A DNA stretch of 41,785 nucleotides from a plasmid. The notes below the pieces were generated by a model, which saw nothing but the letters and a program-made list of their open reading frames with translations, was not told where the DNA came from and ran no database searches. This document shows, one piece after another, positions 1 to 41,785 of the stretch. Within the stretch, counting starts at the first letter, position 1. Every line of letters starts with the position of its first letter. The DNA is taken from sequence record NZ_CP090413.1. One strand, 5' to 3'. A program made the translations under genes and the position numbers.

Positions 1-1113
1 ATGACAAAATCAACAAATTTTAATTATTATGAAGCAGATAACGTATATGGAGCCTTATTTTTCCAGTTTCCTAAGGTATTAATGTATGGCGAGCAATACA
101 AGCATTTAAGCAGTGACGCTAAATTGGCTTATATGGTACTGAAAGACCGGCTAGAGTACTCTTTGCGCAACAACTGGGTTGATGAAGAAGGACACGTCTA
201 TTTTACTTTTACCAATCAAGAACTCGAAAATTTATTTAATTGCCATAATCAAAAAGTAGTCAAAATAAAAAAAGAACTCGAAACCGCTCATTTGCTGATG
301 CAAAAACAACTGGGCTTTAACCCAAAAACAAAAAAGAATGAACCGAATCGCTTATATCTGTCCAAGCTCGATGTGAAAGCAACCGATGTCTATTTACGCG
401 GTGAAGATAGCCCAAAAGTGTCTCAAACCCTTGATACAAGCGGAAATGTGAAAATCACACTTCCGCAGGAGACTGCTCAAACCCTTGATACAAGCGGAAA
501 TGTGAAAATCACACTTCCGCATAAGTCCGTTGATGAGACCGCTCAAACCCTTGATACAAGCGGAAATGTGAAAATCACACACAATCTATATAAAGACTAT
601 AAAAATAATATAGATACTAATAGATACGATATAGATACTCAAAAGTTGGACTTTTCCACAACTAATTTTTCACCAGCTGAAATCGAAGTCCAAAATCGAG
701 ATCTAGTAAAACATGCTGATGAATTCTTAACTGACGAAGACAATGGCTTACCAGTCTTCTTGGAACCAGAAGCAGTGCAACTACTTAGCTTTTGGTGCCG
801 TACCCCGCAACAAATGCGGCGCTTTATTGGTATTATCTTAAACGCCAAATATGCTGTTGAAAAAGAACATAAAGATTTAGGCGTATGGATTCTATTAGAT
901 GACCCTGATTTAAAAAAAATGATGACCAAGACATTAAGACGCTATTTTAATGCCCTAAGAAGCGACGAGAAACATATCAAGAATGTTGAGAACTACCTGT
1001 ACGGCACCATGCAAAACCTATTTGGTGTTTGGTGGAACCAACAAGCAGCTAGAGAATATGCAGCCAAACACCCCGAAGAACAGAATCTTGGTAGCGAGCG
1101 CGCTTGGAATTAA
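1..1113 (+). CDS. repA: Plasmid replication initiator, RepA_N family
   Basis: 370-aa ORF starting at the first base of the window. The N-terminal approximately 125 aa (MTKSTNFNYYEADNVYGALFFQFPKVLMY...YLSKLDV) matches the RepA_N initiator family of Gram-positive theta plasmids. RBS aaagggag lies at window end 41769-41776, 9 nt before the ATG at 1. The central region is tandemly repeated peptide, encoded by the DNA repeats at 421-580. Confidence 0.8.
   Translation: MTKSTNFNYYEADNVYGALFFQFPKVLMYGEQYKHLSSDAKLAYMVLKDRLEYSLRNNWVDEEGHVYFTFTNQELENLFNCHNQKVVKIKKELETAHLLMQKQLGFNPKTKKNEPNRLYLSKLDVKATDVYLRGEDSPKVSQTLDTSGNVKITLPQETAQTLDTSGNVKITLPHKSVDETAQTLDTSGNVKITHNLYKDYKNNIDTNRYDIDTQKLDFSTTNFSPAEIEVQNRDLVKHADEFLTDEDNGLPVFLEPEAVQLLSFWCRTPQQMRRFIGIILNAKYAVEKEHKDLGVWILLDDPDLKKMMTKTLRRYFNALRSDEKHIKNVENYLYGTMQNLFGVWWNQQAAREYAAKHPEEQNLGSERAWN
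421..580 (+). repeat. Three approximately 40-bp iteron-like direct repeats inside repA (candidate internal origin)
   Basis: (g/t)ctcaaacccttgatacaagcggaaatgtgaaaatcacac occurs at 421-460, 475-514 and 541-580, with spacing 54 and 66 bp. It encodes QTLDTSGNVKIT three times. RepA_N plasmids are known to carry their origin inside the rep coding sequence (established knowledge). Iteron function here is inference. Confidence 0.55.
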
Positions 1114-1150
1114 AAAGCCGTGTAAGCTCATTTGAGCCGTTTTAAGTGCT
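1089..1150. repeat. Direct repeat copy 1 (3' end of repA plus downstream, approximately 62 bp)
   Basis: ggtagcgagcgcgcttggaattaaaaagccgtgtaagctcatttgagccgttttaagtgct is about 85% identical to 2337-2398. Both copies end a reading frame with ...SERAWN*/...SERTWN*. Confidence 0.7.
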
Positions 1151-1263
1151 ACATGCATAATTATTAAAATCGCTTTAAAATCGCTTAGAAGCAAAAAAAT
1201 AGGCACCTTGAGTGGCTGAATTGGTGACGACTGAACTAAGGGAATGTGAAAGGAGCTTTTTAA

Positions 1264-1461
1264 ATGACCAAATCCAGCAAAGAGGTCGAAACAATTGAGC
1301 AATTGTTGGCTGACCCATGGGCAGTCGATATTCAAGCCCTTTGGGAGCAAGCAGCCCAAAATCGAGATCCTGATAAATGCAAGCTGTTTGATGCGTTACA
1401 CACTTACCTCTTAGATAAACGCCAAGAACAAATCATCAATGAAAAGCACTTTGTGATTTAA
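1264..1461 (+). CDS. Small conserved protein (65 aa), paralog of 2893-3087; putative antitoxin or partner of the downstream Fic/Doc-like gene
   Basis: RBS ggaatgtgaaaggag upstream. The C-terminal half (KCKLFDALHTYLLDKRQEQIINEKHFV) is clearly homologous to KRKVYDALYTYFLDKRQDEVIKRKDFV in the 2893-3087 product. It lies 50 nt upstream of the Fic/Doc-like gene. Confidence 0.5.
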   Translation: MTKSSKEVETIEQLLADPWAVDIQALWEQAAQNRDPDKCKLFDALHTYLLDKRQEQIINEKHFVI

Positions 1462-1511
1462 CATAGACAGTTCAAATAATCAGTGACTGAAATAAAAAGG
1501 AGGCACAAAAT

Positions 1512-2264
1512 ATGGCTAAGACACGAACATATATGGACAAGTATAGATTCACAACTGCGGAAAACCAACGGTTTGCTCGAGCAAATTTTACCAAGTTAGT
1601 GCATACTAATGCTCGCTTTGAAGGCGTTAATACCACATTGCCACAAACACAAACTATTATGGACGGTATGAGCGTAGCAGGAGTACCTGTTGAAGATGTT
1701 TTGACGATTGTTAATTTAAAGCGTGGGTGGCAATATATCACTACTCAAAATTCCCCTTTAACGTTAACCATGGAAAAACAAATCAACAAAATTGTGGCAG
1801 CAGAAGACGCCTTAGTACCAGGAGAATTACGGCAAGGGAAAGGGGGAGTTAATTTAGGTAGTGAAGACTTTTTTGAGCCGCCTTTAATTAACGAAAAACA
1901 AGAACAATCCTTTTTACAAAAAATCTTGGCTGATCCACAAATGACGACAACTGATAAAGCATTGACTGTCATGTATCATAATATGCGCCAACAAATCTTT
2001 TGGGACGGAAACAAAAGGACGGCAACTTTAAGTGCCAATAAAATTATGATTGACGGTGGCGCTGGTTTGATTAATATCCCATTAGATAAGTGGGATCAAT
2101 GGAACGAACTAATTGCCAATTATTATCGGACTAATGACATGACTAAAGTTAAAAAGTGGACATATGATAATGGTATTCAAGGATTACAAATTCGAGCAAA
2201 CAAAGAATTAAGTGCTAATGAATTGAACCAGATGTACAAGCAACTAAAAAAACGGATGAATTAG
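1512..2264 (+). CDS. Fic/Doc family protein with non-canonical active-site motif
   Basis: Strong RBS aaaaaggagg. Contains TNARFEGVNTTL (Fic-type helix resembling the S/TxxxEG/N inhibitory motif, spacing off by one). The core reads ...MYHNMRQQIFWDGNKRTATLSANKIM, i.e. a Doc-like FxDGNKRTA motif in which the usual His two residues before F is Gln. Confidence 0.6.
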   Translation: MAKTRTYMDKYRFTTAENQRFARANFTKLVHTNARFEGVNTTLPQTQTIMDGMSVAGVPVEDVLTIVNLKRGWQYITTQNSPLTLTMEKQINKIVAAEDALVPGELRQGKGGVNLGSEDFFEPPLINEKQEQSFLQKILADPQMTTTDKALTVMYHNMRQQIFWDGNKRTATLSANKIMIDGGAGLINIPLDKWDQWNELIANYYRTNDMTKVKKWTYDNGIQGLQIRANKELSANELNQMYKQLKKRMN

Positions 2265-2336
2265 TTGAAGACGAGATTAGTAAAAGAACCCAAAACCAGC
2301 TCAAAGACTTTGCTAAAAACAATCTATCGGAATGTT

Positions 2337-2398
2337 GATAGCGAGCGCACTTGGAATTAAAACACCGTATAAGCTCATTTAAGCCACTTTAAGCCAAA
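2337..2398. repeat. Direct repeat copy 2 (relic of a second rep 3' end)
   Basis: gatagcgagcgcacttggaattaaaacaccgtataagctcatttaagccactttaagccaa. The frame upstream reads ...LLKTIYRNVDSERTWN*, which mimics the RepA C-terminus EQNLGSERAWN*. Confidence 0.7.
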
Positions 2399-2573
2399 TT
2401 GGCATAAATTATACTAGATTGTATTTTTGATTCGTCTCTGAACGCTTTAGAGGCCAAATATTAGATGCTATTGATAAAAGGGCAGCTAACATGCAGCTTT
2501 CGAAAATCTATACAATTGAACCAATACTCAAAAGGTAGTATAATGGTAGTAGTTAAGAGAGAGTGAGACAATC

Positions 2574-2855
2574 ATGGCAGTTAAGGAAAAGAAACGGGTC
2601 CAAGTCAAAATTGATAAAGACTTGGCTGATAATACGGAAGCAGTTTTAAACGAGTTGGGTCTAAATCCAACCACAGCGATTAACATGTTTTATAAGCGGA
2701 TCGTAGCGGAAGCAGCGTTACCGTTTAAACCAGCTCTGAGCGAAGCGGAAAGAGCTAATTTAGGTCTTTTAAAAGCTACTAAGGAGACACCAGTAACAGA
2801 GTTAAAAGACGCTAAAGAAGTTGCTGATTGGCTCAATGATCCAGATGAAGATTAA
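2574..2855 (+). CDS. RelB/DinJ-family ribbon-helix-helix antitoxin-like protein
   Basis: Promoter ttgaac-17-tataat at about 2516-2545, RBS agagagtgag. LNELGLNPTTAINMFYKRIVAEAALPF is typical of the DinJ/RelB N-terminal RHH. No RelE/YafQ gene follows; instead a small protein plus a zeta-like gene. Confidence 0.65.
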   Translation: MAVKEKKRVQVKIDKDLADNTEAVLNELGLNPTTAINMFYKRIVAEAALPFKPALSEAERANLGLLKATKETPVTELKDAKEVADWLNDPDED

Positions 2856-2892
2856 TAGCTTATTAGATTAAATAAATTAATAACTTGGGAGT

Positions 2893-3087
2893 GTGATTAA
2901 CATGAAAGATACAATTACAATTAATGACTTTTTTGAAATCGCCAAACAAACTGATTTGAAAGATTTACTTGATAAATCATTACATGAGCCAGATCCAGAA
3001 AAGCGTAAAGTATATGATGCTTTGTATACCTACTTTTTAGATAAAAGGCAAGATGAGGTTATTAAGCGAAAGGACTTTGTCCGTTGA
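2893..3087 (+). CDS. Small conserved protein (64 aa), paralog of 1264-1461; putative epsilon-like antitoxin coupled to the zeta-like gene
   Basis: RBS gggagtg. Its stop overlaps the TTG start of the next ORF (TTGA at 3084-3087), a translational-coupling arrangement typical of TA pairs. Confidence 0.5.
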   Translation: MINMKDTITINDFFEIAKQTDLKDLLDKSLHEPDPEKRKVYDALYTYFLDKRQDEVIKRKDFVR

Positions 3088-3764
3088 TAGATAAACCCCA
3101 ATATATTATTGTTGCTGGTATTAACGGAGCAGGTAAGAGTACGCTGTACGATACATTTCCCATATTGTTTGATAAAACAAAACGGATTAATGCTGATGAG
3201 ATTTTACGACAAATGGGTGGCGATTGGCATAAAGACAGCGATAATTTAAAAGCCATGCGTGAAGAAATAAAGTAACTACACTATTCCTTAGATAACCGAC
3301 AAAGTATTCATGTAGAAACAACACTTGCTGGAAGAGGTAAGGCTCAACTAAATTTGATTGATAAGGCGCATGAAAATGGCTTTGAAGTGACTTTATTGTA
3401 TGTTGCCCTACGAGATGAAAATTTAGCTATTAAGAGAGTAGAGGATCGGGTACAAAAGGGTGGACATGGTGTGCCATCAGAAATAATCAAAAAACGTTAC
3501 CGGCAATCAAATCATAATTTATCAGCGGTTGCGTTTAAAAGTGACAATGTTTTTATTTATGATAATAGTGAAAAATTTGTTACTGTTTATAAAAGAGAAA
3601 AAGGGCAAATAATCAAGAATGATTTAAGCCATTTCCCTTGGATAAATCAAAATATTAATTGTTCAGAAAAGGTGCAAAATCAGTTAAAAAATTTTGTAGA
3701 TCATAACCCAGAAGTTAAGCTAAAAAATAATCCTGAAAACAAAAACGATCGGCCTAGTTATTAG
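3084..3764 (+). pseudogene. Zeta-toxin family P-loop kinase, interrupted by a single in-frame TAA (3273-3275)
   Basis: ORFs 3084-3275 and 3354-3764 are in the same frame (both start positions divisible by 3). Walker A IIVAGINGAGKST lies in the first part. After the TAA the frame continues LHYSLDNRQSIHVETTLAGRGKAQ...HGVPSEIIKKRYRQ, typical of the zeta/AAA-kinase family. Either a nonsense pseudogene or a sequencing error. Confidence 0.6.
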
Positions 3765-4032
3765 GTTGATCGTTTTTGAATTTGTTCGGTTTATGCGCAT
3801 TAACGTAATTAGCAAATATTTTTAAAAGTTCTTCGGTTTGTTCGACTGATAAGTTATCAGCCTGAAAGTATTTTTCGAGTAAGGCTCCTTTTTGAATTAG
3901 TCGGCGAGAACGGGCTTTACGGGCTTGCCGATTTTCATAGTATTTAGATTGCCGTAATTTAAAATCTTCCCGCTCAATTTTTTGTTTTAAACGCGCTTGC
4001 TGTTTAACTAATTTTTCATATTGATTAGGCAT
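3754..4032 (-). CDS. Small coiled-coil protein (DUF3847-like, mobilization-associated); tandem paralog of 4055-4264
   Basis: 92 aa, K/Q/E-rich coiled coil followed by L..LS.EQ..LL pattern, shared with the neighbouring gene. Transcribed divergently from the relaxase region. Confidence 0.4.
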   Translation of the reverse strand: MPNQYEKLVKQQARLKQKIEREDFKLRQSKYYENRQARKARSRRLIQKGALLEKYFQADNLSVEQTEELLKIFANYVNAHKPNKFKNDQPNN

Positions 4033-4054
4033 GGAATTTACTCATCTCTTATGA

Positions 4055-4264
4055 TTAATGATCTACTGTCTTTTCCTTTAAAAATTCAGAAAATTGCTTA
4101 GCTAAAAGCTTAATCTGGTCATTAGATAAATTAGTATACTCTAAATTAGCTTGGCTGATAATCTGTTTACCTAGCCGTTGTTCAATTTTATATTTTTCTT
4201 CTTTAATTTTTTGGTTAAGCTGTTTTAATTTAGCTTCTTGTTTTTCTAAGTTACTTTGAGACAT
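4055..4264 (-). CDS. Small coiled-coil protein (MobC/DUF3847-like accessory), start at MSQSNLEK
   Basis: Internal Met (codon 23 of the 91-aa track ORF) has RBS ggaga 8 nt upstream. Paralogous to 3754-4032. Adjacent to the oriT-like region and divergent from mobA. Confidence 0.4.
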   Translation of the reverse strand: MSQSNLEKQEAKLKQLNQKIKEEKYKIEQRLGKQIISQANLEYTNLSNDQIKLLAKQFSEFLKEKTVDH

Positions 4265-4426
4265 GAGGATTTCTCCAATCGTTTTACAAATAATCACGGT
4301 CACTATATCATAATGTAAACGCAAAGTCAAAGTATAAAAGTTGAAAAAGCGAAGCGGAAGATCTAAACTAAATGGAGAGTTTAGGTTATCAGCAGACTGA
4401 GTGAAACGAGGTCAATGCGCACTTAC

Positions 4427-4460
4427 ACATAGAATAAATTCTATGTTGTGCTAACCCCCA
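4427..4460 (+). other. Putative oriT (inverted repeat plus nick region)
   Basis: acatagaat-aa-attctatgt is a perfect 9-bp inverted repeat at 4427-4446, followed by tgtgctaaccccc. It lies about 75 bp upstream of the relaxase gene, the usual place for MOBQ oriT. Confidence 0.4.
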
Positions 4461-4525
4461 AAATCCTGTATTAGAAGTCGCCGATGGCGACAACAAAGTC
4501 AAGCTCATAGAATCAAAGCAAAGAG

Positions 4526-6595
4526 GTGACTAACATGGCAATTTTTCATATGAGTTTTAGTAATATTAGTGCTGGAAAAGGACGAAGTGCAATTGCCAGT
4601 GCCGCTTATCGAAGCGGTGAAAAATTATTTGATGATAAGGAAGGACGCCACTACTTTTATGCCCGCGCGGTTATGCCAGAAAGCTTTATTTTAACCCCAA
4701 AAAACGCACCAGAATGGGCCAGTAATCGAGAACAATTATGGAATGAAGTTGAAAAGAAAGATCGTAAATCAAACTCACGGTATGCAAAAGAATTTAACGT
4801 GGCTTTACCGGTAGAATTAAGTGAATCCGAACAGAAAGAATTACTGACAAAATATGTGCAAGAAAATTTTGTCGATCAAGGCATGGTAGCTGACGTAGCA
4901 ATTCATCGTGATCACCAAGATAATCCGCACGCACATGTGATGTTAACGAACCGACCATTTAACCCCGATGGTAGTTGGGGATTAAAAGCAAAGACGCAGT
5001 ACATTAAAGATGAAAATGGCAAGCAACTTTTAACCAAAAGTGGGTTTCCAAAACAAAGAAAAATTTGGTTGGTTGATTGGGATAAAAAGGAAAAAATTAA
5101 TGAGTGGCGAAAAAATTGGGCGTTGAGTGTTAATCAGTTCTTAGCACAAAAAAATATTCCGGATCGGATTAGTGAAAAATCGTTTGTGGAACAGGGAATA
5201 GCTGATACACCAATGCAACACGAGGGAATCAATAGTAAACGGCATGAAAGAAAGGCATTTAATCAACAAGTTAAGACCTATCGTAAGTCCAAAGCTGGCT
5301 ATAAAAATATGCAGGAAAAAGTAATTAATCGAGGTCATTTAGATAGCCTAAGTAAACACTTCTCATTTAATGAAAAAAGGTTGGTAAATGAGTTAAGTCA
5401 TGAACTGAAAACTTATATCAGTCTGGAGAGTTTAGATGATAAACGGCGTCTGCTATTTAATTGGAAAAACAGTACCTTAATTAAGCACGCTATTGGTGAA
5501 GATGTCACTAAGCAATTATTGACGATTAACCAACAAGAAAGTTCACTAAAAAAAGCAGATGAACTCTTAAATAAAGTAGTTGATCGCACGACTAAAAAAC
5601 TTTATCCAAAGCTTGATTTTGAACAGATAACCGCGGCTGAACGACGGGAATTGATTAAAGAAACTAATAGTGAACAAACGATTTTCAAAGGCAGTGAATT
5701 AAACGAACGTTTAATGAATATTCGTGATGATTTATTGACCCGACAATTATTGACCTTTACCAAACGGCCATACGTTGGTTGGAAGTTATTAATGCAACAA
5801 GAAAAGGAAGTCAGAATCAAGCTTAAATATACGCTGATGATTCATGATGATAGCTTAGAAAGTCTAGAACACGTTGATCAAGGTCTACTAGAAAAGTATT
5901 CACCAACCGAGCAGCAAAAGATTACTCGAGCAGTCAAAGATTTACGAACAATCATGGCTGTGAAGCAAGTTATTCAAACCCAATACCAGGAAGTTTTAAG
6001 AAGAGCCTTTCCTAACGGCGATTTTAATGAATTACCAATGATTAAACAGGAACAGGCCTATACAGCAGTGATGTACTATGATCCAGCTTTAAAACCGTGC
6101 AAGATTGAAACAATCGCACAATGGCGGGAAAATCCACCGAGGGTATTCAATACTCAGGAACATCAACAAGGACTAGCTTATCTATCGGGACAGCTGAGCT
6201 TAGATCAGTTAGATAATCACCATTTACAACGGGTTTTAAAGCATGACGGTACTAAACAACTCTTTTTGGGTGAATGCAAAGCCGATCCAATGATTAAGAA
6301 CAGTCAGATCGAGAAAATCCAAAAGCAGTTAAAAGAGCAACAAGCCAAGGACGACCAGTATAGAAAAGTAAATATGGGACATTATCAACCGCTAAATTAC
6401 AAGCCAGTTAGTCCAAGCTACTACTTAAAGACAGCCTTTAGTAACGCAATCATGACTGCCCTATATGCCCGTGATGAAGATTACGAACGACAAAAACAGA
6501 CACACGGCTTAAAAGAGACTGAGTGGGCAATGACGAAAAAGCAGCGGCAACACCAAACCCATAATCGGCATGAAGATGGGGGTATGCACTTGTAA
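4526..6595 (+). CDS. mobA: MobA/MobL (MOBQ) relaxase
   Basis: N-terminal relaxase domain with [31 protein letters not shown] (catalytic Tyr region) and the HxDxxNPHAHVM histidine triad ([18 protein letters not shown]). The likely true start is ATG at 4535 (MAIFHM) after ggtgac. The long C-terminal region has low similarity. Confidence 0.8.
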
Positions 6596-6852
6596 TTTAA
6601 ATGTAAAATAAAAAAGCTATCAGCCTGAGCGCTTAATCAGTCATATCAAAGCTTGCAACAACAAGTTCAACAAGCAAGGAACCCACAACAAAAATCAGAA
6701 CTAAAAAGTAAACTAAATGATATACACCATGAAATCAGTAATCGAACACAAAAACAGTTGCAAGCATTTACTGAAGAAAATCCATCAATCAAACAACCCA
6801 AATCCGAACCCGATCAAAGTTTAAAGCGTTAGCCAGTTTTTAAAGGTTATGC

Positions 6853-6992
6853 TATAATATAAACAGAAAAAGGAAGTCCCGCCGAAAACAGGACTTCCCG
6901 CGCAAGCCGCTTCAAAGGCGGTGGCATTAGTTAACTAAACGATAATGTCGTCTCGTAACTCGCCAAAGTTATGATCGGGGCGGCTTTTTTAT
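6853..6992 (+). ncRNA. Candidate small transcript or regulatory RNA between mobA and an IS copy
   Basis: TATAAT at 6853-6858, hairpin ggaagtcc(N10)ggacttcc at 6873-6898, further GC stems, and a terminal gatcggggcggctttttt at 6972-6990. No convincing ORF. Speculative. Confidence 0.2.
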
Positions 6993-7146
6993 TTGTGGTG
7001 CTTGTCGATATAGCTGAGTAGCGCGATTAAAAACGTGCCAAACAGCAACATCAACGAGAGTGTCTGGAAGACGCTCATTGACTGTGAAACCTTCCTGAAG
7101 ATTATTCCATGTTCCCATGGGCCTCACCTCGCAAGGAAAAAGACAG

Positions 7147-8063
7147 GTCAAGTCCAAAATGTTGGTGTAAATTAAATTCCGCGAATTTATCATTTCACAA
7201 GCTTAAGCTTACCGGCTTCTTCTGAGTCGGCATCTTTTTCAATCCCGTGGTAAACGGTCATGTTTAAGTATCGTGGACCATCAGCCCATTTTTCATTCTG
7301 TTCAATCAGTAGTGCCCCATTAGTCGCAAGACACTTAGATCATTCGGGAATATCCGGATCACACGGTCACGACGCCGGATTTCTTGATTAACCTGCTATC
7401 AAAACCGAGCACTTCTCGACGACCGCTAGGGTCGATTCCAATCGCAACGAGTAAGCTATTACTCGTCACAACATGACCATGGTGAACCTTAAATAAAGTT
7501 GCGTCGGCATACGCAAAAGCATACCCTTGCGTAAGGGGACATCGGTTAAAGTCCAGCACTTGGTCGTCCAAATTACTGCATAAAGCCGAGACCGTACTTT
7601 TAGAAAAGGTTGTCCCACATAACTTCTTAGTAATCTCAGCTACTTTACGAGTTGAAACACCTTGGATTACCATTTCCATTAATGCTAAATCAAAAGCCTG
7701 TTCACTACGCTGATAGTGTTTGAACAGTTGCGTTGAAAAATTACCATGATGGAGTTTAGGAACGTGTAGTTAAAGTGTCCCTACTCGTGTGGTAAGCTGA
7801 CAAACTCGATAACCATTCCGTGAATTGGTACGTTCATCCGAACGTTCATAAGCCCTAGCTTTAATCTGCTCAGTCGCTTCGGACTTAAGAATTTCATCAA
7901 GAATCTTGGCCATAATTGATTGCATGGCCTTATCCCGATCACCTAGTAATAGTTCCTTTAATTCGTCATCTTCTAAATTTAATTCAACCTTTGGCATAAT
8001 GAAGTTCCTTTCAGATTTCACAAAGTCCTATTTAGAATTTACACCAATTATACGGACATAACT
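7147..8063 (-). mobile_element. Internally deleted IS256-family element, copy A (approximately 917 bp)
   Basis: Ends ggtcaagtccaaaatgttggtgtaaatt (7147) and ggttatgtccgtataattggtgtaaatt (reverse complement at 8063) are imperfect inverted repeats. Identical to 38162-39080 in opposite orientation. Only the N-terminal third of the transposase remains. Confidence 0.7.
7359..8021 (-). pseudogene. IS256-family transposase remnant (N-terminal approximately 190 aa, in-frame TAA, DDE domain deleted)
   Basis: MKSERNF...NGYRVCQLTTRVGTL* then, same frame, LHVPKLHHGNFSTQLFKRYQRSEQAF...MEMVIQGVSTRKV... Aligns to IS256 Tnp RVGTLELKVPR...FERYQR with the stop replacing Glu. Confidence 0.75.
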
Positions 8064-8304
8064 ACTTATAAACATATAATACGAGAGGAATTAAACAAGA
8101 AGTTTTCTTTTATGAAGTGTTGCTAAAAATTAGACCGAAATCTAATTTTGGGCAGTCACTACATTGAGGAAAGCTTTTTTGCATTATTTCAGTTGCAAAA
8201 TTCATCATCTTATCAGCTGAATTTAGCCACTTGTCGACATTAACAACCATTGTTCACAGATATTTGCTAAGCTACGATTAAGCAATTAAGAGGAGAGTGA
8301 GCAG

Positions 8305-9171
8305 ATGAAGCTAACAACAACGGACTTAACAAAAAGATATGGTCAAAAAACGGTAGTTAAAAATCTGAATCTTGAAATACCGGCTCAATCGTTAGTTGCC
8401 TTTCTAGGGAATAATGGTGCTGGCAAGTCGACAACAATTTCGATGCTGATTGGTTTGTTGAAACCAACTGCTGGTCAAATTAATTTTCTTGATGAGCATA
8501 ATCAACCATGCCAACCCAAAATTGGAGTAGTTTTTCAAAATAGTATTCTTGATAATGAATTGACCGTCAAAGAAAATTTGTATTTTCGGGCAATGATGCA
8601 GGGAAAACAGTCGGTTGCTAATATTGGAAAAGTGACAGAGGTTTTGGGATTGAGCAACTTCCTTGAGCAAAAATATGGTAGTTTATCCGGTGGTCAAAAA
8701 CGACGTGTTGATATTGCGCGTGCCTTATTGAATGACCCCGACTTTTTATTTTTAGATGAGCCAACTACTGGATTAGATATTCAAACTCGGACGGTCATTT
8801 GGCAGCTGTTAAATGATCTGCGTCAAAAAAATAATTTGACTATTTTTTTAACAACACATTACTTAGAAGAAGCTCATGATGCTAATCTGGTTTATATCGT
8901 TAATCAAGGGGCAGTCATTGCTTGTGGTTCTGCAGCAGAAATAATTGCAGCAAATACTGAGAATTATCTTGAGATTAGGACATCGCACAAGTTTGCCTTT
9001 CCAGCTAATTGTGAAAAAGTTGGTCAAGATCAGTATCGTATAATCGATCTTCCAATTTCAGCTGCGATTGATTTTCTAGCACAGAGTCGAGCAGTAATTG
9101 AGCAATTTGAGTATCATCATGGCACACTTGACGATGCATTTATGAATTTAACTGGAAAGGAGCTGCAATAA
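8305..9171 (+). CDS. ABC transporter ATP-binding protein (ABC-2 exporter type)
   Basis: Walker A GNNGAGKST, signature LSGGQKRRVDIA, Walker B FLFLDEPTTGLD, RBS aagaggagagtgag. Confidence 0.85.
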   Translation: MKLTTTDLTKRYGQKTVVKNLNLEIPAQSLVAFLGNNGAGKSTTISMLIGLLKPTAGQINFLDEHNQPCQPKIGVVFQNSILDNELTVKENLYFRAMMQGKQSVANIGKVTEVLGLSNFLEQKYGSLSGGQKRRVDIARALLNDPDFLFLDEPTTGLDIQTRTVIWQLLNDLRQKNNLTIFLTTHYLEEAHDANLVYIVNQGAVIACGSAAEIIAANTENYLEIRTSHKFAFPANCEKVGQDQYRIIDLPISAAIDFLAQSRAVIEQFEYHHGTLDDAFMNLTGKELQ

Positions 9172-9172
9172 A

Positions 9173-10033
9173 ATGCTGCCATTAATAAGACGAAATTTAA
9201 AATTATTTTTCCGTAATCGAGCTGGAGTATTTTTTTCTTTGTTAGGAGCCTTAATTTCTTTTGGACTATTTATTATTTTTTTGAAGTCTAACATGTTAGA
9301 TTCGTGGAAACAATTGCAGCATCCAGCCAGAGTACTTGATCTTTGGGTAATTGGCGGGACATTGGCCGTGGCCAGTATTACTACGACTTTAAGTGCTTTA
9401 TCCAGAATGGTGTCAGACCTTGAATATCGGGTTTTTGATGATTTGATTTTAACTGGTTTAAGTCGCTTGAAAATTCGACTCAGTTATGTTTTGGCAGCAA
9501 CAATTATTGGAACTCTATTGCAAATAGCACTTTTTTTAATAATGGTTAGTTATTTTTCTTGGGTTGATGGCATCAGTATTCCTGGATATATCACTTTTCA
9601 AGTGTTGATAGTTACAATTTTAGCATCATTTTCAGCAAGTGTGTTGAATTTCATTCTAGTTTATCGGATGAAAAATATTGATACTGTTGGCAAGTTTTCT
9701 TCAATCGTTGGGGCAGCTTCAGGATTTTTAGTGGGAATTTATATTCCAATCGGTGTTTTGCCAACTTTTGCGCAAAATTTAGTCAAGTTAACACCAGGGG
9801 CTTATGTAGCAGCAATCTATCGTCAGCTGTTGATGCATGATATACTGAAAAACGTTCAACCAAATATTTTGCATAATTTACAAAAAACACTGGGAATTGG
9901 AATTAATTTAAATGGTAATCTAACCACAAAATTGCAAAACTTTGCAATAGTTACCGGTGTAACCGTAATTTTATTAATAATTATCTTGATTACCAACAAA
10001 CATGATCAAAATAAATCTGTTAGTACGGAGTGA
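9173..10033 (+). CDS. ABC-2 family transporter permease
   Basis: Six predicted hydrophobic spans. Start overlaps or abuts the ATPase stop, typical of two-gene ABC-2 exporter operons. Confidence 0.7.
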   Translation: MLPLIRRNLKLFFRNRAGVFFSLLGALISFGLFIIFLKSNMLDSWKQLQHPARVLDLWVIGGTLAVASITTTLSALSRMVSDLEYRVFDDLILTGLSRLKIRLSYVLAATIIGTLLQIALFLIMVSYFSWVDGISIPGYITFQVLIVTILASFSASVLNFILVYRMKNIDTVGKFSSIVGAASGFLVGIYIPIGVLPTFAQNLVKLTPGAYVAAIYRQLLMHDILKNVQPNILHNLQKTLGIGINLNGNLTTKLQNFAIVTGVTVILLIIILITNKHDQNKSVSTE

Positions 10034-10038
10034 AATAA

Positions 10039-10491
10039 ATGGAAGTACGATTTGAAAAAAACATTATAACTGGCGAAGAAATTGAAGTAATCGTTAAAGC
10101 AAATCGTTTAACTAATAATGTCAAGAGTTTAATGGCTTATATTAATCAATTTGATCAGAAGCCACATCGAATTCTACCAATTAAAACCAATGACAGTATC
10201 ATAATTGTTAAGGTGGATGATATTATCTTAGTTGATGTGCAAAAAAATACGTTGTCAATCGAAACATTGACCGCTAAGTATCTGATACAAGAACGATTGT
10301 ATAAGTTTATCCAGAAACTGCCTAAAGATATCTTTGTTCAAGTGTCAAAACATGCAGTAATTAACCTTGATTATTTGCTGTCACTTGAAGATAGCTTTGC
10401 TGGTTCGATGACTGCTAAAATGGAAAAGAGTTTGCGAACTAGTGTTAGCCGCAAGTATTTAAGCGATCTGGAAGAACATTTAGGACTTTAA
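10039..10491 (+). CDS. Stand-alone LytTR-family DNA-binding regulator (no receiver domain)
   Basis: The C-terminal approximately 100 aa (IILVDVQKNTLSIETLTAKYLIQERLYKFIQKLPKDIFVQVSKHAVINLDYLLSLED) fits the LytTR fold. The N-terminal 50 aa is too short for a REC domain. Confidence 0.7.
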   Translation: MEVRFEKNIITGEEIEVIVKANRLTNNVKSLMAYINQFDQKPHRILPIKTNDSIIIVKVDDIILVDVQKNTLSIETLTAKYLIQERLYKFIQKLPKDIFVQVSKHAVINLDYLLSLEDSFAGSMTAKMEKSLRTSVSRKYLSDLEEHLGL

Positions 10492-10504
10492 AGGGTGAAT
10501 TGTT

Positions 10505-10909
10505 ATGTCAAAAAATTTCAGAAATGTAATCAATTGTTTTACAAACGGAGTCGGATATGGTGCAACAACTTTTTTATTGTTTGTTGCCTTTGATGGGTTT
10601 CAGAGTGTAACAACATTTAATGTGCTAAGTGTTTTAATCATTAGTGGGTTAATTGGGGTGCTGACTTTAGTTTTTGACCTAGATAATTGGTCATACTTGG
10701 TTGAACTGTTGCTCCATTTTCTCGGGGCCTTTAGTTTGATTCTAGTGATGATGTGGTTGAATCATTGGCTGAGCTTACAAAATTGGTTGAATTTTTGCAT
10801 CAGCTTTATAGGAATTTATTTAATTATCTTTTTTATTGTCAAGATGAAAATAGCTTCTGATGTCAAACGGGTTAATCAAAAATTGTCTGAACGGCATCAG
10901 AAGAAATGA
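10505..10909 (+). CDS. Small polytopic membrane protein (DUF3021-like), probable membrane partner of the LytTR regulator
   Basis: 134 aa with four hydrophobic helices and a basic C-terminal tail. Immediately downstream of the LytTR gene, which is the arrangement of LytTR regulatory systems (regulator plus membrane inhibitor). Confidence 0.5.
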   Translation: MSKNFRNVINCFTNGVGYGATTFLLFVAFDGFQSVTTFNVLSVLIISGLIGVLTLVFDLDNWSYLVELLLHFLGAFSLILVMMWLNHWLSLQNWLNFCISFIGIYLIIFFIVKMKIASDVKRVNQKLSERHQKK

Positions 10910-11018
10910 GTGGGATCGTCGCATTTTTTAAAATGTTGATAAAGCTAGAAAATTGAATTTGAAGCGATCTTTAAAAGCCAGATTAAATCTGATTGAAAAG
11001 ATTGCTTTTTTAATAGCT

Positions 11019-12517
11019 GGTTAATAACATTTACAAGTAGAGCTTTGGCTTTTGATGATACTTATTTGTGCTGCGATTAAGCAACGTCTGTTTTTAAAGG
11101 AGAGTGTCAAGAATGTTGTGTAAAAAAGGAAACTTCGTCCGCATGAATTGACAATTCTAAAACATCGAATCAAGCGTGTCGTGACAGTCCTTGAATCCCC
11201 GATGTGCTCGATTCTCAAATTTATCGTTGTACTCCATTACTTGCGTCATGATAAAGCGATCGAGGGCCCCTTCGTTTGGAAACTGCTCTTTACGTCGGGC
11301 CATCTTCTTCAGGCTCTTATTAAACGACTCAATTAGGTTCGTCGAGTAGATGGTCTGACGGATCGCAGTTGGAAAACTGAAGAACGTGAATAGCTCCGCC
11401 ATTTGGACTAGATTCTTAATTCGACGCTTATAACTAGACTCCCACTTAGCACTGAAAGCCGCCAATCGTTCTTTGGCGGCTTGTAGGTTCTCTGCTTGCC
11501 GAATGGCCTTAAAGTCGGTGATAATCTCCCTGCGATCGTTTTTGCGAACGTATCCTAAAAGGTTGCGCTCTGCGTGGACCCAGCACCGTTGAAACTTCGC
11601 CTGCGGGTAGTTAGCCTCAATCGCAGATTGAAGTCCAACTAAACCGTCGACGATGAACAACTGAATATCTTTAATCCCCCGTGCGCGTAATCCCTGGAGT
11701 AGTTCAGACCAAGCGGCTCCGTTCTCGGTCGGTGCGATACTGTAGTCAAGAACTACCTTACCACCGTCACTTCGAATTCCGATCGCTACGTTAACGGCTT
11801 CTCGTTCAACGGTACCACGGCGTAACGGAATGTAAGTAGCATCGAGGAACACACAGACGTACTGTGAGTACTTGAATTTGCGCTCATGGAACTCTTCAAC
11901 CAGGTGTTCCGTCCGCTTAGTGATGTTTGAAACCGTGGTTGGTGAGTAGTAGTGGCCGTACATTCTCTCGACCATATCAGCGATTTCACGAGTTGTGACG
12001 CCCTTGGAGTACATCTTGATGACCATTTCCTCCAGTCCATCAGTTCCGACGCATGTAAAGAGGGAAGAGGGCGTTTTGAAACTTGTTTAACCGGTCCCGT
12101 GGGATCGTCAGATTAATTTCACCGTACTTAGTGTCGATAGTGCGGGTGTACGTCCCGTTCCGGTAGTTCACGTCGTCTTTTGATCGGTCGATCCGAGTAT
12201 GTGGTTCGTAGCCTAGCACCGCAGTCAGTTCATTTTGAAGGAACTGATTAGCGGCCACTTCGATTTGACGACGTAAGACTTCATTCAGGGTAATATCTTT
12301 GTCTGAAGATAGCGCTGCGATAATATCTTTGTTAAACTGGTTCATGGGGAAAGCCTCCGTATTCTGATTGGTTTTTAGCGATTTCAATCATACGGGGAAG
12401 GCTTTTCCTTTTTCAATACCCTCAAGGTATCAATTTACACAAAATATTTTACACTCCCTTCCTTTCAGATTTTACAAAGTCCTATTTAGAATTTACACCA
12501 ATTATACGGACATAACC
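11019..12517 (-). mobile_element. IS256-family insertion sequence, full length (approximately 1.5 kb), transposase frameshifted
   Basis: The right end at 12517 (reverse complement ggttatgtccgtataattggtgtaaattctaaataggactttgtaaaatctgaaagga) is near-identical to the ends of the truncated copies. The left end is tentatively placed at 11019 (ggttaataacatttacaag), 138 bp from the transposase stop. Left boundary uncertain. Confidence 0.65.
11157..12387 (-). pseudogene. IS256-family transposase split by a frameshift near 12030-12040
   Basis: ORF 12040-12387 (...INLTIPRDRLNKFQNALFPLYMRRN*) and ORF 11157-12026 (MVIKMYSKGVTTREIADMVERMYG...DDE region...) together make a full IS256-type Tnp of about 400 aa. 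The +1 frame across the junction reads TDGLEEMVIKMYSK, which would join the two parts. Confidence 0.8.
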
Positions 12518-12644
12518 AAAAGACAGCCACCGCCCTTAAAACTTCTTGCGAAGTTTATTATACAAAGAAACTCGCAACAACATCAATCAGATCGAAGTAC
12601 TAGATTTTGTTTAACGTAGTAACAAAATAAAGGAGAGGCTACCA

Positions 12645-12770
12645 ATGTGTGTACCTAATTTATTGCAGTTTGTACCTAATGATTATATTGCAAATAATTA
12701 TTTAAAAACTAATTTTTATTTAAAAGATGTTCTATGCTATAGAAAATTGGTCTCCTTCCATTCATGCTGA
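12645..12770 (+). CDS. Candidate small ORF (41 aa) with strong RBS
   Basis: aaaggagagg then ATG 7 nt downstream. Encodes MCVPNLLQFVPNDYIANNYLKTNFYLKDVLCYRKLVSFHSC. Not in the provided track (shorter than 60 aa). No recognisable family. Confidence 0.15.
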   Translation: MCVPNLLQFVPNDYIANNYLKTNFYLKDVLCYRKLVSFHSC

Positions 12771-12842
12771 TGTTCCATTAGTAAAAGTCTTAGTGTCATG
12801 CTTTTCTTATTGATTATCATGGCTTTTCTTTTGCCTATTCTC

Positions 12843-12883
12843 AAAAAGCCCGCTACCTTCCTAATGAGGTAACGGGCCTTTTG
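12843..12883. terminator. Bidirectional rho-independent terminator
   Basis: aaaaagcccgctacc-ttcctaatga-ggtaacgggcctttt: 10-bp stem (one mismatch) flanked by A-run and T-run, directly after the stop of the minus-strand gene 12894-13346. Confidence 0.5.
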
Positions 12884-12893
12884 ATATAATTTC

Positions 12894-13346
12894 CTATCCA
12901 AATAGTCCAGCTTTCTTCCAGCCACATTGTTTCAAATAATCTCGAATCGACTTTTTAATGATTGAAGTATCTAACCTAGATTCAACAATTCCAACTTTAC
13001 CGCTCTCCTTGTCCTGTCCAATACCAAAAGAAATACTTTTCTGATAAGTCTTTCCCTTAGAAAAGGAGATGTCTTTACTGAAAGATAATTTACCGTTATG
13101 CATCCTAATACTTGATATCTTGCTAGAAGTGCTATCAACCTCCTTCCATTTCCCGTTATCTTTCAAAGTAACTGTAAAAGTAAACTCTTTGTCCTCATCG
13201 GAGATTCCACCCTCAGTGAAAAACCGGGCATCCATCCATTTCCATGTACCAATAATCGAATCTCCTTCAACAGTAACTTTCCAAGGATTGTTATCAGAAT
13301 TTAGAACCTTTGGTGCGTCGCTTAAAACTTTTTCTTTCTCAATCAT
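12894..13346 (-). CDS. Hypothetical cytoplasmic protein (150 aa), beta-rich, no recognisable family
   Basis: Good RBS aaggagatga 6 nt before ATG, a tattataag -10 upstream, and the terminator downstream. No signal peptide or TM. No similarity recognised from memory. Confidence 0.5.
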   Translation of the reverse strand: MIEKEKVLSDAPKVLNSDNNPWKVTVEGDSIIGTWKWMDARFFTEGGISDEDKEFTFTVTLKDNGKWKEVDSTSSKISSIRMHNGKLSFSKDISFSKGKTYQKSISFGIGQDKESGKVGIVESRLDTSIIKKSIRDYLKQCGWKKAGLFG

Positions 13347-13649
13347 AAGAAATCATCTCCTTCTTTTGATAATCATTACTAAACATAACTAATCTTATAA
13401 TACCAAGAAGACCAGTCATATCGCCAGTAGTAAACCTGATCATACTATAACCGTAGTATACAATATCAATGATTCTAGATATAGCAAGAAGCAAAAATTG
13501 ATCGATTGTCCGGCCGATTTTATTAACTAGGGGCGATGTATCATGTAGAAATGATAAGCCGACGTCCATATGGAGCCATGATGATGGGATTTTCACCAGA
13601 TTAAAGCCATATTGGCCAATCGACAAGACATCGACGGCTTTGGCACAAT

Positions 13650-13725
13650 CCTGAAGATTATTCTATGTTTCCATGGGCCTCACCTCACAAGGGAAAAGAC
13701 AGCCACTGCCCTTAAAACTTCTTGC
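13650..13725. repeat. Intact copy of an approximately 76-bp sequence that is split by IS insertions elsewhere (7094-7146 and 12518-12549)
   Basis: cctgaagattattctatgtttccatgggcctcacctcacaagggaaaagacag|ccactgcccttaaaacttcttgc. The left half reappears at 7094-7146 (abutting the IS copy A end) and the right half at 12518-12549 (abutting the full IS end). Confidence 0.6.
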
Positions 13726-14099
13726 TCAATCCATTATACAGGAAAATTAAAAATCAACCAAGAACAATAAAACTGCTCTTGACAGCAAAGGAAAGCTACA
13801 ACCCTAGCAAGGTCAGCAAGCAAGGCTAATAGTACTGCTGCAATGGGAAATAACAAGTGTCCAGTAGGGCGGGTCCAAGAGCGGGCACAAATCCTACCAG
13901 ACAGTACAATTACAAAAGTAAAGAAGGTCATAAAATCAGCTACTAGAGGGAACTGTGGTAAAAGACAAATAAGATGGTTAAATGATGACTATAAAGTCAA
14001 GTCAGATAAACAGGTATTTGAGCATATAAATTGCTTTTGACATCTTACTTACTTATAATAAGTACAATAATAAATGACTAGTAAAAGGCGGGTAAAACA

Positions 14100-15449
14100 A
14101 TGGATAAATTTAAAAATATTATTATTGGATTTGGTAAGGCGGGTAAGACATTAGCTAAGTACTTGGCGCAGCATGATGAGACCGTGCTTCTGATCGAACG
14201 GTCAAAACAAATGTATGGAGGGACTTGCATCAATGTTGGCTGCCTACCATCTAAAAATTTAATTTTAAATGGTCAACGTGGCTTAGACTTTACTGCGGCA
14301 GTTAATAAGCGTGGTGAGATGACTAGACAGTTGCGAGACAAAAACTATCACATGGTGGCTGATGAGCCACTAGCAACGGTTTGGAATGGGTCAGCCCGTT
14401 TTATCGACAATTATGTTTTGGCAGTCGTAATGAGTGATGGAACAACTAAGAAGGTGAGAGGTGAACGCATCTTCATTAATACTGGAGCGGTTCCAAATTG
14501 GCCATCAATCCCAGGGCTAGAATTCGGTCAGCGGATTTTTACGTCTAAAGAAGCTATGGAATTGAAGAAACAACCGAAACGACTAGCAATTATTGGCGGC
14601 GGTTATATTGGCCTTGAATTTGCTGGAATGTTTAATTCATTTGGTACGCATGTAACGATTTTCGACCAACATACCAGATTGTTAGAGCGCGAAGATCCTG
14701 ATATTGCGACCGAGGTCGTAACAGATCTGACTGACGCAGGGATCGAGATTAAACCGGAGACTCAACTAACTCAAGTAAAAGATAATGGTGAGAAGGTTAC
14801 GTTATATTATCAACAAGGTGATCAAACTAACACTGCGGAATTTGATGCGGTATTAGTTGCAGTCGGTCGACGACCTAATATAAGTAGTTTAGGACTAGAA
14901 AATACTGATATTGCTTTAACCAATCGCGGTGCTATTCAGGTCGATGATCATTTAAGAACTACAGTACAAAACATTTGGGCTTTAGGTGACGTTAATGGTG
15001 GCCCTATGTTCACTTATGTCTCATTGGATGATTTTCGTATTATCATAGATCAATTGTTTGGTAAGGGGAATCGATCAACGGCTGATCGATCGGTAATACC
15101 AACTGCTTCATTCCTAAATCCACCGCTGGCCAACGTTGGCTTAAATGAACGTCAGGCCAAGAGTGCAGGTTATAACTTTCAAACTTTCAAGCTATCAGTT
15201 AAGGCGATTCCAAAGGCCCGTGTTTTAGAGGATCAACGTGGACTCTATAAGGTAATCATTGATCAAAATACACATTGTATTTTAGGGGCAACTTTGTATG
15301 CCGCTGAGGCTCATGAAACTATTAATCTAATTGCATTAGCGATAAAGGCCAAATTACCCTATGAAAAATTACGCGACATGATCTATACTCACCCAACAAT
15401 GTCTGAAGCCTTGAATGACCTTTTTAAGACTCTGGTTGTGAAAAACTAG
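14100..15449 (+). CDS. Class I pyridine nucleotide-disulfide oxidoreductase (Lpd/Gor-like flavoprotein)
   Basis: FAD Rossmann GxGxxG (IIGFGKAGKT), redox-active disulfide GGTCINVGCLPSK, second NAD(P) GxGxxG (IIGGGYIGLE), and a C-terminal dimerisation region ending HPTMSEALND. Confidence 0.8.
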   Translation: MDKFKNIIIGFGKAGKTLAKYLAQHDETVLLIERSKQMYGGTCINVGCLPSKNLILNGQRGLDFTAAVNKRGEMTRQLRDKNYHMVADEPLATVWNGSARFIDNYVLAVVMSDGTTKKVRGERIFINTGAVPNWPSIPGLEFGQRIFTSKEAMELKKQPKRLAIIGGGYIGLEFAGMFNSFGTHVTIFDQHTRLLEREDPDIATEVVTDLTDAGIEIKPETQLTQVKDNGEKVTLYYQQGDQTNTAEFDAVLVAVGRRPNISSLGLENTDIALTNRGAIQVDDHLRTTVQNIWALGDVNGGPMFTYVSLDDFRIIIDQLFGKGNRSTADRSVIPTASFLNPPLANVGLNERQAKSAGYNFQTFKLSVKAIPKARVLEDQRGLYKVIIDQNTHCILGATLYAAEAHETINLIALAIKAKLPYEKLRDMIYTHPTMSEALNDLFKTLVVKN

Positions 15450-15585
15450 CACCCTAGAAGCATAAAGAAAGAACCGTTTGGAATTTCAAATGAAACTCTA
15501 AACGGTTCTTCTTCTTAGGAGGCTTATGTCATAAACCCTCTAATAAATTACCTATATTAGTCCACTAAAGGCCATCCAATCATGA

Positions 15586-18471
15586 TCAGATAGTAAACCT
15601 GTTTATAACTACTAAACCTAAGCTTAATAGTAACATTACTATTCCAACGAACATCATACCTATTGATGATCTATCACCTGTTTGAGGTAATCTACTTGTT
15701 TTATCGTATGTTTTACCTTGAGTGAAATCTTTTGGTACTACCTTATTTCCATTATTAGGAACTTGAGGTTTCTTAGGCGTTGTCGGATTATGGGTATTAG
15801 TAATATTGTAACCATCAACAGTACTTGTGTACCCCGCAACTGCGTTTTCCGTAACCGTGTAGGTAATCTTCTTGCCATTAGCATAAGCGGCTAGGTTGTC
15901 AAAACTGTACTGCCAGTTATCACTAGCGCTTACCGTCTTGCTTGCAACTTGTTGACCATTGGCCAATAAGTTTACTGTGATTGAACTTGGGCGAATTCCA
16001 TCTTGATTGTTGTTATCGTTCCAAGTCTTGGTGCCAGATACCTTAACAGTGGCAGGAGTGTGGTTGTTAGTTACGTTGTAACCATCAACAGTACTTGTGT
16101 ACCCCGCAACTGCGTTTTCCGTAACCGTGTAGGTAATCTTCTTGCCATTAGCATAAGCGGCTAGGTTGTCAAAACTGTACTGCCAGTTATCACTAGCGCT
16201 TACCGTCTTGCTTGCAACTTGCCGACCGTTAGCCAATAAGTTTACTGTGATTGAACTTGGGCGAATTCCATCTTGATTGTTGTCATCGTTCCAAGTCTTT
16301 GTTCCGGATACCTTAACAGTGGCAGGAGTGTGGTTGTTGGTTACGTTGTAACCATCAACAGTACTTGTGTACCCCGCAACTGCGTCTTCCGTAACTGTGT
16401 AGGTAATCTTCTTACCATTAGCATAAGCAGCTAGGTTGTCAAAACTGTATTGCCAGTTATCACTAGCACTAACCGTCTTGCTTGCAACTTGTTGACCATT
16501 GGCCAATAAGTTTACTGTGATTGAACTTGGGCGGATTCCATCTTGATTGTTGTTATCCTTCCAAGTCTTTGTTCCGGATACCTTAACAGTGGCAGGAGTG
16601 TGGTTGTTGGTTACGTTGTAACCATCAACAGTACTTGTGTACCCCGCAACTGCGTCTTCCGTAACTGTGTAGGTAATCTTCTTACCATTAGCATAAGCAG
16701 CTAGGTTGTCAAAACTATATTGCCAGTTATCACTAGCGCTAACCGTCTTACTTGCGACTTGTTGACCATTGGCCAATAAGTTCACTGTGATTGAACTTGG
16801 GCGGATTCCATCTTGATTGTTGTTATCGTTCCAAGTCTTTGTTCCAGAAACTGAGGTTTTCTCAATCTTATCGATAATTTTAATAACGGCACCTTTTGAA
16901 TCAAAATTTGTAGAAGTTACGATTACCATATCTGCTAATTGATATCCCTTAGGTGCACTGACCTCTTTCAATTGGTAACTATCACGTAACAACCCATAGA
17001 TAGTGCCCTGTCCTGAGGAATCTGTTGTGATAGTTCCTACAACTTCTCCGGTTGACTGTCGAATTACATCAAAGATAGCGCCATGTAATGGATTGCCAGA
17101 TTCATCCACCTTTTTTATTGTTAAACTATAGTTATATCCGTTTGCAGTACCATTTGCCTCTTGATAATATACTGTATTAGTGTACTCGTTCATCTTATGA
17201 TTATTATATAGATAACTTGATGAGTTTTTAATTTGTTCTCCGTTAATCAACTTATGAGAAGGCTTTACCTTATATGTGATAAGGAAACCCTGATTGATAT
17301 TACCAAGATTCACAGAAAAAGATGAGCCATTGAATTCAGGGGTATATTTTTCAGTTACTTCTTTATAGTTAGCCAATGACCAATAGTTATTTTTGTCCTT
17401 AAACCAGGTTCCAGTTGCAATTTTTATGCTTGACTGTTCATAATTAACTCCAGCAGAATTAAGAATATCCTTAATAATAACATTATTCCGTTCAGAATTA
17501 GTTGTGTTTATAATAATACGGTAGCTAAGTTCATTATTATCATAATCCATCCACCCATATTTATAAAAATCAATATTACTATCACCTTTATTAACTTTAT
17601 AGCTTATACCCGTGCTATCGATAGTAACTACATTCCCGTTTATTTTAATTGTTGCAGGAAGTACAGTGTCTTTCTTCACCTTTTCTGTATCAGCCATTAT
17701 TTGCATATTAATGTGGCCGGTAACATCATTATGTTTATCTACATAGTCTGTGTATGTTAAGACCAGCGTCTTTTTTTCTTTATTGATAATTGCACTAGCA
17801 ACCGTAGTCACCCCATCAGGAGCGTAGACATTAAATGATTGATCTCTAGTAAAATCCAACTCATTAGGAAGTGATATTGTCGTATAATCTCCGGATCTTA
17901 CTGAATTAGGAACAGAAAAGTCAAAAGAGAATTCTGTAGTTCCTCCACCTGAGATCTCCTTAGTTGATGATCTCTGATTGGTAATTGTAATATCAACGCT
18001 AGTTCCTTTATTATGTGCAGATGGGGAACTATTATTCTTAGAAATACTATTAACTGATGGACCCTGATTAGTATTAGCCCCACTATTAGAAGTCGAGTAT
18101 TGACTATTACTTATATAATTACGGTCCTCCTGAACTGGCTGATTATTGTCAGTTGGTGCTCTCGGTTGTGCTTCTGTATTAGTAACTTGTTTCTGAGACG
18201 CCTGATCGTCCGAAGAACTAGTATTATCTGTGGTATTACTATTAACGGTACTTATCTGCGGTTCTTCCTGTTGATTAATAACAGTCCCGGACCCCGTACC
18301 GTTCTGAGTAATATTTGTCTTGCTATCAGCATATACGGTCATACCACTATTAGATGATATCCATATTGACCCTAATAACGAAAATAAGACTAGTCCCATC
18401 ATAAATAAAAGTCGACGATACCTAGATTTATTACTCATACTGTTGCCTCCTTCTTTGTTTTCTATGCGCAA
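15586..18471 (-). CDS. LPXTG-anchored surface adhesin (MSCRAMM-like) with four Cna-B-type repeats
   Basis: N-terminal signal peptide (RYRRLLFMMGLVLFSLLGSIWISS), S/T/N-rich linker, Ig-like/collagen-binding-like region, 4 x 90-aa repeats (VSGTKTWNDNNNQDGIRPSSITVNLLANGQQVASKTVSASDNWQYSFDNLAAYANGKKITYTVTE.AVAGYTSTVDGYNVTNNHTPATVK), and C-terminal LPQTGD plus hydrophobic span plus basic tail (sortase motif). Confidence 0.85.
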   Translation of the reverse strand: MRIENKEGGNSMSNKSRYRRLLFMMGLVLFSLLGSIWISSNSGMTVYADSKTNITQNGTGSGTVINQQEEPQISTVNSNTTDNTSSSDDQASQKQVTNTEAQPRAPTDNNQPVQEDRNYISNSQYSTSNSGANTNQGPSVNSISKNNSSPSAHNKGTSVDITITNQRSSTKEISGGGTTEFSFDFSVPNSVRSGDYTTISLPNELDFTRDQSFNVYAPDGVTTVASAIINKEKKTLVLTYTDYVDKHNDVTGHINMQIMADTEKVKKDTVLPATIKINGNVVTIDSTGISYKVNKGDSNIDFYKYGWMDYDNNELSYRIIINTTNSERNNVIIKDILNSAGVNYEQSSIKIATGTWFKDKNNYWSLANYKEVTEKYTPEFNGSSFSVNLGNINQGFLITYKVKPSHKLINGEQIKNSSSYLYNNHKMNEYTNTVYYQEANGTANGYNYSLTIKKVDESGNPLHGAIFDVIRQSTGEVVGTITTDSSGQGTIYGLLRDSYQLKEVSAPKGYQLADMVIVTSTNFDSKGAVIKIIDKIEKTSVSGTKTWNDNNNQDGIRPSSITVNLLANGQQVASKTVSASDNWQYSFDNLAAYANGKKITYTVTEDAVAGYTSTVDGYNVTNNHTPATVKVSGTKTWKDNNNQDGIRPSSITVNLLANGQQVASKTVSASDNWQYSFDNLAAYANGKKITYTVTEDAVAGYTSTVDGYNVTNNHTPATVKVSGTKTWNDDNNQDGIRPSSITVNLLANGRQVASKTVSASDNWQYSFDNLAAYANGKKITYTVTENAVAGYTSTVDGYNVTNNHTPATVKVSGTKTWNDNNNQDGIRPSSITVNLLANGQQVASKTVSASDNWQYSFDNLAAYANGKKITYTVTENAVAGYTSTVDGYNITNTHNPTTPKKPQVPNNGNKVVPKDFTQGKTYDKTSRLPQTGDRSSIGMMFVGIVMLLLSLGLVVINRFTI
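15790..16870 (-). repeat. 4 x 270-bp near-identical tandem repeats (coding, Cna-B units)
   Basis: The anchor string gtaaccatcaacagtacttgtgtaccccgcaactgcg recurs at 15808, 16078, 16348 and 16618 (period exactly 270 bp), with only a few substitutions between units. Confidence 0.85.
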
Positions 18472-18510
18472 TACTAAAGATTATCACATACCCCTATATT
18501 ACCATATTCT

Positions 18511-18574
18511 TATAGGAAATTTCACAATTTTTATAGGAAATTTCACAATTTTTATAGGAAATTTCACACTAACT
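18511..18574. repeat. 3 x 22-bp tandem direct repeats in the adhesin promoter region
   Basis: tataggaaatttcacaattttt at 18511-18532 and 18533-18554, then tataggaaatttcacactaa at 18555-18574. Located 40-100 bp upstream of the adhesin start (18471, minus strand). Confidence 0.8.
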
Positions 18575-18935
18575 TCACTAACCGTCAATAGTGACATCAC
18601 TAGTATTAGCATAGTTATCAAACATATGTTCCCAATGACATAACAAAGGCGCTGTATCGACAGTGAAAAAGCCGGCACAGCGCCTTTTGTTATATTCAAA
18701 TTCTGGTCTCCTCTATAGGATTTCTCATTTTCATATTCATTAGATTGAAAGGCTTATATGGCCGGGACCTGCTTCTCTTTGCACGTTTAGACTCGGTAGC
18801 CAGCTTACTCCAAAATATTCCGTATTAAACAAAACATAAGCTTCAAGAAGAAAAAAGACCAAGTCATAACCGCAAAAACTATTAAAGTCGACTTGACTTT
18901 TATCAAAACAGTCGTACAATGTTTTTAATTAGATT

Positions 18936-18977
18936 AAAGGTATAAATTACTTTTATTTAAAAGTGATTTATACCTTT
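18936..18977. promoter_or_regulatory. 42-bp near-perfect palindrome between promoter and ECF S-component gene
   Basis: aaaggtataaattactttta-tt-taaaagtgatttataccttt (20-bp arms, one T/C mismatch). A ttgact-16-tacaat promoter lies at about 18893-18920. Confidence 0.45.
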
Positions 18978-19001
18978 ATTTAAAATAATTAAGCAAATGA
19001 G

Positions 19002-19613
19002 GTGCGGATTTTGGGAGTCCAAAATATTAAGCGTTCAAGTATCTGGAAGATTCGGTTGTCAACAGCAACGATAACGTTGATTCCTGCAGCAGTCGGAATT
19101 AATTATGTTGCCAAGGCGTTTGCTGAAGGATTAAAATTACCGGTTTGGTTAGGAACGTTGGGAACTTTTCTGGCAAGTATGTTAGCTGGCCCGGTGGCTG
19201 GTGCAATTAGTGGCTTTATTAATAACGTCATTTATGGATTGACGCTATCACCGGTTTCAACGGTCTACGCAATTACTAGTATTGGAATTGGGATTACCGT
19301 TGGGGTCCTCCACGCCAAGGGATGGTTTTCATCCGCAAAGAAAGTATTCGTATCCGCTATTATTATTGCAATTGTATCTGCTGTCATTTCAACACCACTC
19401 AATGTCATTTTTTGGGGTGGCCAAACTGGGATTCCTTGGGGTGATTCAATTTTCGCTGCGATGATCGCTAATCACATTCCGGTTTGGATTTCATCATTTA
19501 CTGATGAATTTATTTTGGACATTTTGGATAAAGTTGTTGTTGCCTACTTGGCATTCTTTATCTATCGGCAACTGCCACAGCGAATGATTCACTTTTTCAG
19601 GGATGATAAATAA
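19002..19613 (+). CDS. ECF transporter substrate-specific (S) component
   Basis: 203 aa, about six hydrophobic helices, GTG start. Followed immediately by EcfT and two EcfA genes. Substrate not assignable from sequence. Confidence 0.65.
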   Translation: MRILGVQNIKRSSIWKIRLSTATITLIPAAVGINYVAKAFAEGLKLPVWLGTLGTFLASMLAGPVAGAISGFINNVIYGLTLSPVSTVYAITSIGIGITVGVLHAKGWFSSAKKVFVSAIIIAIVSAVISTPLNVIFWGGQTGIPWGDSIFAAMIANHIPVWISSFTDEFILDILDKVVVAYLAFFIYRQLPQRMIHFFRDDK

Positions 19614-20407
19614 TGAATGAACCAAATTCAATTTTACAAGGTTCGGTAGCTCACCGTGGCTGGACGTCGGTAGTTGATCCGGTAACGAAATTATTGGTGG
19701 CCCTTGATCTGGCCTTACTAAGCTTTTGTTTCACCAATTTGTTAGTTGAAATTGCGCTTGTATTCGTTGCGCTAGTGATTCTACTGATTTCGAAAGCCGG
19801 CAAGTCGGCGGTTCACGCAATTGAATTCAGCTCATTCTTAATTTTTACAATGCTGATTATTCAGGGCCTCTTTTACAGTCACAATCAGACTCTGTTGGTT
19901 TCAGTGGTCGGGATTCGATTCTATCAAGAAGGGCTGTTGTATGCAGCAACGATAGGGTGTCGAATTTTTGTCATTATTTTAGCAACCAGCTTTTTTATGA
20001 CAACGACTACAGTGTCAGAAAATTCTAAATATTTGGAGCAGGTCGGTCTCTCCTATAAAGCGGTCTATGTATTGATGTCGGTTTGCTATATTTTACCGGA
20101 AATGATGGCCAACATGAAAAAAATTCAAATGGCGCAACGGGCACGTGGCATTAATCAACAGAAAACCATTCTTGAAAAGATTAAATCAATTTTACCAGTG
20201 CTGGTTCCGTTAGTGATCAAAACGCTTGAGCAATCAATGGAACGGTCGATCGCCCTGCGATTACGTGGATTTAATAGTCCCCATCGGGTGGCACTAAAAT
20301 CGGCAAATCTTTATCGGCACGAAATGGTTAATCATCGTGGCTTGAGTTTATTAGCAATTATATTGATTGGGTGGAAATTATGGATAATCGGCAGCAAATT
20401 CATTTAG
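19613..20407 (+). CDS. ecfT: ECF transporter transmembrane (T) component, EcfT/CbiQ family
   Basis: Polytopic, with the two Arg-containing coupling motifs AQRARGIN and IALRLRGF characteristic of EcfT. Confidence 0.75.
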   Translation: MNEPNSILQGSVAHRGWTSVVDPVTKLLVALDLALLSFCFTNLLVEIALVFVALVILLISKAGKSAVHAIEFSSFLIFTMLIIQGLFYSHNQTLLVSVVGIRFYQEGLLYAATIGCRIFVIILATSFFMTTTTVSENSKYLEQVGLSYKAVYVLMSVCYILPEMMANMKKIQMAQRARGINQQKTILEKIKSILPVLVPLVIKTLEQSMERSIALRLRGFNSPHRVALKSANLYRHEMVNHRGLSLLAIILIGWKLWIIGSKFI

Positions 20408-21222
20408 AAAATTTAAGTCTACGTTACCGAGGAATTGAAACATCCGCGCTAAAACATATTTCGGTTGACGCCGAATTTGGGCACGTTATTGGCATCATTG
20501 GTAATCATCATGCAGGTAAAACATCGTTATGTCGGGCATTAGCCGGAATTGTACCAACAATTATTTCAGGTGATGTAACGGGAACCATTCAAGTTGGATC
20601 ATTATCGCCAAATTTGGATTGGCAGAAGTATAATCAGCAGACCGGTGTTGTGCTGCAGAATCCGGCTGGTCAATTGAGTGGGCTTGCCGATACGGTTGCC
20701 GATGAAATTGCGTTTGACCTCATTAATCAAGGAGTTCCAGCCGATCAAATTAAACGGAGAGTCTTCAATGTTGCCGATCAGTTGGGGTTAGGCGACCAAT
20801 TAAATCAATCACCGGGAACGCTGTCTGGCGGACAAAAACAACGGCTGGCAATTGCCACAGCAATCGTAACTGATCCGTCAATTTTGGTTTTAGATGATCC
20901 CACTAGTGAAATGGATCCACTTGGACGTCAGCATTTCTTCAGTTGGTTAGTCAGTGTTGAAAAAAAGACGATCTTCATTGTGTCAAATGAAGTCGACGAT
21001 CTCTGTGAAATTGCTGACCAAATTTGGGTTCTGAAAGCTGGCGAGTTAGTTGCGGCAGGAAAACCGCTGACTGTTTTTAATCATCTGAAGCCGGACTGGC
21101 AGCTTGCTGAACCGACTGTGTTTCGATTGGCAAAATTAATGAAGTGGTCAATCCCTGGTGCAGCAGACGAATTTCCGGTTACCAATCAACAATTAAAGGA
21201 GGCTTATTATGCCGCAAATTGA
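20371..21222 (+). CDS. ecfA: ECF transporter ATPase component EcfA
   Basis: Walker A GNHHAGKTS (atypical), signature LSGGQKQRLAIA, Walker B ILVLDDPTSEMD. Confidence 0.8.
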   Translation: MEIMDNRQQIHLENLSLRYRGIETSALKHISVDAEFGHVIGIIGNHHAGKTSLCRALAGIVPTIISGDVTGTIQVGSLSPNLDWQKYNQQTGVVLQNPAGQLSGLADTVADEIAFDLINQGVPADQIKRRVFNVADQLGLGDQLNQSPGTLSGGQKQRLAIATAIVTDPSILVLDDPTSEMDPLGRQHFFSWLVSVEKKTIFIVSNEVDDLCEIADQIWVLKAGELVAAGKPLTVFNHLKPDWQLAEPTVFRLAKLMKWSIPGAADEFPVTNQQLKEAYYAAN

Positions 21223-22024
21223 AATTAGTGGGTTGCGTTATACTTATCCAGAACATTCATTTCAGGTGGAAATTGATCGGCAATCTTTTGACAGTCCACT
21301 AACCGCAATTGTTGGTCAGAACGGCGCTGGTAAATCAACTTTGTTAAAGTTACTGATCGGATTGATAACACCGCAAGAAGGGACCATTATGATTAATGGC
21401 GTTTCAATAGATGAGTTGAAACCACAGGCAAAGTTGAAACAAATTGGAGTGACATTTCAAGATCCAGATGATCAATTATTTAACGCAACGGTTCAAAAAG
21501 AAGTGGCTTGGGGGCTTTCTCAAATTGAATCGGATCAATTGATGATTAAAAAAGCGGCTGATCAAGCTTTGGTTACGGTTGGATTAGCTGATAAAGCAGC
21601 CGAAAATCCATATGACCTTTCGTTATCTGAACGAAAGTTATTAACGTTTGCAACGGTTTTGGCCATTAATCCTGCAATTTATTTGTTTGACGAGCCGATG
21701 ATGTCGTTAGACTGGCCCAGTCGAAAGCGAATGACTAACATTTTTCATCAACTTGTAAAAAGTGGTCATCAGGTGATCACGATTACTCATGATATGGATT
21801 GGGTAGCGGCTGAATTTTCGACAGTTCACGTGATGGCGCATGGTCAGATTGCCTTTTCCGGGACACCTTCAGCCTTATTTGGTAATTCAGGACTGGTTAA
21901 GCGGGTGGGATTGCTGCCACCAAGAATTATGACGATAACGAGTGCATTAGGTGATCACTCGGTTTATTTAACCCCAGAGGATTACTGCAGGAAGCATAAA
22001 CAAGTTGCCAACAATTTAAATTGA
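21209..22024 (+). CDS. ECF transporter ATPase component EcfA'
   Basis: Walker A GQNGAGKST, degenerate signature LSLSERKLLTFA, Walker B YLFDEPMMSLD. Confidence 0.8.
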   Translation: MPQIEISGLRYTYPEHSFQVEIDRQSFDSPLTAIVGQNGAGKSTLLKLLIGLITPQEGTIMINGVSIDELKPQAKLKQIGVTFQDPDDQLFNATVQKEVAWGLSQIESDQLMIKKAADQALVTVGLADKAAENPYDLSLSERKLLTFATVLAINPAIYLFDEPMMSLDWPSRKRMTNIFHQLVKSGHQVITITHDMDWVAAEFSTVHVMAHGQIAFSGTPSALFGNSGLVKRVGLLPPRIMTITSALGDHSVYLTPEDYCRKHKQVANNLN

Positions 22025-22179
22025 TAAAGATGATAATAGCAACATCTAATTAAAAGTAACAAACATTAAAGAGTGGGACGAAAGGCGGTTACGTGGCAGG
22101 AAGTTGCCTTTTGGCGCACATTTCCGCTCGGTAATAATGATGATAATAGTAGCATTTAATTAAAAGTAATAAACATTAA

Positions 22180-22210
22180 GGATTGGTCATTGTGGTGACC
22201 AATCCTTTTG
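22180..22210 (+). terminator. Rho-independent terminator after the ECF operon
   Basis: ggattggtca-ttgtgg-tgaccaatcc-ttttg: perfect 10-bp stem plus T-run. Confidence 0.6.
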
Positions 22211-22335
22211 CATATAATGAAAATATTAACCTTGAATTTACACTTTAAGTGCAACACTAATTAAATAAAGAATGGCCCATAGCCAAATTTCTGTAAAATG
22301 ATGTTTGCGAAAACAATCATGAAAGGAATTCAGCC

Positions 22336-22554
22336 ATGGACCACTACAAGCATATTACCATAGATGAACGGGAAACCATCTTTTTAATGAGGAATCATGG
22401 AAACTCACTTCTTGAGATTGCCAGCTATACCAAGAAAAGTTACTCAACCATTTCTCGAGAATTAAGTCGTAATTCTACTGGTAAATCCTATTCACCTTCG
22501 AAGGCTCAGGAGAAGTACAAACAGCGCAAAGAGAAGCAGGTCCCGACCATATAA
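22336..22554 (+). pseudogene. IS30-family transposase N-terminal fragment (HTH region only)
   Basis: MDHYKHITIDERETIFLMRNHGNSLLEIASYTKKSYSTISRELSRNS matches the N-terminal HTH of IS30-type transposases. The ORF stops after 72 aa with no catalytic domain downstream. Confidence 0.55.
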
Positions 22555-22774
22555 GCCTTTCAATCTAATATTCCAAAAACAGAAATGGGATTGACTTTAG
22601 ATGATCCTATAGATGCAAATGAACTGTTTATCCCTATTCATGACTGTTAAAGTACACAAACCTCAAGATATTAATAATTTAAGATTGGGAGATATATAAG
22701 CTCTTGGGGTATATTTTTACTAATTTTTCATGAAAGAAAATTGAACAAATTTGTATAGCAATTCTCTTATAAGT

Positions 22775-22791
22775 AAGGCCAATAGGGTATA
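22775..22791. repeat. Half-site AAGGCCAATAGGGTATA (inverted copy of the right-hand site at 27885-27901)
   Basis: A 17/17 reverse-complement match to 27885-27901. Sits at the left edge of the higher-GC block. Confidence 0.6.
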
Positions 22792-22859
22792 GTCTTGAAG
22801 GCTAAACGAAATTAATACTATAGCCTAATCTCAAGAGTAATTGCTATTAGAAAATACGC

Positions 22860-23360
22860 TTCAGGTAATATTACCGGTACACGAATACCATAAATCGTCA
22901 CTGTTGTTGGTCCAAAGTTTGCATGAAGGACCAGTCTCACAAAATTCAATGGTCAATTGTGCCAAGATAGGTGGTCGTTCATCCGCCATTCGAGCGGTTT
23001 CCCGATTGTAGGGACTGGCTGACAATGCTCAAGGGCGAAGTTCTTCTTGTCAGGGTGGTCTTCCCGGGCTAGAAGAAGACTCGTATTTGAAATTGCGCAG
23101 TGGGGTTTCTGTGTGAGTTCAAATCGATGTCCGCCCTGTTCCAGCGTTGTCAGCCGGCCCCGGAAGTCGGACTAGGGCGCGCATCGGCTGACGAACAGGA
23201 ATCCACCAACGACATGTTTCAACTCTATGTGAAACCACAAAAGTTACAATTAGTTGCGGTTTTAGGTGCGTATTACTATGACTTTGGCCGGAGTATGCTA
23301 TGATTAAATACATAGATAATCAGGAAGTTATCATGATTAAAGCTGGGCACTGGGAGGTAC
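22860..23360 (+). promoter_or_regulatory. GC-rich structured 5' leader of the OpuC/EgtU-type transporter operon (candidate riboswitch-like element)
   Basis: About 500 nt with no credible ORF, many GC helices (e.g. cttcttgtcaggg-tggtctt-cccgggctagaagaag) and two half-repeats sharing ggctgac(a/g)a. Ends at gggagg-N6-ATG (23363). Confidence 0.3.
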
Positions 23361-23362
23361 TT

Positions 23363-24886
23363 ATGCAGACATTAATACAGACATTTATGGATCGGCGGAG
23401 TGATTTGCTCACTGCGTTGTGGCAACACTTGGGGATTTCTTTGGCCGCGCTAGTCATTGCAATGGTGATTGCGATTCCACTGGCGATTTGGGTCGTTCGC
23501 CGACCACGGTGGGCCGAGGGGTTATTGCAATTGACCAGTGTTTTGCAGACCATTCCGTCGCTGGCACTATTGGGATTGCTGATTCCGCTAGTCGGTATTG
23601 GCACGGTGCCCGCGGTGATTGCGCTAGTGATTTACGCGTTGTTGCCAATCTTTCAAAATACTTATTTAGGGATCTCGGAAATCGACGCGTCAATTGAAGA
23701 AGCGGCCGATGCGTTTGGAATGTCGCGGATGCGCAAGTTGTTCAAAGTTGAACTGCCGATTGCCTTGCCACAAATCATTGCCGGGATTCGGACCGCCCTA
23801 GTGCTCATTATCGGGACGGCGACGTTAGCGGCTTTGATTGGTGCTGGGGGTCTAGGGACGTTTATCATGCTTGGGATTGACCGTAATGATACGTCGTTGC
23901 TGTTGATTGGGGCCATTTCGTCAGCGCTATTGGCGATTCTGTTGAGTGCACTCGTGCGCTGGTTCCAGACGGCCAAACCCCACCACGCGTTGATCGTGTT
24001 CGTGGGTATTTTGGCGTTACTCGGTGGTGGCGCGTACAGCGTTTATGCCAATCGAGTTGAAACAATTACAATTGCAGGTAAACTCGGGTCCGAGCCTGAC
24101 ATCTTGATCAATATGTACAAACAATTGATTGAAGCTGAAGACGACCACATTCACGTGACCTTGAAACCGAACTTTGGTAAGACAACCTTCTTATTCAGCG
24201 CTCTGAAGAATAATCAGATCGACATTTACCCAGAATTCACTGGTTCCGTATTGGAAACTTTGGTGAAGGGCAATAATCCGGCCAGTCAAACGGCTAATCA
24301 GACTTATCAGTTAGCCAAAAAGCGGCTAGCTAAGCAGGAACAGATGACTTACTTGAAGCCGATGCAGTACAACAATACGTACGCCCTGGCCGTCACTAAG
24401 AAGTTCCAACAAGAACACCATTTGAAGACCATCAGCGATTTAACACAAGTCGAATCGATCCTCAAACCAGGGATGACGCTCGAATTTATCGACCGCGATG
24501 ATGGCTTGAAGGGAATCAAGAAGACGTATGGCTTGGATGTTACGGCCAAATCGATGGAACCGGCATTGCGCTATGAAGCGATTAGCAAGGGGAAAATCAA
24601 TCTGGTGGACGCCTACGCAACGGATAGCGAATTACGACAATATAACTTGGCGCTGCTGAAGGATGATAAGCACTTCTTCCCGACGTATCAAGGGGCGCCA
24701 CTCATGAAGACCAGCTTTGCTAACAAACACCCGAAAGTCGTCCAAGCATTGAATAAGTTAGCTGACAAGATTTCCGAAACCGATATGCAAGAGATGAACT
24801 ATGAAGTCAATGTCAAAAAGAAATCGGCTTCCACAGTCGCACATAACTATCTCGTCAAACACGGCTTGTTAAAGGAGGAACGCTAA
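23363..24886 (+). CDS. Fused ABC permease and substrate-binding protein, OpuCB/OpuCC (EgtU)-type compatible-solute transporter
   Basis: N-terminal approximately 215 aa is a six-TM permease (EAA-like loop LPIALPQIIAGIRTALVLIIGTATLAALIGAGGLG). The C-terminal approximately 290 aa is a periplasmic-type SBD. Start chosen at MQTLIQTF (RBS gggagg); the track ORF begins at 23300. Confidence 0.8.
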   Translation: MQTLIQTFMDRRSDLLTALWQHLGISLAALVIAMVIAIPLAIWVVRRPRWAEGLLQLTSVLQTIPSLALLGLLIPLVGIGTVPAVIALVIYALLPIFQNTYLGISEIDASIEEAADAFGMSRMRKLFKVELPIALPQIIAGIRTALVLIIGTATLAALIGAGGLGTFIMLGIDRNDTSLLLIGAISSALLAILLSALVRWFQTAKPHHALIVFVGILALLGGGAYSVYANRVETITIAGKLGSEPDILINMYKQLIEAEDDHIHVTLKPNFGKTTFLFSALKNNQIDIYPEFTGSVLETLVKGNNPASQTANQTYQLAKKRLAKQEQMTYLKPMQYNNTYALAVTKKFQQEHHLKTISDLTQVESILKPGMTLEFIDRDDGLKGIKKTYGLDVTAKSMEPALRYEAISKGKINLVDAYATDSELRQYNLALLKDDKHFFPTYQGAPLMKTSFANKHPKVVQALNKLADKISETDMQEMNYEVNVKKKSASTVAHNYLVKHGLLKEER

Positions 24887-25857
24887 TGACAACGGCAATT
24901 GAATTTCAGCACGTCCAAAAAGACTTTAATGGGCAAACCGTGATTCCCGATTTGAATCTAATGGTCGATCAGGGTGAACTGTTCGTCCTAGTGGGCACCT
25001 CTGGCAGTGGCAAGACGACGTCGCTTAAAATGATTAATCGTTTGGAACCCTTAACGGCCGGAAAAATCCTGGTCAACGGGGCCGACACCACCACGGTACC
25101 AGTACGGGATTTGCGGTGGCAGATGGGGTACGTCTTGCAACAAATCGCTCTATTTCCAACTATGACGGTAGCACAAAATATCGCGGTGATTTCCGAGATG
25201 AAGGGGACGGCGAAGAAGACTATCAATCAAACGATTGACGAGTTATTGACGGAAGTCGGCCTGGACCCCCAAGAATACCGCGACCGGATGCCATCAGAAT
25301 TATCTGGTGGTGAACAACAACGAATCGGTATTTTGCGGGCAATCGCAGCGCAACCCGATATTGTGTTGATGGATGAACCGTTCAGTGCGCTGGACCCAAT
25401 TTCGCGGCAACAATTACAAGATCTAGTCCTAGGGTTACACGCCCGCTATCATAATACGATCGTCTTTGTGACCCATGATATGAACGAGGCGCTCAAACTA
25501 GGCGACCGCATTGGGGTCATGCAACATGGACAGCTCGTCCAAGTCGACACACCAACGGCACTGGCCCAACATCCGGTCAATGACTTCGTGCGGGACTTCT
25601 TCGGTGCGAGTCGTGCGAAAAACGTGTATGACGTTTACGTGGGCCGCGTCGGGCTCGTCCAAGGCTATCTCAAAACTGCGCCGGACGTGGCGGATGGCCG
25701 TATTCAGTCACTAGATATTCAGGCGACGTTGCGGACGGCCTTTACCGCCTTGACCGACCATGATTACTTGGCGGTCACGGAAGATGATCACGTGGTGGGT
25801 TACCTGGACCGACAACGGGTCGTCGCTTATCTGAGTCAGCATGAAGAAGTATCTTAG
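24886..25857 (+). CDS. ABC ATPase with C-terminal CBS-like module (OpuCA/EgtV-type)
   Basis: Walker A GTSGSGKTT, signature LSGGEQQRIGILRA, Walker B IVLMDEPFSALD, Q-loop and H-loop VTHD. An approximately 90-aa C-terminal extension remains. Confidence 0.85.
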   Translation: MTTAIEFQHVQKDFNGQTVIPDLNLMVDQGELFVLVGTSGSGKTTSLKMINRLEPLTAGKILVNGADTTTVPVRDLRWQMGYVLQQIALFPTMTVAQNIAVISEMKGTAKKTINQTIDELLTEVGLDPQEYRDRMPSELSGGEQQRIGILRAIAAQPDIVLMDEPFSALDPISRQQLQDLVLGLHARYHNTIVFVTHDMNEALKLGDRIGVMQHGQLVQVDTPTALAQHPVNDFVRDFFGASRAKNVYDVYVGRVGLVQGYLKTAPDVADGRIQSLDIQATLRTAFTALTDHDYLAVTEDDHVVGYLDRQRVVAYLSQHEEVS

Positions 25858-25952
25858 TCGTCAACTAGCCCGGATTACTTTAGACTAGGTGCTAGTTAGT
25901 GAACAATAATTTGATCATGAGAATTTAGGAGTCAATTGAGGAGGTCTCAGTA

Positions 25953-27284
25953 ATGACGGAACAATATGATGTCGTTGTAATTGGTGGTGGTCCGGCTGGT
26001 AACGCGATAGCAAGTGGCTTACAGGCGCAAGGTAAGTCGGTGCTGATCGTTGAAGCTGACTTATGGGGTGGTACTTGTCCGAACCGCGGGTGTGACCCGA
26101 AAAAAATCTTGTTGAGCGCCGTTGAAGCCCAACAGGCAGCCCAACATCTCCAGCATCAAGGCTTAACAGGAACACCGACGATTGATTGGCCGGCCCTGAT
26201 GGCGCATAAACGAGGCTATACCGATGGCATTAATGATGGCACGCTTAAGGGACTGCAGCACCAAGGCATCGCGACCTTACATGGTCAGGCCCATTTTCAA
26301 AACGACGGCCAGCTAGCAGTCGGTGACCAAGTCGTAAGTGCGACGGATTACGTGATTGCGACCGGACAACGCCCAGCAATTTTGCCGATTACCGGACAAG
26401 AATATTTCAAGACTAGTACGGACTTTTTAGATTTGGATGAGATGCCTAAGCGCGTGACTTTCGTGGGTGGGGGCTATGTTGGCTTCGAGCTGGCAGCGAT
26501 TGCGAATGCTGCCGGCGCCGATGTCCACGTGATTCATCATAATGACCGGCCACTCAAAGCCTTCGATGCGGACCTCGTCCAAGATTTGATGGCGACCATG
26601 ACTGCGGACGGTGTCACTTTTGACTTGAACACGGACCTCCAAGCCATCGAACAGACCGACGACGGCCTGCAATTGACGGCACCTGACTTTGAGCTGACGA
26701 CGGACCTCGTGATTAGTTCAGCGGGGCGGATTCCGAATGTGGACCAGTTAGGACTCGAAAACGTCGGTGTCACGTTTAACCGTCACGGGATTCAAGTGAA
26801 CGATCGACTACAGACGGCTAATCCGCATATTTACGCGATTGGTGACGTGAGCGATACGCCCGTACCTAAGTTAACGCCAGTAGCGGGTTACGAAGCGCGT
26901 TACTTGGTTCAACAACTGACCCAGCCGGGAGCGGCAATCACGTATCCCGTCATCCCGACCCAAGTCTTTGCTGTACCTAAGCTAGCACAAGTGGGCCTTA
27001 GTGCGACGGATGCGGCTGACCAGCCGGATAAATATCGCGTGAATACGCTGGATATGACCAAATGGTTCTCTTATTACCGTTTCGGCGCACGACAAGCACA
27101 GGCCAAGGTCATTATTGATCAGGCTAGCGGGCAAGTCGTCGGTGCGACACTGTTGAGTGATGTCGCGGATGAAATGATCAATTACCTGACGTTACTGATT
27201 GAAAAACACGTCACTTTAGCCCAATTACAACAACTCGTATTAGCCTACCCAACACCAGCCAGTGACCTGCAGTATCTGTACTAG
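25953..27284 (+). CDS. Glutathione-reductase-like class I pyridine nucleotide-disulfide oxidoreductase
   Basis: VVVIGGGPAGNA (FAD), redox CxxxxC GGTCPNRGCDPKK, second Rossmann VGGGYVGFE, and a dimerisation domain. Paralogous to 14100-15449. Confidence 0.8.
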   Translation: MTEQYDVVVIGGGPAGNAIASGLQAQGKSVLIVEADLWGGTCPNRGCDPKKILLSAVEAQQAAQHLQHQGLTGTPTIDWPALMAHKRGYTDGINDGTLKGLQHQGIATLHGQAHFQNDGQLAVGDQVVSATDYVIATGQRPAILPITGQEYFKTSTDFLDLDEMPKRVTFVGGGYVGFELAAIANAAGADVHVIHHNDRPLKAFDADLVQDLMATMTADGVTFDLNTDLQAIEQTDDGLQLTAPDFELTTDLVISSAGRIPNVDQLGLENVGVTFNRHGIQVNDRLQTANPHIYAIGDVSDTPVPKLTPVAGYEARYLVQQLTQPGAAITYPVIPTQVFAVPKLAQVGLSATDAADQPDKYRVNTLDMTKWFSYYRFGARQAQAKVIIDQASGQVVGATLLSDVADEMINYLTLLIEKHVTLAQLQQLVLAYPTPASDLQYLY

Positions 27285-27875
27285 CTAGCGAGAACTGGCA
27301 ACTGGTTGAAACACGGTCATGAATCGTGATTGAAACGGGCTAGTTCTTAAGTTCAAAAGCGGCCAGCTGAAAACTGCTGGAAAAAGTGCGTGTTCGTGTA
27401 AACTTGCAGTAATAGATTCGTCCTATTCCGGCTTCCAGGCATTCTGGGCAATAGCCGTGACGTGGTGGACACAGATTTAAGCCGAAACCCACGTCTTAAA
27501 TACTGGTCTTCCACGTTGCCCGCGATATTGCCGGAACGTGCTCGAGCCAGACTGGGACTTCCGGTTAGCTACGCCAGAACGCCAAGCGGAAATGCGCCGC
27601 TTAACGCTCTAGCTAGGCTAATCCTCAGTCCCAACCCGTCTGGACCTCACACTCTGAAAGTCACTTGGCCTTGCCCAGAATACCTTCCAGCCGGGATGGT
27701 ATTCGAAAGGCGGACATGTGTGGACTCAACTTTTAAAGAGTTGTTCGTTCACGTTTAGTAAACAGTCATTTTGATACCTAGCTGTAAAACTAGCCGTCAA
27801 TAAGCGCCATTCCGATATACTCGTATTGGCGAAAACTCAATATTACTGAAAGGGGCATGGATTTTCTTTAGTCGT

Positions 27876-27899
27876 CCAATAAGGTATACCCTATTGGCC
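27876..27899. other. Imperfect palindrome, putative crossover or binding site of the adjacent serine recombinase
   Basis: ccaataAGGTATACCctattgg(cc): two inverted half-sites around GGTATACC, 70 bp upstream of the recombinase start. The same half-site recurs inverted at 22775-22791. Confidence 0.4.
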
Positions 27900-27967
27900 T
27901 TTTCTATTTCTGTGCTATACTAGGAATTATAAATGTTCATTAGAACTGTCCAAAAGGAGAATTAAAA

Positions 27968-28552
27968 ATGGCTAAAATCGGTTATGCACGTGTGAGTTCC
28001 AAGGAGCAACATTTAGATCGACAGTTAGCGGCTTTAAAAGACGTTGATAAATTATTTGCGGATAAATTAAGTGGGGCTAACACTAAGCGGCCAGAACTGC
28101 AAAAAATGCTGGCCTATATTCGCGAGGGTGATATTGTCCTGGTCACTGAATTAGATCGCTTAGGCAGAAACAACCAGGATTTAACTAAGATCATGAACAC
28201 CATTCAAAATAAGGGGGCCACCCTAGATGTGTTAAATTTGCCGTCCATGACGGGAATTGCTGATCCTAACTTGCGTCAACTGATGACTAACCTCATCATT
28301 GAACTGTATAAGTATCAGGCGGAAAGCGAACGTAAGCGGATCATCGAACGTCAGCAACAAGGGATTGCCTTAGCTAAGCAGCAGGGTAAATATCATGGGC
28401 GCAAACCCCAATACACCCAAGACGATCCCCGCTTGCAACATGCTTTTAAGCTTTACCAGGCAGGCATGAGTGACATTGATGTGGCTCGAAATACTGGGAT
28501 TAAACGGACGACCTTTATCAGATATCGCAAAAAGTTTAATATAAAAAGATGA
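27968..28552 (+). CDS. Serine recombinase (resolvase/invertase family)
   Basis: MAKIGYARVSSKEQ (catalytic Ser region), DRLGRN motif, and a C-terminal HTH GIKRTTFIRYRKKF. 194 aa, RBS aaaggaga. Confidence 0.85.
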   Translation: MAKIGYARVSSKEQHLDRQLAALKDVDKLFADKLSGANTKRPELQKMLAYIREGDIVLVTELDRLGRNNQDLTKIMNTIQNKGATLDVLNLPSMTGIADPNLRQLMTNLIIELYKYQAESERKRIIERQQQGIALAKQQGKYHGRKPQYTQDDPRLQHAFKLYQAGMSDIDVARNTGIKRTTFIRYRKKFNIKR

Positions 28553-28684
28553 GACTTATATGTCAGTGACGTGTACCCCCAAAATTAAAAACCGTTTTTA
28601 TAAGCAGCAAAACTATTTTGAGAAAATGATGGGAATCATGTTAGAGTGGTATCATTTATTAATCGGAATGCAAACAACTGTGCT
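28303..28684. repeat. Direct repeat copy 1 (3' half of recombinase gene plus about 130 bp downstream)
   Basis: About 93% identical to 33031-33399 apart from a 17-bp indel. Confidence 0.75.
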
Positions 28685-28870
28685 TCTTACCATAGTTTTT
28701 CAGGAATAGCGGTTTTGCTAATTGATGACTTAATTCGAAGTAAGGACCTGCCGATAAATCAACATCCTACTATTTCATTTGGTGTTAATTTCTTTCTCTC
28801 GAATATAACCTATGCGTCAATTATAAAGTCTGGTCTACTGCAACGAGCTTTCTTGGCCCCTAAATCTAAA

Positions 28871-28919
28871 GAGAGCGTGTATTGAAATCCAAGGATTTCG
28901 ATACACGCTCTCGCTTTTT
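28871..28919 (+). terminator. Rho-independent terminator
   Basis: gagagcgtgtat-(18-nt loop, itself palindromic)-atacacgctctc-gcttttta: perfect 12-bp stem. Confidence 0.55.
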
Positions 28920-29144
28920 ACTACGTCTCCTTCTAGCAGAGATTAGAAATGAAAACAAAAATCCACTCGGCGCGACGAAGACGGCGGGTGAAAGTAGAAG
29001 GCCGGATTGGGCCTATCCCAGGGAAAGCAAGGCCTTGTAAAGGTCGTTGACCTTCGTGGGCATGTAGTCGTTCATCATCATGATCTGGTGGATGTCCCCT
29101 GGGAGTAGGTAGAGCCAGTGGCGAAAATCATGGAAACCATCCTT

Positions 29145-29771
29145 TCATTCTTGCGTATCTTCGGAAAGCCGGAAGGTATCGACGAACTGCTTGTATTCCG
29201 AGCTGGAAGTTCCAAAGGATTCGAGGCCATAGAGGCCAGCGGACGAGTAAACGACCTCTCGACGCATGATCACCGAGGGGTCCTCGCTATCGTGACCGGT
29301 GTAGGAAATGGCCATATGCCCGTCCACGGTGGTGAAGGAATACTTGTCAATCTGCAGAAGACGAGCGACATTGGTCAAAACCTTACGTTTCTGCGCGTCA
29401 TTGAACCCCTTGGAGTCCTCGACTTGCTTCCGAGTGAATTTGGTGACGGACACAGCGTAGTTGATGTGATCCTTGTCATTAACCGTCGAATAGCGGGCAT
29501 AAGCGCCGGTGGGATCCTTATAGGTGTCCTTCTCCGGAACGCCCGGGAAATAGACGGAATAGCCCAGATCCTTGGACGTGAACTTCTTCCAGTCCTGGGG
29601 GGCAGTGACGGAGGAAGTGGCTTTGTTCGCCGATGGGGCAGTCGACTGGGAGGAACCGCAGGCGGCCAGACATGTCGTGAAAGCCATCGTTGCTATGACA
29701 GCGGAAATCCGCCTGAAGAACCTTTTCATATCAAACCTATTTTTCTTTCTTGTCGTTTCTTGCTTTTTCAT
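29145..29771 (-). CDS. Lipoprotein of unknown function
   Basis: The signal peptide MKRFFRRISAVIATMAFTTCLAACGSS contains the lipobox LAAC. The probable start is the internal Met (MKRFF). GC-richer than its surroundings. The first 14 codons of the track ORF are in frame with the upstream toxin remnant. Confidence 0.6.
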   Translation of the reverse strand: MKKQETTRKKNRFDMKRFFRRISAVIATMAFTTCLAACGSSQSTAPSANKATSSVTAPQDWKKFTSKDLGYSVYFPGVPEKDTYKDPTGAYARYSTVNDKDHINYAVSVTKFTRKQVEDSKGFNDAQKRKVLTNVARLLQIDKYSFTTVDGHMAISYTGHDSEDPSVIMRREVVYSSAGLYGLESFGTSSSEYKQFVDTFRLSEDTQE

Positions 29772-29981
29772 TGTAACACCTTCTAAAGTATGAGGATAAA
29801 AATAATCTGGGATGGTTTTATCTTCAATTAAACACTGAATAATATATTTCCAAGGACTCCGCTTTTGATCATCAAGTTCTTGAGGTAGTGAACTTTTAAA
29901 TATTGAACGCCACTTGGGGTCTTGTCGCCGCTTTTTGAACTGTTTTTTAAAAGCTTTGGTATATTTAATTACTCTTGCCGT
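29772..29981 (-). pseudogene. RelE/YafQ-family toxin remnant (N-terminal approximately 70 codons, no start codon, C-terminus replaced)
   Basis: Minus-strand frame directly after the antitoxin stop reads TARVIKYTKAFKKQFKKRRQDPKWRSIFKSSLPQELDDQKRSPWKYIIQCLIEDKTIPDYFYPHTLEG. This parallels YafQ (IEYSGQYSKDVKLAQKR...LPAVYKDHPLQG) and then runs in frame into the lipoprotein ORF. Confidence 0.45.
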
Positions 29982-30275
29982 TTATTTTGAAGACTCCAAT
30001 GCGTCATCGGAGCTAAGCAATTGATCTAATTCTTTAAGGTTACGGGCTTCGGATAGCTTTTCTTTTCCAGATAGATCATCAATAACTTCTTGAATCGAAT
30101 TTTTTAACTGCCGATTAGGGATTGAATAATATTTAGGTAAACCATCATGAGCAACTGTTGTTAATGTCATGCGCATAAAATCAGAAATTGTTAGACCATG
30201 ATTAGCCAATACGTCTTTGGCTTTACTTTTAATAATTCCGTCAATTCGAGCTTCAATTCTTGCCATTCTCATCAC
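29982..30275 (-). CDS. RelB/DinJ-family antitoxin (orphan)
   Basis: 97 aa. GLTISDFMRMTLTTVAHDGLP matches the DinJ/RelB RHH N-terminus and the C-terminal acidic tail is typical. The cognate toxin downstream is truncated. Confidence 0.7.
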   Translation of the reverse strand: MMRMARIEARIDGIIKSKAKDVLANHGLTISDFMRMTLTTVAHDGLPKYYSIPNRQLKNSIQEVIDDLSGKEKLSEARNLKELDQLLSSDDALESSK

Positions 30276-30420
30276 CTCAGTAATATTGTACGTTATCTGG
30301 CGTACAAATCCAACCGTATTTAACTAGGTTAAACTCTTTACAGAACGAGCAAAGATTCTTACATTAAAGACAACCGTACAGCGTACAATAGCCTCATATC
30401 CCCGAGGTACCTTTTTTAAT

Positions 30421-32265
30421 TCAACTTTTTAATGACTTACGATCTGTCAACAAAGCAATCGGCGACAGAATCAATACAATCACCGCGCCTACTAAGTAGG
30501 TATGACTGAAGGCCTGGCTGATTTGTTGGTTCTTAGTATACTTAATTTTTCTCAAAGCTGTCGTTAAAGCTTCTTTTTGTGCCAATTGTTTGAGACCTAC
30601 TAACAATTTTTTCTGACCCTGGCTTATTTTCTGATTACCCAAATTAATTCTTTGAGAAGCTACTGACAGTTTAGATATAGCGGTATTTTGATTTTCTAAC
30701 TTGGTTAAGGTAAGTGCTAGTTGCTGGTTACCCGCTTTTAAGTTGTCAGTAGCTAGTGCTAACTTCTTCTGGGCTTGGTAGACCTGGTAAAGATCGGTTC
30801 CCTTTTGGGGCTGTGGTAAATCAACTCGAGATTTGGCCGCCTGTTTAAGGGCACGTCTTAGGTTCGTCTGTTCATTTTTAGTTGTTAATTGGGCTGATCC
30901 AGTAGTGGAAAATAGGCTATTCAATTGTTGATGAGCCACTTTGTTTACTTTGGGTGATAATTGCTGTCGATCAACGATTTGAATGGCATCTTGATGTATA
31001 TGCTGCTTAGCTGTATTGACATTATTATCAAGGACCGTCACTAGAATTGCAATTCCTAAACAGGTGCCAATTTGACGCGCTGCGTTAACAATTCCCGAAC
31101 CAATCCCACTTTTATTTTTTGGCAAATGTTTAACCGAGGCCACTAACGAAACCGAAGAGAACCCAAAACCAACACCGTTAATCACCAGAAAAGTAATGAT
31201 AACAGCTTTAGGCGTTGTGGTGGTGATAAATGACAAGAGGAGTAAACTAGCTGCCATGACTAAGAGACCAATCAAAGTAACCGGAACTGCGCCAACTTGA
31301 TCAAATAACTTAGTTCCCAAAGGCATCGCTACCATGATTGTTAAGGAAACTGGAACAATAATTAGGGCTGCATGTAACGCTGTATCATTCAGAACGTCTT
31401 GTAAAAAATAATTTAAAATCAGGGTGGGACTAACTAACGCAAAGCCAGTTAAAAAGTAAACTAAACTAGAAGCAGTTAAGGTTTTTTCACGGAACAAATC
31501 TAATTCAAGTAGCGGGTGTTTGACTTTGCTTTCGATAAAAATGAACAATCCAATAGCTAATACGCCGCCAATGAGTGTTCCTAAGATGATGCCCGATTGC
31601 CAACCATATTGGCGGCCTTCTAGTAGGCCAAAGGTTAAACCACCCAAGCCTAGTGTTAAAAGAATCGTTCCTGGTAAATCAATTCTCCCCGCCAAGGATT
31701 CGTCACATGATTCCCTTACCCCCATAGCTATAATTAGAAAGGCTACAATGGTTAAGGGGACATTAATGCCGAATACCCAGCGCCAAGAAGCATATTTAAT
31801 AATCACGCCACCAATCGGTGGCCCCCCGGCAGCGGCTAAAGCCGTTACCGCGCCCACAACGCTAGCAATTTTGGACATATACGCTTTGCCAAATATTTCG
31901 ATTCCCATTGGTAAGACAATCGGGGTGATAATGGCACCGCCTAATCCTTGAAAAAATCGAAAAGCAATCAATTCTGGTAACGACGTTGCCAGCATACAAG
32001 CCGCTGAAAAGCCGCCAAATAAGGCTAATCCTAATAACATAATTTTTTTACGACCATAACGATCAGCAATCTTTGAACCCGTGATCATAAACACGGCTAA
32101 GGCTAACGTATAGATGGTGGCAACCCAACTTGTATCAGTTAGACTGGCATCGAAATGGGTCATAATTTGGGGTAAAGCAATGTTGACGATGGTACTGTCT
32201 AAGGTACCCATAAACATCGCAATGGTTAGCCCGATGAAACTGATAATTTTAGTAACTTTTGACAT
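30421..32265 (-). CDS. MFS transporter, DHA2 (14-TMS drug:H+ antiporter) family, with an approximately 170-aa Q/L/K-rich insertion before the last TM
   Basis: Conserved MFS motif region (GSKIADRYGRKK), many TM helices, and a long predicted coiled-coil insert (KQHIHQDAIQ...ALRKIKYTKNQQ) followed by a final hydrophobic helix. Confidence 0.8.
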   Translation of the reverse strand: MSKVTKIISFIGLTIAMFMGTLDSTIVNIALPQIMTHFDASLTDTSWVATIYTLALAVFMITGSKIADRYGRKKIMLLGLALFGGFSAACMLATSLPELIAFRFFQGLGGAIITPIVLPMGIEIFGKAYMSKIASVVGAVTALAAAGGPPIGGVIIKYASWRWVFGINVPLTIVAFLIIAMGVRESCDESLAGRIDLPGTILLTLGLGGLTFGLLEGRQYGWQSGIILGTLIGGVLAIGLFIFIESKVKHPLLELDLFREKTLTASSLVYFLTGFALVSPTLILNYFLQDVLNDTALHAALIIVPVSLTIMVAMPLGTKLFDQVGAVPVTLIGLLVMAASLLLLSFITTTTPKAVIITFLVINGVGFGFSSVSLVASVKHLPKNKSGIGSGIVNAARQIGTCLGIAILVTVLDNNVNTAKQHIHQDAIQIVDRQQLSPKVNKVAHQQLNSLFSTTGSAQLTTKNEQTNLRRALKQAAKSRVDLPQPQKGTDLYQVYQAQKKLALATDNLKAGNQQLALTLTKLENQNTAISKLSVASQRINLGNQKISQGQKKLLVGLKQLAQKEALTTALRKIKYTKNQQISQAFSHTYLVGAVIVLILSPIALLTDRKSLKS

Positions 32266-32429
32266 CTATCAAGCGCTCCTTTCGGTAACAGATGAATATA
32301 AAGGAAACATTTGTTACCTTTATTTGCAGTCTTTAGTATAATTAGTCCTAAGCATTAAAACAATCCTTATTGGCTAAGTGCTACAGATTGCTATAATTTG
32401 TTACCGATAATAGAGGAGATGTTAATAAA

Positions 32430-33005
32430 ATGAACGGCAAGCAGCGAATGGCGGAGCAGTCTAAGCAATGGTTATGTGACGCCCTTATAAATTTAATGAC
32501 GAAAGAGAACTTTCAGGATATTTCTATTACTGAAATTGCCCAAACCGCTGAATTATCGCGAAAAACATTCTATCATTCTTTTAAAAATAAAGAAGCGGTC
32601 ATTAATTACCTGTGTGATCAGTTGTTCGATCAGTACTTTGAACAATTACTCCAGCAGAAACCGCAGGTAGGGGAACTGATGTTAAAAACTACTTTTGATA
32701 TTTTTTTAAATTTTTGGTGGCGAAAACGGGATTTAATTCAATTATTGATCCGCCAAGGCTTATTTGATCACATGAATGAAATTTGGCAGCAAAAAGCAAT
32801 CCCTCGTTATCAACAGTTTGCAGCTCCTTGGCATGTTCATGGCACTCCTACCCAAGTGAATTATGTGATGGCTTTTCAACTAGGTGGTTTAACTAATATT
32901 CTACGTGTCTGGTTAGGACAAGATCAGCCTGAGCCACCAGAACAAATTAAGGATCTAATGTTGTTGGCTGCTCAGCAATTAGCTGATAGTTTAAATACAA
33001 ATTAG
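32430..33005 (+). CDS. TetR/AcrR-family transcriptional regulator (divergent from the MFS gene)
   Basis: N-terminal HTH (ISITEIAQTAELSRKTFYHSFKNKE), 191 aa. Classic divergent regulator-pump arrangement. Confidence 0.75.
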   Translation: MNGKQRMAEQSKQWLCDALINLMTKENFQDISITEIAQTAELSRKTFYHSFKNKEAVINYLCDQLFDQYFEQLLQQKPQVGELMLKTTFDIFLNFWWRKRDLIQLLIRQGLFDHMNEIWQQKAIPRYQQFAAPWHVHGTPTQVNYVMAFQLGGLTNILRVWLGQDQPEPPEQIKDLMLLAAQQLADSLNTN

Positions 33006-33030
33006 ATTAGTTAGACAGAAACAATCAGGA

Positions 33031-33399
33031 CTCTATAAGTATCAGGCCGAAAGTGAACGTAAACGAATCATTGAGCGCCAGCAGCAAGGAATTGCCTTAG
33101 CTAAGCGACAGGGTAAATATCATGGGCGCAAACCCCAATACACCCAAGATGATCCCCGCCTGCAACATGCTTTTAAGCTTTACCAGGCAGGCATGAGTGA
33201 CATTGATGTGACTCGAAATACCGGGATTAAACGGACGACCTTTATCAGATATCGCAAAAAGTTTAATATAAAAAGATGAGACTTATATGTCAGATAAATT
33301 AAAAACCGTTTTTTATGAGCAGCAAAACTATTTTGAGAAAATGATGGGAATCATGTTAGAGTGGTATCATTTATTAATCGGAATGCAAACAACTGTGCT
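33031..33399 (+). pseudogene. Direct repeat copy 2: 5'-truncated recombinase gene relic
   Basis: Encodes ...LYKYQAESERKRIIERQQQGIALAKRQGKYHGRKPQYTQDDPRLQHAFKLYQAGMSDIDVTRNTGIKRTTFIRYRKKFNIKR* with no N-terminal catalytic half. Confidence 0.75.
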
Positions 33400-33541
33400 C
33401 AACATAGTTCTGGAAGTGTTTGTTGTTCCATTCTTCGATTGCATGCTTAGTAGCTTTCGATTCATCGTACACGTTTTTATTTTCAAGATTGTATTTGAAA
33501 ATAAAATGTTACCTTTTACCCTAGAAAGGTAACGCCAAAAG

Positions 33542-33577
33542 AAAAATTCCCAATGCATTTAGCAAAGGGAATTTTTT
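33542..33577. terminator. Bidirectional terminator downstream of pncA
   Basis: aaaaattccc-aatgcatttagcaaa-gggaatttttt. A second hairpin (gttaccttttaccctagaaaggtaac) lies at 33509-33535. Confidence 0.5.
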
Positions 33578-33619
33578 GTAATTAATTCGTGGTTTTTTTG
33601 ATAATCATTTGAAAGTGAA

Positions 33620-34168
33620 TTATCGAATTGTGGCCCCTAATACGTTTTTAAAATGATTCATCGCCCATTCAGCACCAGCTGGTGAGAACGTGGCCACGGC
33701 TGCTTGTGGAATCACAATGTGGTAATCCAGGTTGTAGGCACTGATTGCGGTGTGGAGGACACAAATATCAGTGCAGACACCAGCAATCCAGACTTCATCA
33801 ATCCACCGTTCCCGCAGGTAATTATCCAAATTGGTGTTTTGGAAGGAGGAGTAACGGTTCTTATTGAATTTGTAGACATGGGAATCGTCATGATGTTGAT
33901 CAAACCAGCTGCCGACTTGGCCGTATAGTTTCTGACCGGTCGTCCCAATAATATTATGGGCCGGATATAGTTTGGTTTCTGGATTGAATGGGTCATTAAG
34001 CCGGTGACCATCAGTGGGAAAGATCACATAATCATGCTGACTTAAGAATTGATCGGCTAACCGCATAATTTCTGGGGCCAACGTCTGCGCTGGCTTGCCA
34101 ACCGTTAGTGATCCCTTATCAGCCACAAAGTCGTTTGTATAGTCAATAATTAAGAGCGCTTTAGCCAT
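33620..34168 (-). CDS. pncA: Nicotinamidase (isochorismatase family)
   Basis: ALLIIDYTNDF, catalytic Cys context VWIAGVCTDICVLHTA, 182 aa. Directly downstream of pncB. Confidence 0.8.
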   Translation of the reverse strand: MAKALLIIDYTNDFVADKGSLTVGKPAQTLAPEIMRLADQFLSQHDYVIFPTDGHRLNDPFNPETKLYPAHNIIGTTGQKLYGQVGSWFDQHHDDSHVYKFNKNRYSSFQNTNLDNYLRERWIDEVWIAGVCTDICVLHTAISAYNLDYHIVIPQAAVATFSPAGAEWAMNHFKNVLGATIR

Positions 34169-34169
34169 C

Positions 34170-35609
34170 TTAATATTCCTCCGTAAATTGAGCTTTAGTA
34201 ATTAACTGTTCTTGCAATTCAGCCAATGTAGCTGTTAAGTAAACTGGGTACCGATCGGGGTTAACTAACCGTTTTGTGGCTTCTGGTAATTCTGCTACTT
34301 GATCCATTGAGAATTGCTGAATCTTAAAGAGATCATTTTTGATTGGGGAAGCATTGGAACCCAGATATTCTTGCATCAATGGCTTAGCATTAAAGTTAGT
34401 CAGAACTTGGCTGGCGTGCGTGACTGCCGAATTAGCATTAACCACTTTCAATGGAGCCGTGATGTGCTCATCAGCCAGGGCAATCACATCGGCGATCGCT
34501 TGATGAAGGTTATCTTGCCGGTAAATCCGGTAAACTTGCTTATTACCAGGTAGGGTGATCTTTTCTCTGCTATCACTAACCTTAATTTTTGGGATCCATT
34601 GATCATTAATCTTTTCTTCGGCGAGCTTATAAACGCCACTTAATACCGGACTGGAGGAACTGGTAATTAAACGTTCCCCAATCCCAAAGTTATCAATTGG
34701 AGCTCCTTCATCCAACAACGATTTAACTACATGCGCATCAAGGGCATTTGAAGCTGTAATCTTTGCCTTGGGGAAGCCAGCATCATCGAGCATCTTCCGG
34801 GCTTTGATGGCTAATTGCGAAATGTCACCGGAATCGATCCGGATCCCGACTGGTTGGTGCCCTTGAGCGCTAACTTGCTTGAAGACCCGAATCGCGTTCG
34901 GCACTCCTGACTTCAAGACATCATAAGTATCAACGAGCAAGGAAACTTTGTCAGGATAAACCTTGGCCCAAGCTTGAAAGGCACTTAATTCATCAGAGAA
35001 GCTTTCGACCCAGGCATGTGCCATTGTGCCGGCCGCGGGAATATTAAATTGACTGGCTGCTTGTAAGTTCGACGTGCTGGTACAACCGCCGATCACCGCG
35101 GCTCGCGCCCCATATGTGGCGGCATCAGGGCCTTGCGCCCGCCGCGCGCCAAATTCCATAATTGGTCGGCCTTGAGCGGCATGGTTGATTTGCCAAGACT
35201 TCGTCGCAATTAATGATTGATGGTTAATGATGTTTAGAATAAAGGTTTCTAACAGCTGGGCTTCAATCAACGGTCCACTAATTGAAATAATTGGTTCCCG
35301 TGGGAAAACAGGGGTTCCTTCTGGTAAAGCCTTAATCGAGCAGTGATTTTTAATCTTGCTCAGGTAATCCAAAAACTCGGGAGTAAATTCATTCAGGGAG
35401 GTCAGGTATTCAATATTCTCCTTAGTGAAATGCCAATTTTGAACTTGTTCTACCACCTGCTGGAGACCAGCGACAATGACAAAACTACCGTTGTCGGGAA
35501 CCCGGCGGTAAAAGACGTCGAAGCGAGCTTGTCGATCATGGGGTAGGGTAGCGTAGTACCCATTGGCCATGGAAAATTCATATAAGTCGGTTAATAGTTG
35601 TAGATTCAT
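34170..35609 (-). CDS. pncB: Nicotinate phosphoribosyltransferase
   Basis: 479 aa. N-terminal LTDLYEFSMANGYY and a central PRTase barrel region typical of NAPRTase. Confidence 0.85.
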   Translation of the reverse strand: MNLQLLTDLYEFSMANGYYATLPHDRQARFDVFYRRVPDNGSFVIVAGLQQVVEQVQNWHFTKENIEYLTSLNEFTPEFLDYLSKIKNHCSIKALPEGTPVFPREPIISISGPLIEAQLLETFILNIINHQSLIATKSWQINHAAQGRPIMEFGARRAQGPDAATYGARAAVIGGCTSTSNLQAASQFNIPAAGTMAHAWVESFSDELSAFQAWAKVYPDKVSLLVDTYDVLKSGVPNAIRVFKQVSAQGHQPVGIRIDSGDISQLAIKARKMLDDAGFPKAKITASNALDAHVVKSLLDEGAPIDNFGIGERLITSSSSPVLSGVYKLAEEKINDQWIPKIKVSDSREKITLPGNKQVYRIYRQDNLHQAIADVIALADEHITAPLKVVNANSAVTHASQVLTNFNAKPLMQEYLGSNASPIKNDLFKIQQFSMDQVAELPEATKRLVNPDRYPVYLTATLAELQEQLITKAQFTEEY

Positions 35610-35724
35610 CTTAAATGCTTCCTTTTAAGTAAAAATTACTTTAATTTGGCTAAAAATAAAAGTATGGTTAACTTTTATTTACGTCTAGTATAAATACTTT
35701 GCAGCAAAATGCAAATGATGCCCT

Positions 35725-36429
35725 TTAGTTAAGTTGGTAGAGCTTTGGTGGCCGCCCAGAATGGTTCAAAGTGGCGGCCCCGACTTCTTTGAAGAGGTGG
35801 TTGTGAGTTTTCTTAAAGTTGGAATTATCAATCTTGTCAATTGTCGTACCTAAGAAAGCCGCAAAGACTTCGCGCGCTTGGCGCAGGGTAAAGGTATTAC
35901 CTAAGATCCGAAGAATTTGGGGTTGATAGTCCAGCTTGTTTTTAATCCGATTAATGGCGGTAGTAATGATTTGAATATGATCAAAGACCAGGTGACCGGC
36001 GGGACTTAGGATAATCTCCTGTTGGTCATGGGTGATCACATAGTTGCCCTGATCTTTATCAAGCACGAACCATTGGGCATCTGTGGCCCCATATCCTGGA
36101 TGCAATTTTGGGGTTGATGGTAAATAGGTCATATAGGCGAGTGCCAGTGCCCGAGTTCCCGTAACCCGCTTGGGATCTGTAAAGGTGGCCAGTTGTTCGG
36201 TTGAATTCATCGGAACTTTCAGGCCAATTTTATCGTCAATTAGACGAATGCAGGCCGCGTCGGCACTCTCTTTACTCCGCAAGAGGGTTTCGGGGAGGGC
36301 CCAATGTCCCTTTAGAGGTTCATCTGCCCGCTTAATCAATAGTAATTGTGGTCGGTGTAATTCAGTATTAAAACTCCAAATGACGTTGGTGATGGTCACC
36401 AATGGTCGGGCAATAATTTCACTATCCAA
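35725..36429 (-). CDS. nrtR: NrtR-like Nudix-related transcriptional regulator of NAD metabolism
   Basis: Nudix-fold N-terminal domain with degenerate Nudix box (KGHWALPETLLRSKESADAACIRLIDDKIGL) plus a C-terminal winged-helix domain. Located upstream of pncB-pncA, as in Lactobacillales/Streptococcus NrtR regulons. Confidence 0.65.
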   Translation of the reverse strand: MDSEIIARPLVTITNVIWSFNTELHRPQLLLIKRADEPLKGHWALPETLLRSKESADAACIRLIDDKIGLKVPMNSTEQLATFTDPKRVTGTRALALAYMTYLPSTPKLHPGYGATDAQWFVLDKDQGNYVITHDQQEIILSPAGHLVFDHIQIITTAINRIKNKLDYQPQILRILGNTFTLRQAREVFAAFLGTTIDKIDNSNFKKTHNHLFKEVGAATLNHSGRPPKLYQLN

Positions 36430-36680
36430 TTGACGCTCCTCCCTTCATAATTGTTAACTCAACTCTATTTTAGCATTTCTCGGCCACTAGTGATTGCCCA
36501 GTTGCTTTGAATCATGTTTGACGAGGATTGCTAAATTTTGAATGGTGATCGACGTCGGCTGGGCTAACCATAAGCAAAAAGTATTCCAGAAAATACCGAC
36601 GGCAATGCGGGTCATATATTCAACTTTGGTATCGTTAGTGACATTGGGTGTATATTAGAAATAATAGGAGGGATTGTATA

Positions 36681-37598
36681 ATGAAAAATAAGAGGTATTT
36701 AAATAAAATCTTATTAACCGCAATACTTGTATTATTTGGGAGTTGCATTTCTGTTAAAGCGGATATAAATTCAAATGAATTAAATGCTAAATTAAACTCA
36801 GAAATAACAACACAAAAAGCGCAACTTGCAAATGGTCAGTTACCTAAAGCAAATACGCATCAGTCTGATGGAAAGACGATAGTAAGTAGTGGAACTATGG
36901 TTTTGACTAATCAAGATCAAAACAAGAATCGTAATTATTTACCATGGATGAGCTTTGCTGCTACGCCAGAAACAGTAACTACCCTTAAATATCATATAGG
37001 GGAAGATTATTATGATGGTAACTTTCGTTTCACATTTTATTTGGATTCAATAGAAGGACCAGCTCCTTATGCGGTTGATGCAGCAATTGTTCTATACACG
37101 GAGCCATCACTACAAGGACCAGTTTCCATAAATAAGACGAATTTGATTAGTAAAGTAGGCAACATAACAACAGGAGCAATCGGTTCTGTGGAAGTTCCCG
37201 CAAAGACAACATTTTGGGCAGCTGGGGGAGAATATGGTGCAGAGTCTACTTCGGGGAATGTTGCTTTTTATCCCATAACTCAAGGACCTATTGAATTACA
37301 AAATAAATTAGCCCAGAATTTCCCAGAATATGTTGATCCAGTCTCGCATAAAGATGCAGAGTCTCCGCTTAGAACAGATTGGACTCGGCTAGGTCAGTCT
37401 CCTAGTTGGAATGGACGCCAAGCTTTTATTAATCGATTTAATGCTACTTATGGTACTCAATCTGCTGATTGGTGGTCTGCTCGACAAATTCATCATATTC
37501 GTCCAAGAATTTATGGTGGTACAGATGATTTTAATAATTTACTCCCTGTTCCCAATGCAAATCATTATTTAATAACAAGTTGGTTTAGAAACTATTAA
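36681..37598 (+). CDS. Secreted polymorphic-toxin-like protein with C-terminal HNH/EndoVII-fold (xHH signature) nuclease domain
   Basis: RBS aggaggg 8 nt before ATG 36681. Sec signal peptide MKNKRYLNKILLTAILVLFGSCISVKA. The C-terminal approximately 70 aa (ADWWSARQIHHIRPRIYGGTDDFNNLLPVPNANHYL) carries the HH...P...GG...N......N.H pattern of GHH/AHH/SHH-type HNH toxin domains. Confidence 0.6.
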   Translation: MKNKRYLNKILLTAILVLFGSCISVKADINSNELNAKLNSEITTQKAQLANGQLPKANTHQSDGKTIVSSGTMVLTNQDQNKNRNYLPWMSFAATPETVTTLKYHIGEDYYDGNFRFTFYLDSIEGPAPYAVDAAIVLYTEPSLQGPVSINKTNLISKVGNITTGAIGSVEVPAKTTFWAAGGEYGAESTSGNVAFYPITQGPIELQNKLAQNFPEYVDPVSHKDAESPLRTDWTRLGQSPSWNGRQAFINRFNATYGTQSADWWSARQIHHIRPRIYGGTDDFNNLLPVPNANHYLITSWFRNY

Positions 37599-37610
37599 GG
37601 TGCTAAATAT

Positions 37611-38114
37611 ATGGAAATAGATTCAATTGTAAATTCTCTCAAAACAATGTCTCAAGTTAGTAACTATAAAATTTATGTTTCTGGATCTTTACCAATGAAT
37701 GTTGGTTTTCGATTAAAAGCTAAAGCAACTCAGGCTGATTTAAAAAAGTTTGATAAAATTAATTACTCTCTTCCCAACGATTATTTAGCCTTTATAAGTC
37801 AAATAAATGGTGCAGAGTTATTTACTGATGGAAAGTATATCCAAAAATGTAAAATCTATTCGATTCAAGAAGTATTACATTGGCGAGAATTTTTAAGAAG
37901 CTCAGGATTTTACCCGGAGTGGGATAAACTTCTCCCAATTCTAGAACTACAAGATATCGGTCAACTAATACTTAATTTGGAACGATATGAAAACCAAGAA
38001 GATTATTTATTATATCCTGATGAATCAAATAAATATTTCCACATTGGCTTTACTGAATGGTTGAATAATTATTTACTAACAAACGGTAGCGAATTTTGGT
38101 ATATGAACTCATAA
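37611..38114 (+). CDS. SMI1/KNR4 (SUKH superfamily) immunity protein
   Basis: 167 aa, 12 nt after the toxin stop. LPNDYLAFISQINGAELF is the hallmark SUKH-1 motif (LP.Y..F....NG). No signal peptide, as expected for a cytoplasmic immunity protein. Confidence 0.7.
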   Translation: MEIDSIVNSLKTMSQVSNYKIYVSGSLPMNVGFRLKAKATQADLKKFDKINYSLPNDYLAFISQINGAELFTDGKYIQKCKIYSIQEVLHWREFLRSSGFYPEWDKLLPILELQDIGQLILNLERYENQEDYLLYPDESNKYFHIGFTEWLNNYLLTNGSEFWYMNS

Positions 38115-38161
38115 GAAATGAAATAAGTAGCAAGCCCTCTCGTACAATACCCCTTAGGGTT

Positions 38162-39080
38162 GGTTATGTCCGTATAATTGGTGTAAATTCTAAATAGGAC
38201 TTTGTGAAATCTGAAAGGAACTTCATTATGCCAAAGGTTGAATTAAATTTAGAAGATGACGAATTAAAGGAACTATTACTAGGTGATCGGGATAAGGCCA
38301 TGCAATCAATTATGGCCAAGATTCTTGATGAAATTCTTAAGTCCGAAGCGACTGAGCAGATTAAAGCTAGGGCTTATGAACGTTCGGATGAACGTACCAA
38401 TTCACGGAATGGTTATCGAGTTTGTCAGCTTACCACACGAGTAGGGACACTTTAACTACACGTTCCTAAACTCCATCATGGTAATTTTTCAACGCAACTG
38501 TTCAAACGCTATCAGCGTAGTGAACAGGCTTTTGATTTAGCATTAATGGAAATGGTAATCCAAGGTGTTTCAACTCGTAAAGTAGCTGAGATTACTAAGA
38601 AGTTATGTGGGACAACCTTTTCTAAAAGTACGGTCTCGGCTTTATGCAGTAATTTGGACGACCAAGTGCTGGACTTTAACCGATGTCCCCTTACGCAAGG
38701 GTATGCTTTTGCGTATGCCGACGCAACTTTATTTAAGGTTCACCATGGTCATGTTGTGACGAGTAATAGCTTACTCGTTGCGATTGGAATCGACCCTAGC
38801 GGTCGTCGAGAAGTGCTCGGTTTTGATAGCAGGTTAATCAAGAAATCCGGCGTCGTGACCGTGTGATCCGGATATTCCCGAATGATCTAAGTGTCTTGCG
38901 ACTAATGGGGGCACTACTGATTGAACAGAATGAAAAATGGGCTGCTGGTCCACGATACTTAAACATGACCGTTTACCACGGAATTGAAAAAGATGCCGAC
39001 TCAGAAGAAGCCGGTAAGCTTAAGCTTGTGAAATGATAAATTCGCGGAATTTAATTTACACCAACATTTTGGACTTGACC
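38162..39080 (+). mobile_element. Internally deleted IS256-family element, copy B (identical to copy A, inverted)
   Basis: ggttatgtccgtataattggtgtaaatt... at 38162 and ...ccaacattttggacttgacc at 39080. The ORF fragments are identical to those of copy A. Confidence 0.7.
38204..38866 (+). pseudogene. IS256-family transposase remnant (same as 7359-8021)
   Basis: Same 83-aa and 106-aa fragments in one frame, separated by TAA at 38453-38455. Confidence 0.75.
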
Positions 39081-39330
39081 CTTTTATAGTAAGATATTTA
39101 TAGCTCATACCGGATACCTCGAATTGTTTGATTTGGTCGTTAAACATATTCTACCCGGTATGGGTTTATTTTTTTACTTTGTGTTGCACTTCAATTCTAA
39201 ATTCACCCCATAGAAAAAGCGCCTCACAATGGTTAGAACTTTTGTCTAACTATTATGAGACACTAGTAGTAGAAGCAACGTACATAATATAGTACAATAT
39301 AATGTATAAAAAGAGAAAGGAGTCCTTATT

Positions 39331-39630
39331 ATGCCAATTGCTACTACTCAAAGTGATTTCCGTAATCATATTAAAGACTACTTAGATAAAGTTAATGATG
39401 AAAATCAAACAGTACTAATTGCACGTTCTAATCAACGAGCAGCAGCTGTTATCTCACAAGAACAACTCAATACCCTTCTTGAGGCTGTTAATGCTAAAGA
39501 AGATTCACTAGATTATGCTATTGCTAGAGATAAGTTAATCGAAATGCATATCTTACCTGATGATCCTATCGTTGAACCAACTGACGATTATTGGAATAGT
39601 TTTAAGCCAAAGGATAACAGTAACCAATGA
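39331..39630 (+). CDS. Phd/YefM-family antitoxin
   Basis: 99 aa. N-terminal TTQSDFRNHIKDYLDKVNDENQTVLIARSN is the Phd/YefM fold. RBS aaaggag. Confidence 0.7.
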   Translation: MPIATTQSDFRNHIKDYLDKVNDENQTVLIARSNQRAAAVISQEQLNTLLEAVNAKEDSLDYAIARDKLIEMHILPDDPIVEPTDDYWNSFKPKDNSNQ

Positions 39631-39962
39631 GATATCAATATAAACCACGAAAATCGTTTGAACGAAACTTAGCTTATCTTGCACAGCTTGATGTAACAAT
39701 TATTGATGAAGTAAAAGACGCTATTTTTATTCTCCTCGATGGCGACATACTTCCCGATGATTTTCATGATCACGAATTAGAAGGAAACTATATTAGCTAT
39801 CGGAAATTTCATCTTCGTGATACTCCCAAAGGGCAGCAACCAACTGAAATAAATGACATTGTAGTTATCTATAAAGTCAACAATCAAGATTTAGTACTCG
39901 TTGCTGTTAATATTGGTTCTCATAAAAAATTATTCCATGGTCGTTATCATAAGAAGCGTTAA
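39627..39962 (+). CDS. RelE/ParE (YafQ-like) family toxin
   Basis: ATGA overlap with the antitoxin stop. DDFHDHELEGNYISYRKFHL...IVVIYKV matches the RelE/YafQ core (D.HxLxG...R..H.....L.Y). Confidence 0.65.
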   Translation: MRYQYKPRKSFERNLAYLAQLDVTIIDEVKDAIFILLDGDILPDDFHDHELEGNYISYRKFHLRDTPKGQQPTEINDIVVIYKVNNQDLVLVAVNIGSHKKLFHGRYHKKR

Positions 39963-40117
39963 AAGCCGTTGACTAGGGACTAGTCTTGGTAAAATAGCAA
40001 AGTTCTATAAGTAATTCTTTATCAAGCCGGCTAAAATTGTTACGTTAGTTATTTAATAAATTGTTTATTTATTTGTCTGCTAACGATATAATTAAACTAG
40101 ACAAAGGAGGTATCAAG

Positions 40118-40924
40118 ATGAAAATTATTACTTTTACTGCCATCAAGGGTGGTGTCGGTAAAACAACCTTGACTTTAAATTATGGTGATTGGTTAGCCAA
40201 ACATGGCAAGAAGGTTCTATTAATCGATTTAGATCATCAGTGTAATTTAACAACCGTTTTTGAAAAGACACGACGAAACAATACTATCGCTGAAGCATTT
40301 AAAGAAGACGATAATGCTCAAAAAGTAAAAATTGACAGTGTCGGACCAAATCTAGATTTAATCGCCGGTTTTATAGACCTAGATGTTTTGGGAAGTTATC
40401 TAGAAAATAACAGTAACAAAGAAATGATGTTATTCATGTGGTTTAAAAACAACTCCGATTCATTAAACTTAACCGACTATGACTATATCTTAATTGATAC
40501 ACACCCAGATTTTAGTACCATCACTAAAAATGCTATTGCTATCAGTAATTACCTTCTTAGTCCCATCACACCCAGTGAGCATGGCTACAATGCTAAGTTT
40601 GACCTAGAAACACGACTCGAAAAATTCAGAAAATCACTTTTTGATTATCGAACTGGCGAAACTTACGTAGACGCAAAACTTTTCTTTATCGTTAATATGA
40701 TTAGACATAATACAAGTATGTCTCGCGATTTGCTAAAACATATAGAAGGTGATGAAACAGTCGCAACTATAATTCCAGAAAGAGAGCTCTTTAATAAAGC
40801 TACTGCAAGGCACACTTCGATATTTGAATTAGCCAATCATGATAAAGCCGTTTTAAAGCAAAATCAAAAGTTCATAAAAAAAGCTGATCATCTTTTTCAA
40901 GAATTAGCAAGTAAAACCAAGTAA
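40118..40924 (+). CDS. parA: ParA/Soj-family partition ATPase
   Basis: RBS aaaggagg. Deviant Walker A KGGVGKTT at the N-terminus (MKIITFTAIKGGVGKTTLT). The track ORF starts 19 codons earlier, without an RBS. Confidence 0.85.
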   Translation: MKIITFTAIKGGVGKTTLTLNYGDWLAKHGKKVLLIDLDHQCNLTTVFEKTRRNNTIAEAFKEDDNAQKVKIDSVGPNLDLIAGFIDLDVLGSYLENNSNKEMMLFMWFKNNSDSLNLTDYDYILIDTHPDFSTITKNAIAISNYLLSPITPSEHGYNAKFDLETRLEKFRKSLFDYRTGETYVDAKLFFIVNMIRHNTSMSRDLLKHIEGDETVATIIPERELFNKATARHTSIFELANHDKAVLKQNQKFIKKADHLFQELASKTK

Positions 40925-40937
40925 GGAGAGTTAGCTT

Positions 40938-41186
40938 ATGAGTTTAGATTCATTCAACCATAAAAAAGACGAAGAAATGAGAGAAAGTTACGAAACTACA
41001 TTGAAAGATAACAAGAACAATGCAGTAGCATTTTTAAAAAATATCAGTCGAAAAGAAGTAGAGCGTAAGCGATCAGTAACCTTCTCAATTACTGAAAGTC
41101 AATTAAAAAAAATGGACACAGCTGCCCGAAAAAACGGATTTAAAAATCGGTCAGAATTCTTAGCTTCAATCATAGATGCAATTTAA
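40938..41186 (+). CDS. Ribbon-helix-helix partition or centromere-binding protein (ParG/CopG-like)
   Basis: 82 aa. The C-terminus RSVTFSITESQLKKMDTAARKNGFKNRSEFLASII is an RHH motif. RBS aaggagag. Immediately after parA. Confidence 0.55.
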   Translation: MSLDSFNHKKDEEMRESYETTLKDNKNNAVAFLKNISRKEVERKRSVTFSITESQLKKMDTAARKNGFKNRSEFLASIIDAI

Positions 41187-41337
41187 TAATTAAATAAATA
41201 ATTAATCAAACAGTTTATTTAATTATCTCGCAATTAGATAAAAGCTTGTAAAGTATACTGGACCAAATAAAGTTGCCGGTTAGGAAGTACTATGCTAAAC
41301 TAAAACTAATTTAACAACCGAATAAAGAGATCAAGCT

Positions 41338-41456
41338 AAACCAAAAAGGTCCCCAATTCACGAGAAATCAGGGACCTTTGGTTTAGCAAGTAGCTGCCTA
41401 CTAGCTACTTAGATTCAGCCGATTTTCACCGCCAAGTTAAAATCGGCTGAACATTG
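41338..41456. other. Cluster of three strong hairpins upstream of repA
   Basis: aaccaaaaaggtccc...gggacctttggtt; aagtagct-gcctact-agctactt; ttcagccgatttt-caccgccaagtt-aaaatcggctgaa (13-bp stem). Confidence 0.3.
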
Positions 41457-41702
41457 CTCTTAATTTGTAGGTTAATTATACCGCAAACCAGTCCGAAAGG
41501 GCAAGTTAAGGATAGTTAAAAACAAATTAAAGTCAATGGACTAAGTAGCTAACTGGAGCTATTCAGTCCATTTTTTGTTGTTAGAAATAAAAAAAGTTGC
41601 CGACTGGGCAACTCACAAACAGATACATGTAGACACATGCTGGTAAATTTACAAAGCCGATCACGTCCAATGTTCGCTTTGTAATTCAGTTAAAGCATAT
41701 CT

Positions 41703-41724
41703 GATTTGTATTATAATGCAAATC
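41703..41724 (+). promoter_or_regulatory. Operator-like imperfect palindrome overlapping the -10 box of the presumptive repA promoter
   Basis: gatttgTAttataatGCaaatc: a TATAAT centred in a 22-bp inverted repeat, about 60 bp upstream of the repA ATG if the molecule is circular. Confidence 0.35.
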
Positions 41725-41785
41725 AAATGTTTTAGCAACTCTCTTTTGAGACAGCGTGTGTCAGTCAAGAAAGGGAGCTTTTATT

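Follow-up and report, generated by a model that had tools for sequence, protein, structure and literature searches.

Small helical proteins of about 60 residues, two of which are encoded on the plasmid of sequence record NZ_CP090413.1, constitute a family of conserved upstream partners, and most likely type II antitoxins, of a divergent branch of Zeta_toxin-family kinases; we give this reading a probability of roughly 0.6. In the stretch of DNA analysed here (41,785 nucleotides, hereafter the window), one member (smallA) precedes a Fic-fold gene and the other (smallB) lies between a RelB/DinJ-type gene and a zeta-like kinase gene (Table 1). From this arrangement, the original prediction proposed that one small-protein family is reused with two unrelated toxin folds. 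That proposal is not supported, because the partner is a zeta-like gene in six of six independent lineages, and the Fic pairing arose by cassette replacement. Neither module functions as a toxin-antitoxin pair in this window: a nonsense codon interrupts the zeta-like gene, and the catalytic His is missing from the Fic-like protein, which smallA probably does not neutralise.

Table 1. Features of the two modules and their surroundings in the window.
Feature	Position	Strand	Basis or remark
repA	1-1113		ORF call
repA 3' end and downstream, copy 1 of the 64-nt direct repeat D1	1083..1146	+	86% identical to 2330-2393
Promoter-like site 5' of smallA, TTGAGC-18-CATAAT	1132..1161	+	9/12 consensus matches; scan only, weak
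smallA, 65 aa, A-clade member of the small helical family	1264..1461	+	ORF; family searches
Leader of the Fic cassette, 50 nt	1462..1511	+	sequence; alignment to other loci
Ribosome-binding site AAAGGAGG of the Fic-like gene	1496-1503	+	in the 50-nt leader
Fic-fold gene, 250 aa, motif QIFWDGNKRTAT	1512..2264	+	Pfam Fic; FICD alignment
3' remnant of the displaced A-type zeta gene	2290..2326	+	colinearity with L007
Second copy of the repA 3'-end repeat D1	2330..2393	+	repeat search, blastn; junction with the RelB-type cassette
Promoter-like site 5' of relB, TTGAAC-17-TATAAT	2516..2544	+	10/12 consensus matches (scan)
RelB/DinJ-family ribbon-helix-helix protein, 93 aa	2574..2855	+	TIGR02384, Pfam RelB
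smallB, 61 aa from ATG 2902 (64 aa from GTG 2893), B clade	2902..3087	+	ORF, BLASTP
Zeta-like P-loop kinase gene, 226 codons, pseudogene	3084..3764	+	translation, Pfam Zeta_toxin
Hairpin between the zeta-like gene and the convergent DUF3847 gene	3740..3778	.	inverted repeat I3, 17-nt arms

All open reading frames of the original prediction exist; its 64-aa start of smallB is the less likely one, as ATG 2902 is favoured over GTG 2893 by a GGGAG site and by the annotation of RefSeq homologues. The direct repeat D1 marks the slot that holds the cassettes, and the hairpin downstream of the zeta-like gene is likely a bidirectional terminator.

As judged by BLASTP (38% identity over 61 aa, E=6e-15), the predicted paralogy of smallA and smallB is real and far beyond chance. 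The C-terminal motif common to both was kept across about 70 clusters (50% identity) in a search of 1.84 billion proteins, and the A, B and C clades of the family are 38-53% identical to each other. The members are acidic, all-helical proteins of about 60 residues, and AlphaFold2 predicted smallA as three helices (pLDDT 76.6). Neither smallA nor smallB was matched in Pfam, NCBIfam, PADLOC or PHROGs, so the family remains unplaced, as was first suggested. It is also not epsilon-like: hhalign of a 29-sequence family profile against epsilon (sequence confirmed against 1GVN_A) gave a probability of 3%, neither epsilon nor PezA occurred among the fold matches, and a profile search of the PDB returned nothing relevant. 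In the libraries searched, the small protein thus has no detectable sequence or fold kinship to epsilon, PezA or any solved protein.

The zeta-like ORF of the window scored 55.2 bits against Pfam Zeta_toxin PF06414 (cut-off 22.3). It is a pseudogene, because a single in-frame TAA is present at 3273-3275, where intact homologues encode Gln. The AlphaFold2 model of a homologue, P0318 (pLDDT 89.4), found zeta (1GVN_B) as its best PDB match in Foldseek (E=6.8e-8, TM 0.66), with PezT (2P5T) and AvrRxo1 (4Z8Q, E=1.7e-6) among the other top matches. Zeta, PezT and AvrRxo1 are kinases, each with an adjacent protein inhibitor. At the sequence level, the kinship to zeta and PezT surfaced only with a 30-sequence profile, which gave an hhalign probability of 87.5% with the Walker A Lys and the E-x-T motif aligned; a single sequence found no match in the PDB, and a 6-sequence profile found only P-loop noise there and reached 7% against zeta. 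The paired residues (zeta-like to zeta) are K18-K46, E78-E116 and T80-T118, of which K46 is reportedly the Walker A Lys and E116/T118 are said to belong to the substrate site. The invariant E39 pairs with zeta D67, reportedly the catalytic base, in a register that is uncertain by one residue, as an invariant D38 lies adjacent. The C-terminal Arg residues were unaligned, and hhalign gave no sequence-level alignment of the C-terminal half to zeta. The kinases thus have the P-loop fold of zeta of omega-epsilon-zeta (pSM19035) and of PezT, the UNAG kinase toxin of PezAT (Streptococcus pneumoniae), and differ from both in being shorter (188-229 aa) and only 12-18% identical. The literature on zeta toxin in lactic acid bacteria, on COG4185 and on NetFlax with zeta offered annotation-level mentions only.

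The pairing was sought from both sides, starting with the small protein and starting with zeta. A small-family gene adjoins a zeta-like gene in all six independent lineages, with a spacing of -4 to +2 nt and no RelB gene; small-zeta pairs were found in Lactobacillaceae, Enterococcus, a Streptococcus suis element and Rothia. Three distant members (P0127, P0145 and P0155), whose surroundings look chromosomal, are each followed by a Pfam Zeta_toxin gene (188-196 aa) that either overlaps the small gene or directly adjoins it. Starting from zeta in Enterococcus, the Streptococcus suis element and Rothia, we found an ORF of 59-61 aa 1-2 nt upstream each time, scoring 46-69 bits on the small-family HMM. 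The Streptococcus suis element also carries a gene for a T4SS coupling protein. One weak family match (P0178, E=8.6e-6) has no zeta neighbour and is too distant to count either way.

The distance from small stop to zeta start is -4 nt in the B clade and +1 nt in the A clade (TAA-C-ATG); in the window, the TTG start of the zeta-like gene overlaps the TGA stop of smallB as TTGA (3084-3087). Such spacing suggests that the two genes are co-transcribed and translationally coupled. The small protein is acidic (pI 4.3-6.6) and the kinase basic (pI about 9-10) in nine of ten pairs. Their divergences are correlated (Mantel r=0.76, p=0.0004), with the small protein diverging faster. Wherever zeta is intact, in about 17 plasmid loci and the six distant lineages, the small ORF is intact as well; zeta is often broken with an intact small gene, and only 4 of about 19 A-type zeta genes are intact.

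The basic module consists of two genes, small and then zeta-like, read in a coupled manner, in which the small protein probably binds and blocks the kinase, by analogy with epsilon, PezA and Arc1 on the structurally closest kinases, apparently without being homologous to any of them. As in omega-epsilon-zeta and PezAT, an acidic helical protein is encoded directly upstream of the kinase in what looks like a translationally coupled arrangement, and the module is plasmid-borne and adjoins replication functions; unlike epsilon (90 aa), the small protein has only about 60 residues. AvrRxo1-Arc1 likewise joins a zeta-fold kinase (an NAD kinase) to a dedicated small binding partner, but there the partner is unrelated and encoded downstream, and AvrRxo1 carries additional domains and functions as a secreted effector.

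The expectation that small-protein genes would sit beside toxin-like genes was borne out in part: it holds for the six independent lineages and fails for about 311 of about 700 plasmid records, in which the stand-alone C clade has no toxin-like neighbour. This clade, found on small plasmids, lies between the integrase gene and ori-repA of pUCL287-type plasmids and has its own terminator, A-clade genes directly follow repA, and most plasmid-borne copies of the small gene are not adjacent to an intact zeta. Pairwise dN/dS, uncorrected for phylogeny, was about 0.15 for the A clade, 0.12 for the B clade, 0.09 for the orphan C clade and 0.16 for smallA in the Fic context, values that may reflect selection older than the Fic replacement. 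Because the C clade is so abundant and under such strong purifying selection, the small protein may have a zeta-independent role, either as a plasmid-maintenance or regulatory factor or, following a type VII-like logic, as the kinase's substrate or regulator, rather than as its inhibitor; the association with zeta-like genes would then stem from that role. The conservation of copies behind a broken zeta fits such a function of its own, as do the positions beside repA and ori-repA, and the conserved Thr-Tyr of the motif could, speculatively, be a phospho-acceptor. However, in the loci examined beyond Lactobacillaceae plasmids the gene is always zeta-coupled and away from replication genes, no DNA-binding domain was matched in any library searched, the motif Thr and Tyr vary among family members, and toxin loss is known to leave orphan antitoxins behind. 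We consider this explanation unlikely. A primary role as a replication accessory beside repA was rejected, as non-plasmid members are always zeta-coupled; on account of the C clade, it is retained as one part of the unlikely explanation above.

If the small protein is an antitoxin, its orphans, the C clade included, are probably kept by neutralising the zeta-like toxins of co-resident plasmids (anti-addiction or immunity). Like orphan antitoxins and anti-addiction modules, the C-clade genes, and smallA behind Fic or a broken zeta, persist under purifying selection without a toxin in cis, and here too plasmids with different module types co-reside in one genome, as in the assemblies of Companilactobacillus sp. 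FL22-1 (L013, L035, L071) and S. paracollinoides (L021, L041).

The three-gene module starts with a gene of the RelB/DinJ family (TIGR02384 62.8 bits, cut-off 45.65; Pfam RelB 36 bits), not of the omega family. The overlap of smallB with zeta and the ribbon-helix-helix protein in front were both correctly described from the letters, and the order RelB-small-zeta is a fair analogue of omega-epsilon-zeta. The likeness of the two ribbon-helix-helix proteins is at the level of the fold. In the B clade (2574-3764 in the window), the RelB/DinJ gene was added in front of the basic module, presumably as operon repressor and hence as the analogue of omega. Unlike in RelBE and DinJ-YafQ, no RelE/YafQ match follows RelB in Pfam or NCBIfam; the two genes behind it code for the small helical protein and the zeta-like kinase.

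RelB might instead be the true antitoxin, with the small protein in an accessory role (adaptor, specificity factor or chaperone) like that known from toxin-antitoxin-chaperone systems. Proteins of the RelB/DinJ family serve as genuine antitoxins elsewhere, the gene is the first of the operon, its product has an acidic C-terminal tail, and an in-frame RelB-small fusion occurs naturally (P0122). The RelB gene was, however, seen only in B-clade loci, and an intact zeta accompanies the small gene alone in four A-clade loci (L012, L013, L015 and L049) and in six other lineages, which makes an antitoxin role of RelB improbable.

As first described, the Fic-like gene follows smallA after a gap of 50 nt with the ribosome-binding site AAAGGAGG. 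Its product matches Pfam Fic at 25.1 bits (cut-off 24). In its motif QIFWDGNKRTAT, Gln aligns with the catalytic His of FICD and Thr replaces the last Arg; Gln161 and the motif are invariant in all 11 aligned proteins (that of the window and 10 homologues). According to the FICD alignment, an N-terminal ..RFEG.. segment sits where class II Fic proteins carry their inhibitory helix. The arrangement resembles VbhT/VbhA, FicT/FicA and Phd/Doc, in that a Fic/Doc-fold gene with a Doc-like ..DGNKR.. core is preceded by a small ORF. It differs from class I Fic pairs and Phd-Doc in the Gln for His, in the Thr for the last Arg, in the lack of a VbhA or Phd domain in smallA and in that the Fic homologues examined do not share the pairing.

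Comparison of loci explains how the pair came about. Between smallA-Fic and smallA-zeta loci, homology stops 4 nt past the small stop codon and restarts at about zeta codon 197, and ATA at 1463-1465 occupies the place of the zeta ATG in smallA-zeta loci. Positions 1150-2326 of the window are colinear with another plasmid locus (L007) into its zeta remnant; the remnant in the window reads ..QNQLKDFAKNN, compared with ..QNQLKNFVDHN in zeta, and such 3' remnants survive in at least 18 Fic loci besides the window. As the alignments and the surviving remnants show, zeta codons 2 to about 197 gave way to the Fic cassette behind an unchanged smallA. The small gene beside the Fic gene is a by-product of this replacement, and smallA is an orphan in the window (1264-2326, A clade), because its zeta partner was swapped for the Fic-fold cassette.

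A few observations fit a promiscuous or modular antitoxin or adaptor that would neutralise the Fic/Doc-like protein as well as the zeta-like kinase. Hyperpromiscuous antitoxin domains are known, about 28-40 of 80 species-level loci have smallA, mostly in intact form, 50 nt ahead of Fic, and its dN/dS in that context is low, as given above with its limit. Nevertheless, the smallA alleles that precede either zeta or Fic in the plasmid family are near-identical (1-1.5% of nucleotides differ), so there is no smallA-Fic co-diversification, and the pairing was born of a replacement that left zeta remnants behind. Fic remains intact beside a broken smallA in L044, L057, L059 and L065, of which some single-base breaks in drafts could be sequencing errors. 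None of the three Fic homologues examined (55-61% identity) has a small-family gene upstream: one follows LemA and TPM_phosphatase genes (P0238), one stands alone (P0292) and one follows PemI-PemK (P0304). The pairing with Fic occurs in a single plasmid lineage only, and Fic is the sole non-zeta partner found for the family. The catalytic His is absent from the Fic-like family, the Fic-like protein of the window has a segment of its own at the place of the inhibitory helix, and smallA contains no (S/T)xxxE(G/N) motif and no Pfam match at E<=1, hence no VbhA or Phd domain. An inhibitor of the VbhA/FicA type was rejected on the absence of both motif and domain match. In Rothia, a genuine VbhA-Fic pair adjoins the small-zeta pair, each toxin with its own partner. 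Taken as a whole, smallA probably does not neutralise the Fic-like protein, and an antitoxin serving both toxins is very unlikely.

It seems still more far-fetched that the small protein is a shared substrate or decoy modified at the Thr-Tyr of its C-terminal helix by both the zeta-like kinase and the Doc-like Fic protein; if so, the small protein would form the core of the system, with the enzymes as exchangeable modifiers (a type VII-like logic), which would explain the exact swap of Fic for zeta behind the small gene and the retention of stand-alone copies.

The reading of the small family as zeta partner and probable antitoxin bears on a recurrent gap in annotation. Zeta-family genes in lactobacilli and other Gram-positive bacteria have often been reported without an antitoxin; one report stated that "no antitoxin was detected" (PMC6662855), and a review of PezAT refers to "orphan pezT/zeta toxins" (PMC10532202). 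For the zeta clade described here, a partner of about 60 aa can now be assigned, from a family annotated as hypothetical in about 700 plasmid records. The assignment would be of use for annotation, for judging which addiction modules on Lactobacillaceae plasmids are live, and for stabilisation parts in food-grade vectors. The window also illustrates how cassettes turn over in a slot for plasmid maintenance, here by the exchange of a putative toxin gene for one of the Fic fold. In many loci the toxin gene has decayed and the antitoxin-like gene has been retained, and one clade has spread independently, a pattern that fits plasmid-plasmid anti-addiction competition.

The window opens with a replication initiator gene, followed by a Fic cassette and an operon led by RelB. 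The original prediction that two paralogous small genes precede the Fic-fold and zeta-like genes (smallA and smallB, respectively) was confirmed by the reading frames, the domain scores and 38% identity between the two proteins across 61 residues (E=6e-15), with the start of smallB corrected.

Gene layout of the plasmid from repA to the zeta-like gene
Feature	Position	Product or length	Remarks
repA	1-1113	replication initiator	window start
smallA	1264-1461	65 aa	downstream of repA
Fic-cassette leader	between smallA and Fic-fold ORF	50 nt	with AAAGGAGG ribosome-binding site
Fic-fold ORF	1512-2264	250 aa	Pfam Fic, 25.1 bits (cut-off 24)
RelB/DinJ gene	2574-2855		TIGR02384, 62.8 bits (cut-off 45.65)
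smallB	2902 (ATG) to 3087	61 aa	64 aa with the GTG at 2893 as start
zeta-like ORF	3084-3764		Pfam Zeta_toxin, 55.2 bits (cut-off 22.3)

The TGA stop of smallB is overlapped by the TTG start of the zeta-like ORF, and the sole break in the latter is a single TAA (3273-3275) at a codon that specifies Gln in intact homologues; the zeta gene of the window is dead. A DUF3847-like gene (92 aa) converges with it, their 3' ends overlapping by ~10 nt, and is followed by a 91-aa coiled-coil ORF and a 689-aa MobQ-type relaxase; this block (3754-4330 on the minus strand, and 4526-6595) is the constant right flank of every cassette type. Within repA, a ~60-nt unit occurs three times in tandem (420-590) and encodes (A)QTLDTSGNVKIT(L/H)P, so that the repeats lie inside the initiator coding region.

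Neither smallA nor smallB matched Pfam, NCBIfam, PADLOC or PHROGs. They belong to a real, though narrow, family: profile searching across 5.8 billion proteins gave 328 clusters, and an HMM run exhaustively against 1.84 billion representatives gave 70 clusters at 50% identity. Members are ~59-70 aa long, share the position of their C-terminal end and follow the pattern L..L....DL..L......E.D..K..v..ALY.Y.L..RQ..vI..k.F(V/I)x; three helices were predicted by AlphaFold2 (pLDDT 76.6). One metagenomic protein of 128 aa (P0122) is a natural in-frame fusion of the RelB N-terminal part (~residues 1-70) with the last two-thirds of smallB, and seems to have arisen by deletion within a B-type, RelB-led operon.

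The conserved partner of the small family is the zeta-like kinase, as found by searching from both the small-protein and the kinase side. Three distant small members in chromosomal-looking contexts (P0127, P0145, P0155) each overlap or abut a 188-196-aa Zeta_toxin gene, with no RelB beside these pairs. From the kinase side, the zeta-like genes of Enterococcus, of a Streptococcus suis element (adjoining a T4SS coupling-protein gene) and of Rothia each have a 59-61-aa ORF 1-2 nt upstream, scoring 46-69 bits against the small-family HMM. Among ten small-kinase pairs, all small proteins are acidic (pI 4.3-6.6) and nine of the kinases are basic (pI ~9-10). Divergence is faster in the small protein and correlates with that of its kinase (Mantel r=0.76, p=0.0004). 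Together the genes form a conserved, translationally coupled module. In the searchable literature, the small ORFs are called hypothetical, and no antitoxin is ascribed to the zeta genes (PMC6662855, PMC10478331, PMC10532202).

The large protein has the zeta fold: its structural model (pLDDT 89) has zeta (1GVN_B, E=6.8e-8), PezT and AvrRxo1 as top PDB matches, and a 30-sequence kinase profile matched zeta plus PezT with 87.5% probability, including the Walker A Lys and the E-x-T motif. Zeta was not found from single kinase sequences or small profiles, indicating that these kinases are a divergent clade, which has about 920 members. The module would work like epsilon-zeta, and the B-clade layout (RelB-smallB-zeta) like omega-epsilon-zeta. 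The small protein is not homologous to epsilon (hhalign probability 3%, the epsilon sequence having been checked against 1GVN_A), the putative B-clade regulator is of the RelB/DinJ family and not of the omega family, and the toxin candidate belongs to a clade remote from the epsilon-zeta toxin.

Decay of the two genes is asymmetric: where the zeta-like ORF is intact the small ORF always is, and the converse fails. An unbroken zeta is present in only 4 of ~19 A-type (smallA) loci, L012 among them, and in about 12-15 of 25 B-type loci, L001 among them. By tblastn against PLSDB, a family member occurs in roughly 700 plasmid records, comprising ~304 for the A clade, ~103 for the B clade and ~311 for a stand-alone C clade, which is 50-53% identical to smallA. 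Several module types were found together within single assemblies. Extra orphan A-like copies lie in other plasmid contexts (L055, 4001-4198; L060, 3989-4192), one adjoining a YefM/YoeB-like pair and the other downstream of a relaxase, with no zeta or Fic neighbour at either. In all five C-clade examples examined, the gene is monocistronic, is followed by a hairpin and has a site-specific integrase on one side and ori-repA on the other, on small plasmids of the pUCL287 type, with no zeta or Fic sequence found nearby. Its backbone is conserved (L108, L109, L111-L113): divergent Phd-YafQ, integrase, (119-aa ORF), small gene, ~720 nt, repA and DUF536. The C-clade gene matches ORF5 of pRC18, whose published label is 'protein of unknown function' (PMC7117683). 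Pairwise dN/dS, without phylogenetic correction, is 0.09 in the C clade, 0.12 in the B clade and 0.15 in the A clade, where copies accompanied by a broken zeta were counted too. A zeta-independent role of the small protein is possible, because the C clade is large and conserved.

The proposal that one small family is a modular antitoxin for two toxin folds, Fic-like and zeta-like, is unsupported and disfavoured, since the Fic cassette replaced zeta behind smallA and the Fic association is secondary. When the window proteins were mapped onto 80 loci (one genome per species), the slot from repA to DUF3847/mobQ held three layouts: RelB-smallB-zeta, smallA-zeta (1 nt from stop to start, without RelB) and smallA-Fic. 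At least 18 smallA-Fic loci retain a ~30-codon zeta 3' remnant between Fic and DUF3847. When one smallA-Fic locus was compared with one smallA-zeta locus, homology ended 4 nt past the small stop (the zeta ATG) and restarted at zeta codon ~197. In the window, ~36 nt of this remnant are kept (~2290-2326), after which the repA 3' end occurs again (2330-2393, 86% identity to 1083-1146), indicating that recombination has joined two allelic cassettes in tandem here; both are present in only 4 of the 731 plasmid records that matched. The smallA alleles of the two contexts are intermixed, nearest cross-context neighbours differing by 1-1.5% in nucleotides. Also against a shared antitoxin, no small-family gene was found upstream of the Fic homologues examined elsewhere (55-61% identity), and Fic is intact beside a broken smallA in L044 (frameshift plus nonsense), L057, L059 and L065 (5' deletion). 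The motif QxFWDGNKR(T/S)AT is present in each of the 11 Fic-like sequences aligned, and its Gln falls at the position of the FICD catalytic His. In Rothia aeria-type contigs (L106/L107, 676-2804), a small-zeta pair is immediately preceded by a true VbhA-Fic pair, each toxin keeping its own small partner; Fic and zeta modules thus neighbour each other in an actinobacterium. There is evidence that smallA would not be a Fic-specific antitoxin, and the Fic-like protein of the window is probably not a canonical toxin.

Relatives of the Fic-like protein occupy other settings. P0304 (~55-58% identical) lies 18 nt downstream of PemI-PemK in Ligilactobacillus salivarius (L099-L101, 1901-3232), and 3' ends of toxin-antitoxin operons may be a repeated lodging site of this Fic family. 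In Schleiferilactobacillus harbinensis-type loci (L093-L095, 2501-3987), another gene with a Fic domain (265 aa) comes 9 nt after the chromosomal homologue P0238, and genes for LemA and TPM_phosphatase lie upstream of the two.

RelB is unlikely to be the true antitoxin of the three-gene operon, since the A clade and six other lineages have intact kinases accompanied only by the small gene. For the small-zeta module, we propose that the small protein would bind and inhibit the kinase, and that RelB would repress the three-gene operon from a promoter-like site (2516-2544). Orphan copies may be kept as protection against the zeta-like toxins of co-resident plasmids.

Follow-up and report, generated by a model that had tools for sequence, protein, structure and literature searches.

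How did a four-gene cargo come to lie between insertion sequences (IS) on a plasmid, and did it arrive there in one piece? The question is raised by a 5.4-kb block in the plasmid record NZ_CP090413.1, of which we analyzed a stretch of 41,785 nucleotides, hereafter the window. A first-pass annotation had read the block as a truncated and a full copy of one IS256-type element enclosing the cargo, and had allowed for either a composite transposon moving as a whole or a single insertion that was later expanded. This either/or remains the correct framing of its history.

Target-Site Duplication

The 8-bp direct repeat previously described at both outer ends, AAAGACAG, is present at 7139-7146 and 12519-12526, within a 9-nt string common to both ends (AAAAGACAG, 7138-7146 and 12518-12526). 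As the register reference we used an independent full-length copy of the left-arm IS in L. paracasei (L007, GGTCAAG...ATAACC), which is bracketed by an exact 8-bp duplication, CGATTATT. Because the ends of the L007 element were applied here, the unit was delimited to 7146-12517 (5,372 bp), which places the true duplication, AAAAGACA, one base earlier than first described. The ninth matching G belongs to the IS on the left, as its first base, and to the native sequence on the right, as the base that follows the repeat.

7138-7145, unstranded: left copy of the target duplication, AAAAGACA, with the register taken from CGATTATT of the same IS in L007
12518-12525, unstranded: right copy, AAAAGACA; this junction is shared by pHN1, pSF118-44, and 14 metagenome loci

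An 8-nt identity at two fixed positions has a chance probability of about 2e-5 at this base composition. Both CGATTATT in L007 and AAAAGACA here have the 8–9 bp length of IS256-family target-site duplications. The duplication is found at the outer ends only, and the left arm has none of its own (AAAAGACA outside versus ACTTATAA inside). The repeat around the 5.4-kb block is a genuine IS256-family target-site duplication, as had been proposed, and the duplicating L007 copy of the same IS bears this out.

Anatomy of the Two Arms

7146-8063, minus strand: left arm, a 918-bp non-autonomous IS256-family element, IS1d (Transposase_mut fragments, inverted repeat, alignment to the pSF118-20 copy)
11100-12458, minus strand: IS2, a second, unrelated IS256-family element, full length, 1,359 bp (Pfam hits for the two ORF pieces, alignment with intact copies from L. 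fermentum)
12459-12517, minus strand: 59-bp stub of an IS1-type IRL end, the outer right terminus of the unit (repeats D7 and I8)
38162-39080, plus strand: another IS1d copy, in inverse orientation to the left arm (repeats I1 and I2, 99–100%)

The left arm had been described as truncated, but it is internally deleted and has both inverted repeats (IRR, 7146-7173; IRL, 8036-8063). Alignment to the intact 1,331-bp IS1 copy of pSF118-20, which encodes a 406-aa “IS256 family transposase,” mapped a deletion of 412 bp at about 7396/7397, and the transposase additionally contains stop codons. The fragments 7359-7679 and 7770-8021 match PF00872 (Mutator-type DDE transposase; E 2e-25 and 1e-10, respectively). 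Terminal inverted repeats in the range of ~25–30 bp are found as I11 (7147-7173/8036-8062) and I8 (7146-7173/12490-12517), which are 74–75% complementary over 27–28 nt. The inner IRL tip of IS1d reads ATAACT, not ATAACC, in the window as well as in two other filled sites described below (L015 and L018). The second IS1d copy in the window, 99.6% identical to the left arm with four differing positions, likewise lacks the 412 bp and shows no target duplication, and it is kept at the equivalent place in pHN1 and in an empty-site plasmid (L004).

What had been taken for a full copy of the same IS on the right is a different element, IS2, abutting a 59-bp stub of the left type. The left arm (7146-8063) and IS2 (11100-12458) show no nucleotide similarity, their transposases are only 27% identical, and the ends of IS2 are unlike those of IS1, which contradicts two same-orientation copies of one IS. 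The IS2 transposase is split by a 1-nt insertion (frameshift) at 12045. IS2 has no target duplication of its own here (flanks TTTTAAAG versus TTCCTTTC); the IS2 copy in L023 has an 8-bp duplication, CAGAAACG. The stub is 98% identical to 8005-8062 as the direct repeat D7 and forms the inverted repeat I8 with 7146-7173. Because the left arm is IS1d and the right terminus is an IS1 IRL stub, the duplication brackets the IRR and IRL ends of one IS type, IS1. Separate duplications for each IS copy, named by the first-pass annotation as evidence against a joint insertion, were not seen at either arm.

The block does not consist of two copies of the same IS around a cargo, since its right side is made of an IS1 stub and an unrelated IS, but two fuller IS1 copies may have been present in the past. 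Neither arm carries a working transposase, owing to the deletion and stop codons on the left and the frameshift in IS2, and no intact transposase was found elsewhere within the unit.

Target Locus and Its Relatives

6855-6946, plus strand: RatA-like antitoxin RNA (Rfam RF01776, 53.5 bits versus a gathering score of 49, full-length match)
6989-7078, minus strand: 29-aa holin-like toxin ORF, MSVFQTLSLMLLFGTFLIALLSYIDKHHK (PF16935 Hol_Tox, E 2.2e-13)
7079-7145, minus strand: proximal toxin 5' leader, severed from its promoter (contiguous with 12518 onward in L004, L024, L025, and L051)
12526-12586, minus strand: distal toxin leader and orphaned toxin promoter (TTGATG-18-TATAAT at 12586-12557, promoter scan 10/12)
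13638-13774, minus strand: paralogous remnant, a second toxin leader and promoter (repeats D5 and D10, alignment)

The Hol_Tox match scores 50.3 bits against a cut-off of 23.3, and the equivalent ORF in pHN1 and pSF118-44 is annotated as “putative holin-like toxin.” The RF01776 match lies convergently on the strand opposite the toxin ORF, by a promoter-like TAGCCA-17-TATAAT (6830-6858). Judged from the Hol_Tox and RatA matches and the orphaned promoter, the target is predicted to be a TxpA/RatA-type type I toxin gene, hit in its 5' leader; in comparisons across plasmids, conservation of this leader stops at 12549. The toxin ORF now lies 5.4 kb from its own promoter, with the antitoxin RNA gene intact, and the insertion may thereby have affected the toxin.

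An uninterrupted target had been placed inside the window at 13691-13711. The flanks (7082-7146 and 12518-12564) indeed align to 13638-13740 with an 86–87% match and a 9-nt overlap, but this region is a paralogous remnant, a truncated second toxin leader with its promoter, rather than the empty site, and no toxin ORF or RatA match was found beside it. The idea of an uninterrupted target nevertheless holds for four relatives, in which the left and right flanks are contiguous with a single copy of the 9-mer on the same mobQ-toxin-hyp150 backbone, and these joined flanks are more decisive than the internal paralog.

L. salivarius 2D plasmid (L004): empty site, flanks joined
L. paragasseri and L. 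gasseri plasmids (L024, L025): empty site, flanks joined
Metagenome contig L051: empty site, right flank 99.5% identical

The filled site recurs in Limosilactobacillus gastricus PS3 (contig L018), colinear over 13.3 kb, and in an enlarged form in the gut metagenome contig L015, where the same pair of junctions encloses an additional IS1d-SMI1-HNH segment. Every filled site retaining the left junction also has the cassette. The right junction is kept in pHN1, pSF118-44, and most metagenome contigs; on the left side of the pHN1 type, an intact toxin module is followed by HxlR-ADH-hyp and then by a truncated IS2-stub repeat. Contig L049 shows the pHN1-type arrangement minus the cassette and one IS2-stub repeat, the loss that recombination between the IS2-stub repeats would give. 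In L. portuensis pLV1, the flanks of IS1d are reassorted. The relatives show active recombinational remodeling of the region. Across PLSDB, 48 long contigs, and 14 informative metagenome loci, we found the unit at no second insertion site and with no different duplication: the right flank is the same in 14/14 of these metagenome loci, in all long contigs, and in all PLSDB hits.

Cargo Genes

8205-8273, plus strand: candidate LytTR operator and promoter (TCATCTTAT-12-GCCACTTGT, 10 nt, AACCAT-14-TGCTAAGCT)
8305-9171, plus strand: ABC transporter ATP-binding protein, 288 aa (PF00005, E 2.8e-33)
9173-10033, plus strand: ABC-2 type permease, 286 aa (PF01061, E 4.5e-11)
10039-10491, plus strand: LytTR DNA-binding regulator, 150 aa (PF04397, residues 53-148, E 1.2e-18)
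10505-10909, plus strand: DUF3021 membrane protein, presumed inhibitor partner of the LytTR regulator (PF11457, E 6.6e-25; role from PMC6193735)

Pfam confirmed the initially proposed gene content of ABC ATPase, ABC-2 permease, LytTR, and DUF3021. The label of a resistance cassette is so far unsupported, as the only models hit by the transporter are generic DrrAB-like ABC-2 ones, with scores under every curated cut-off; the best NCBIfam match of the ATP-binding protein is drrA with 203 bits, under the cut-off of 312. Within the assembly collection, 3,524 blocks list a protein identical to the permease. The regulator has a LytTR domain at residues 53-148 and nothing else, hence no receiver domain, and the DUF3021 ORF starts directly downstream, 14 nt past the LytTR stop codon. 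From the Pfam assignments and the literature on LytTR systems, we assign the cargo as a putative LytTR/DUF3021 regulatory pair with an ABC-2 exporter.

In LytTR systems, the membrane protein represses autoregulated operon expression, and two 9-bp direct repeats, 11–13 bp apart, lie just upstream of the operon −35 (PMC6193735). The candidate pair at 8205-8234 has the 12-bp and 10-bp spacings of Tables 2-3 in PMC6193735 and lines up with a pair arranged alike in front of the L. mali ortholog; the repeats themselves match at 6/9, which is not above chance and is equally frequent in shuffled sequence, and no pair matching at 7/9 or better was found. By its gene layout, the four-gene cargo might constitute a self-switching LytTR regulatory system, in which the DUF3021 membrane partner would release the LytTR regulator and the operon's own exporter would be switched on. 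A 72%-identical, IS-free four-gene operon lies among housekeeping genes in Liquorilactobacillus mali.

Origin of the Block

One transposition event, in which both ends of a single IS1 inserted into the toxin leader, very probably made AAAAGACA. The evidence is the I8 pairing of 7146-7173 with 12490-12517 as inverted repeats of one IS type, the 8-bp duplication that IS1 makes elsewhere (L007), the empty sites in four relatives, and the colinear filled site of L. gastricus PS3.

The present 5,372-bp content may well not have been delivered in its current form, a view to which we lean tentatively. In our preferred history, the ends of IS1 would have inserted into the toxin 5' leader of a lactobacillus MobQ mobilizable plasmid, with an IS1 copy or an IS1-flanked precursor first at the site, and the interior would then have been built or remodeled by homologous recombination among IS copies. 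IS2 would have inserted as a nested element 59 bp from the IRL end, and an IS2-adjacent deletion would have removed the remaining right arm. The 412-bp deletion of the left arm, common to the resident copy at 38162-39080 and found also in the empty-site plasmid L004, argues for such local remodeling, as do the rearrangements in L015, the pHN1-type records, L049, and pLV1, and the single site of the unit in all collections searched. Against it stands that the route from the window-type to the pHN1-type arrangement is not reconstructible step by step.

Further points against local remodeling favor instead an en bloc move, in which an IS1-cassette-IS1 compound, with IS2 nested or not, moved by its outer IRR and IRL, with transposase supplied either by an intact arm or in trans, and made AAAAGACA on arrival before its arms decayed. 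The outer ends are intact and correctly inverted, and the 8-bp duplication around them is exact; in the window, L015, and L018, the inner IRL tip carries a mutation (ATAACT), a pattern that would favor transposition from the outer ends. A separate duplication is absent from both arms, no IS1-only insertion at the toxin-leader site was found in PLSDB or the fetched contigs, and the cassette accompanies every left junction. Compound transposons of the IS256 family are, moreover, established, as exemplified by Tn4001. However, the en bloc move leaves the single right flank in the 14 metagenome loci, long contigs, and PLSDB to be accounted for, it must invoke either one more conversion step or a local origin to explain a left-arm deletion that equals that of the resident backbone copy, and gain and loss of the cassette by recombination are directly visible in relatives. 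We consider it possible but somewhat doubtful.

The block had also been called mobilizable, which holds in principle, but with no intact transposase inside the unit and one insertion site in all collections searched, it would move only with a full-length IS1 transposase in trans. It is rather improbable that the block is a still-working non-autonomous “cargo IS,” for which IS1 transposase supplied in the same cell (e.g., by the pSF118-20 copy) would prefer the 59-bp IRL stub, paired with the outer IRR, over the mutated inner tip, so that a LytTR-controlled exporter would hop between plasmids, the promoter cut would disarm an addiction toxin, and the commoner pSF118-44 arrangement would be a recombinational repair restoring the toxin promoter.

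Alternatively, IS1 could have inserted twice, independently, at one and the same 8-mer in two paralogous toxin leaders, with a left and a right junction joined afterward by recombination; the repeat would then not be a single-event duplication. The plasmid family does contain several toxin-leader copies (13638-13774 here, two per record in pHN1), and its commonest members, of the pHN1 type, have the right junction without the left. We nevertheless regard this scenario as very unlikely, because the exact flanks are natural neighbors in the empty-site relatives, which makes a paralog unnecessary for the empty site, and insertion twice at the same position and orientation is improbable; in L005, L007, L024, and L025, the leader is uninterrupted and IS1 is located elsewhere, giving no sign of a hot spot. 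An assembly artifact is hardly credible: a 918-bp repeat present twice at 99.6% identity is long enough to mislead short-read assemblers into falsely joining the left flank to the cassette, but the two copies differ at four positions, and the same left junction and duplication occur in the independent assemblies of L. gastricus PS3 (L018) and metagenome L015.

Implications

Our analysis provides a corrected parts list for a variable plasmid region; the plasmid family concerned is very common in lactobacilli of the human gut. The window and the L. gastricus PS3 contig keep both junctions of the original insertion, the left one of which pSF118-44 and pHN1 have lost. The cargo class (LytTR/DUF3021 with an exporter) has seen almost no functional work outside Streptococcus mutans, and the naturally occurring arrangements (empty site, split toxin, toxin with another promoter) lend themselves to studying a type I toxin in plasmid maintenance. 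The insertion itself is of an ordinary mobile-element kind and leaves the view of IS-mediated gene movement unchanged.

Comparison With Known Systems

The closest relatives are pSF118-44 (L. salivarius UCC118), pHN1 (CECT 5713), and the strain Ren plasmid, which share the replicon type (rep_cluster_707) and MobQ, and whose sequence is 99–99.9% identical over 8040-15839, a span that comprises cassette, IS2, 59-bp stub, right junction, and downstream backbone. They differ in lacking the left junction, their cassette lying between IS2-stub direct repeats instead of a target duplication.

Tn4001 is an IS256-bounded compound transposon, whose intact inverted IS256 arms supply the transposase. Our block likewise has IS256-family arms around a cargo and an 8-bp duplication at the outer ends, but its two arms point the same way, have decayed to a 918-bp deletion derivative and a 59-bp stub, and on the right also host a nested, unrelated IS; the unit is known from sequence alone. 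With the pseudo-compound structures and translocatable units of the IS26 type, the analogy is one of behavior only: direct IS repeats enclose a cassette plus one IS copy in some cases and not in others (pHN1 type versus L049), and the content between fixed junctions varies, but the IS family is another one. Gain and loss of the cassette are most simply ascribed to host homologous recombination and not to a dedicated transposase reaction.

LytTR systems linked to ABC transporters include SMU_433/434 and SMU_1070c/1069c of S. mutans and lmo0984-0987 of L. monocytogenes (PMC6193735). As in those systems, a stand-alone LytTR gene lies directly upstream of a DUF3021 gene near ABC transporter genes. 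The candidate 9-bp repeats, matching no better than chance, have a comparable arrangement, being 12 bp apart and separated by 10 bp from a weak −35 that precedes an extended −10. The likeness is one of gene layout, and here the system resides within an IS-bounded block on a plasmid. The toxin locus resembles TxpA/RatA (RF01776, PF16935) in its 29-aa Hol_Tox peptide and convergent RatA-like RNA and differs in being plasmid-borne in lactobacilli, with the toxin leader split from its promoter by the insertion.

Target-site duplication and anatomy of the unit

The direct repeat AAAGACAG, which the first-pass annotation had assigned to both outer ends of the IS-bounded unit, is indeed present there; the common string really comprises 9 nt, and the register needed correction. 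The left junction (7145/7146) reads ...CGCAAGGAAAAAGACA/GGTCAAGTCC... and the right junction (12517/12518) reads ...ACGGACATAACC/AAAAGACAGCCACC.... An independent full-length copy of IS1, the IS256-family element of the left arm, resides in an L. paracasei plasmid as GGTCAAG...ATAACC between exact 8-bp repeats CGATTATT. Because this copy sets the ends, the element in the window spans 5,372 bp (7146-12517), flanked by the true duplication AAAAGACA at 7138-7145 and 12518-12525. The G at the ninth shared position opens the IS on the left; on the right it is the next base of the native sequence. The computed chance of an 8-nt identity at two fixed positions is about 2e-5. The AAAAGACA duplication very probably records a single event mediated by IS1 ends.

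The left IS had been described as truncated, which does not apply to its ends: both inverted repeats (IRR and IRL) are present in 7146-8063 (inverted repeat I11). Alignment with the 1,331-bp copy of pSF118-20 revealed about 95% identity, a 412-bp internal deletion near 7396/7397 and stop codons. The window contains a second copy of this deleted form, IS1d.

38162-39080, inverted relative to the left arm: second IS1d copy, 919 bp, with the same 412-bp deletion (inverted repeats I1 and I2)

The two copies differ at four positions. The second copy lacks a target duplication; both pHN1 and the L. salivarius 2D plasmid, which has the empty site, conserve its position. It appears to be a recombination substrate, as may be compared with the variant in metagenome contig L015 and the reassorted flanks in L. 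portuensis pLV1; the deletion junction occurs solely in this plasmid family and in pLV1. In the window, in L015 and in Limosilactobacillus gastricus PS3, the left arm has ATAACT instead of ATAACC at its inner IRL tip. We dropped independent mobility of the 918-bp IS1d, as copies with their own duplication were not found, and also an IS1d tree separating orthologs from paralogs, for which variable sites are too few and variants are shared among copies of one plasmid.

On the right, the presumed second same-orientation copy (11100-12458) proved to be another IS256-family element, IS2, sharing no nucleotide similarity with IS1 and having a transposase 27% identical to that of IS1. IS2 is full length, but its transposase reads as two ORFs of 115 and 289 aa owing to an extra A at 12045. 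Its flanks differ (TTTTAAAG vs TTCCTTTC) and hence form no duplication; an L. fermentum copy of IS2 carries one, CAGAAACG. A literature search for ISLasa names returned nothing usable for naming IS1 or IS2. The stub at 12459-12517 is the last 59 bp of the IS1 IRL end, 98% identical to 8005-8062 (direct repeat D7), so that the duplication brackets an IS1d IRR and an IRL stub of one IS type. The repeated 58 bp begin exactly at the IS2 junction, which fits an insertion of IS2 into a right-hand IS1 copy, the remainder of which would then have been taken by an adjacent deletion. The L. fermentum plasmids (H4, H6) were ruled out as a precursor of the right arm with IS2 nested in a complete IS1, the two ISs being separate there. 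In the left arm of pSF118-44 (about 6147-6198), the IS1 IRL tip lacks its final 13 nt and has in their place a 52-nt stretch (GAGACTAAC...GATGTGTA) also found in metagenome loci L039 and L041.

Cargo operon

The unit carries four genes. Two encode an ABC ATPase and an ABC-2 permease, the third a LytTR protein of 150 aa that lacks a receiver domain, and the fourth a DUF3021 membrane protein. The LytTR and DUF3021 pairing is the same as in the LytTR regulatory system of S. mutans, in which a LytTR regulator and a downstream DUF3021 membrane inhibitor are often accompanied by ABC transporter genes (PMC6193735). We identified one candidate regulatory region.

8205-8273: candidate operator and promoter, TCATCTTAT-12-GCCACTTGT, 10 nt, AACCAT-14-TGCTAAGCT

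Its spacings agree with those published, and the same layout aligns upstream of the Liquorilactobacillus mali ortholog; its repeats match at 6/9, which is not above chance. L. mali possesses the same four genes with 72% nucleotide identity, next to phosphoketolase, HAD hydrolase and glycosyltransferase genes and with no IS nearby, showing that the cassette is an ordinary resident operon there. The G+C content is 27-38% in the cassette and 42-51% in IS2. Assignment of a specific transporter substrate was dropped, as NCBIfam returned generic DrrAB-like models alone, all below cut-off, and the putative resistance role of the transporter is unproven.

A promoter-like sequence, CGGACA-16-TATAAT, lies at 8053-8080 across the IS1 IRL tip and the first cassette bases, pointing to the ABC operon, and could be a hybrid promoter. 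In L. fermentum pSNU175-3 (486-2832), a full-length IS1 copy has a different LytTR and DUF3021 pair directly at its IRR end, the second case in which such regulators accompany this IS.

Insertion into a type I toxin leader

The left flank contains a TxpA/RatA-type toxin locus.

6989-7078, minus strand: ORF of a 29-aa Hol_Tox peptide
6855-6946, convergent with the toxin: RatA-like RNA (Rfam, 53.5 bits vs a gathering score of 49)

The insertion site is 60-67 nt upstream of the toxin start codon, and the best promoter match, TTGATG-18-TATAAT at 12586-12557, is located beyond it; conservation of the leader across plasmids extends to 12549. The ORF is thus cut from its best promoter match with the antitoxin gene intact, which may affect toxin expression. 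The toxin was not shown to be the L. rhamnosus peptide Lpt, which the Lpt paper describes as Fst-like.

Both flanks match a paralogous stretch of the window (13638-13740) at 86-87% with a 9-nt overlap, as the alignment proposed in the first-pass annotation anticipated, but this paralog is not the empty site. The supposed uninterrupted target at 13691-13711 was ruled out, being a truncated second toxin leader. The region 13638-13774 is an orphan toxin leader with a promoter remnant, adjoined by neither a toxin ORF nor a RatA match; L. gasseri plasmids have the equivalent leader within a second toxin module that is complete and precedes HxlR-ADH.

True empty sites, defined as both flanks joined with a single 9-mer copy on the mobQ-toxin-hyp150 backbone, were found in four relatives. 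Window segments 6609-7146 and 12518-15467 are directly adjacent in the strain 2D plasmid, and the reconstructed site gives a single unbroken alignment with this plasmid. The flanks are also contiguous in the L. paragasseri and L. gasseri plasmids and in metagenome contig L051 (right flank 99.5% identical). The filled site recurs in L. gastricus PS3, colinear with the window for 13.3 kb (left repeat copy GAAAGACA), and in L015, which keeps both junctions. The toxin leader is not supported as an IS1 hot spot: the IS is located elsewhere in L005, L006 and the L. paracasei plasmid (L007), and the leaders are intact in L005 and L007.

Locus arrangements and plasmid family

We distinguished five arrangements among the relatives and the window.

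Arrangements of the locus
1, empty site: L. salivarius 2D, L. paragasseri and L. gasseri plasmids, L051
2, window-type: window, L. gastricus PS3
3, window-type with an additional IS1d-SMI1-HNH segment: L015
4, pHN1-type, the commonest: pHN1, pSF118-44, strain Ren, nine of the ten contigs among the exact-permease matches listed
5, pHN1-type lacking both the cassette and one of the IS2-stub repeats: L049, a 50,234-bp metagenome contig

In the pHN1-type, the left flank leads into a toxin leader that is intact and has another promoter variant, followed by HxlR-ADH-hyp, a module conserved beside toxin loci in other lactobacillus plasmids, then a 412-bp IS2 fragment, an IS1 stub, the cassette, IS2, a stub and the same right junction. 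L049 is the product expected of recombination between the IS2-stub repeats, indicating that the cassette is gained or lost by this route. The right junction is identical across all filled relatives, including 14 of the 14 informative metagenome-scan loci; public reference plasmids already contain both the cassette and this junction.

The window plasmid (41.8 kb, rep_cluster_707, MobQ-type mobilisable) belongs to a family including Ligilactobacillus salivarius pSF118-44 and pHN1, the latter 100% identical over 1-2264, including repA, and 99.9% over 8040-15839. Several other repeats were observed. Three 46-nt direct repeats with an iteron-like look, two of them identical, occur in the repA coding region (422-587) at a spacing of 54-66 nt. 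Inverted repeats of 44 nt (18739-18782 and 22526-22569, 98% complementary) surround about 3.7 kb, which encodes an ECF-type transporter module in pHN1 and may be another mobile or invertible segment. The ORF at 15586-18471 (minus strand) encodes a 961-aa surface protein with four tandem 270-nt repeats (15772-16881); its relatives bear Cna_B/SpaA marks, and the product length is 756-1,052 aa among related contigs. The recombinase region contains direct repeats of about 370 nt (28303-28684 and 33030-33399), 94% identical and 4.7 kb apart.

Origin of the unit

The most economical order would start from the empty site, into which an insertion by IS1 ends would have produced both junctions; the window-type would have followed, its left junction would have been replaced to give the pHN1-type, and the L049-type would have come last. 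Several stepwise routes from window-type to pHN1-type were sketched, none compelling.

The first-pass annotation proposed either a composite move or a later-expanded insertion. One IS1-end event with its duplication is very probable. We lean tentatively towards remodelling, in which a resident IS1 acquired the cargo through recombination, or through replicon fusion and then deletion. It is favoured by arrangements 3 to 5, by the reassortment of IS1d flanks in pLV1 and by the left-arm deletion common to a copy already resident in the empty-site backbone, and likewise by the lack of a second insertion site of the unit in exact-protein look-ups and the metagenome scan. Arrival of the cargo en bloc, in the event that made the duplication, is a somewhat less probable alternative, favoured by the intact outer ends and the mutated inner tip. 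It is also favoured by the failure to find an IS1-only intermediate at this site in PLSDB or among the contigs examined. Two independent insertions into paralogous leaders are very unlikely, and an assembly artefact is hardly credible, since the filled arrangement recurs in L. gastricus PS3 and L015 and relatives carry empty sites.

Comparison with known systems

The added value of our analysis is modest, comprising a corrected anatomy and the identification of target and cargo; the unit represents ordinary mobile-element biology, and its plasmid family is well sampled. Unlike a compound transposon, it currently has neither a pair of copies of one IS nor a functional transposase, and it was found at one site. 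It works in the manner of an IS256-family compound transposon, or of a pseudo-compound structure that recombination has reshaped.

Follow-up and report, generated by a model that had tools for sequence, protein, structure and literature searches.

The DNA analysed here is a stretch of 41,785 nucleotides (sequence record NZ_CP090413.1; hereafter the window) from a Ligilactobacillus salivarius plasmid that matches pHN1 at 99.9%. It contains a block with three genes – for a transporter, its ATPase and a reductase – and two structured non-coding elements, bordered by two copies of a 17-nt sequence, the second of which lies close to the start of a gene for a small serine recombinase (Table 1).

Table 1. 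Features of the inserted block, its two joints and the neighbouring recombinase region (positions are those of the window).
Feature	Position	Strand	Details
Orphan outer arm GGCCAATAGGGTA (22777-22789) and common central TATA of split site I	22775-22791	+	Exact 17-mer
Inner partner of left joint, TAGTCTTGAAGGC, a non-cognate or pseudo arm	22790-22802	+	6/12 mismatches to arm consensus
Inserted block, 5,093 bp, mosaic, ~50% G+C	22792-27884	+	Missing from empty-site plasmids
Structured non-coding element L	22916-23210		Outside transporter operon
EgtU-type fused ABC permease/substrate-binding protein	23300-24886	+	BPD_transp_1 and OpuAC domains
ProV-type ABC ATPase of transporter	24886-25857	+
Glutathione-reductase-like class I pyridine-nucleotide disulfide oxidoreductase	25953-27284	+
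Structured non-coding element R	27345-27791		Closing stem 27425-27451 / 27671-27697
Putative functional site I	27874-27899	+	Inner arm B* GTCCAATAAGGTA (27874-27886) and outer arm TACCCTATTGGCC (27887-27899)
Second 17-mer copy (outer arm and central TATA)	27885-27901	-	Exact match
Promoter-like site for recombinase gene	27894-27921	+	-35 TTGGCC in right arm, extended -10 TGcTATACT
Candidate accessory site	27935-27959	+	Arm-like repeats GTTCATTAGAAC and GTCCAAAAGGAG, head-to-tail, 13 bp apart
Sin-like small serine recombinase (resolvase), 194 aa	27968-28552	+	Resolvase and HTH_7 domains
3′ fragment of second recombinase copy	33030-33399	+	Direct repeat of 28303-28684, families D2/D3

The binding domain of the transporter (23300-24886) matches S. 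pneumoniae EgtUC structures with E=5e-92, against approximately 1e-43 for OpuC-type proteins (OpuCC). By sequence the domain groups with EgtUC and not with OpuC, and the protein is a putative ergothioneine-type importer; no NCBIfam equivalog cut-off is reached by the cargo transporter. The nearest relatives of the reductase are chromosomal and in Lactiplantibacillus (88% at the amino acid level), and over 23226-27283 the DNA of the operon is 77.7% identical to Lactiplantibacillus chromosomal relatives, which suggests a Lactiplantibacillus-like ancestry for the operon. An earlier note on this DNA had described an OpuC/EgtU-type transporter and a glutathione-reductase-like enzyme, and the domain and structure matches agree with it.

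That note had also pointed to two structured non-coding regions, and folding bears this out: 22900-23299 folds far better than shuffled sequences (z=-3.85), and 27285-27800 gives z=-6.1 on the plus strand and -5.85 on the minus strand. Two L. plantarum plasmids carry copies of element L, 88% and 78% identical, in DNA without annotation, with double changes at 11 of 107 predicted pairs in a comparison of three sequences only. Element R has copies 79-84% identical in 16 L. plantarum-group plasmids, none of which has the central ~150 nt of the element in the window (27515-27661). Rfam gave no match in the block, either in a search of the whole window at gathering thresholds or of both non-coding ends at E<=1, and Pfam gave none for elements L and R. 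Neither element is a repeat of the other, and neither has a further copy within the window.

The block (22792-27884) has a G+C content of 49.6%, rising to 50.2% over 22900-27750, compared with 39.9% for the whole window, 40.2% for the left flank (19000-22774) and 41.2% for the right flank (27902-33000). The ends of the block are AT-rich, with 34.3% G+C in the first 108 bp and 38.8% in the last 134 bp. The rise in G+C that had been described is thus real, but it is nearer 50% than ~52%, and the step lies ~110-130 bp away from the sites rather than at them. The block is itself a mosaic, and its segment 22792-22915 is carried only by L. salivarius plasmids.

The product of the gene at 27968 matches PF00239 (2.1e-34) and PF02796 (6e-06), both past cut-offs, and its best solved relative is Sin (2r0q; E=7e-29 over 184 residues), with YARVSS and DRLGRN aligned; judged by these matches it is an intact small serine recombinase, nearest to Sin. 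Recombinases 94-99% identical are encoded at 80 loci in many Lactobacillaceae genera, and a literature search found no biochemical work on this Lactobacillaceae resolvase family. At all 75 usable loci a palindrome lies upstream of the gene at the same distance, with its centre ~80 bp before the ATG, and it is typically intact, each arm having 0-1 mismatch. Over the 75 loci, columns between -13 and the start codon carry approximately 2 bits, and those upstream of -13 less than 0.5 bit; the DNA upstream of the palindrome falls into 46 unrelated contexts, and in PLSDB homology starts at the left edge of the palindrome in most of 544 matching plasmids. Each arm has one variable position, and the left and right positions are independent (chi-square p=0.95; symmetric sites 28/75), as would be expected if arms reassort freely. 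For site I the probable consensus is GGCCA-N-TAGGGTA/TACCCTA-N-TGGCC (slash at the dyad centre). The same palindrome and spacing at 75/75 loci support the right-hand site in the window as the cognate crossover-type site of the adjacent recombinase, as had been proposed when it was likened to a resolvase or invertase crossover site.

The region upstream of 27968 is best read as the res site of a Sin-like plasmid resolvase: palindromic site I, a conserved stretch of ~60 bp with putative accessory and promoter sequences, and then the gene. The promoter-like columns are near-invariant in the 75 loci, and the overlap between the promoter-like site and the right arm suggests that the recombinase may be autoregulated. 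The two arm-like repeats of the candidate accessory site are weak PWM matches on one strand only, and the second, GTCCAAAAGGAG, overlaps the ribosome-binding site. The conserved non-coding tract spans ~86 bp (-13 to ~+73), and the near-invariance of +14 to +73 could equally reflect the promoter and ribosome-binding site; accessory-site and promoter functions are therefore putative.

The 17-mer AAGGCCAATAGGGTATA is present exactly at 22775-22791 on the plus strand and at 27885-27901 on the minus strand (inverted pair I21 in our repeat survey), with no further match in the window when up to 2 mismatches are allowed (chance expectation 0.01). The two copies at the block edges are thus exact and unique within the window, as the earlier note had it. 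The right copy is held in an imperfect dyad, GTCCAATAAGGTA/TACCCTATTGGCC (27874-27899), centred between 27886 and 27887, whose 22-bp core CCAATAAGGTATACCCTATTGG shows a single mismatch in each 11-nt arm. The ATG at 27968 is 70 bp past the end of the core, the distance given in the earlier note, where this copy was called a full palindrome.

In eight complete Lactobacillus and Lactiplantibacillus plasmids the same left flank is fused directly to the recombinase gene through a 30-bp palindrome that is intact, AAGGCCAATAGGGTA/TACCCTATTGGCCTT. All eight match a reconstructed sequence (22300-22791 joined to 27889-28700) without gaps and in a single alignment piece; the empty junction was taken as AAGGCCAATAGGGTATACCCTATTGGCCTT, between 22760-22774 and 27902-27920. 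At loci L001 and L002 the empty site reads ...TTATAAGTAAGGCCAATAGGGTATACCCTATTGGCCTT..., and the DNA to the left of it matches the window at 97%, that to the right at 93-96%; at L001, L002 and L010 the left 17-mer is joined directly to the other arm. Because the empty-site plasmids carry both 17-mers joined as an intact palindrome, these are the two arms of one site, and the apparent 'inverted repeat' is, on this comparison, simply the symmetry of the original palindrome. The block is therefore not bounded by two sites, as had been thought; rather, it splits a single palindrome, leaving its outer arms 5,093 bp apart and parted at the dyad centre (between 22789 and 22790 on the left), with TATA common to both joints. 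The proposal that the block was captured is upheld, in that it is an insertion relative to at least eight complete plasmids with its joints at the dyad centre.

On the left, the outer arm at 22777-22789 has no mismatches to the 75-locus arm consensus, and the arm score of its partner at 22790-22802 is equalled or bettered by ~4.5% of all 13-mers in the window. This partner is not site-like on that score, and the left 17-mer reads as an orphan arm with no accessory region. The left end of the block was also compared with res as a possible diverged copy, and the left flank as a possible mirrored res, and both were rejected (global z=-1.1; local p=0.57 without the 17-mer). On the right, the inner arm B* (27874-27886) has 2/12 mismatches to the consensus, in the correct register and orientation; of the window's 83,544 positions just 3 match as well – B* and the two perfect arms. 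Such a match is not expected of a random insertion. Because B* is an imported third arm at the right end of the block, a predicted working site is kept upstream of the gene. No further orphan arms are found in the 80 recombinase loci with 1.5 kb flanks.

Two exact inverted 17-nt copies beside a serine recombinase gene might suggest an invertible segment with a Hin/Gin-type switch, as the earlier note had allowed. DNA invertases require two complete inverted sites and an enhancer. The left copy here is a half site, with a partner arm carrying 6/12 mismatches, and a complete dyad exists only on the right; as an orphan without an accessory region, the left copy would be a poor inversion substrate. 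Moreover, the closest solved relative of the enzyme is a resolvase, and inversion would switch no obvious promoter-gene pairing. Insertions into staphylococcal res sites can generate invertible segments (PMC3276174), which provides a precedent; the block, however, has a single orientation in three complete PLSDB plasmids, a megaplasmid derivative and ten metagenome contigs with both joints. No inverted joint is seen among the loci examined, and the orientation is the same at L003 and L088-L097. With a half-site on the left and one orientation in every contig examined, programmed inversion is not supported, and we regard it as highly improbable.

Serine recombinases make a 2-nt staggered cut at the dyad centre (PMC2428073), and both joints lie inside the 4-bp TATA at that position. 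Because this 4-bp repeat is palindromic and is the crossover core, it is indistinguishable from the product of a conservative exchange; a 4-bp target duplication or microhomology-mediated joining would also fit the common TATA, which counts against capture by the resolvase. A duplication would be left by a res-targeting transposon of the type of Tn552 in Sin res or the Tn5053 family, with its transposition genes lost later. The res palindromes of staphylococcal plasmids are hot spots for transposons, including truncated derivatives without transposase genes (PMC3276174), and TATA is present at both joints. However, documented res hunters duplicate 5-10 bp, and the block has neither terminal repeats nor a transposase remnant: candidate terminal inverted repeats picked by eye (TTCAGGTAATATT, 31 nt inside the left end, against the right end) are not significant in local alignment versus shuffles (p=0.084), Pfam searches (E<=1) of every open frame of 45 aa or more within the non-coding ends gave nothing credible, and none of the three genes encodes a recombinase or transposase. 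Such a transposon would also leave the near-consensus inner right arm unexplained, and we consider this origin quite unlikely.

Alternatively, the palindrome could have broken through both strands at its centre, owing to its fragility or to abortive cleavage, and foreign DNA could then have been joined to the ends illegitimately or through microhomology. Breakage is plausible at a perfect 30-bp palindrome, through hairpin processing or abortive resolvase cleavage, and both the 4-bp TATA microhomology at the two joints and the lack of a site-like inner arm on the left are in keeping with this. Such joining leaves unexplained a 10/12 match to a recombinase arm, in exact register, at the right inner end, as well as the free reassortment of arms across the family, and we give it a low probability.

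The order of events could also be reversed, with the block form ancestral and the intact palindromes derived by resolvase-mediated excision between the joints. The chemistry is reversible in principle, and excision of the block restores the exact L001 palindrome. Intact palindromes are, however, the rule at 75 loci in 46 contexts, and the block is therefore not needed for their origin; the block form is found in L. salivarius plasmids only, and the operon is foreign – Lactiplantibacillus-like – in ancestry and composition. The left joint, with no second arm or accessory sites, would also be a poor resolution partner, and this polarity appears unlikely.

Starting from the directly established anatomy, empty sites, conservation pattern and enzyme family, we infer both resolvase catalysis of the joint and the order of events, and consider it probable from these sequences that a resolvase-catalysed exchange at site I captured the mosaic cargo block. 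The ancestral backbone would have had an intact palindrome linking the ECF-transporter / IS30-fragment flank to the resolvase gene, and plasmids of L. gasseri, L. paragasseri and L. plantarum still have flank and gene joined through an intact palindrome. Most likely, the resolvase made a double-strand cleavage at the central AT of site I and exchanged strands with a partner DNA, whose single good arm would now be at 27874-27886 and whose other, non-cognate arm would now be at 22790-22802. The partner was possibly a circular intermediate or, more probably, a co-resident plasmid, with fusion at the pseudo-site followed by resolution at two proper res sites. Such an exchange would leave a complete site I, made of imported and native arms, together with the accessory region and promoter, beside the gene, and an orphan arm 5.1 kb away. 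Where resolvases use accessory sites, there is a strong preference for resolution within one molecule, between two full res sites, and fusion with a site having one good arm should be rare, which argues against capture. The predicted donor or circle junction, TCCAATAAGGTATAGTCTTGAAGG, is not found in the loci examined or in the metagenome collection.

The origin of the right arm bears on these events. The res and the 5′ part of the recombinase gene are 94-95% identical between L002 and the window, and the left flank 97%; because the right-arm side is less similar to L002 than the left flank is, the right arm may be donor-derived and not the other half of the same ancestral palindrome, and the identity gradients are ambiguous between the two. 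Eleven metagenome contigs match the window at 97.6-100% over the final 250 bp of the block, and in eight of them the res and gene immediately right of the centre are only 85-96% identical; this identity step at the site favours exchange there, with the caveat that metagenome contigs are possible chimeras. The recombinase gene fragment at 33030-33399 is 96.8% identical to the L002 recombinase gene, whereas 28303-28677 is only 87.9% identical to it, and the fragment marks a second, separate insertion beside the same gene.

The closest known system is Sin of Staphylococcus aureus multiresistance plasmids, likewise a small plasmid-borne serine recombinase with no transposase link and a palindromic site I distal to the gene; the possible head-to-tail accessory repeat here would be a further likeness. 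The length of its res equals that of the ~86-bp conserved tract here (PMC2428073), and its palindrome, like the one here, is an insertion hot spot where repeated res arms are left behind (PMC3276174). It differs in the sequence of the site, any counterpart here to its site II and to its need for a DNA-bending protein is putative, and the insertion here is no Tn552-type transposon. Tn3 and gamma-delta resolvases, as is predicted for the enzyme here, cross over at the centre of a distal site I, with accessory sites proximal to the gene and a site overlapping the promoter. Recombination at res yields mosaic elements in which homology breaks at site I, as in Tn21/Tn1721-type mosaics. Unlike Tn3 and gamma-delta, the system here lacks both a transposase partner and 38-bp terminal repeats; the match in sequence is weaker (E about 1e-20), and the non-coding tract could not accommodate three dimer sites, which take up 114 bp in Tn3. 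The Hin, Gin and Cin invertases belong to the same protein superfamily (E about 3e-20 for Gin-type structures) and have a dyad crossover site near the gene, but the window has a single complete site plus an orphan arm, with no inverted isoform seen.

The split site does not overturn current understanding; it is a clean but ordinary instance of plasmids being shuffled at a resolvase site. Events of this type are known, although the resolvase family is an uncharacterised one. It is doubtful, though conceivable, that the res/resolvase module, nearly identical in dozens of Lactobacillaceae genera, is a general platform for gene capture beyond multimer resolution. If so, site I would be an attachment point for single-arm cargo upstream of the resolvase, loosely like an integron but using a serine resolvase, and this would account for the 46 unrelated contexts at 75 loci and for the free reassortment of arms. 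The locus provides a nucleotide-precise before-and-after case of plasmids of lactobacilli from food and gut swapping cargo at a resolvase crossover site, and a probable site I consensus for a resolvase with 94-99% conservation over many genera, carried by more than 500 sequenced plasmids; this is useful for the annotation of plasmid mosaics, the recognition of module boundaries and the design of stable vectors. The pairing of a putative ergothioneine-type importer with a disulfide reductase may bear on the oxidative-stress fitness of L. salivarius in the gut.

The 17-mer AAGGCCAATAGGGTATA has exactly two matches in the window, in inverted orientation, with no others there at up to two mismatches (0.01 expected by chance), confirming the earlier note's description of an exact inverted pair. 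The 5,093 bp between them (the block) are 49.6% G+C, compared with 39.9% for the window and 40-41% for the immediate flanks; the raised G+C that had been noted is thus real, but its boundaries do not fall at the 17-mers, as G+C climbs only ~110 bp into the block and drops again ~130 bp short of the right copy. The plasmid is of RepA_N / MobA type, and the region is 99.9% identical to Ligilactobacillus salivarius CECT 5713 pHN1 and 99% to UCC118 pSF118-44.

Among solved structures, the serine recombinase encoded beside the right copy is closest to Sin resolvase (2r0q, E=7e-29), and the two align at their catalytic motifs. A genome scan identified 80 loci in dozens of Lactobacillaceae genera encoding 94-99% identical recombinases, and at the 75 usable for site analysis the same palindrome precedes the start codon by a constant distance. 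Across these 75, every column between -13, where the left arm has its outer edge, and the ribosome-binding site carries ~2 bits of information; directly upstream of -13 the value is <0.5 bit, and 46 different contexts occur there; homology begins at the palindrome's left edge in most of the ~550 matching plasmids in PLSDB. These comparisons mark the palindrome as the cognate site of the recombinase, in line with the earlier note, which likened the right site to a resolvase or invertase crossover site. The arm consensus is GGCCA-N-TAGGGTA, and at its lone variable position left and right arms assort independently (chi-square p=0.95; 28/75 sites are symmetric). In a promoter-like site the -35 hexamer falls within the right arm, and an extended -10 follows 16 bases further downstream. 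At ~86 bp, the conserved non-coding tract is as long as Sin res, in which an inverted-repeat site I and a head-to-tail site II are separated by a spacer that a bending protein occupies (PMC2428073); here, a pair of weak arm-like repeats in head-to-tail order forms a candidate accessory site.

Features of the plasmid and their positions in the window
Feature	Position	Remarks
Left 17-mer	22775-22791 (+)	
Right 17-mer	27885-27901 (-)	
Left inner arm	22790-22802	
Right inner arm	27874-27886	GTCCAATAAGGTA
Candidate accessory site	27935-27959	
Small serine recombinase	27968-28552	194 aa; Resolvase + HTH_7 domains
Block operon	23300-27284	comparison loci: L111 3424-7332, L005 3136-7043
Fused ABC permease/binding protein	starts operon	binding domain vs S. 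pneumoniae ergothioneine-binding domain EgtUC, E=5e-92
ProV-type ATPase	in operon	
Glutathione-reductase-like flavoenzyme	in operon	
Left structured element	22916-23210	~295 nt; fold z=-3.85
Right structured element	27285-27800	core 27345-27791, ~450 nt; closing stem 27425-27451 / 27671-27697
Direct repeat, 94%	28303-28684 / 33030-33399	recombinase 3' end + downstream DNA; brackets 4.7 kb (PsbP-like lipoprotein, RelB, MFS pump, TetR)
Inverted repeats, 44 nt, 98%	18739-18782 / 22526-22569	bracket ECF-transporter cluster; right copy at 3' end of IS30 HTH fragment (ORF 22336-22554)
Inverted repeats, 920 bp	7146-8062 / 38163-39080	748 nt at 100% + 173 nt at 99%
Mutator-family (IS256-type) transposase fragment	11157-12026	intact-looking
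Second pyridine-nucleotide disulfide oxidoreductase gene	14100-15449	outside block
LPXTG-type surface protein gene	15586-18471	961 aa; four 270-bp tandem repeats (15772-16881), 84-93% identical
RatA Rfam match	6855-6946	53.5 bits vs gathering score 49; type I toxin-antitoxin antitoxin RNA

The left flank of the block – an ECF-transporter cluster and an IS30 helix-turn-helix fragment – is also present in several L. gasseri, L. paragasseri, and L. plantarum plasmids, in which it continues directly into the recombinase gene. The joint in L. gasseri pHL70_1 reads ...TTATAAGTAAGGCCAATAGGGTATACCCTATTGGCCTTTTTTATTTCTG..., a perfect 30-bp palindrome, and that in a second empty-site plasmid, pMWLp-12C, differs from it at two positions of the outer right arm. 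Eight complete plasmids align in one piece, at ~95% identity, to a block-free junction reconstructed by joining 22300-22791 to 27889-28700. By these joints and alignments, the 17-mers are not the two separate bounding sites envisaged previously but the outer arms of a single palindrome, and both include the central TATA. The block sits exactly at the dyad centre (22789/22790 on the left, 27886/27887 on the right). Both outer arms match the consensus perfectly, and the right inner arm, with two mismatches at 12 specified positions, is the sole 13-mer that good in the window besides them (3/83,544 positions). The left inner arm has six mismatches and is no better than ~4.5% of random positions. 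The good right and poor left inner arms indicate that a complete, slightly imperfect site I, with its candidate accessory tract and promoter-like site, is still attached to the gene, and that the left 17-mer stands alone as an orphan arm.

In site I, the central dinucleotide is where serine recombinases cleave both strands (PMC2428073), and both block joints map within the four central bases of the palindrome. Inverted repeats between the block's ends are not significant (p=0.084); it encodes neither a recombinase nor a transposase, and its non-coding ends hold no protein-domain remnants. Transposition or random breakage would not predict a good right inner arm in exact register, and recombinase-mediated exchange does. 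Because the joints are central, significant end repeats and a transposase are lacking, and the inner arm is in register, we favour an exchange catalysed by the resolvase at site I, in which the partner would have contributed one cognate and one non-cognate arm. The proposed capture by site-specific recombination is retained in this form, but at one split site and not two. Two routes would yield the same product. A circular segment could have integrated, its junction reading ...TCCAATAAGGTA joined to TAGTCTTGAAGG..., which is absent from all comparison loci examined and from the metagenome collection. Alternatively, the backbone site I could have fused with a pseudo-site on a co-resident plasmid whose res lay downstream of the block, after which normal resolution would have acted on the two full res sites; this fusion route is the likelier, since a single unusual event suffices.

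The window's right joint is present in 11 metagenome contigs, where the block's final 250 bp match the window at 97.6-100%; immediately right of the centre, identity in eight of these contigs falls to 85-96% over 80 bp and is 92-97% in the gene. Assembly chimeras could also give such an identity step, although little sequence is shared at the switch point; we read the step as evidence for ongoing exchange at site I. Block orientation is identical in three complete L. salivarius plasmids and in 10 metagenome contigs with both joints, and no comparison locus examined has an inverted joint, so the recombinase-mediated inversion raised earlier is not borne out. A programmed inversion switch is unlikely, given that only one site is complete and the enzyme resembles a resolvase.

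Identity to pMWLp-12C is 97.0% in the left flank, 93.8% in res, and 95.2% in the 5' part of the recombinase gene, only 87.9% in its 3' part (28303-28677), 96.8% in a truncated second 3' copy (33030-33404), and 98.9% in the DNA beyond. The full-length gene (5' 95% vs 3' 88%) thus looks like a hybrid. The segment 28303-33029 is a circular permutation of an L. fermentum plasmid arrangement, suggesting a separate Campbell-type integration via homologous crossover in the recombinase gene. The right arm and 5' part of the gene may be the backbone's own or have come with the block, as the identities fit both histories; whatever their source, the left joint coincides with the site I centre.

Domain assignments and the EgtUC match agree with the transporter and glutathione-reductase-like enzyme already recognized in the block; the best solved relative of the reductase is an unnamed NAD(P)/FAD oxidoreductase (8k40). 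The operon proper (23226-27283) has ~78% DNA identity to Leuconostoc plasmid operons, which adjoin a different recombinase and an IS6 element, and equally to a chromosomal operon of Lactiplantibacillus paraplantarum (reductase 88%, protein). The two structured elements lie outside it and have relatives only in unannotated L. plantarum-group plasmid DNA, and the outermost block ends (124 bp left, ~90 bp right) are found only in L. salivarius plasmids. The block is a mosaic. The EgtU-type importer, its ATPase, and the reductase form a single operon in the window, on Leuconostoc plasmids, and on the Lactiplantibacillus chromosome alike, and pKLC1 of Leuconostoc carnosum has a thioredoxin gene ~1.5 kb upstream of the operon, on the far side of a recombinase gene. 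This linkage and the nearby thioredoxin gene suggest that low-molecular-weight thiol import is functionally paired with a disulfide reductase. The L. salivarius megaplasmid NZ_CP102520 (locus L004, 4000-7740) has a truncated block copy that keeps the left joint (orphan arm + block) and lacks 22360-22768 to the left and all sequence past ~26373 to the right. This copy lies between two transposase genes, so the block has moved onward within a larger IS-bounded unit.

Both non-coding regions earlier described as structured fold much better than shuffled sequences. The right element (z=-6.1 on the plus and -5.85 on the minus strand) has no match in Rfam or Pfam; 16 plasmids of the L. plantarum group have copies 79-84% identical in their unannotated DNA, all without the window's central ~150 nt (27515-27661), and the element could be a new structured RNA or a single-strand-origin-like DNA element. 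The left element, with sharp homology boundaries and no Rfam match, is shared with two L. plantarum plasmids (88% and 78%), just 3' of thioredoxin or oligopeptide-binding genes; pairing is kept through two-sided changes in 11/107 predicted pairs of a three-sequence alignment.

Elsewhere on the plasmid, the near-perfect 920-bp repeats flank ~30 kb including the block and are probably decayed IS copies; each has imperfect terminal repeats of ~27 bp, and its ORFs are all short and broken. Contig L010 has 18739-19257 reversed and joined directly to 22526-22791, so the ECF cluster has been inverted or rearranged between the 44-nt repeats in this relative. Metagenome copies of the surface protein have Cna_B/SpaA domains and product lengths of 544-1052 aa, and these differences suggest that the gene varies in repeat number.

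Tn3-family elements include mosaics formed by crossover at res. Palindromic Sin res sites are insertion hot spots in staphylococcal plasmids, and insertions can leave inverted res repeats (PMC3276174). A full-text literature search by plasmid name, core sequence, and topic returned no description of this Lactobacillaceae site, and we place the case among known res events on the strength of the Sin hot spots and Tn3-family mosaics. As far as searched, the site is thus newly described, while the kind of event is already known from other res sites; comparative evidence documents the case well, and its mechanism is unsurprising.

Follow-up and report, generated by a model that had tools for sequence, protein, structure and literature searches.

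The linkage of HNH nucleases to SUKH proteins and the use of conventional Sec signals by toxins both belong to the established polymorphic-toxin framework (PMC3113570). Killing of Gram-positive bacteria by polymorphic toxins that leave the cell through Sec has been shown by experiment, also for the XHH/HNH DNase type (PMC12582261, PMC13460014). The closest experimentally studied analogue of the locus described here is the S8-PTS/ABP system (AbpT-AbpP-AbpI; PMC9424270, PMC12582261, PMC13460014), whose toxins are diffusible, contact-independent and strongly cationic and are thought to be driven into the target cell by the membrane potential. Their BetaH domain, of about 120 aa, consists of a seven-stranded sheet round a C-terminal cationic amphipathic helix and carries a dibasic cleavage site. 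The passage of protein toxins through the Gram-positive envelope with no injection machine of their own has so far been approached by experiment only for this protease-activated family.

We analysed a window of 41,785 nucleotides from a Ligilactobacillus salivarius plasmid (NZ_CP090413.1), which carries a two-gene cassette predicted to encode an exported DNA-cutting toxin and a protein that protects the producer. With a probability of about 0.7, we read the cassette as a toxin-immunity pair of the polymorphic-toxin kind. This was also the core of the initial annotation, which proposed a Sec-exported HNH-fold toxin with a cognate SUKH immunity protein, and the proposal passed every computational test that we ran. 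RefSeq already names the two genes, as 'HNH endonuclease signature motif containing protein' and 'SMI1/KNR4 family protein', and Sec-exported polymorphic toxins of Gram-positive bacteria, the S8-PTS/ABP systems, have since been characterised experimentally (PMC9424270, PMC12582261), so that the novelty is lower than had been claimed. We regard the cassette as a further example of an established type of bacterial weapon, the presumed delivery domain of which is uncharacterised.

Both open reading frames lie on the plus strand where they had been placed. The toxin gene (36681..37598, TAA stop at 37596-37598) encodes 305 aa and is 99.9% identical to its copies on pHN1 / pSF118-44. A GTG at 36648 had been taken as its start; the credible start is instead the ATG at 36681, which follows a Shine-Dalgarno sequence, AGGAGGG (36666..36672), by 8 nt. 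The immunity gene (37611..38114) encodes an acidic SUKH-1 (SMI1/KNR4) protein of 167 aa with a pI of 5.1, and its own Shine-Dalgarno sequence, AAGGTG (37597..37602), overlaps the toxin stop codon. Exactly 12 nt (37599-37610) separate the two genes, as had been noted, and this short gap suggests that they are co-transcribed. A scan for -35/-10 pairs and terminators gave no excess of sites over chance and identified no promoter; the best -35/-10 pair would set the transcription start within the Shine-Dalgarno sequence, and the conserved unit starts only 42 nt upstream of the toxin ATG. The position of the cassette at the edge of an IS256-bounded segment is likewise borne out: two degenerate, frameshifted IS256-family remnants composed of Transposase_mut fragments, at 7146-8062 and, on the plus strand, 38163..39080, form inverted repeats of 99-100% identity, and the cassette ends 49 nt short of the right-hand copy.

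The C-terminal toxin domain spans aa 206-305 (37296..37595, plus strand), with an HNH beta-beta-alpha core at aa 241-305. It contains the HH-type motif IHHIRPRIYGGTDDFNNLLPVPNANH that had first drawn attention to it. In our alignment H271, H272, P275, G279, G280, N286 and H295 are invariant in all 12 family members, and these HH, P, GG, N and H positions are those expected of an HNH site. H271 is predicted to act as a metal ligand, H272 as the general base, N286 as the structural Asn and H295 as the metal ligand on the helix. The domain has an HH dyad ending strand 1, the structural Asn, a metal-binding residue on the next helix and the beta-beta-alpha fold, and it is a cysteine-free HNH of canonical type. 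It is a predicted metal-dependent DNase. With a pI of 9.2 and a net charge of about +2, the domain is mildly basic (family range, pI 5.4-10.0).

Its assignment to the GHH/AHH/SHH class did not hold, as no Pfam toxin family matched. Tox-GHH, AHH, Tox-SHH and their relatives gave no match at E<=1 for the window protein and five relatives, and none at E<=1e-3 among 86 members of the wider family. The general HNH profile, PF01844, scored 16.9 bits on the window toxin, below the 21.4-bit cut-off, and 16-20.5 bits on its relatives; in the wider family 18 of 71 members reached E<=1e-3 to this profile. NCBIfam returned nothing useful for the toxin; beyond the generic HNH match, the Pfam and NCBIfam searches gave only a spurious one to IscB.

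A profile built on the C-terminal domain retrieved 690 cluster representatives at E<=1e-3 (401 at E<=1e-10), and the match ended within six residues of the C-terminus in 158 of the 165 proteins examined. The domains carried by these proteins include TPS with Fil_haemagg (CdiA), RHS with DUF6531, RHS with PT-HINT, eCIS_core, WXG100_2, T7SS_signal and PT-TG, and other carriers have a signal peptide; one distant relative of the domain, P0018, has WXG100_2. That one domain closes proteins of the CdiA, Rhs, WXG100, eCIS-core and signal-peptide types is the signature of a polymorphic toxin. When grouped at 50% identity, proteins composed of a signal peptide, a beta-sandwich and this HNH domain give at least 40 clusters, most of which seem to come from Bacillota. 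The nuclease domain belongs to a large toxin family, found across CDI, Rhs, T7SS and eCIS proteins, for which there is no curated Pfam toxin model.

The downstream protein is a clear member of SUKH-1. It contains LPNDYLAFISQINGAELF, the motif on which its identification had been based, and matches Pfam SMI1_KNR4 (PF09346) with 38.0 bits against a cut-off of 25.4 (E=3e-9) over profile positions 2-124 of 125. Among the downstream proteins of related loci, six of eight match SUKH-1 at E<=0.01. In 18 of 19 distinct loci the next gene downstream of the one with the toxin domain codes for a SUKH homologue, a recurrence that takes the pairing beyond chance; these loci include an actinobacterial one with a WXG100_2 toxin and a Paenibacillus one with two tandem copies. 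Between the same partner loci the immunity proteins share 34-37% identity, versus 60-74% for the toxin domains, and such faster divergence of the immunity protein is what would be expected of specificity-determining pairs. Tandem and orphan immunity genes also occur in related loci, and plasmids of L. gasseri or L. fermentum have an orphan SUKH. A search of the PDB returned no sequence relative of the immunity protein at E<=1. It would bind and neutralise the nuclease as the putative immunity protein. The cassette also accounts for those 'SMI1/KNR4' genes on plasmids of lactic acid bacteria (LAB) that were mistaken for cell-wall genes of the yeast type (PMC5570283; RefSeq GO 'cell wall biogenesis').

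Upstream of the nuclease, the toxin begins with a predicted Sec signal peptide (aa 1-27; 36681..36761, plus strand). The Sec signal recognised earlier is supported by inspection of the N-terminus, MKNKRYLNKILLTAILVLFGSCISVKA|D, which shows n-, h- and c-regions with cleavage expected after VKA, so that the mature protein would begin with DINSNE, and by the equivalent segment in homologues: a hydrophobic stretch ending in A and followed by D or N is present in all 10 homologues in the alignment (A1) that keep their N-terminus. Cys22 lies within a lipobox-like LFGSC; because this cysteine is conserved in no homologue, we dropped the lipoprotein reading, and cleavage by SPase I is more likely than lipidation. 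Pfam detected no LXG or WXG100-like helical domain in the window protein, in agreement with the plain Sec signal first described. The next segment, aa 28-65 (36762..36875, plus strand), is a variable linker, poorly conserved in the alignment, with one helix (31-50) in the AF2 model.

The linker leads into an acidic domain (aa 66-204; 36876..37292, plus strand; pI 4.6), a presumed binding or delivery module. No known family matched it, as had been said of the whole N-terminal region, and structure prediction models it as a nine-strand, Ig-like sandwich followed by a short, non-cationic helix (205-213). Its fold matches are generic only, including those to carbohydrate- and surface-binding modules, and allow no translocation or receptor-binding function to be assigned. 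Full-length-family and N-domain profile searches found no protein in which this domain is joined to a different toxin domain. In the full-length search, with a family of 18 members, each of the 17 matches either had the same C-terminal domain or was a shortened copy of the same protein, and the N-domain profile, run against a set of 5.8 billion proteins, gave two matches, both truncated copies of the same protein, which makes for a weak negative. The architecture of N-domain plus C-terminal domain thus looks fixed, although the C-terminal domain is polymorphic in its partners.

Set beside the SUKH polymorphic toxin systems (PMC3113570, PMC3482391), the cassette shares a C-terminal HNH-fold nuclease common to various trafficking domains, a SUKH-1 gene directly downstream, orphan and tandem immunity genes, siting on mobile elements and a conventional signal peptide, which is a recognised export route. 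It differs from them in that its nuclease matches no curated Pfam toxin-HNH family, its N-terminal beta-sandwich is undescribed, and our searches showed no toxin-domain variation on its N-terminal scaffold. With colicins E7/E9 and pyocins S/AP41 it has in common the predicted design of a diffusible toxin that ends in an HNH DNase free of cysteine (HH...N...H) and is closely linked to its immunity gene, often on a plasmid; in contrast, it does not carry the colicin-type DNase and Im-family four-helix immunity protein by which those bacteriocins are defined. Bacillus subtilis WapA/WapI and the LXG toxins (YobL/YxiD/YeeF) also belong to the polymorphic toxins of Gram-positive bacteria, end in a nuclease and have their immunity genes next to them. 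WapA, a large Rhs protein, leaves the cell through Sec, is anchored in the wall and acts by contact, and LXG toxins use the T7SS, whereas the window protein is small and, by Pfam, has no wall-binding, Rhs or LXG domain. Similarity to the T6SS HNH DNase Rhs2-CT of Serratia marcescens and its partner RhsI2 (PDB 8cm0 / 9t38) is weak; Rhs2-CT is delivered at an Rhs tip, is described as an atypical HNH lacking the canonical helix ligands, and complexes with EF-Tu (bioRxiv 10.1101/2025.10.28.685041). We also considered and dropped an identity with Tde5 (PMC13392607) or the Bacillota Tde/Ntox15 effectors (PMC13556189), and with Tox-REHH, which is described as having no detectable similarity to known families and as being paired with an Imm22 immunity protein (bioRxiv 10.64898/2026.09.22.753552).

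Gene organisation, signal-peptide conservation, SUKH membership, the HNH-type fold and motif, the sharing of the C-terminal domain by many delivery systems and the conserved adjacency of toxin and immunity genes rest on sequence or computation; export, DNase activity, neutralisation, entry into target cells and the ecological role are inferred. From this organisation we propose the following course of action. The toxin would be made with its Sec signal peptide, exported and cleaved after Ala27, releasing a protein of ~31 kDa that comprises the short helical linker, the acidic beta-sandwich and the 100-aa HNH (beta-beta-alpha-metal) DNase domain. The co-transcribed SUKH-1 protein would stay in the cytoplasm and bind the nuclease domain, shielding the producer and its plasmid-bearing kin both from toxin not yet exported and from that of neighbours. 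Once the toxin is released, its beta-sandwich most likely attaches to some surface component of related Gram-positive cells; the nuclease domain would then enter the target cytoplasm and degrade the DNA. By analogy with the ABP toxins, a diffusible, contact-independent action is the most plausible. Competitors lacking the plasmid would be killed or inhibited, which would favour plasmid retention as well.

The resemblance to S8-PTS/ABP allows the reading that the cassette is a toxin of this type, with the activating serine protease coming from a chromosomal gene or from other members of the community; proteolysis would then free a helix-plus-toxin fragment, which would draw on the proton motive force to pass the membrane. 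Both are Gram-positive, Sec-exported toxins of ~300 aa with a beta-rich N-domain and a C-terminal nuclease, followed by the gene of a cytoplasmic immunity protein. The layout fits to the extent of a ~140-aa beta-rich N-domain after the Sec signal and a short helix (205-213) ahead of the toxin domain, ABP systems include an XHH/HNH DNase class (PMC9424270, PMC13460014), and many family members have a KK in the linker (VSKKDAE). Unlike ABP toxins, the window protein lacks a dibasic processing site and a cationic amphipathic helix, its toxin domain is only mildly, not strongly, cationic, and its N-domain is modelled as an Ig-like sandwich, which differs by description from the BetaH sheet wrapped round a helix. 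No subtilisin-like ORF that could stand for AbpP was found in the window or in 24 related loci, and neither the near-identical plasmid, as annotated, nor the remaining large ORFs showed any peptidase. We therefore rejected an identity with S8-PTS/ABP, since the S8 protease and the ABP features other than the BetaH fold were not found, and we regard a protease acting from elsewhere as quite improbable. An extracellular 'housekeeping' nuclease with an intracellular inhibitor is also unlikely, though its case can be made. Such an enzyme would break down environmental DNA for nutrients, remodel biofilms or give escape from host DNA traps, would enter no target cell, and would need SUKH to guard the producer only against enzyme not yet exported. 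Barstar for barnase and NuiA for NucA are analogous inhibitor pairs. The plain Sec signal, the lack of a recognisable translocation domain or accessory protease, the merely generic likeness of the beta-sandwich to carbohydrate- or surface-binding modules and a toxin domain that is not strongly cationic would all suit it. Against it stand the presence of the same 100-aa domain at the end of CdiA, Rhs, T7SS and eCIS proteins, carriers of cargo into other cells, the fast divergence of the immunity protein relative to the nuclease together with tandem and orphan immunity genes, which are hallmarks of antagonism, and the location of the genes on mobile elements and not in the core genome.

In L. 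salivarius there are in-frame deletion alleles (P0002, which lacks aa 60-95, and P0003), and frameshifted copies occur (L017, L019). A 5'-truncated, signal-less copy of 121 aa, which keeps the whole HNH domain, has spread along with an intact SUKH gene to about nine plasmids in five other LAB species or groups, where its identity is >=99.3%. Since decayed alleles are this frequent, selection on the toxin may be weak or episodic. These decayed alleles and the spread of the remnant, as well as the setting of the cassette among maintenance genes (Phd/YefM-YafQ at 39331-39962 and ParA at 40061-40924), could speak for a selfish, addiction-like stabilisation module for which killing of other bacteria is incidental, or for a decaying relic in this plasmid. 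Such a reading is very improbable in our judgement: the full-length protein keeps a conserved signal peptide, needless for a classical post-segregational killer, SUKH proteins are not known as labile antitoxins, the wide spread of the remnant finds a simpler explanation in the dispersal of a single plasmid backbone (rep_cluster_707 / MOBQ), and it is the intact allele that is common, its cluster (P0001) counting 325 member sequences. A reading as an ordinary homing or mobile-element endonuclease of HNH type, with no relation to the gene downstream, would agree with the generic RefSeq product name and with the closest PDB sequence matches of the toxin, which include the HNH of a group II intron maturase and Cas8-HNH. 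It is hardly credible for a protein with a signal peptide, no DNA-binding or intron/intein context, a conserved SUKH partner and a domain common to secreted toxins; architecture and neighbourhood effectively refute it.

Within the preferred reading of a toxin-immunity pair, we tentatively raise a broader possibility, more speculative than the pairing itself: the signal peptide, beta-sandwich and HNH proteins might form a second class of diffusible nuclease toxins that Gram-positive bacteria export through Sec, one independent of a protease and with the beta-sandwich as receptor-binding or entry module. If so, the copy on the L. salivarius plasmid would be an overlooked bacteriocin of lactobacilli, a large and heat-labile nuclease. 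The cassette is a small two-gene candidate of this sort that lacks a protease and occurs in food and probiotic lactobacilli amenable to genetics, and it may add to strain competition and plasmid persistence in L. salivarius. The plasmid copy is present in the well-studied probiotic strains UCC118 and CECT 5713.

The cassette is real, and from its sequence the reading put forward in the initial annotation, a secreted nuclease toxin followed by its SUKH immunity gene, appears essentially right. The toxin ORF had been drawn from a GTG at 36648; the ORF itself stands but the start does not, because the ATG at 36681 lies 8 nt past an AGGAGGG motif and is also the start used in RefSeq, giving a credible product of 305 aa. 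The N-terminus of this product (MKNKRYLNK / ILLTAILVLFG / SCISVKA-D) has the form of the Sec signal that had been assigned to it, and a hydrophobic segment followed by Ala and then Asp or Asn recurs in all ten homologues of our 12-sequence family alignment that keep their N-terminus. Since Cys22, located in a lipobox-like LFGSC, is missing from all homologues, we favor processing of the predicted signal by signal peptidase I.

We next consider the C-terminal domain, where the reported histidine motif is indeed present, the toxin ending in QIHHIRPRIYGGTDDFNNLLPVPNANHYLITSWFRNY. The family alignment is conserved over about 100 aa, from LQNK...FPEYVDP to the C-terminus, with H271, H272, P275, G279, G280, N286 and H295 invariant. 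The proposed GHH/AHH/SHH class was not recovered: our Pfam search of the toxin returned neither such a family nor any other toxin family, only a generic HNH match below threshold (16.9 bits versus a cut-off of 21.4), and the outcome for its relatives was the same. Compared with solved HNH domains, a profile of the toxin domain (aa 206-305) matched a group II intron maturase (E=7.6e-4) and Cas8-HNH (3e-3), and more weakly an Rhs toxin (8cm0, E=0.06) and pyocin AP41 (E=0.56). The suggested structure prediction agreed: in the AF2 models a strand (268-272) ends with the HH dyad and leads to a second strand at 287-291 and a helix at 292-304 that carries H295; pLDDT over these elements was 81-92 for the full-length model and 87-94 when the domain was modeled alone. 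The toxin domain contains no cysteine and is therefore a zinc-finger-less, otherwise canonical HNH domain, which resembles PF01844 more closely than it does the derived classes first named.

An exhaustive HMMER search of 1.84 billion cluster representatives with the same profile yielded 690 proteins at E<=1e-3, of which 401 reached E<=1e-10. In 158 of the 165 proteins examined, which range from about 100 to 2,660 aa, the match ends no more than six residues from the C-terminus. The regions preceding it include TPS with haemagglutinin repeats (CdiA type), RHS repeats with DUF6531 or PT-HINT, PT-TG, an eCIS core domain, WXG100_2, T7SS_signal or PPE-type domains, and many signal-peptide-like N-termini. 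No dedicated Pfam toxin model matches the domain. This C-terminal placement behind varied delivery regions is the defining pattern of a polymorphic-toxin C-terminal domain and bears out the polymorphic-toxin reading.

As described, a second ORF (37611-38114) lies 12 nt past the toxin stop, with its own AAGGTG; it carries the diagnostic SUKH motif as LPNDYLAFISQINGAELF and scored 38.0 bits against SMI1_KNR4 (cut-off 25.4). Among 19 distinct loci with sequence past the toxin domain, 18 have a SUKH homologue directly 3' of it, the exception being one weak Anaerolineae match. They are spread over Latilactobacillus, Limosilactobacillus, Lactobacillus, Ligilactobacillus aviarius, Lactiplantibacillus, Streptococcus-type elements, Clostridium, Heyndrickxia and Paenibacillus, with an actinobacterial-looking WXG100_2 toxin also among them. 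In Paenibacillus caui (L021 6251-7720) one toxin homologue is followed by two tandem SUKH genes, while Loigolactobacillus jiayinensis (L022) and Enterococcus columbae (L024) keep only a toxin-tail remnant and SUKH; arrayed or orphan immunity genes of this kind are a usual feature of polymorphic toxin loci. All SUKH proteins analyzed have an acidic pI (4.4-5.1). At the same partner loci, toxin domains share 60-74% identity with their counterpart in the window versus 34-37% for the immunity proteins, a faster immunity divergence that would be expected for specificity pairs that co-evolve.

The N-terminal region, for which no family had been recognized, stays uncharacterized. Past the signal peptide, a variable linker with one helix leads to an acidic domain (aa 66-204, pI 4.6), predicted by AF2 as a nine-strand beta-sandwich, and then to a short helix (205-213). 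An iterated profile, with profile drift possible, recovered this N-domain in 40 of 165 toxin-domain proteins; by a crude criterion, most of the full-length ones (about 260-350 aa) begin with a segment resembling a signal peptide. A full-length-family search found no N-domain joined to another toxin domain, the N-domain profile search being uninformative on this point.

The Zhang/Aravind framework (PMC3113570) already covers the general design, in which an HNH toxin with a Sec signal is paired with SUKH immunity. Among experimentally studied systems, the S8-PTS/ABP family comes closest. Its members join a Sec signal and a BetaH domain to polymorphic toxins, an XHH/HNH DNase among them; an adjacent secreted S8 protease cuts BetaH, and the freed cationic helix and toxin enter cells by proton motive force (PMC9424270, PMC12582261, PMC13460014). 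The defining S8 protease is absent from the plasmid and from 24 of 24 related loci, the loci being judged with a subtilisin query of limited sensitivity. Since the window toxin also lacks a dibasic site, its helix is not cationic and its toxin domain is just mildly basic, ABP membership is not supported, although a diffusible, Sec-exported mode of action may be similar. Colicin and pyocin DNases resemble the window toxin in catalytic motif and in the plasmid-borne toxin-immunity logic, but differ in immunity fold and import domains. Beyond the observed gene organization, domain identities and comparative patterns, we infer how export, activity, neutralization by SUKH and target entry would proceed. 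Both genes would be co-transcribed and the toxin Sec-exported, with signal peptidase I freeing a 31-kDa toxin, while in producer cells and their kin SUKH would neutralize the nuclease. The beta-sandwich would bind the target surface, and the HNH domain would then get into the target cell and degrade its DNA. The uncharacterized N-domain and the lack of a protease leave room for a more novel reading of the cassette.

The conserved toxin-immunity unit spans about 36639 to 38156. Its left edge lies just 42 nt 5' of the start codon, and expression must therefore rely on upstream sequence; a promoter scan found no convincing promoter for the toxin gene. Exactly at this edge, pHN1, pSF118-44 and the strain Ren plasmid carry a 1.25-kb insertion of TetR-family and IS256 remnants (L001 2012-3480), and in two other plasmids homology to the window begins at the same point (~36639). 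In-frame deletion alleles occur in L. salivarius: the linker of P0002 is missing aa 60-95, and P0003 (27 member sequences) has lost 117 nt (39 codons) between 10-bp direct repeats tgcagagtct (37238-37247 and 37355-37364), removing the junction of N-domain and toxin domain. A single shared 5'-truncation with its breakpoint at 37243 is found on about nine other LAB plasmids, from L. gasseri, L. fermentum, L. paracasei, L. plantarum, L. reuteri and a Lactobacillus sp. (window 37243-38156; L002 3991-4872 in L. gasseri NZ_CP141797; matches H24 and H27-H32). At >=99.3% identity, these copies use a new ATG to give a 121-aa ORF that lacks the signal but retains the HNH domain in full, next to an intact SUKH gene. 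They could form a cytoplasmic, addiction-like toxin-immunity pair; alternatively, their SUKH could be an orphan immunity gene riding the widespread rep_cluster_707/MOBQ backbone. On the plasmid from L. gasseri, SUKH is followed by a gene for a PnuC transporter. In a metagenomic relative (L008 4026-5900; also L009 and L010), the toxin gene directly follows a GH25 and LysM muramidase gene, and the two share a small element that also encodes a rolling-circle Rep, SSB and tyrosine integrase; the adjoining wall hydrolase might help the toxin through the peptidoglycan.

The window is 99.6-99.9% identical to ~44-50 kb mobilizable Ligilactobacillus salivarius plasmids, namely pHN1 (CECT 5713), pSF118-44 (UCC118) and that of strain Ren. 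RefSeq names the two genes 'HNH endonuclease signature motif containing protein' and 'SMI1/KNR4 family protein', annotations that are correct, though generic; the latter carries a GO term for cell-wall biogenesis, and a plasmid gene of the same type has been read as having a yeast-type cell-wall function (PMC5570283). Two degenerate, frameshifted IS256-family (Transposase_mut) remnants of ~920 nt each, 99-100% identical, lie inverted at 7146-8062 and 38163-39080, the right one 49 nt past the cassette end; recombination between them could invert the 30-kb cargo segment. Immediately upstream of the cassette, a minus-strand NAD-salvage cluster (33620-36429) encodes an isochorismatase resembling nicotinamidases (33620-34168), a nicotinate phosphoribosyltransferase (34170-35609) and a Nudix regulator of the NrtR type (35725-36429). 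The cassette is also surrounded by genes for plasmid maintenance and further genes of toxin type, comprising Phd/YefM-YafQ, ParA, a Zeta-toxin fragment and a Fic-domain protein (39331-39962, 40061-40924, 3354-3764 and 1512-2264). Elsewhere, an LPXTG-anchored Cna_B/SpaA-type adhesin gene (961 aa, 15586-18471, minus strand) contains four 270-nt tandem repeats with 84-93% identity to the first copy, and a 264-nt direct repeat, 94% identical, occurs at 28303-28566 and 33030-33293, 4.7 kb apart.
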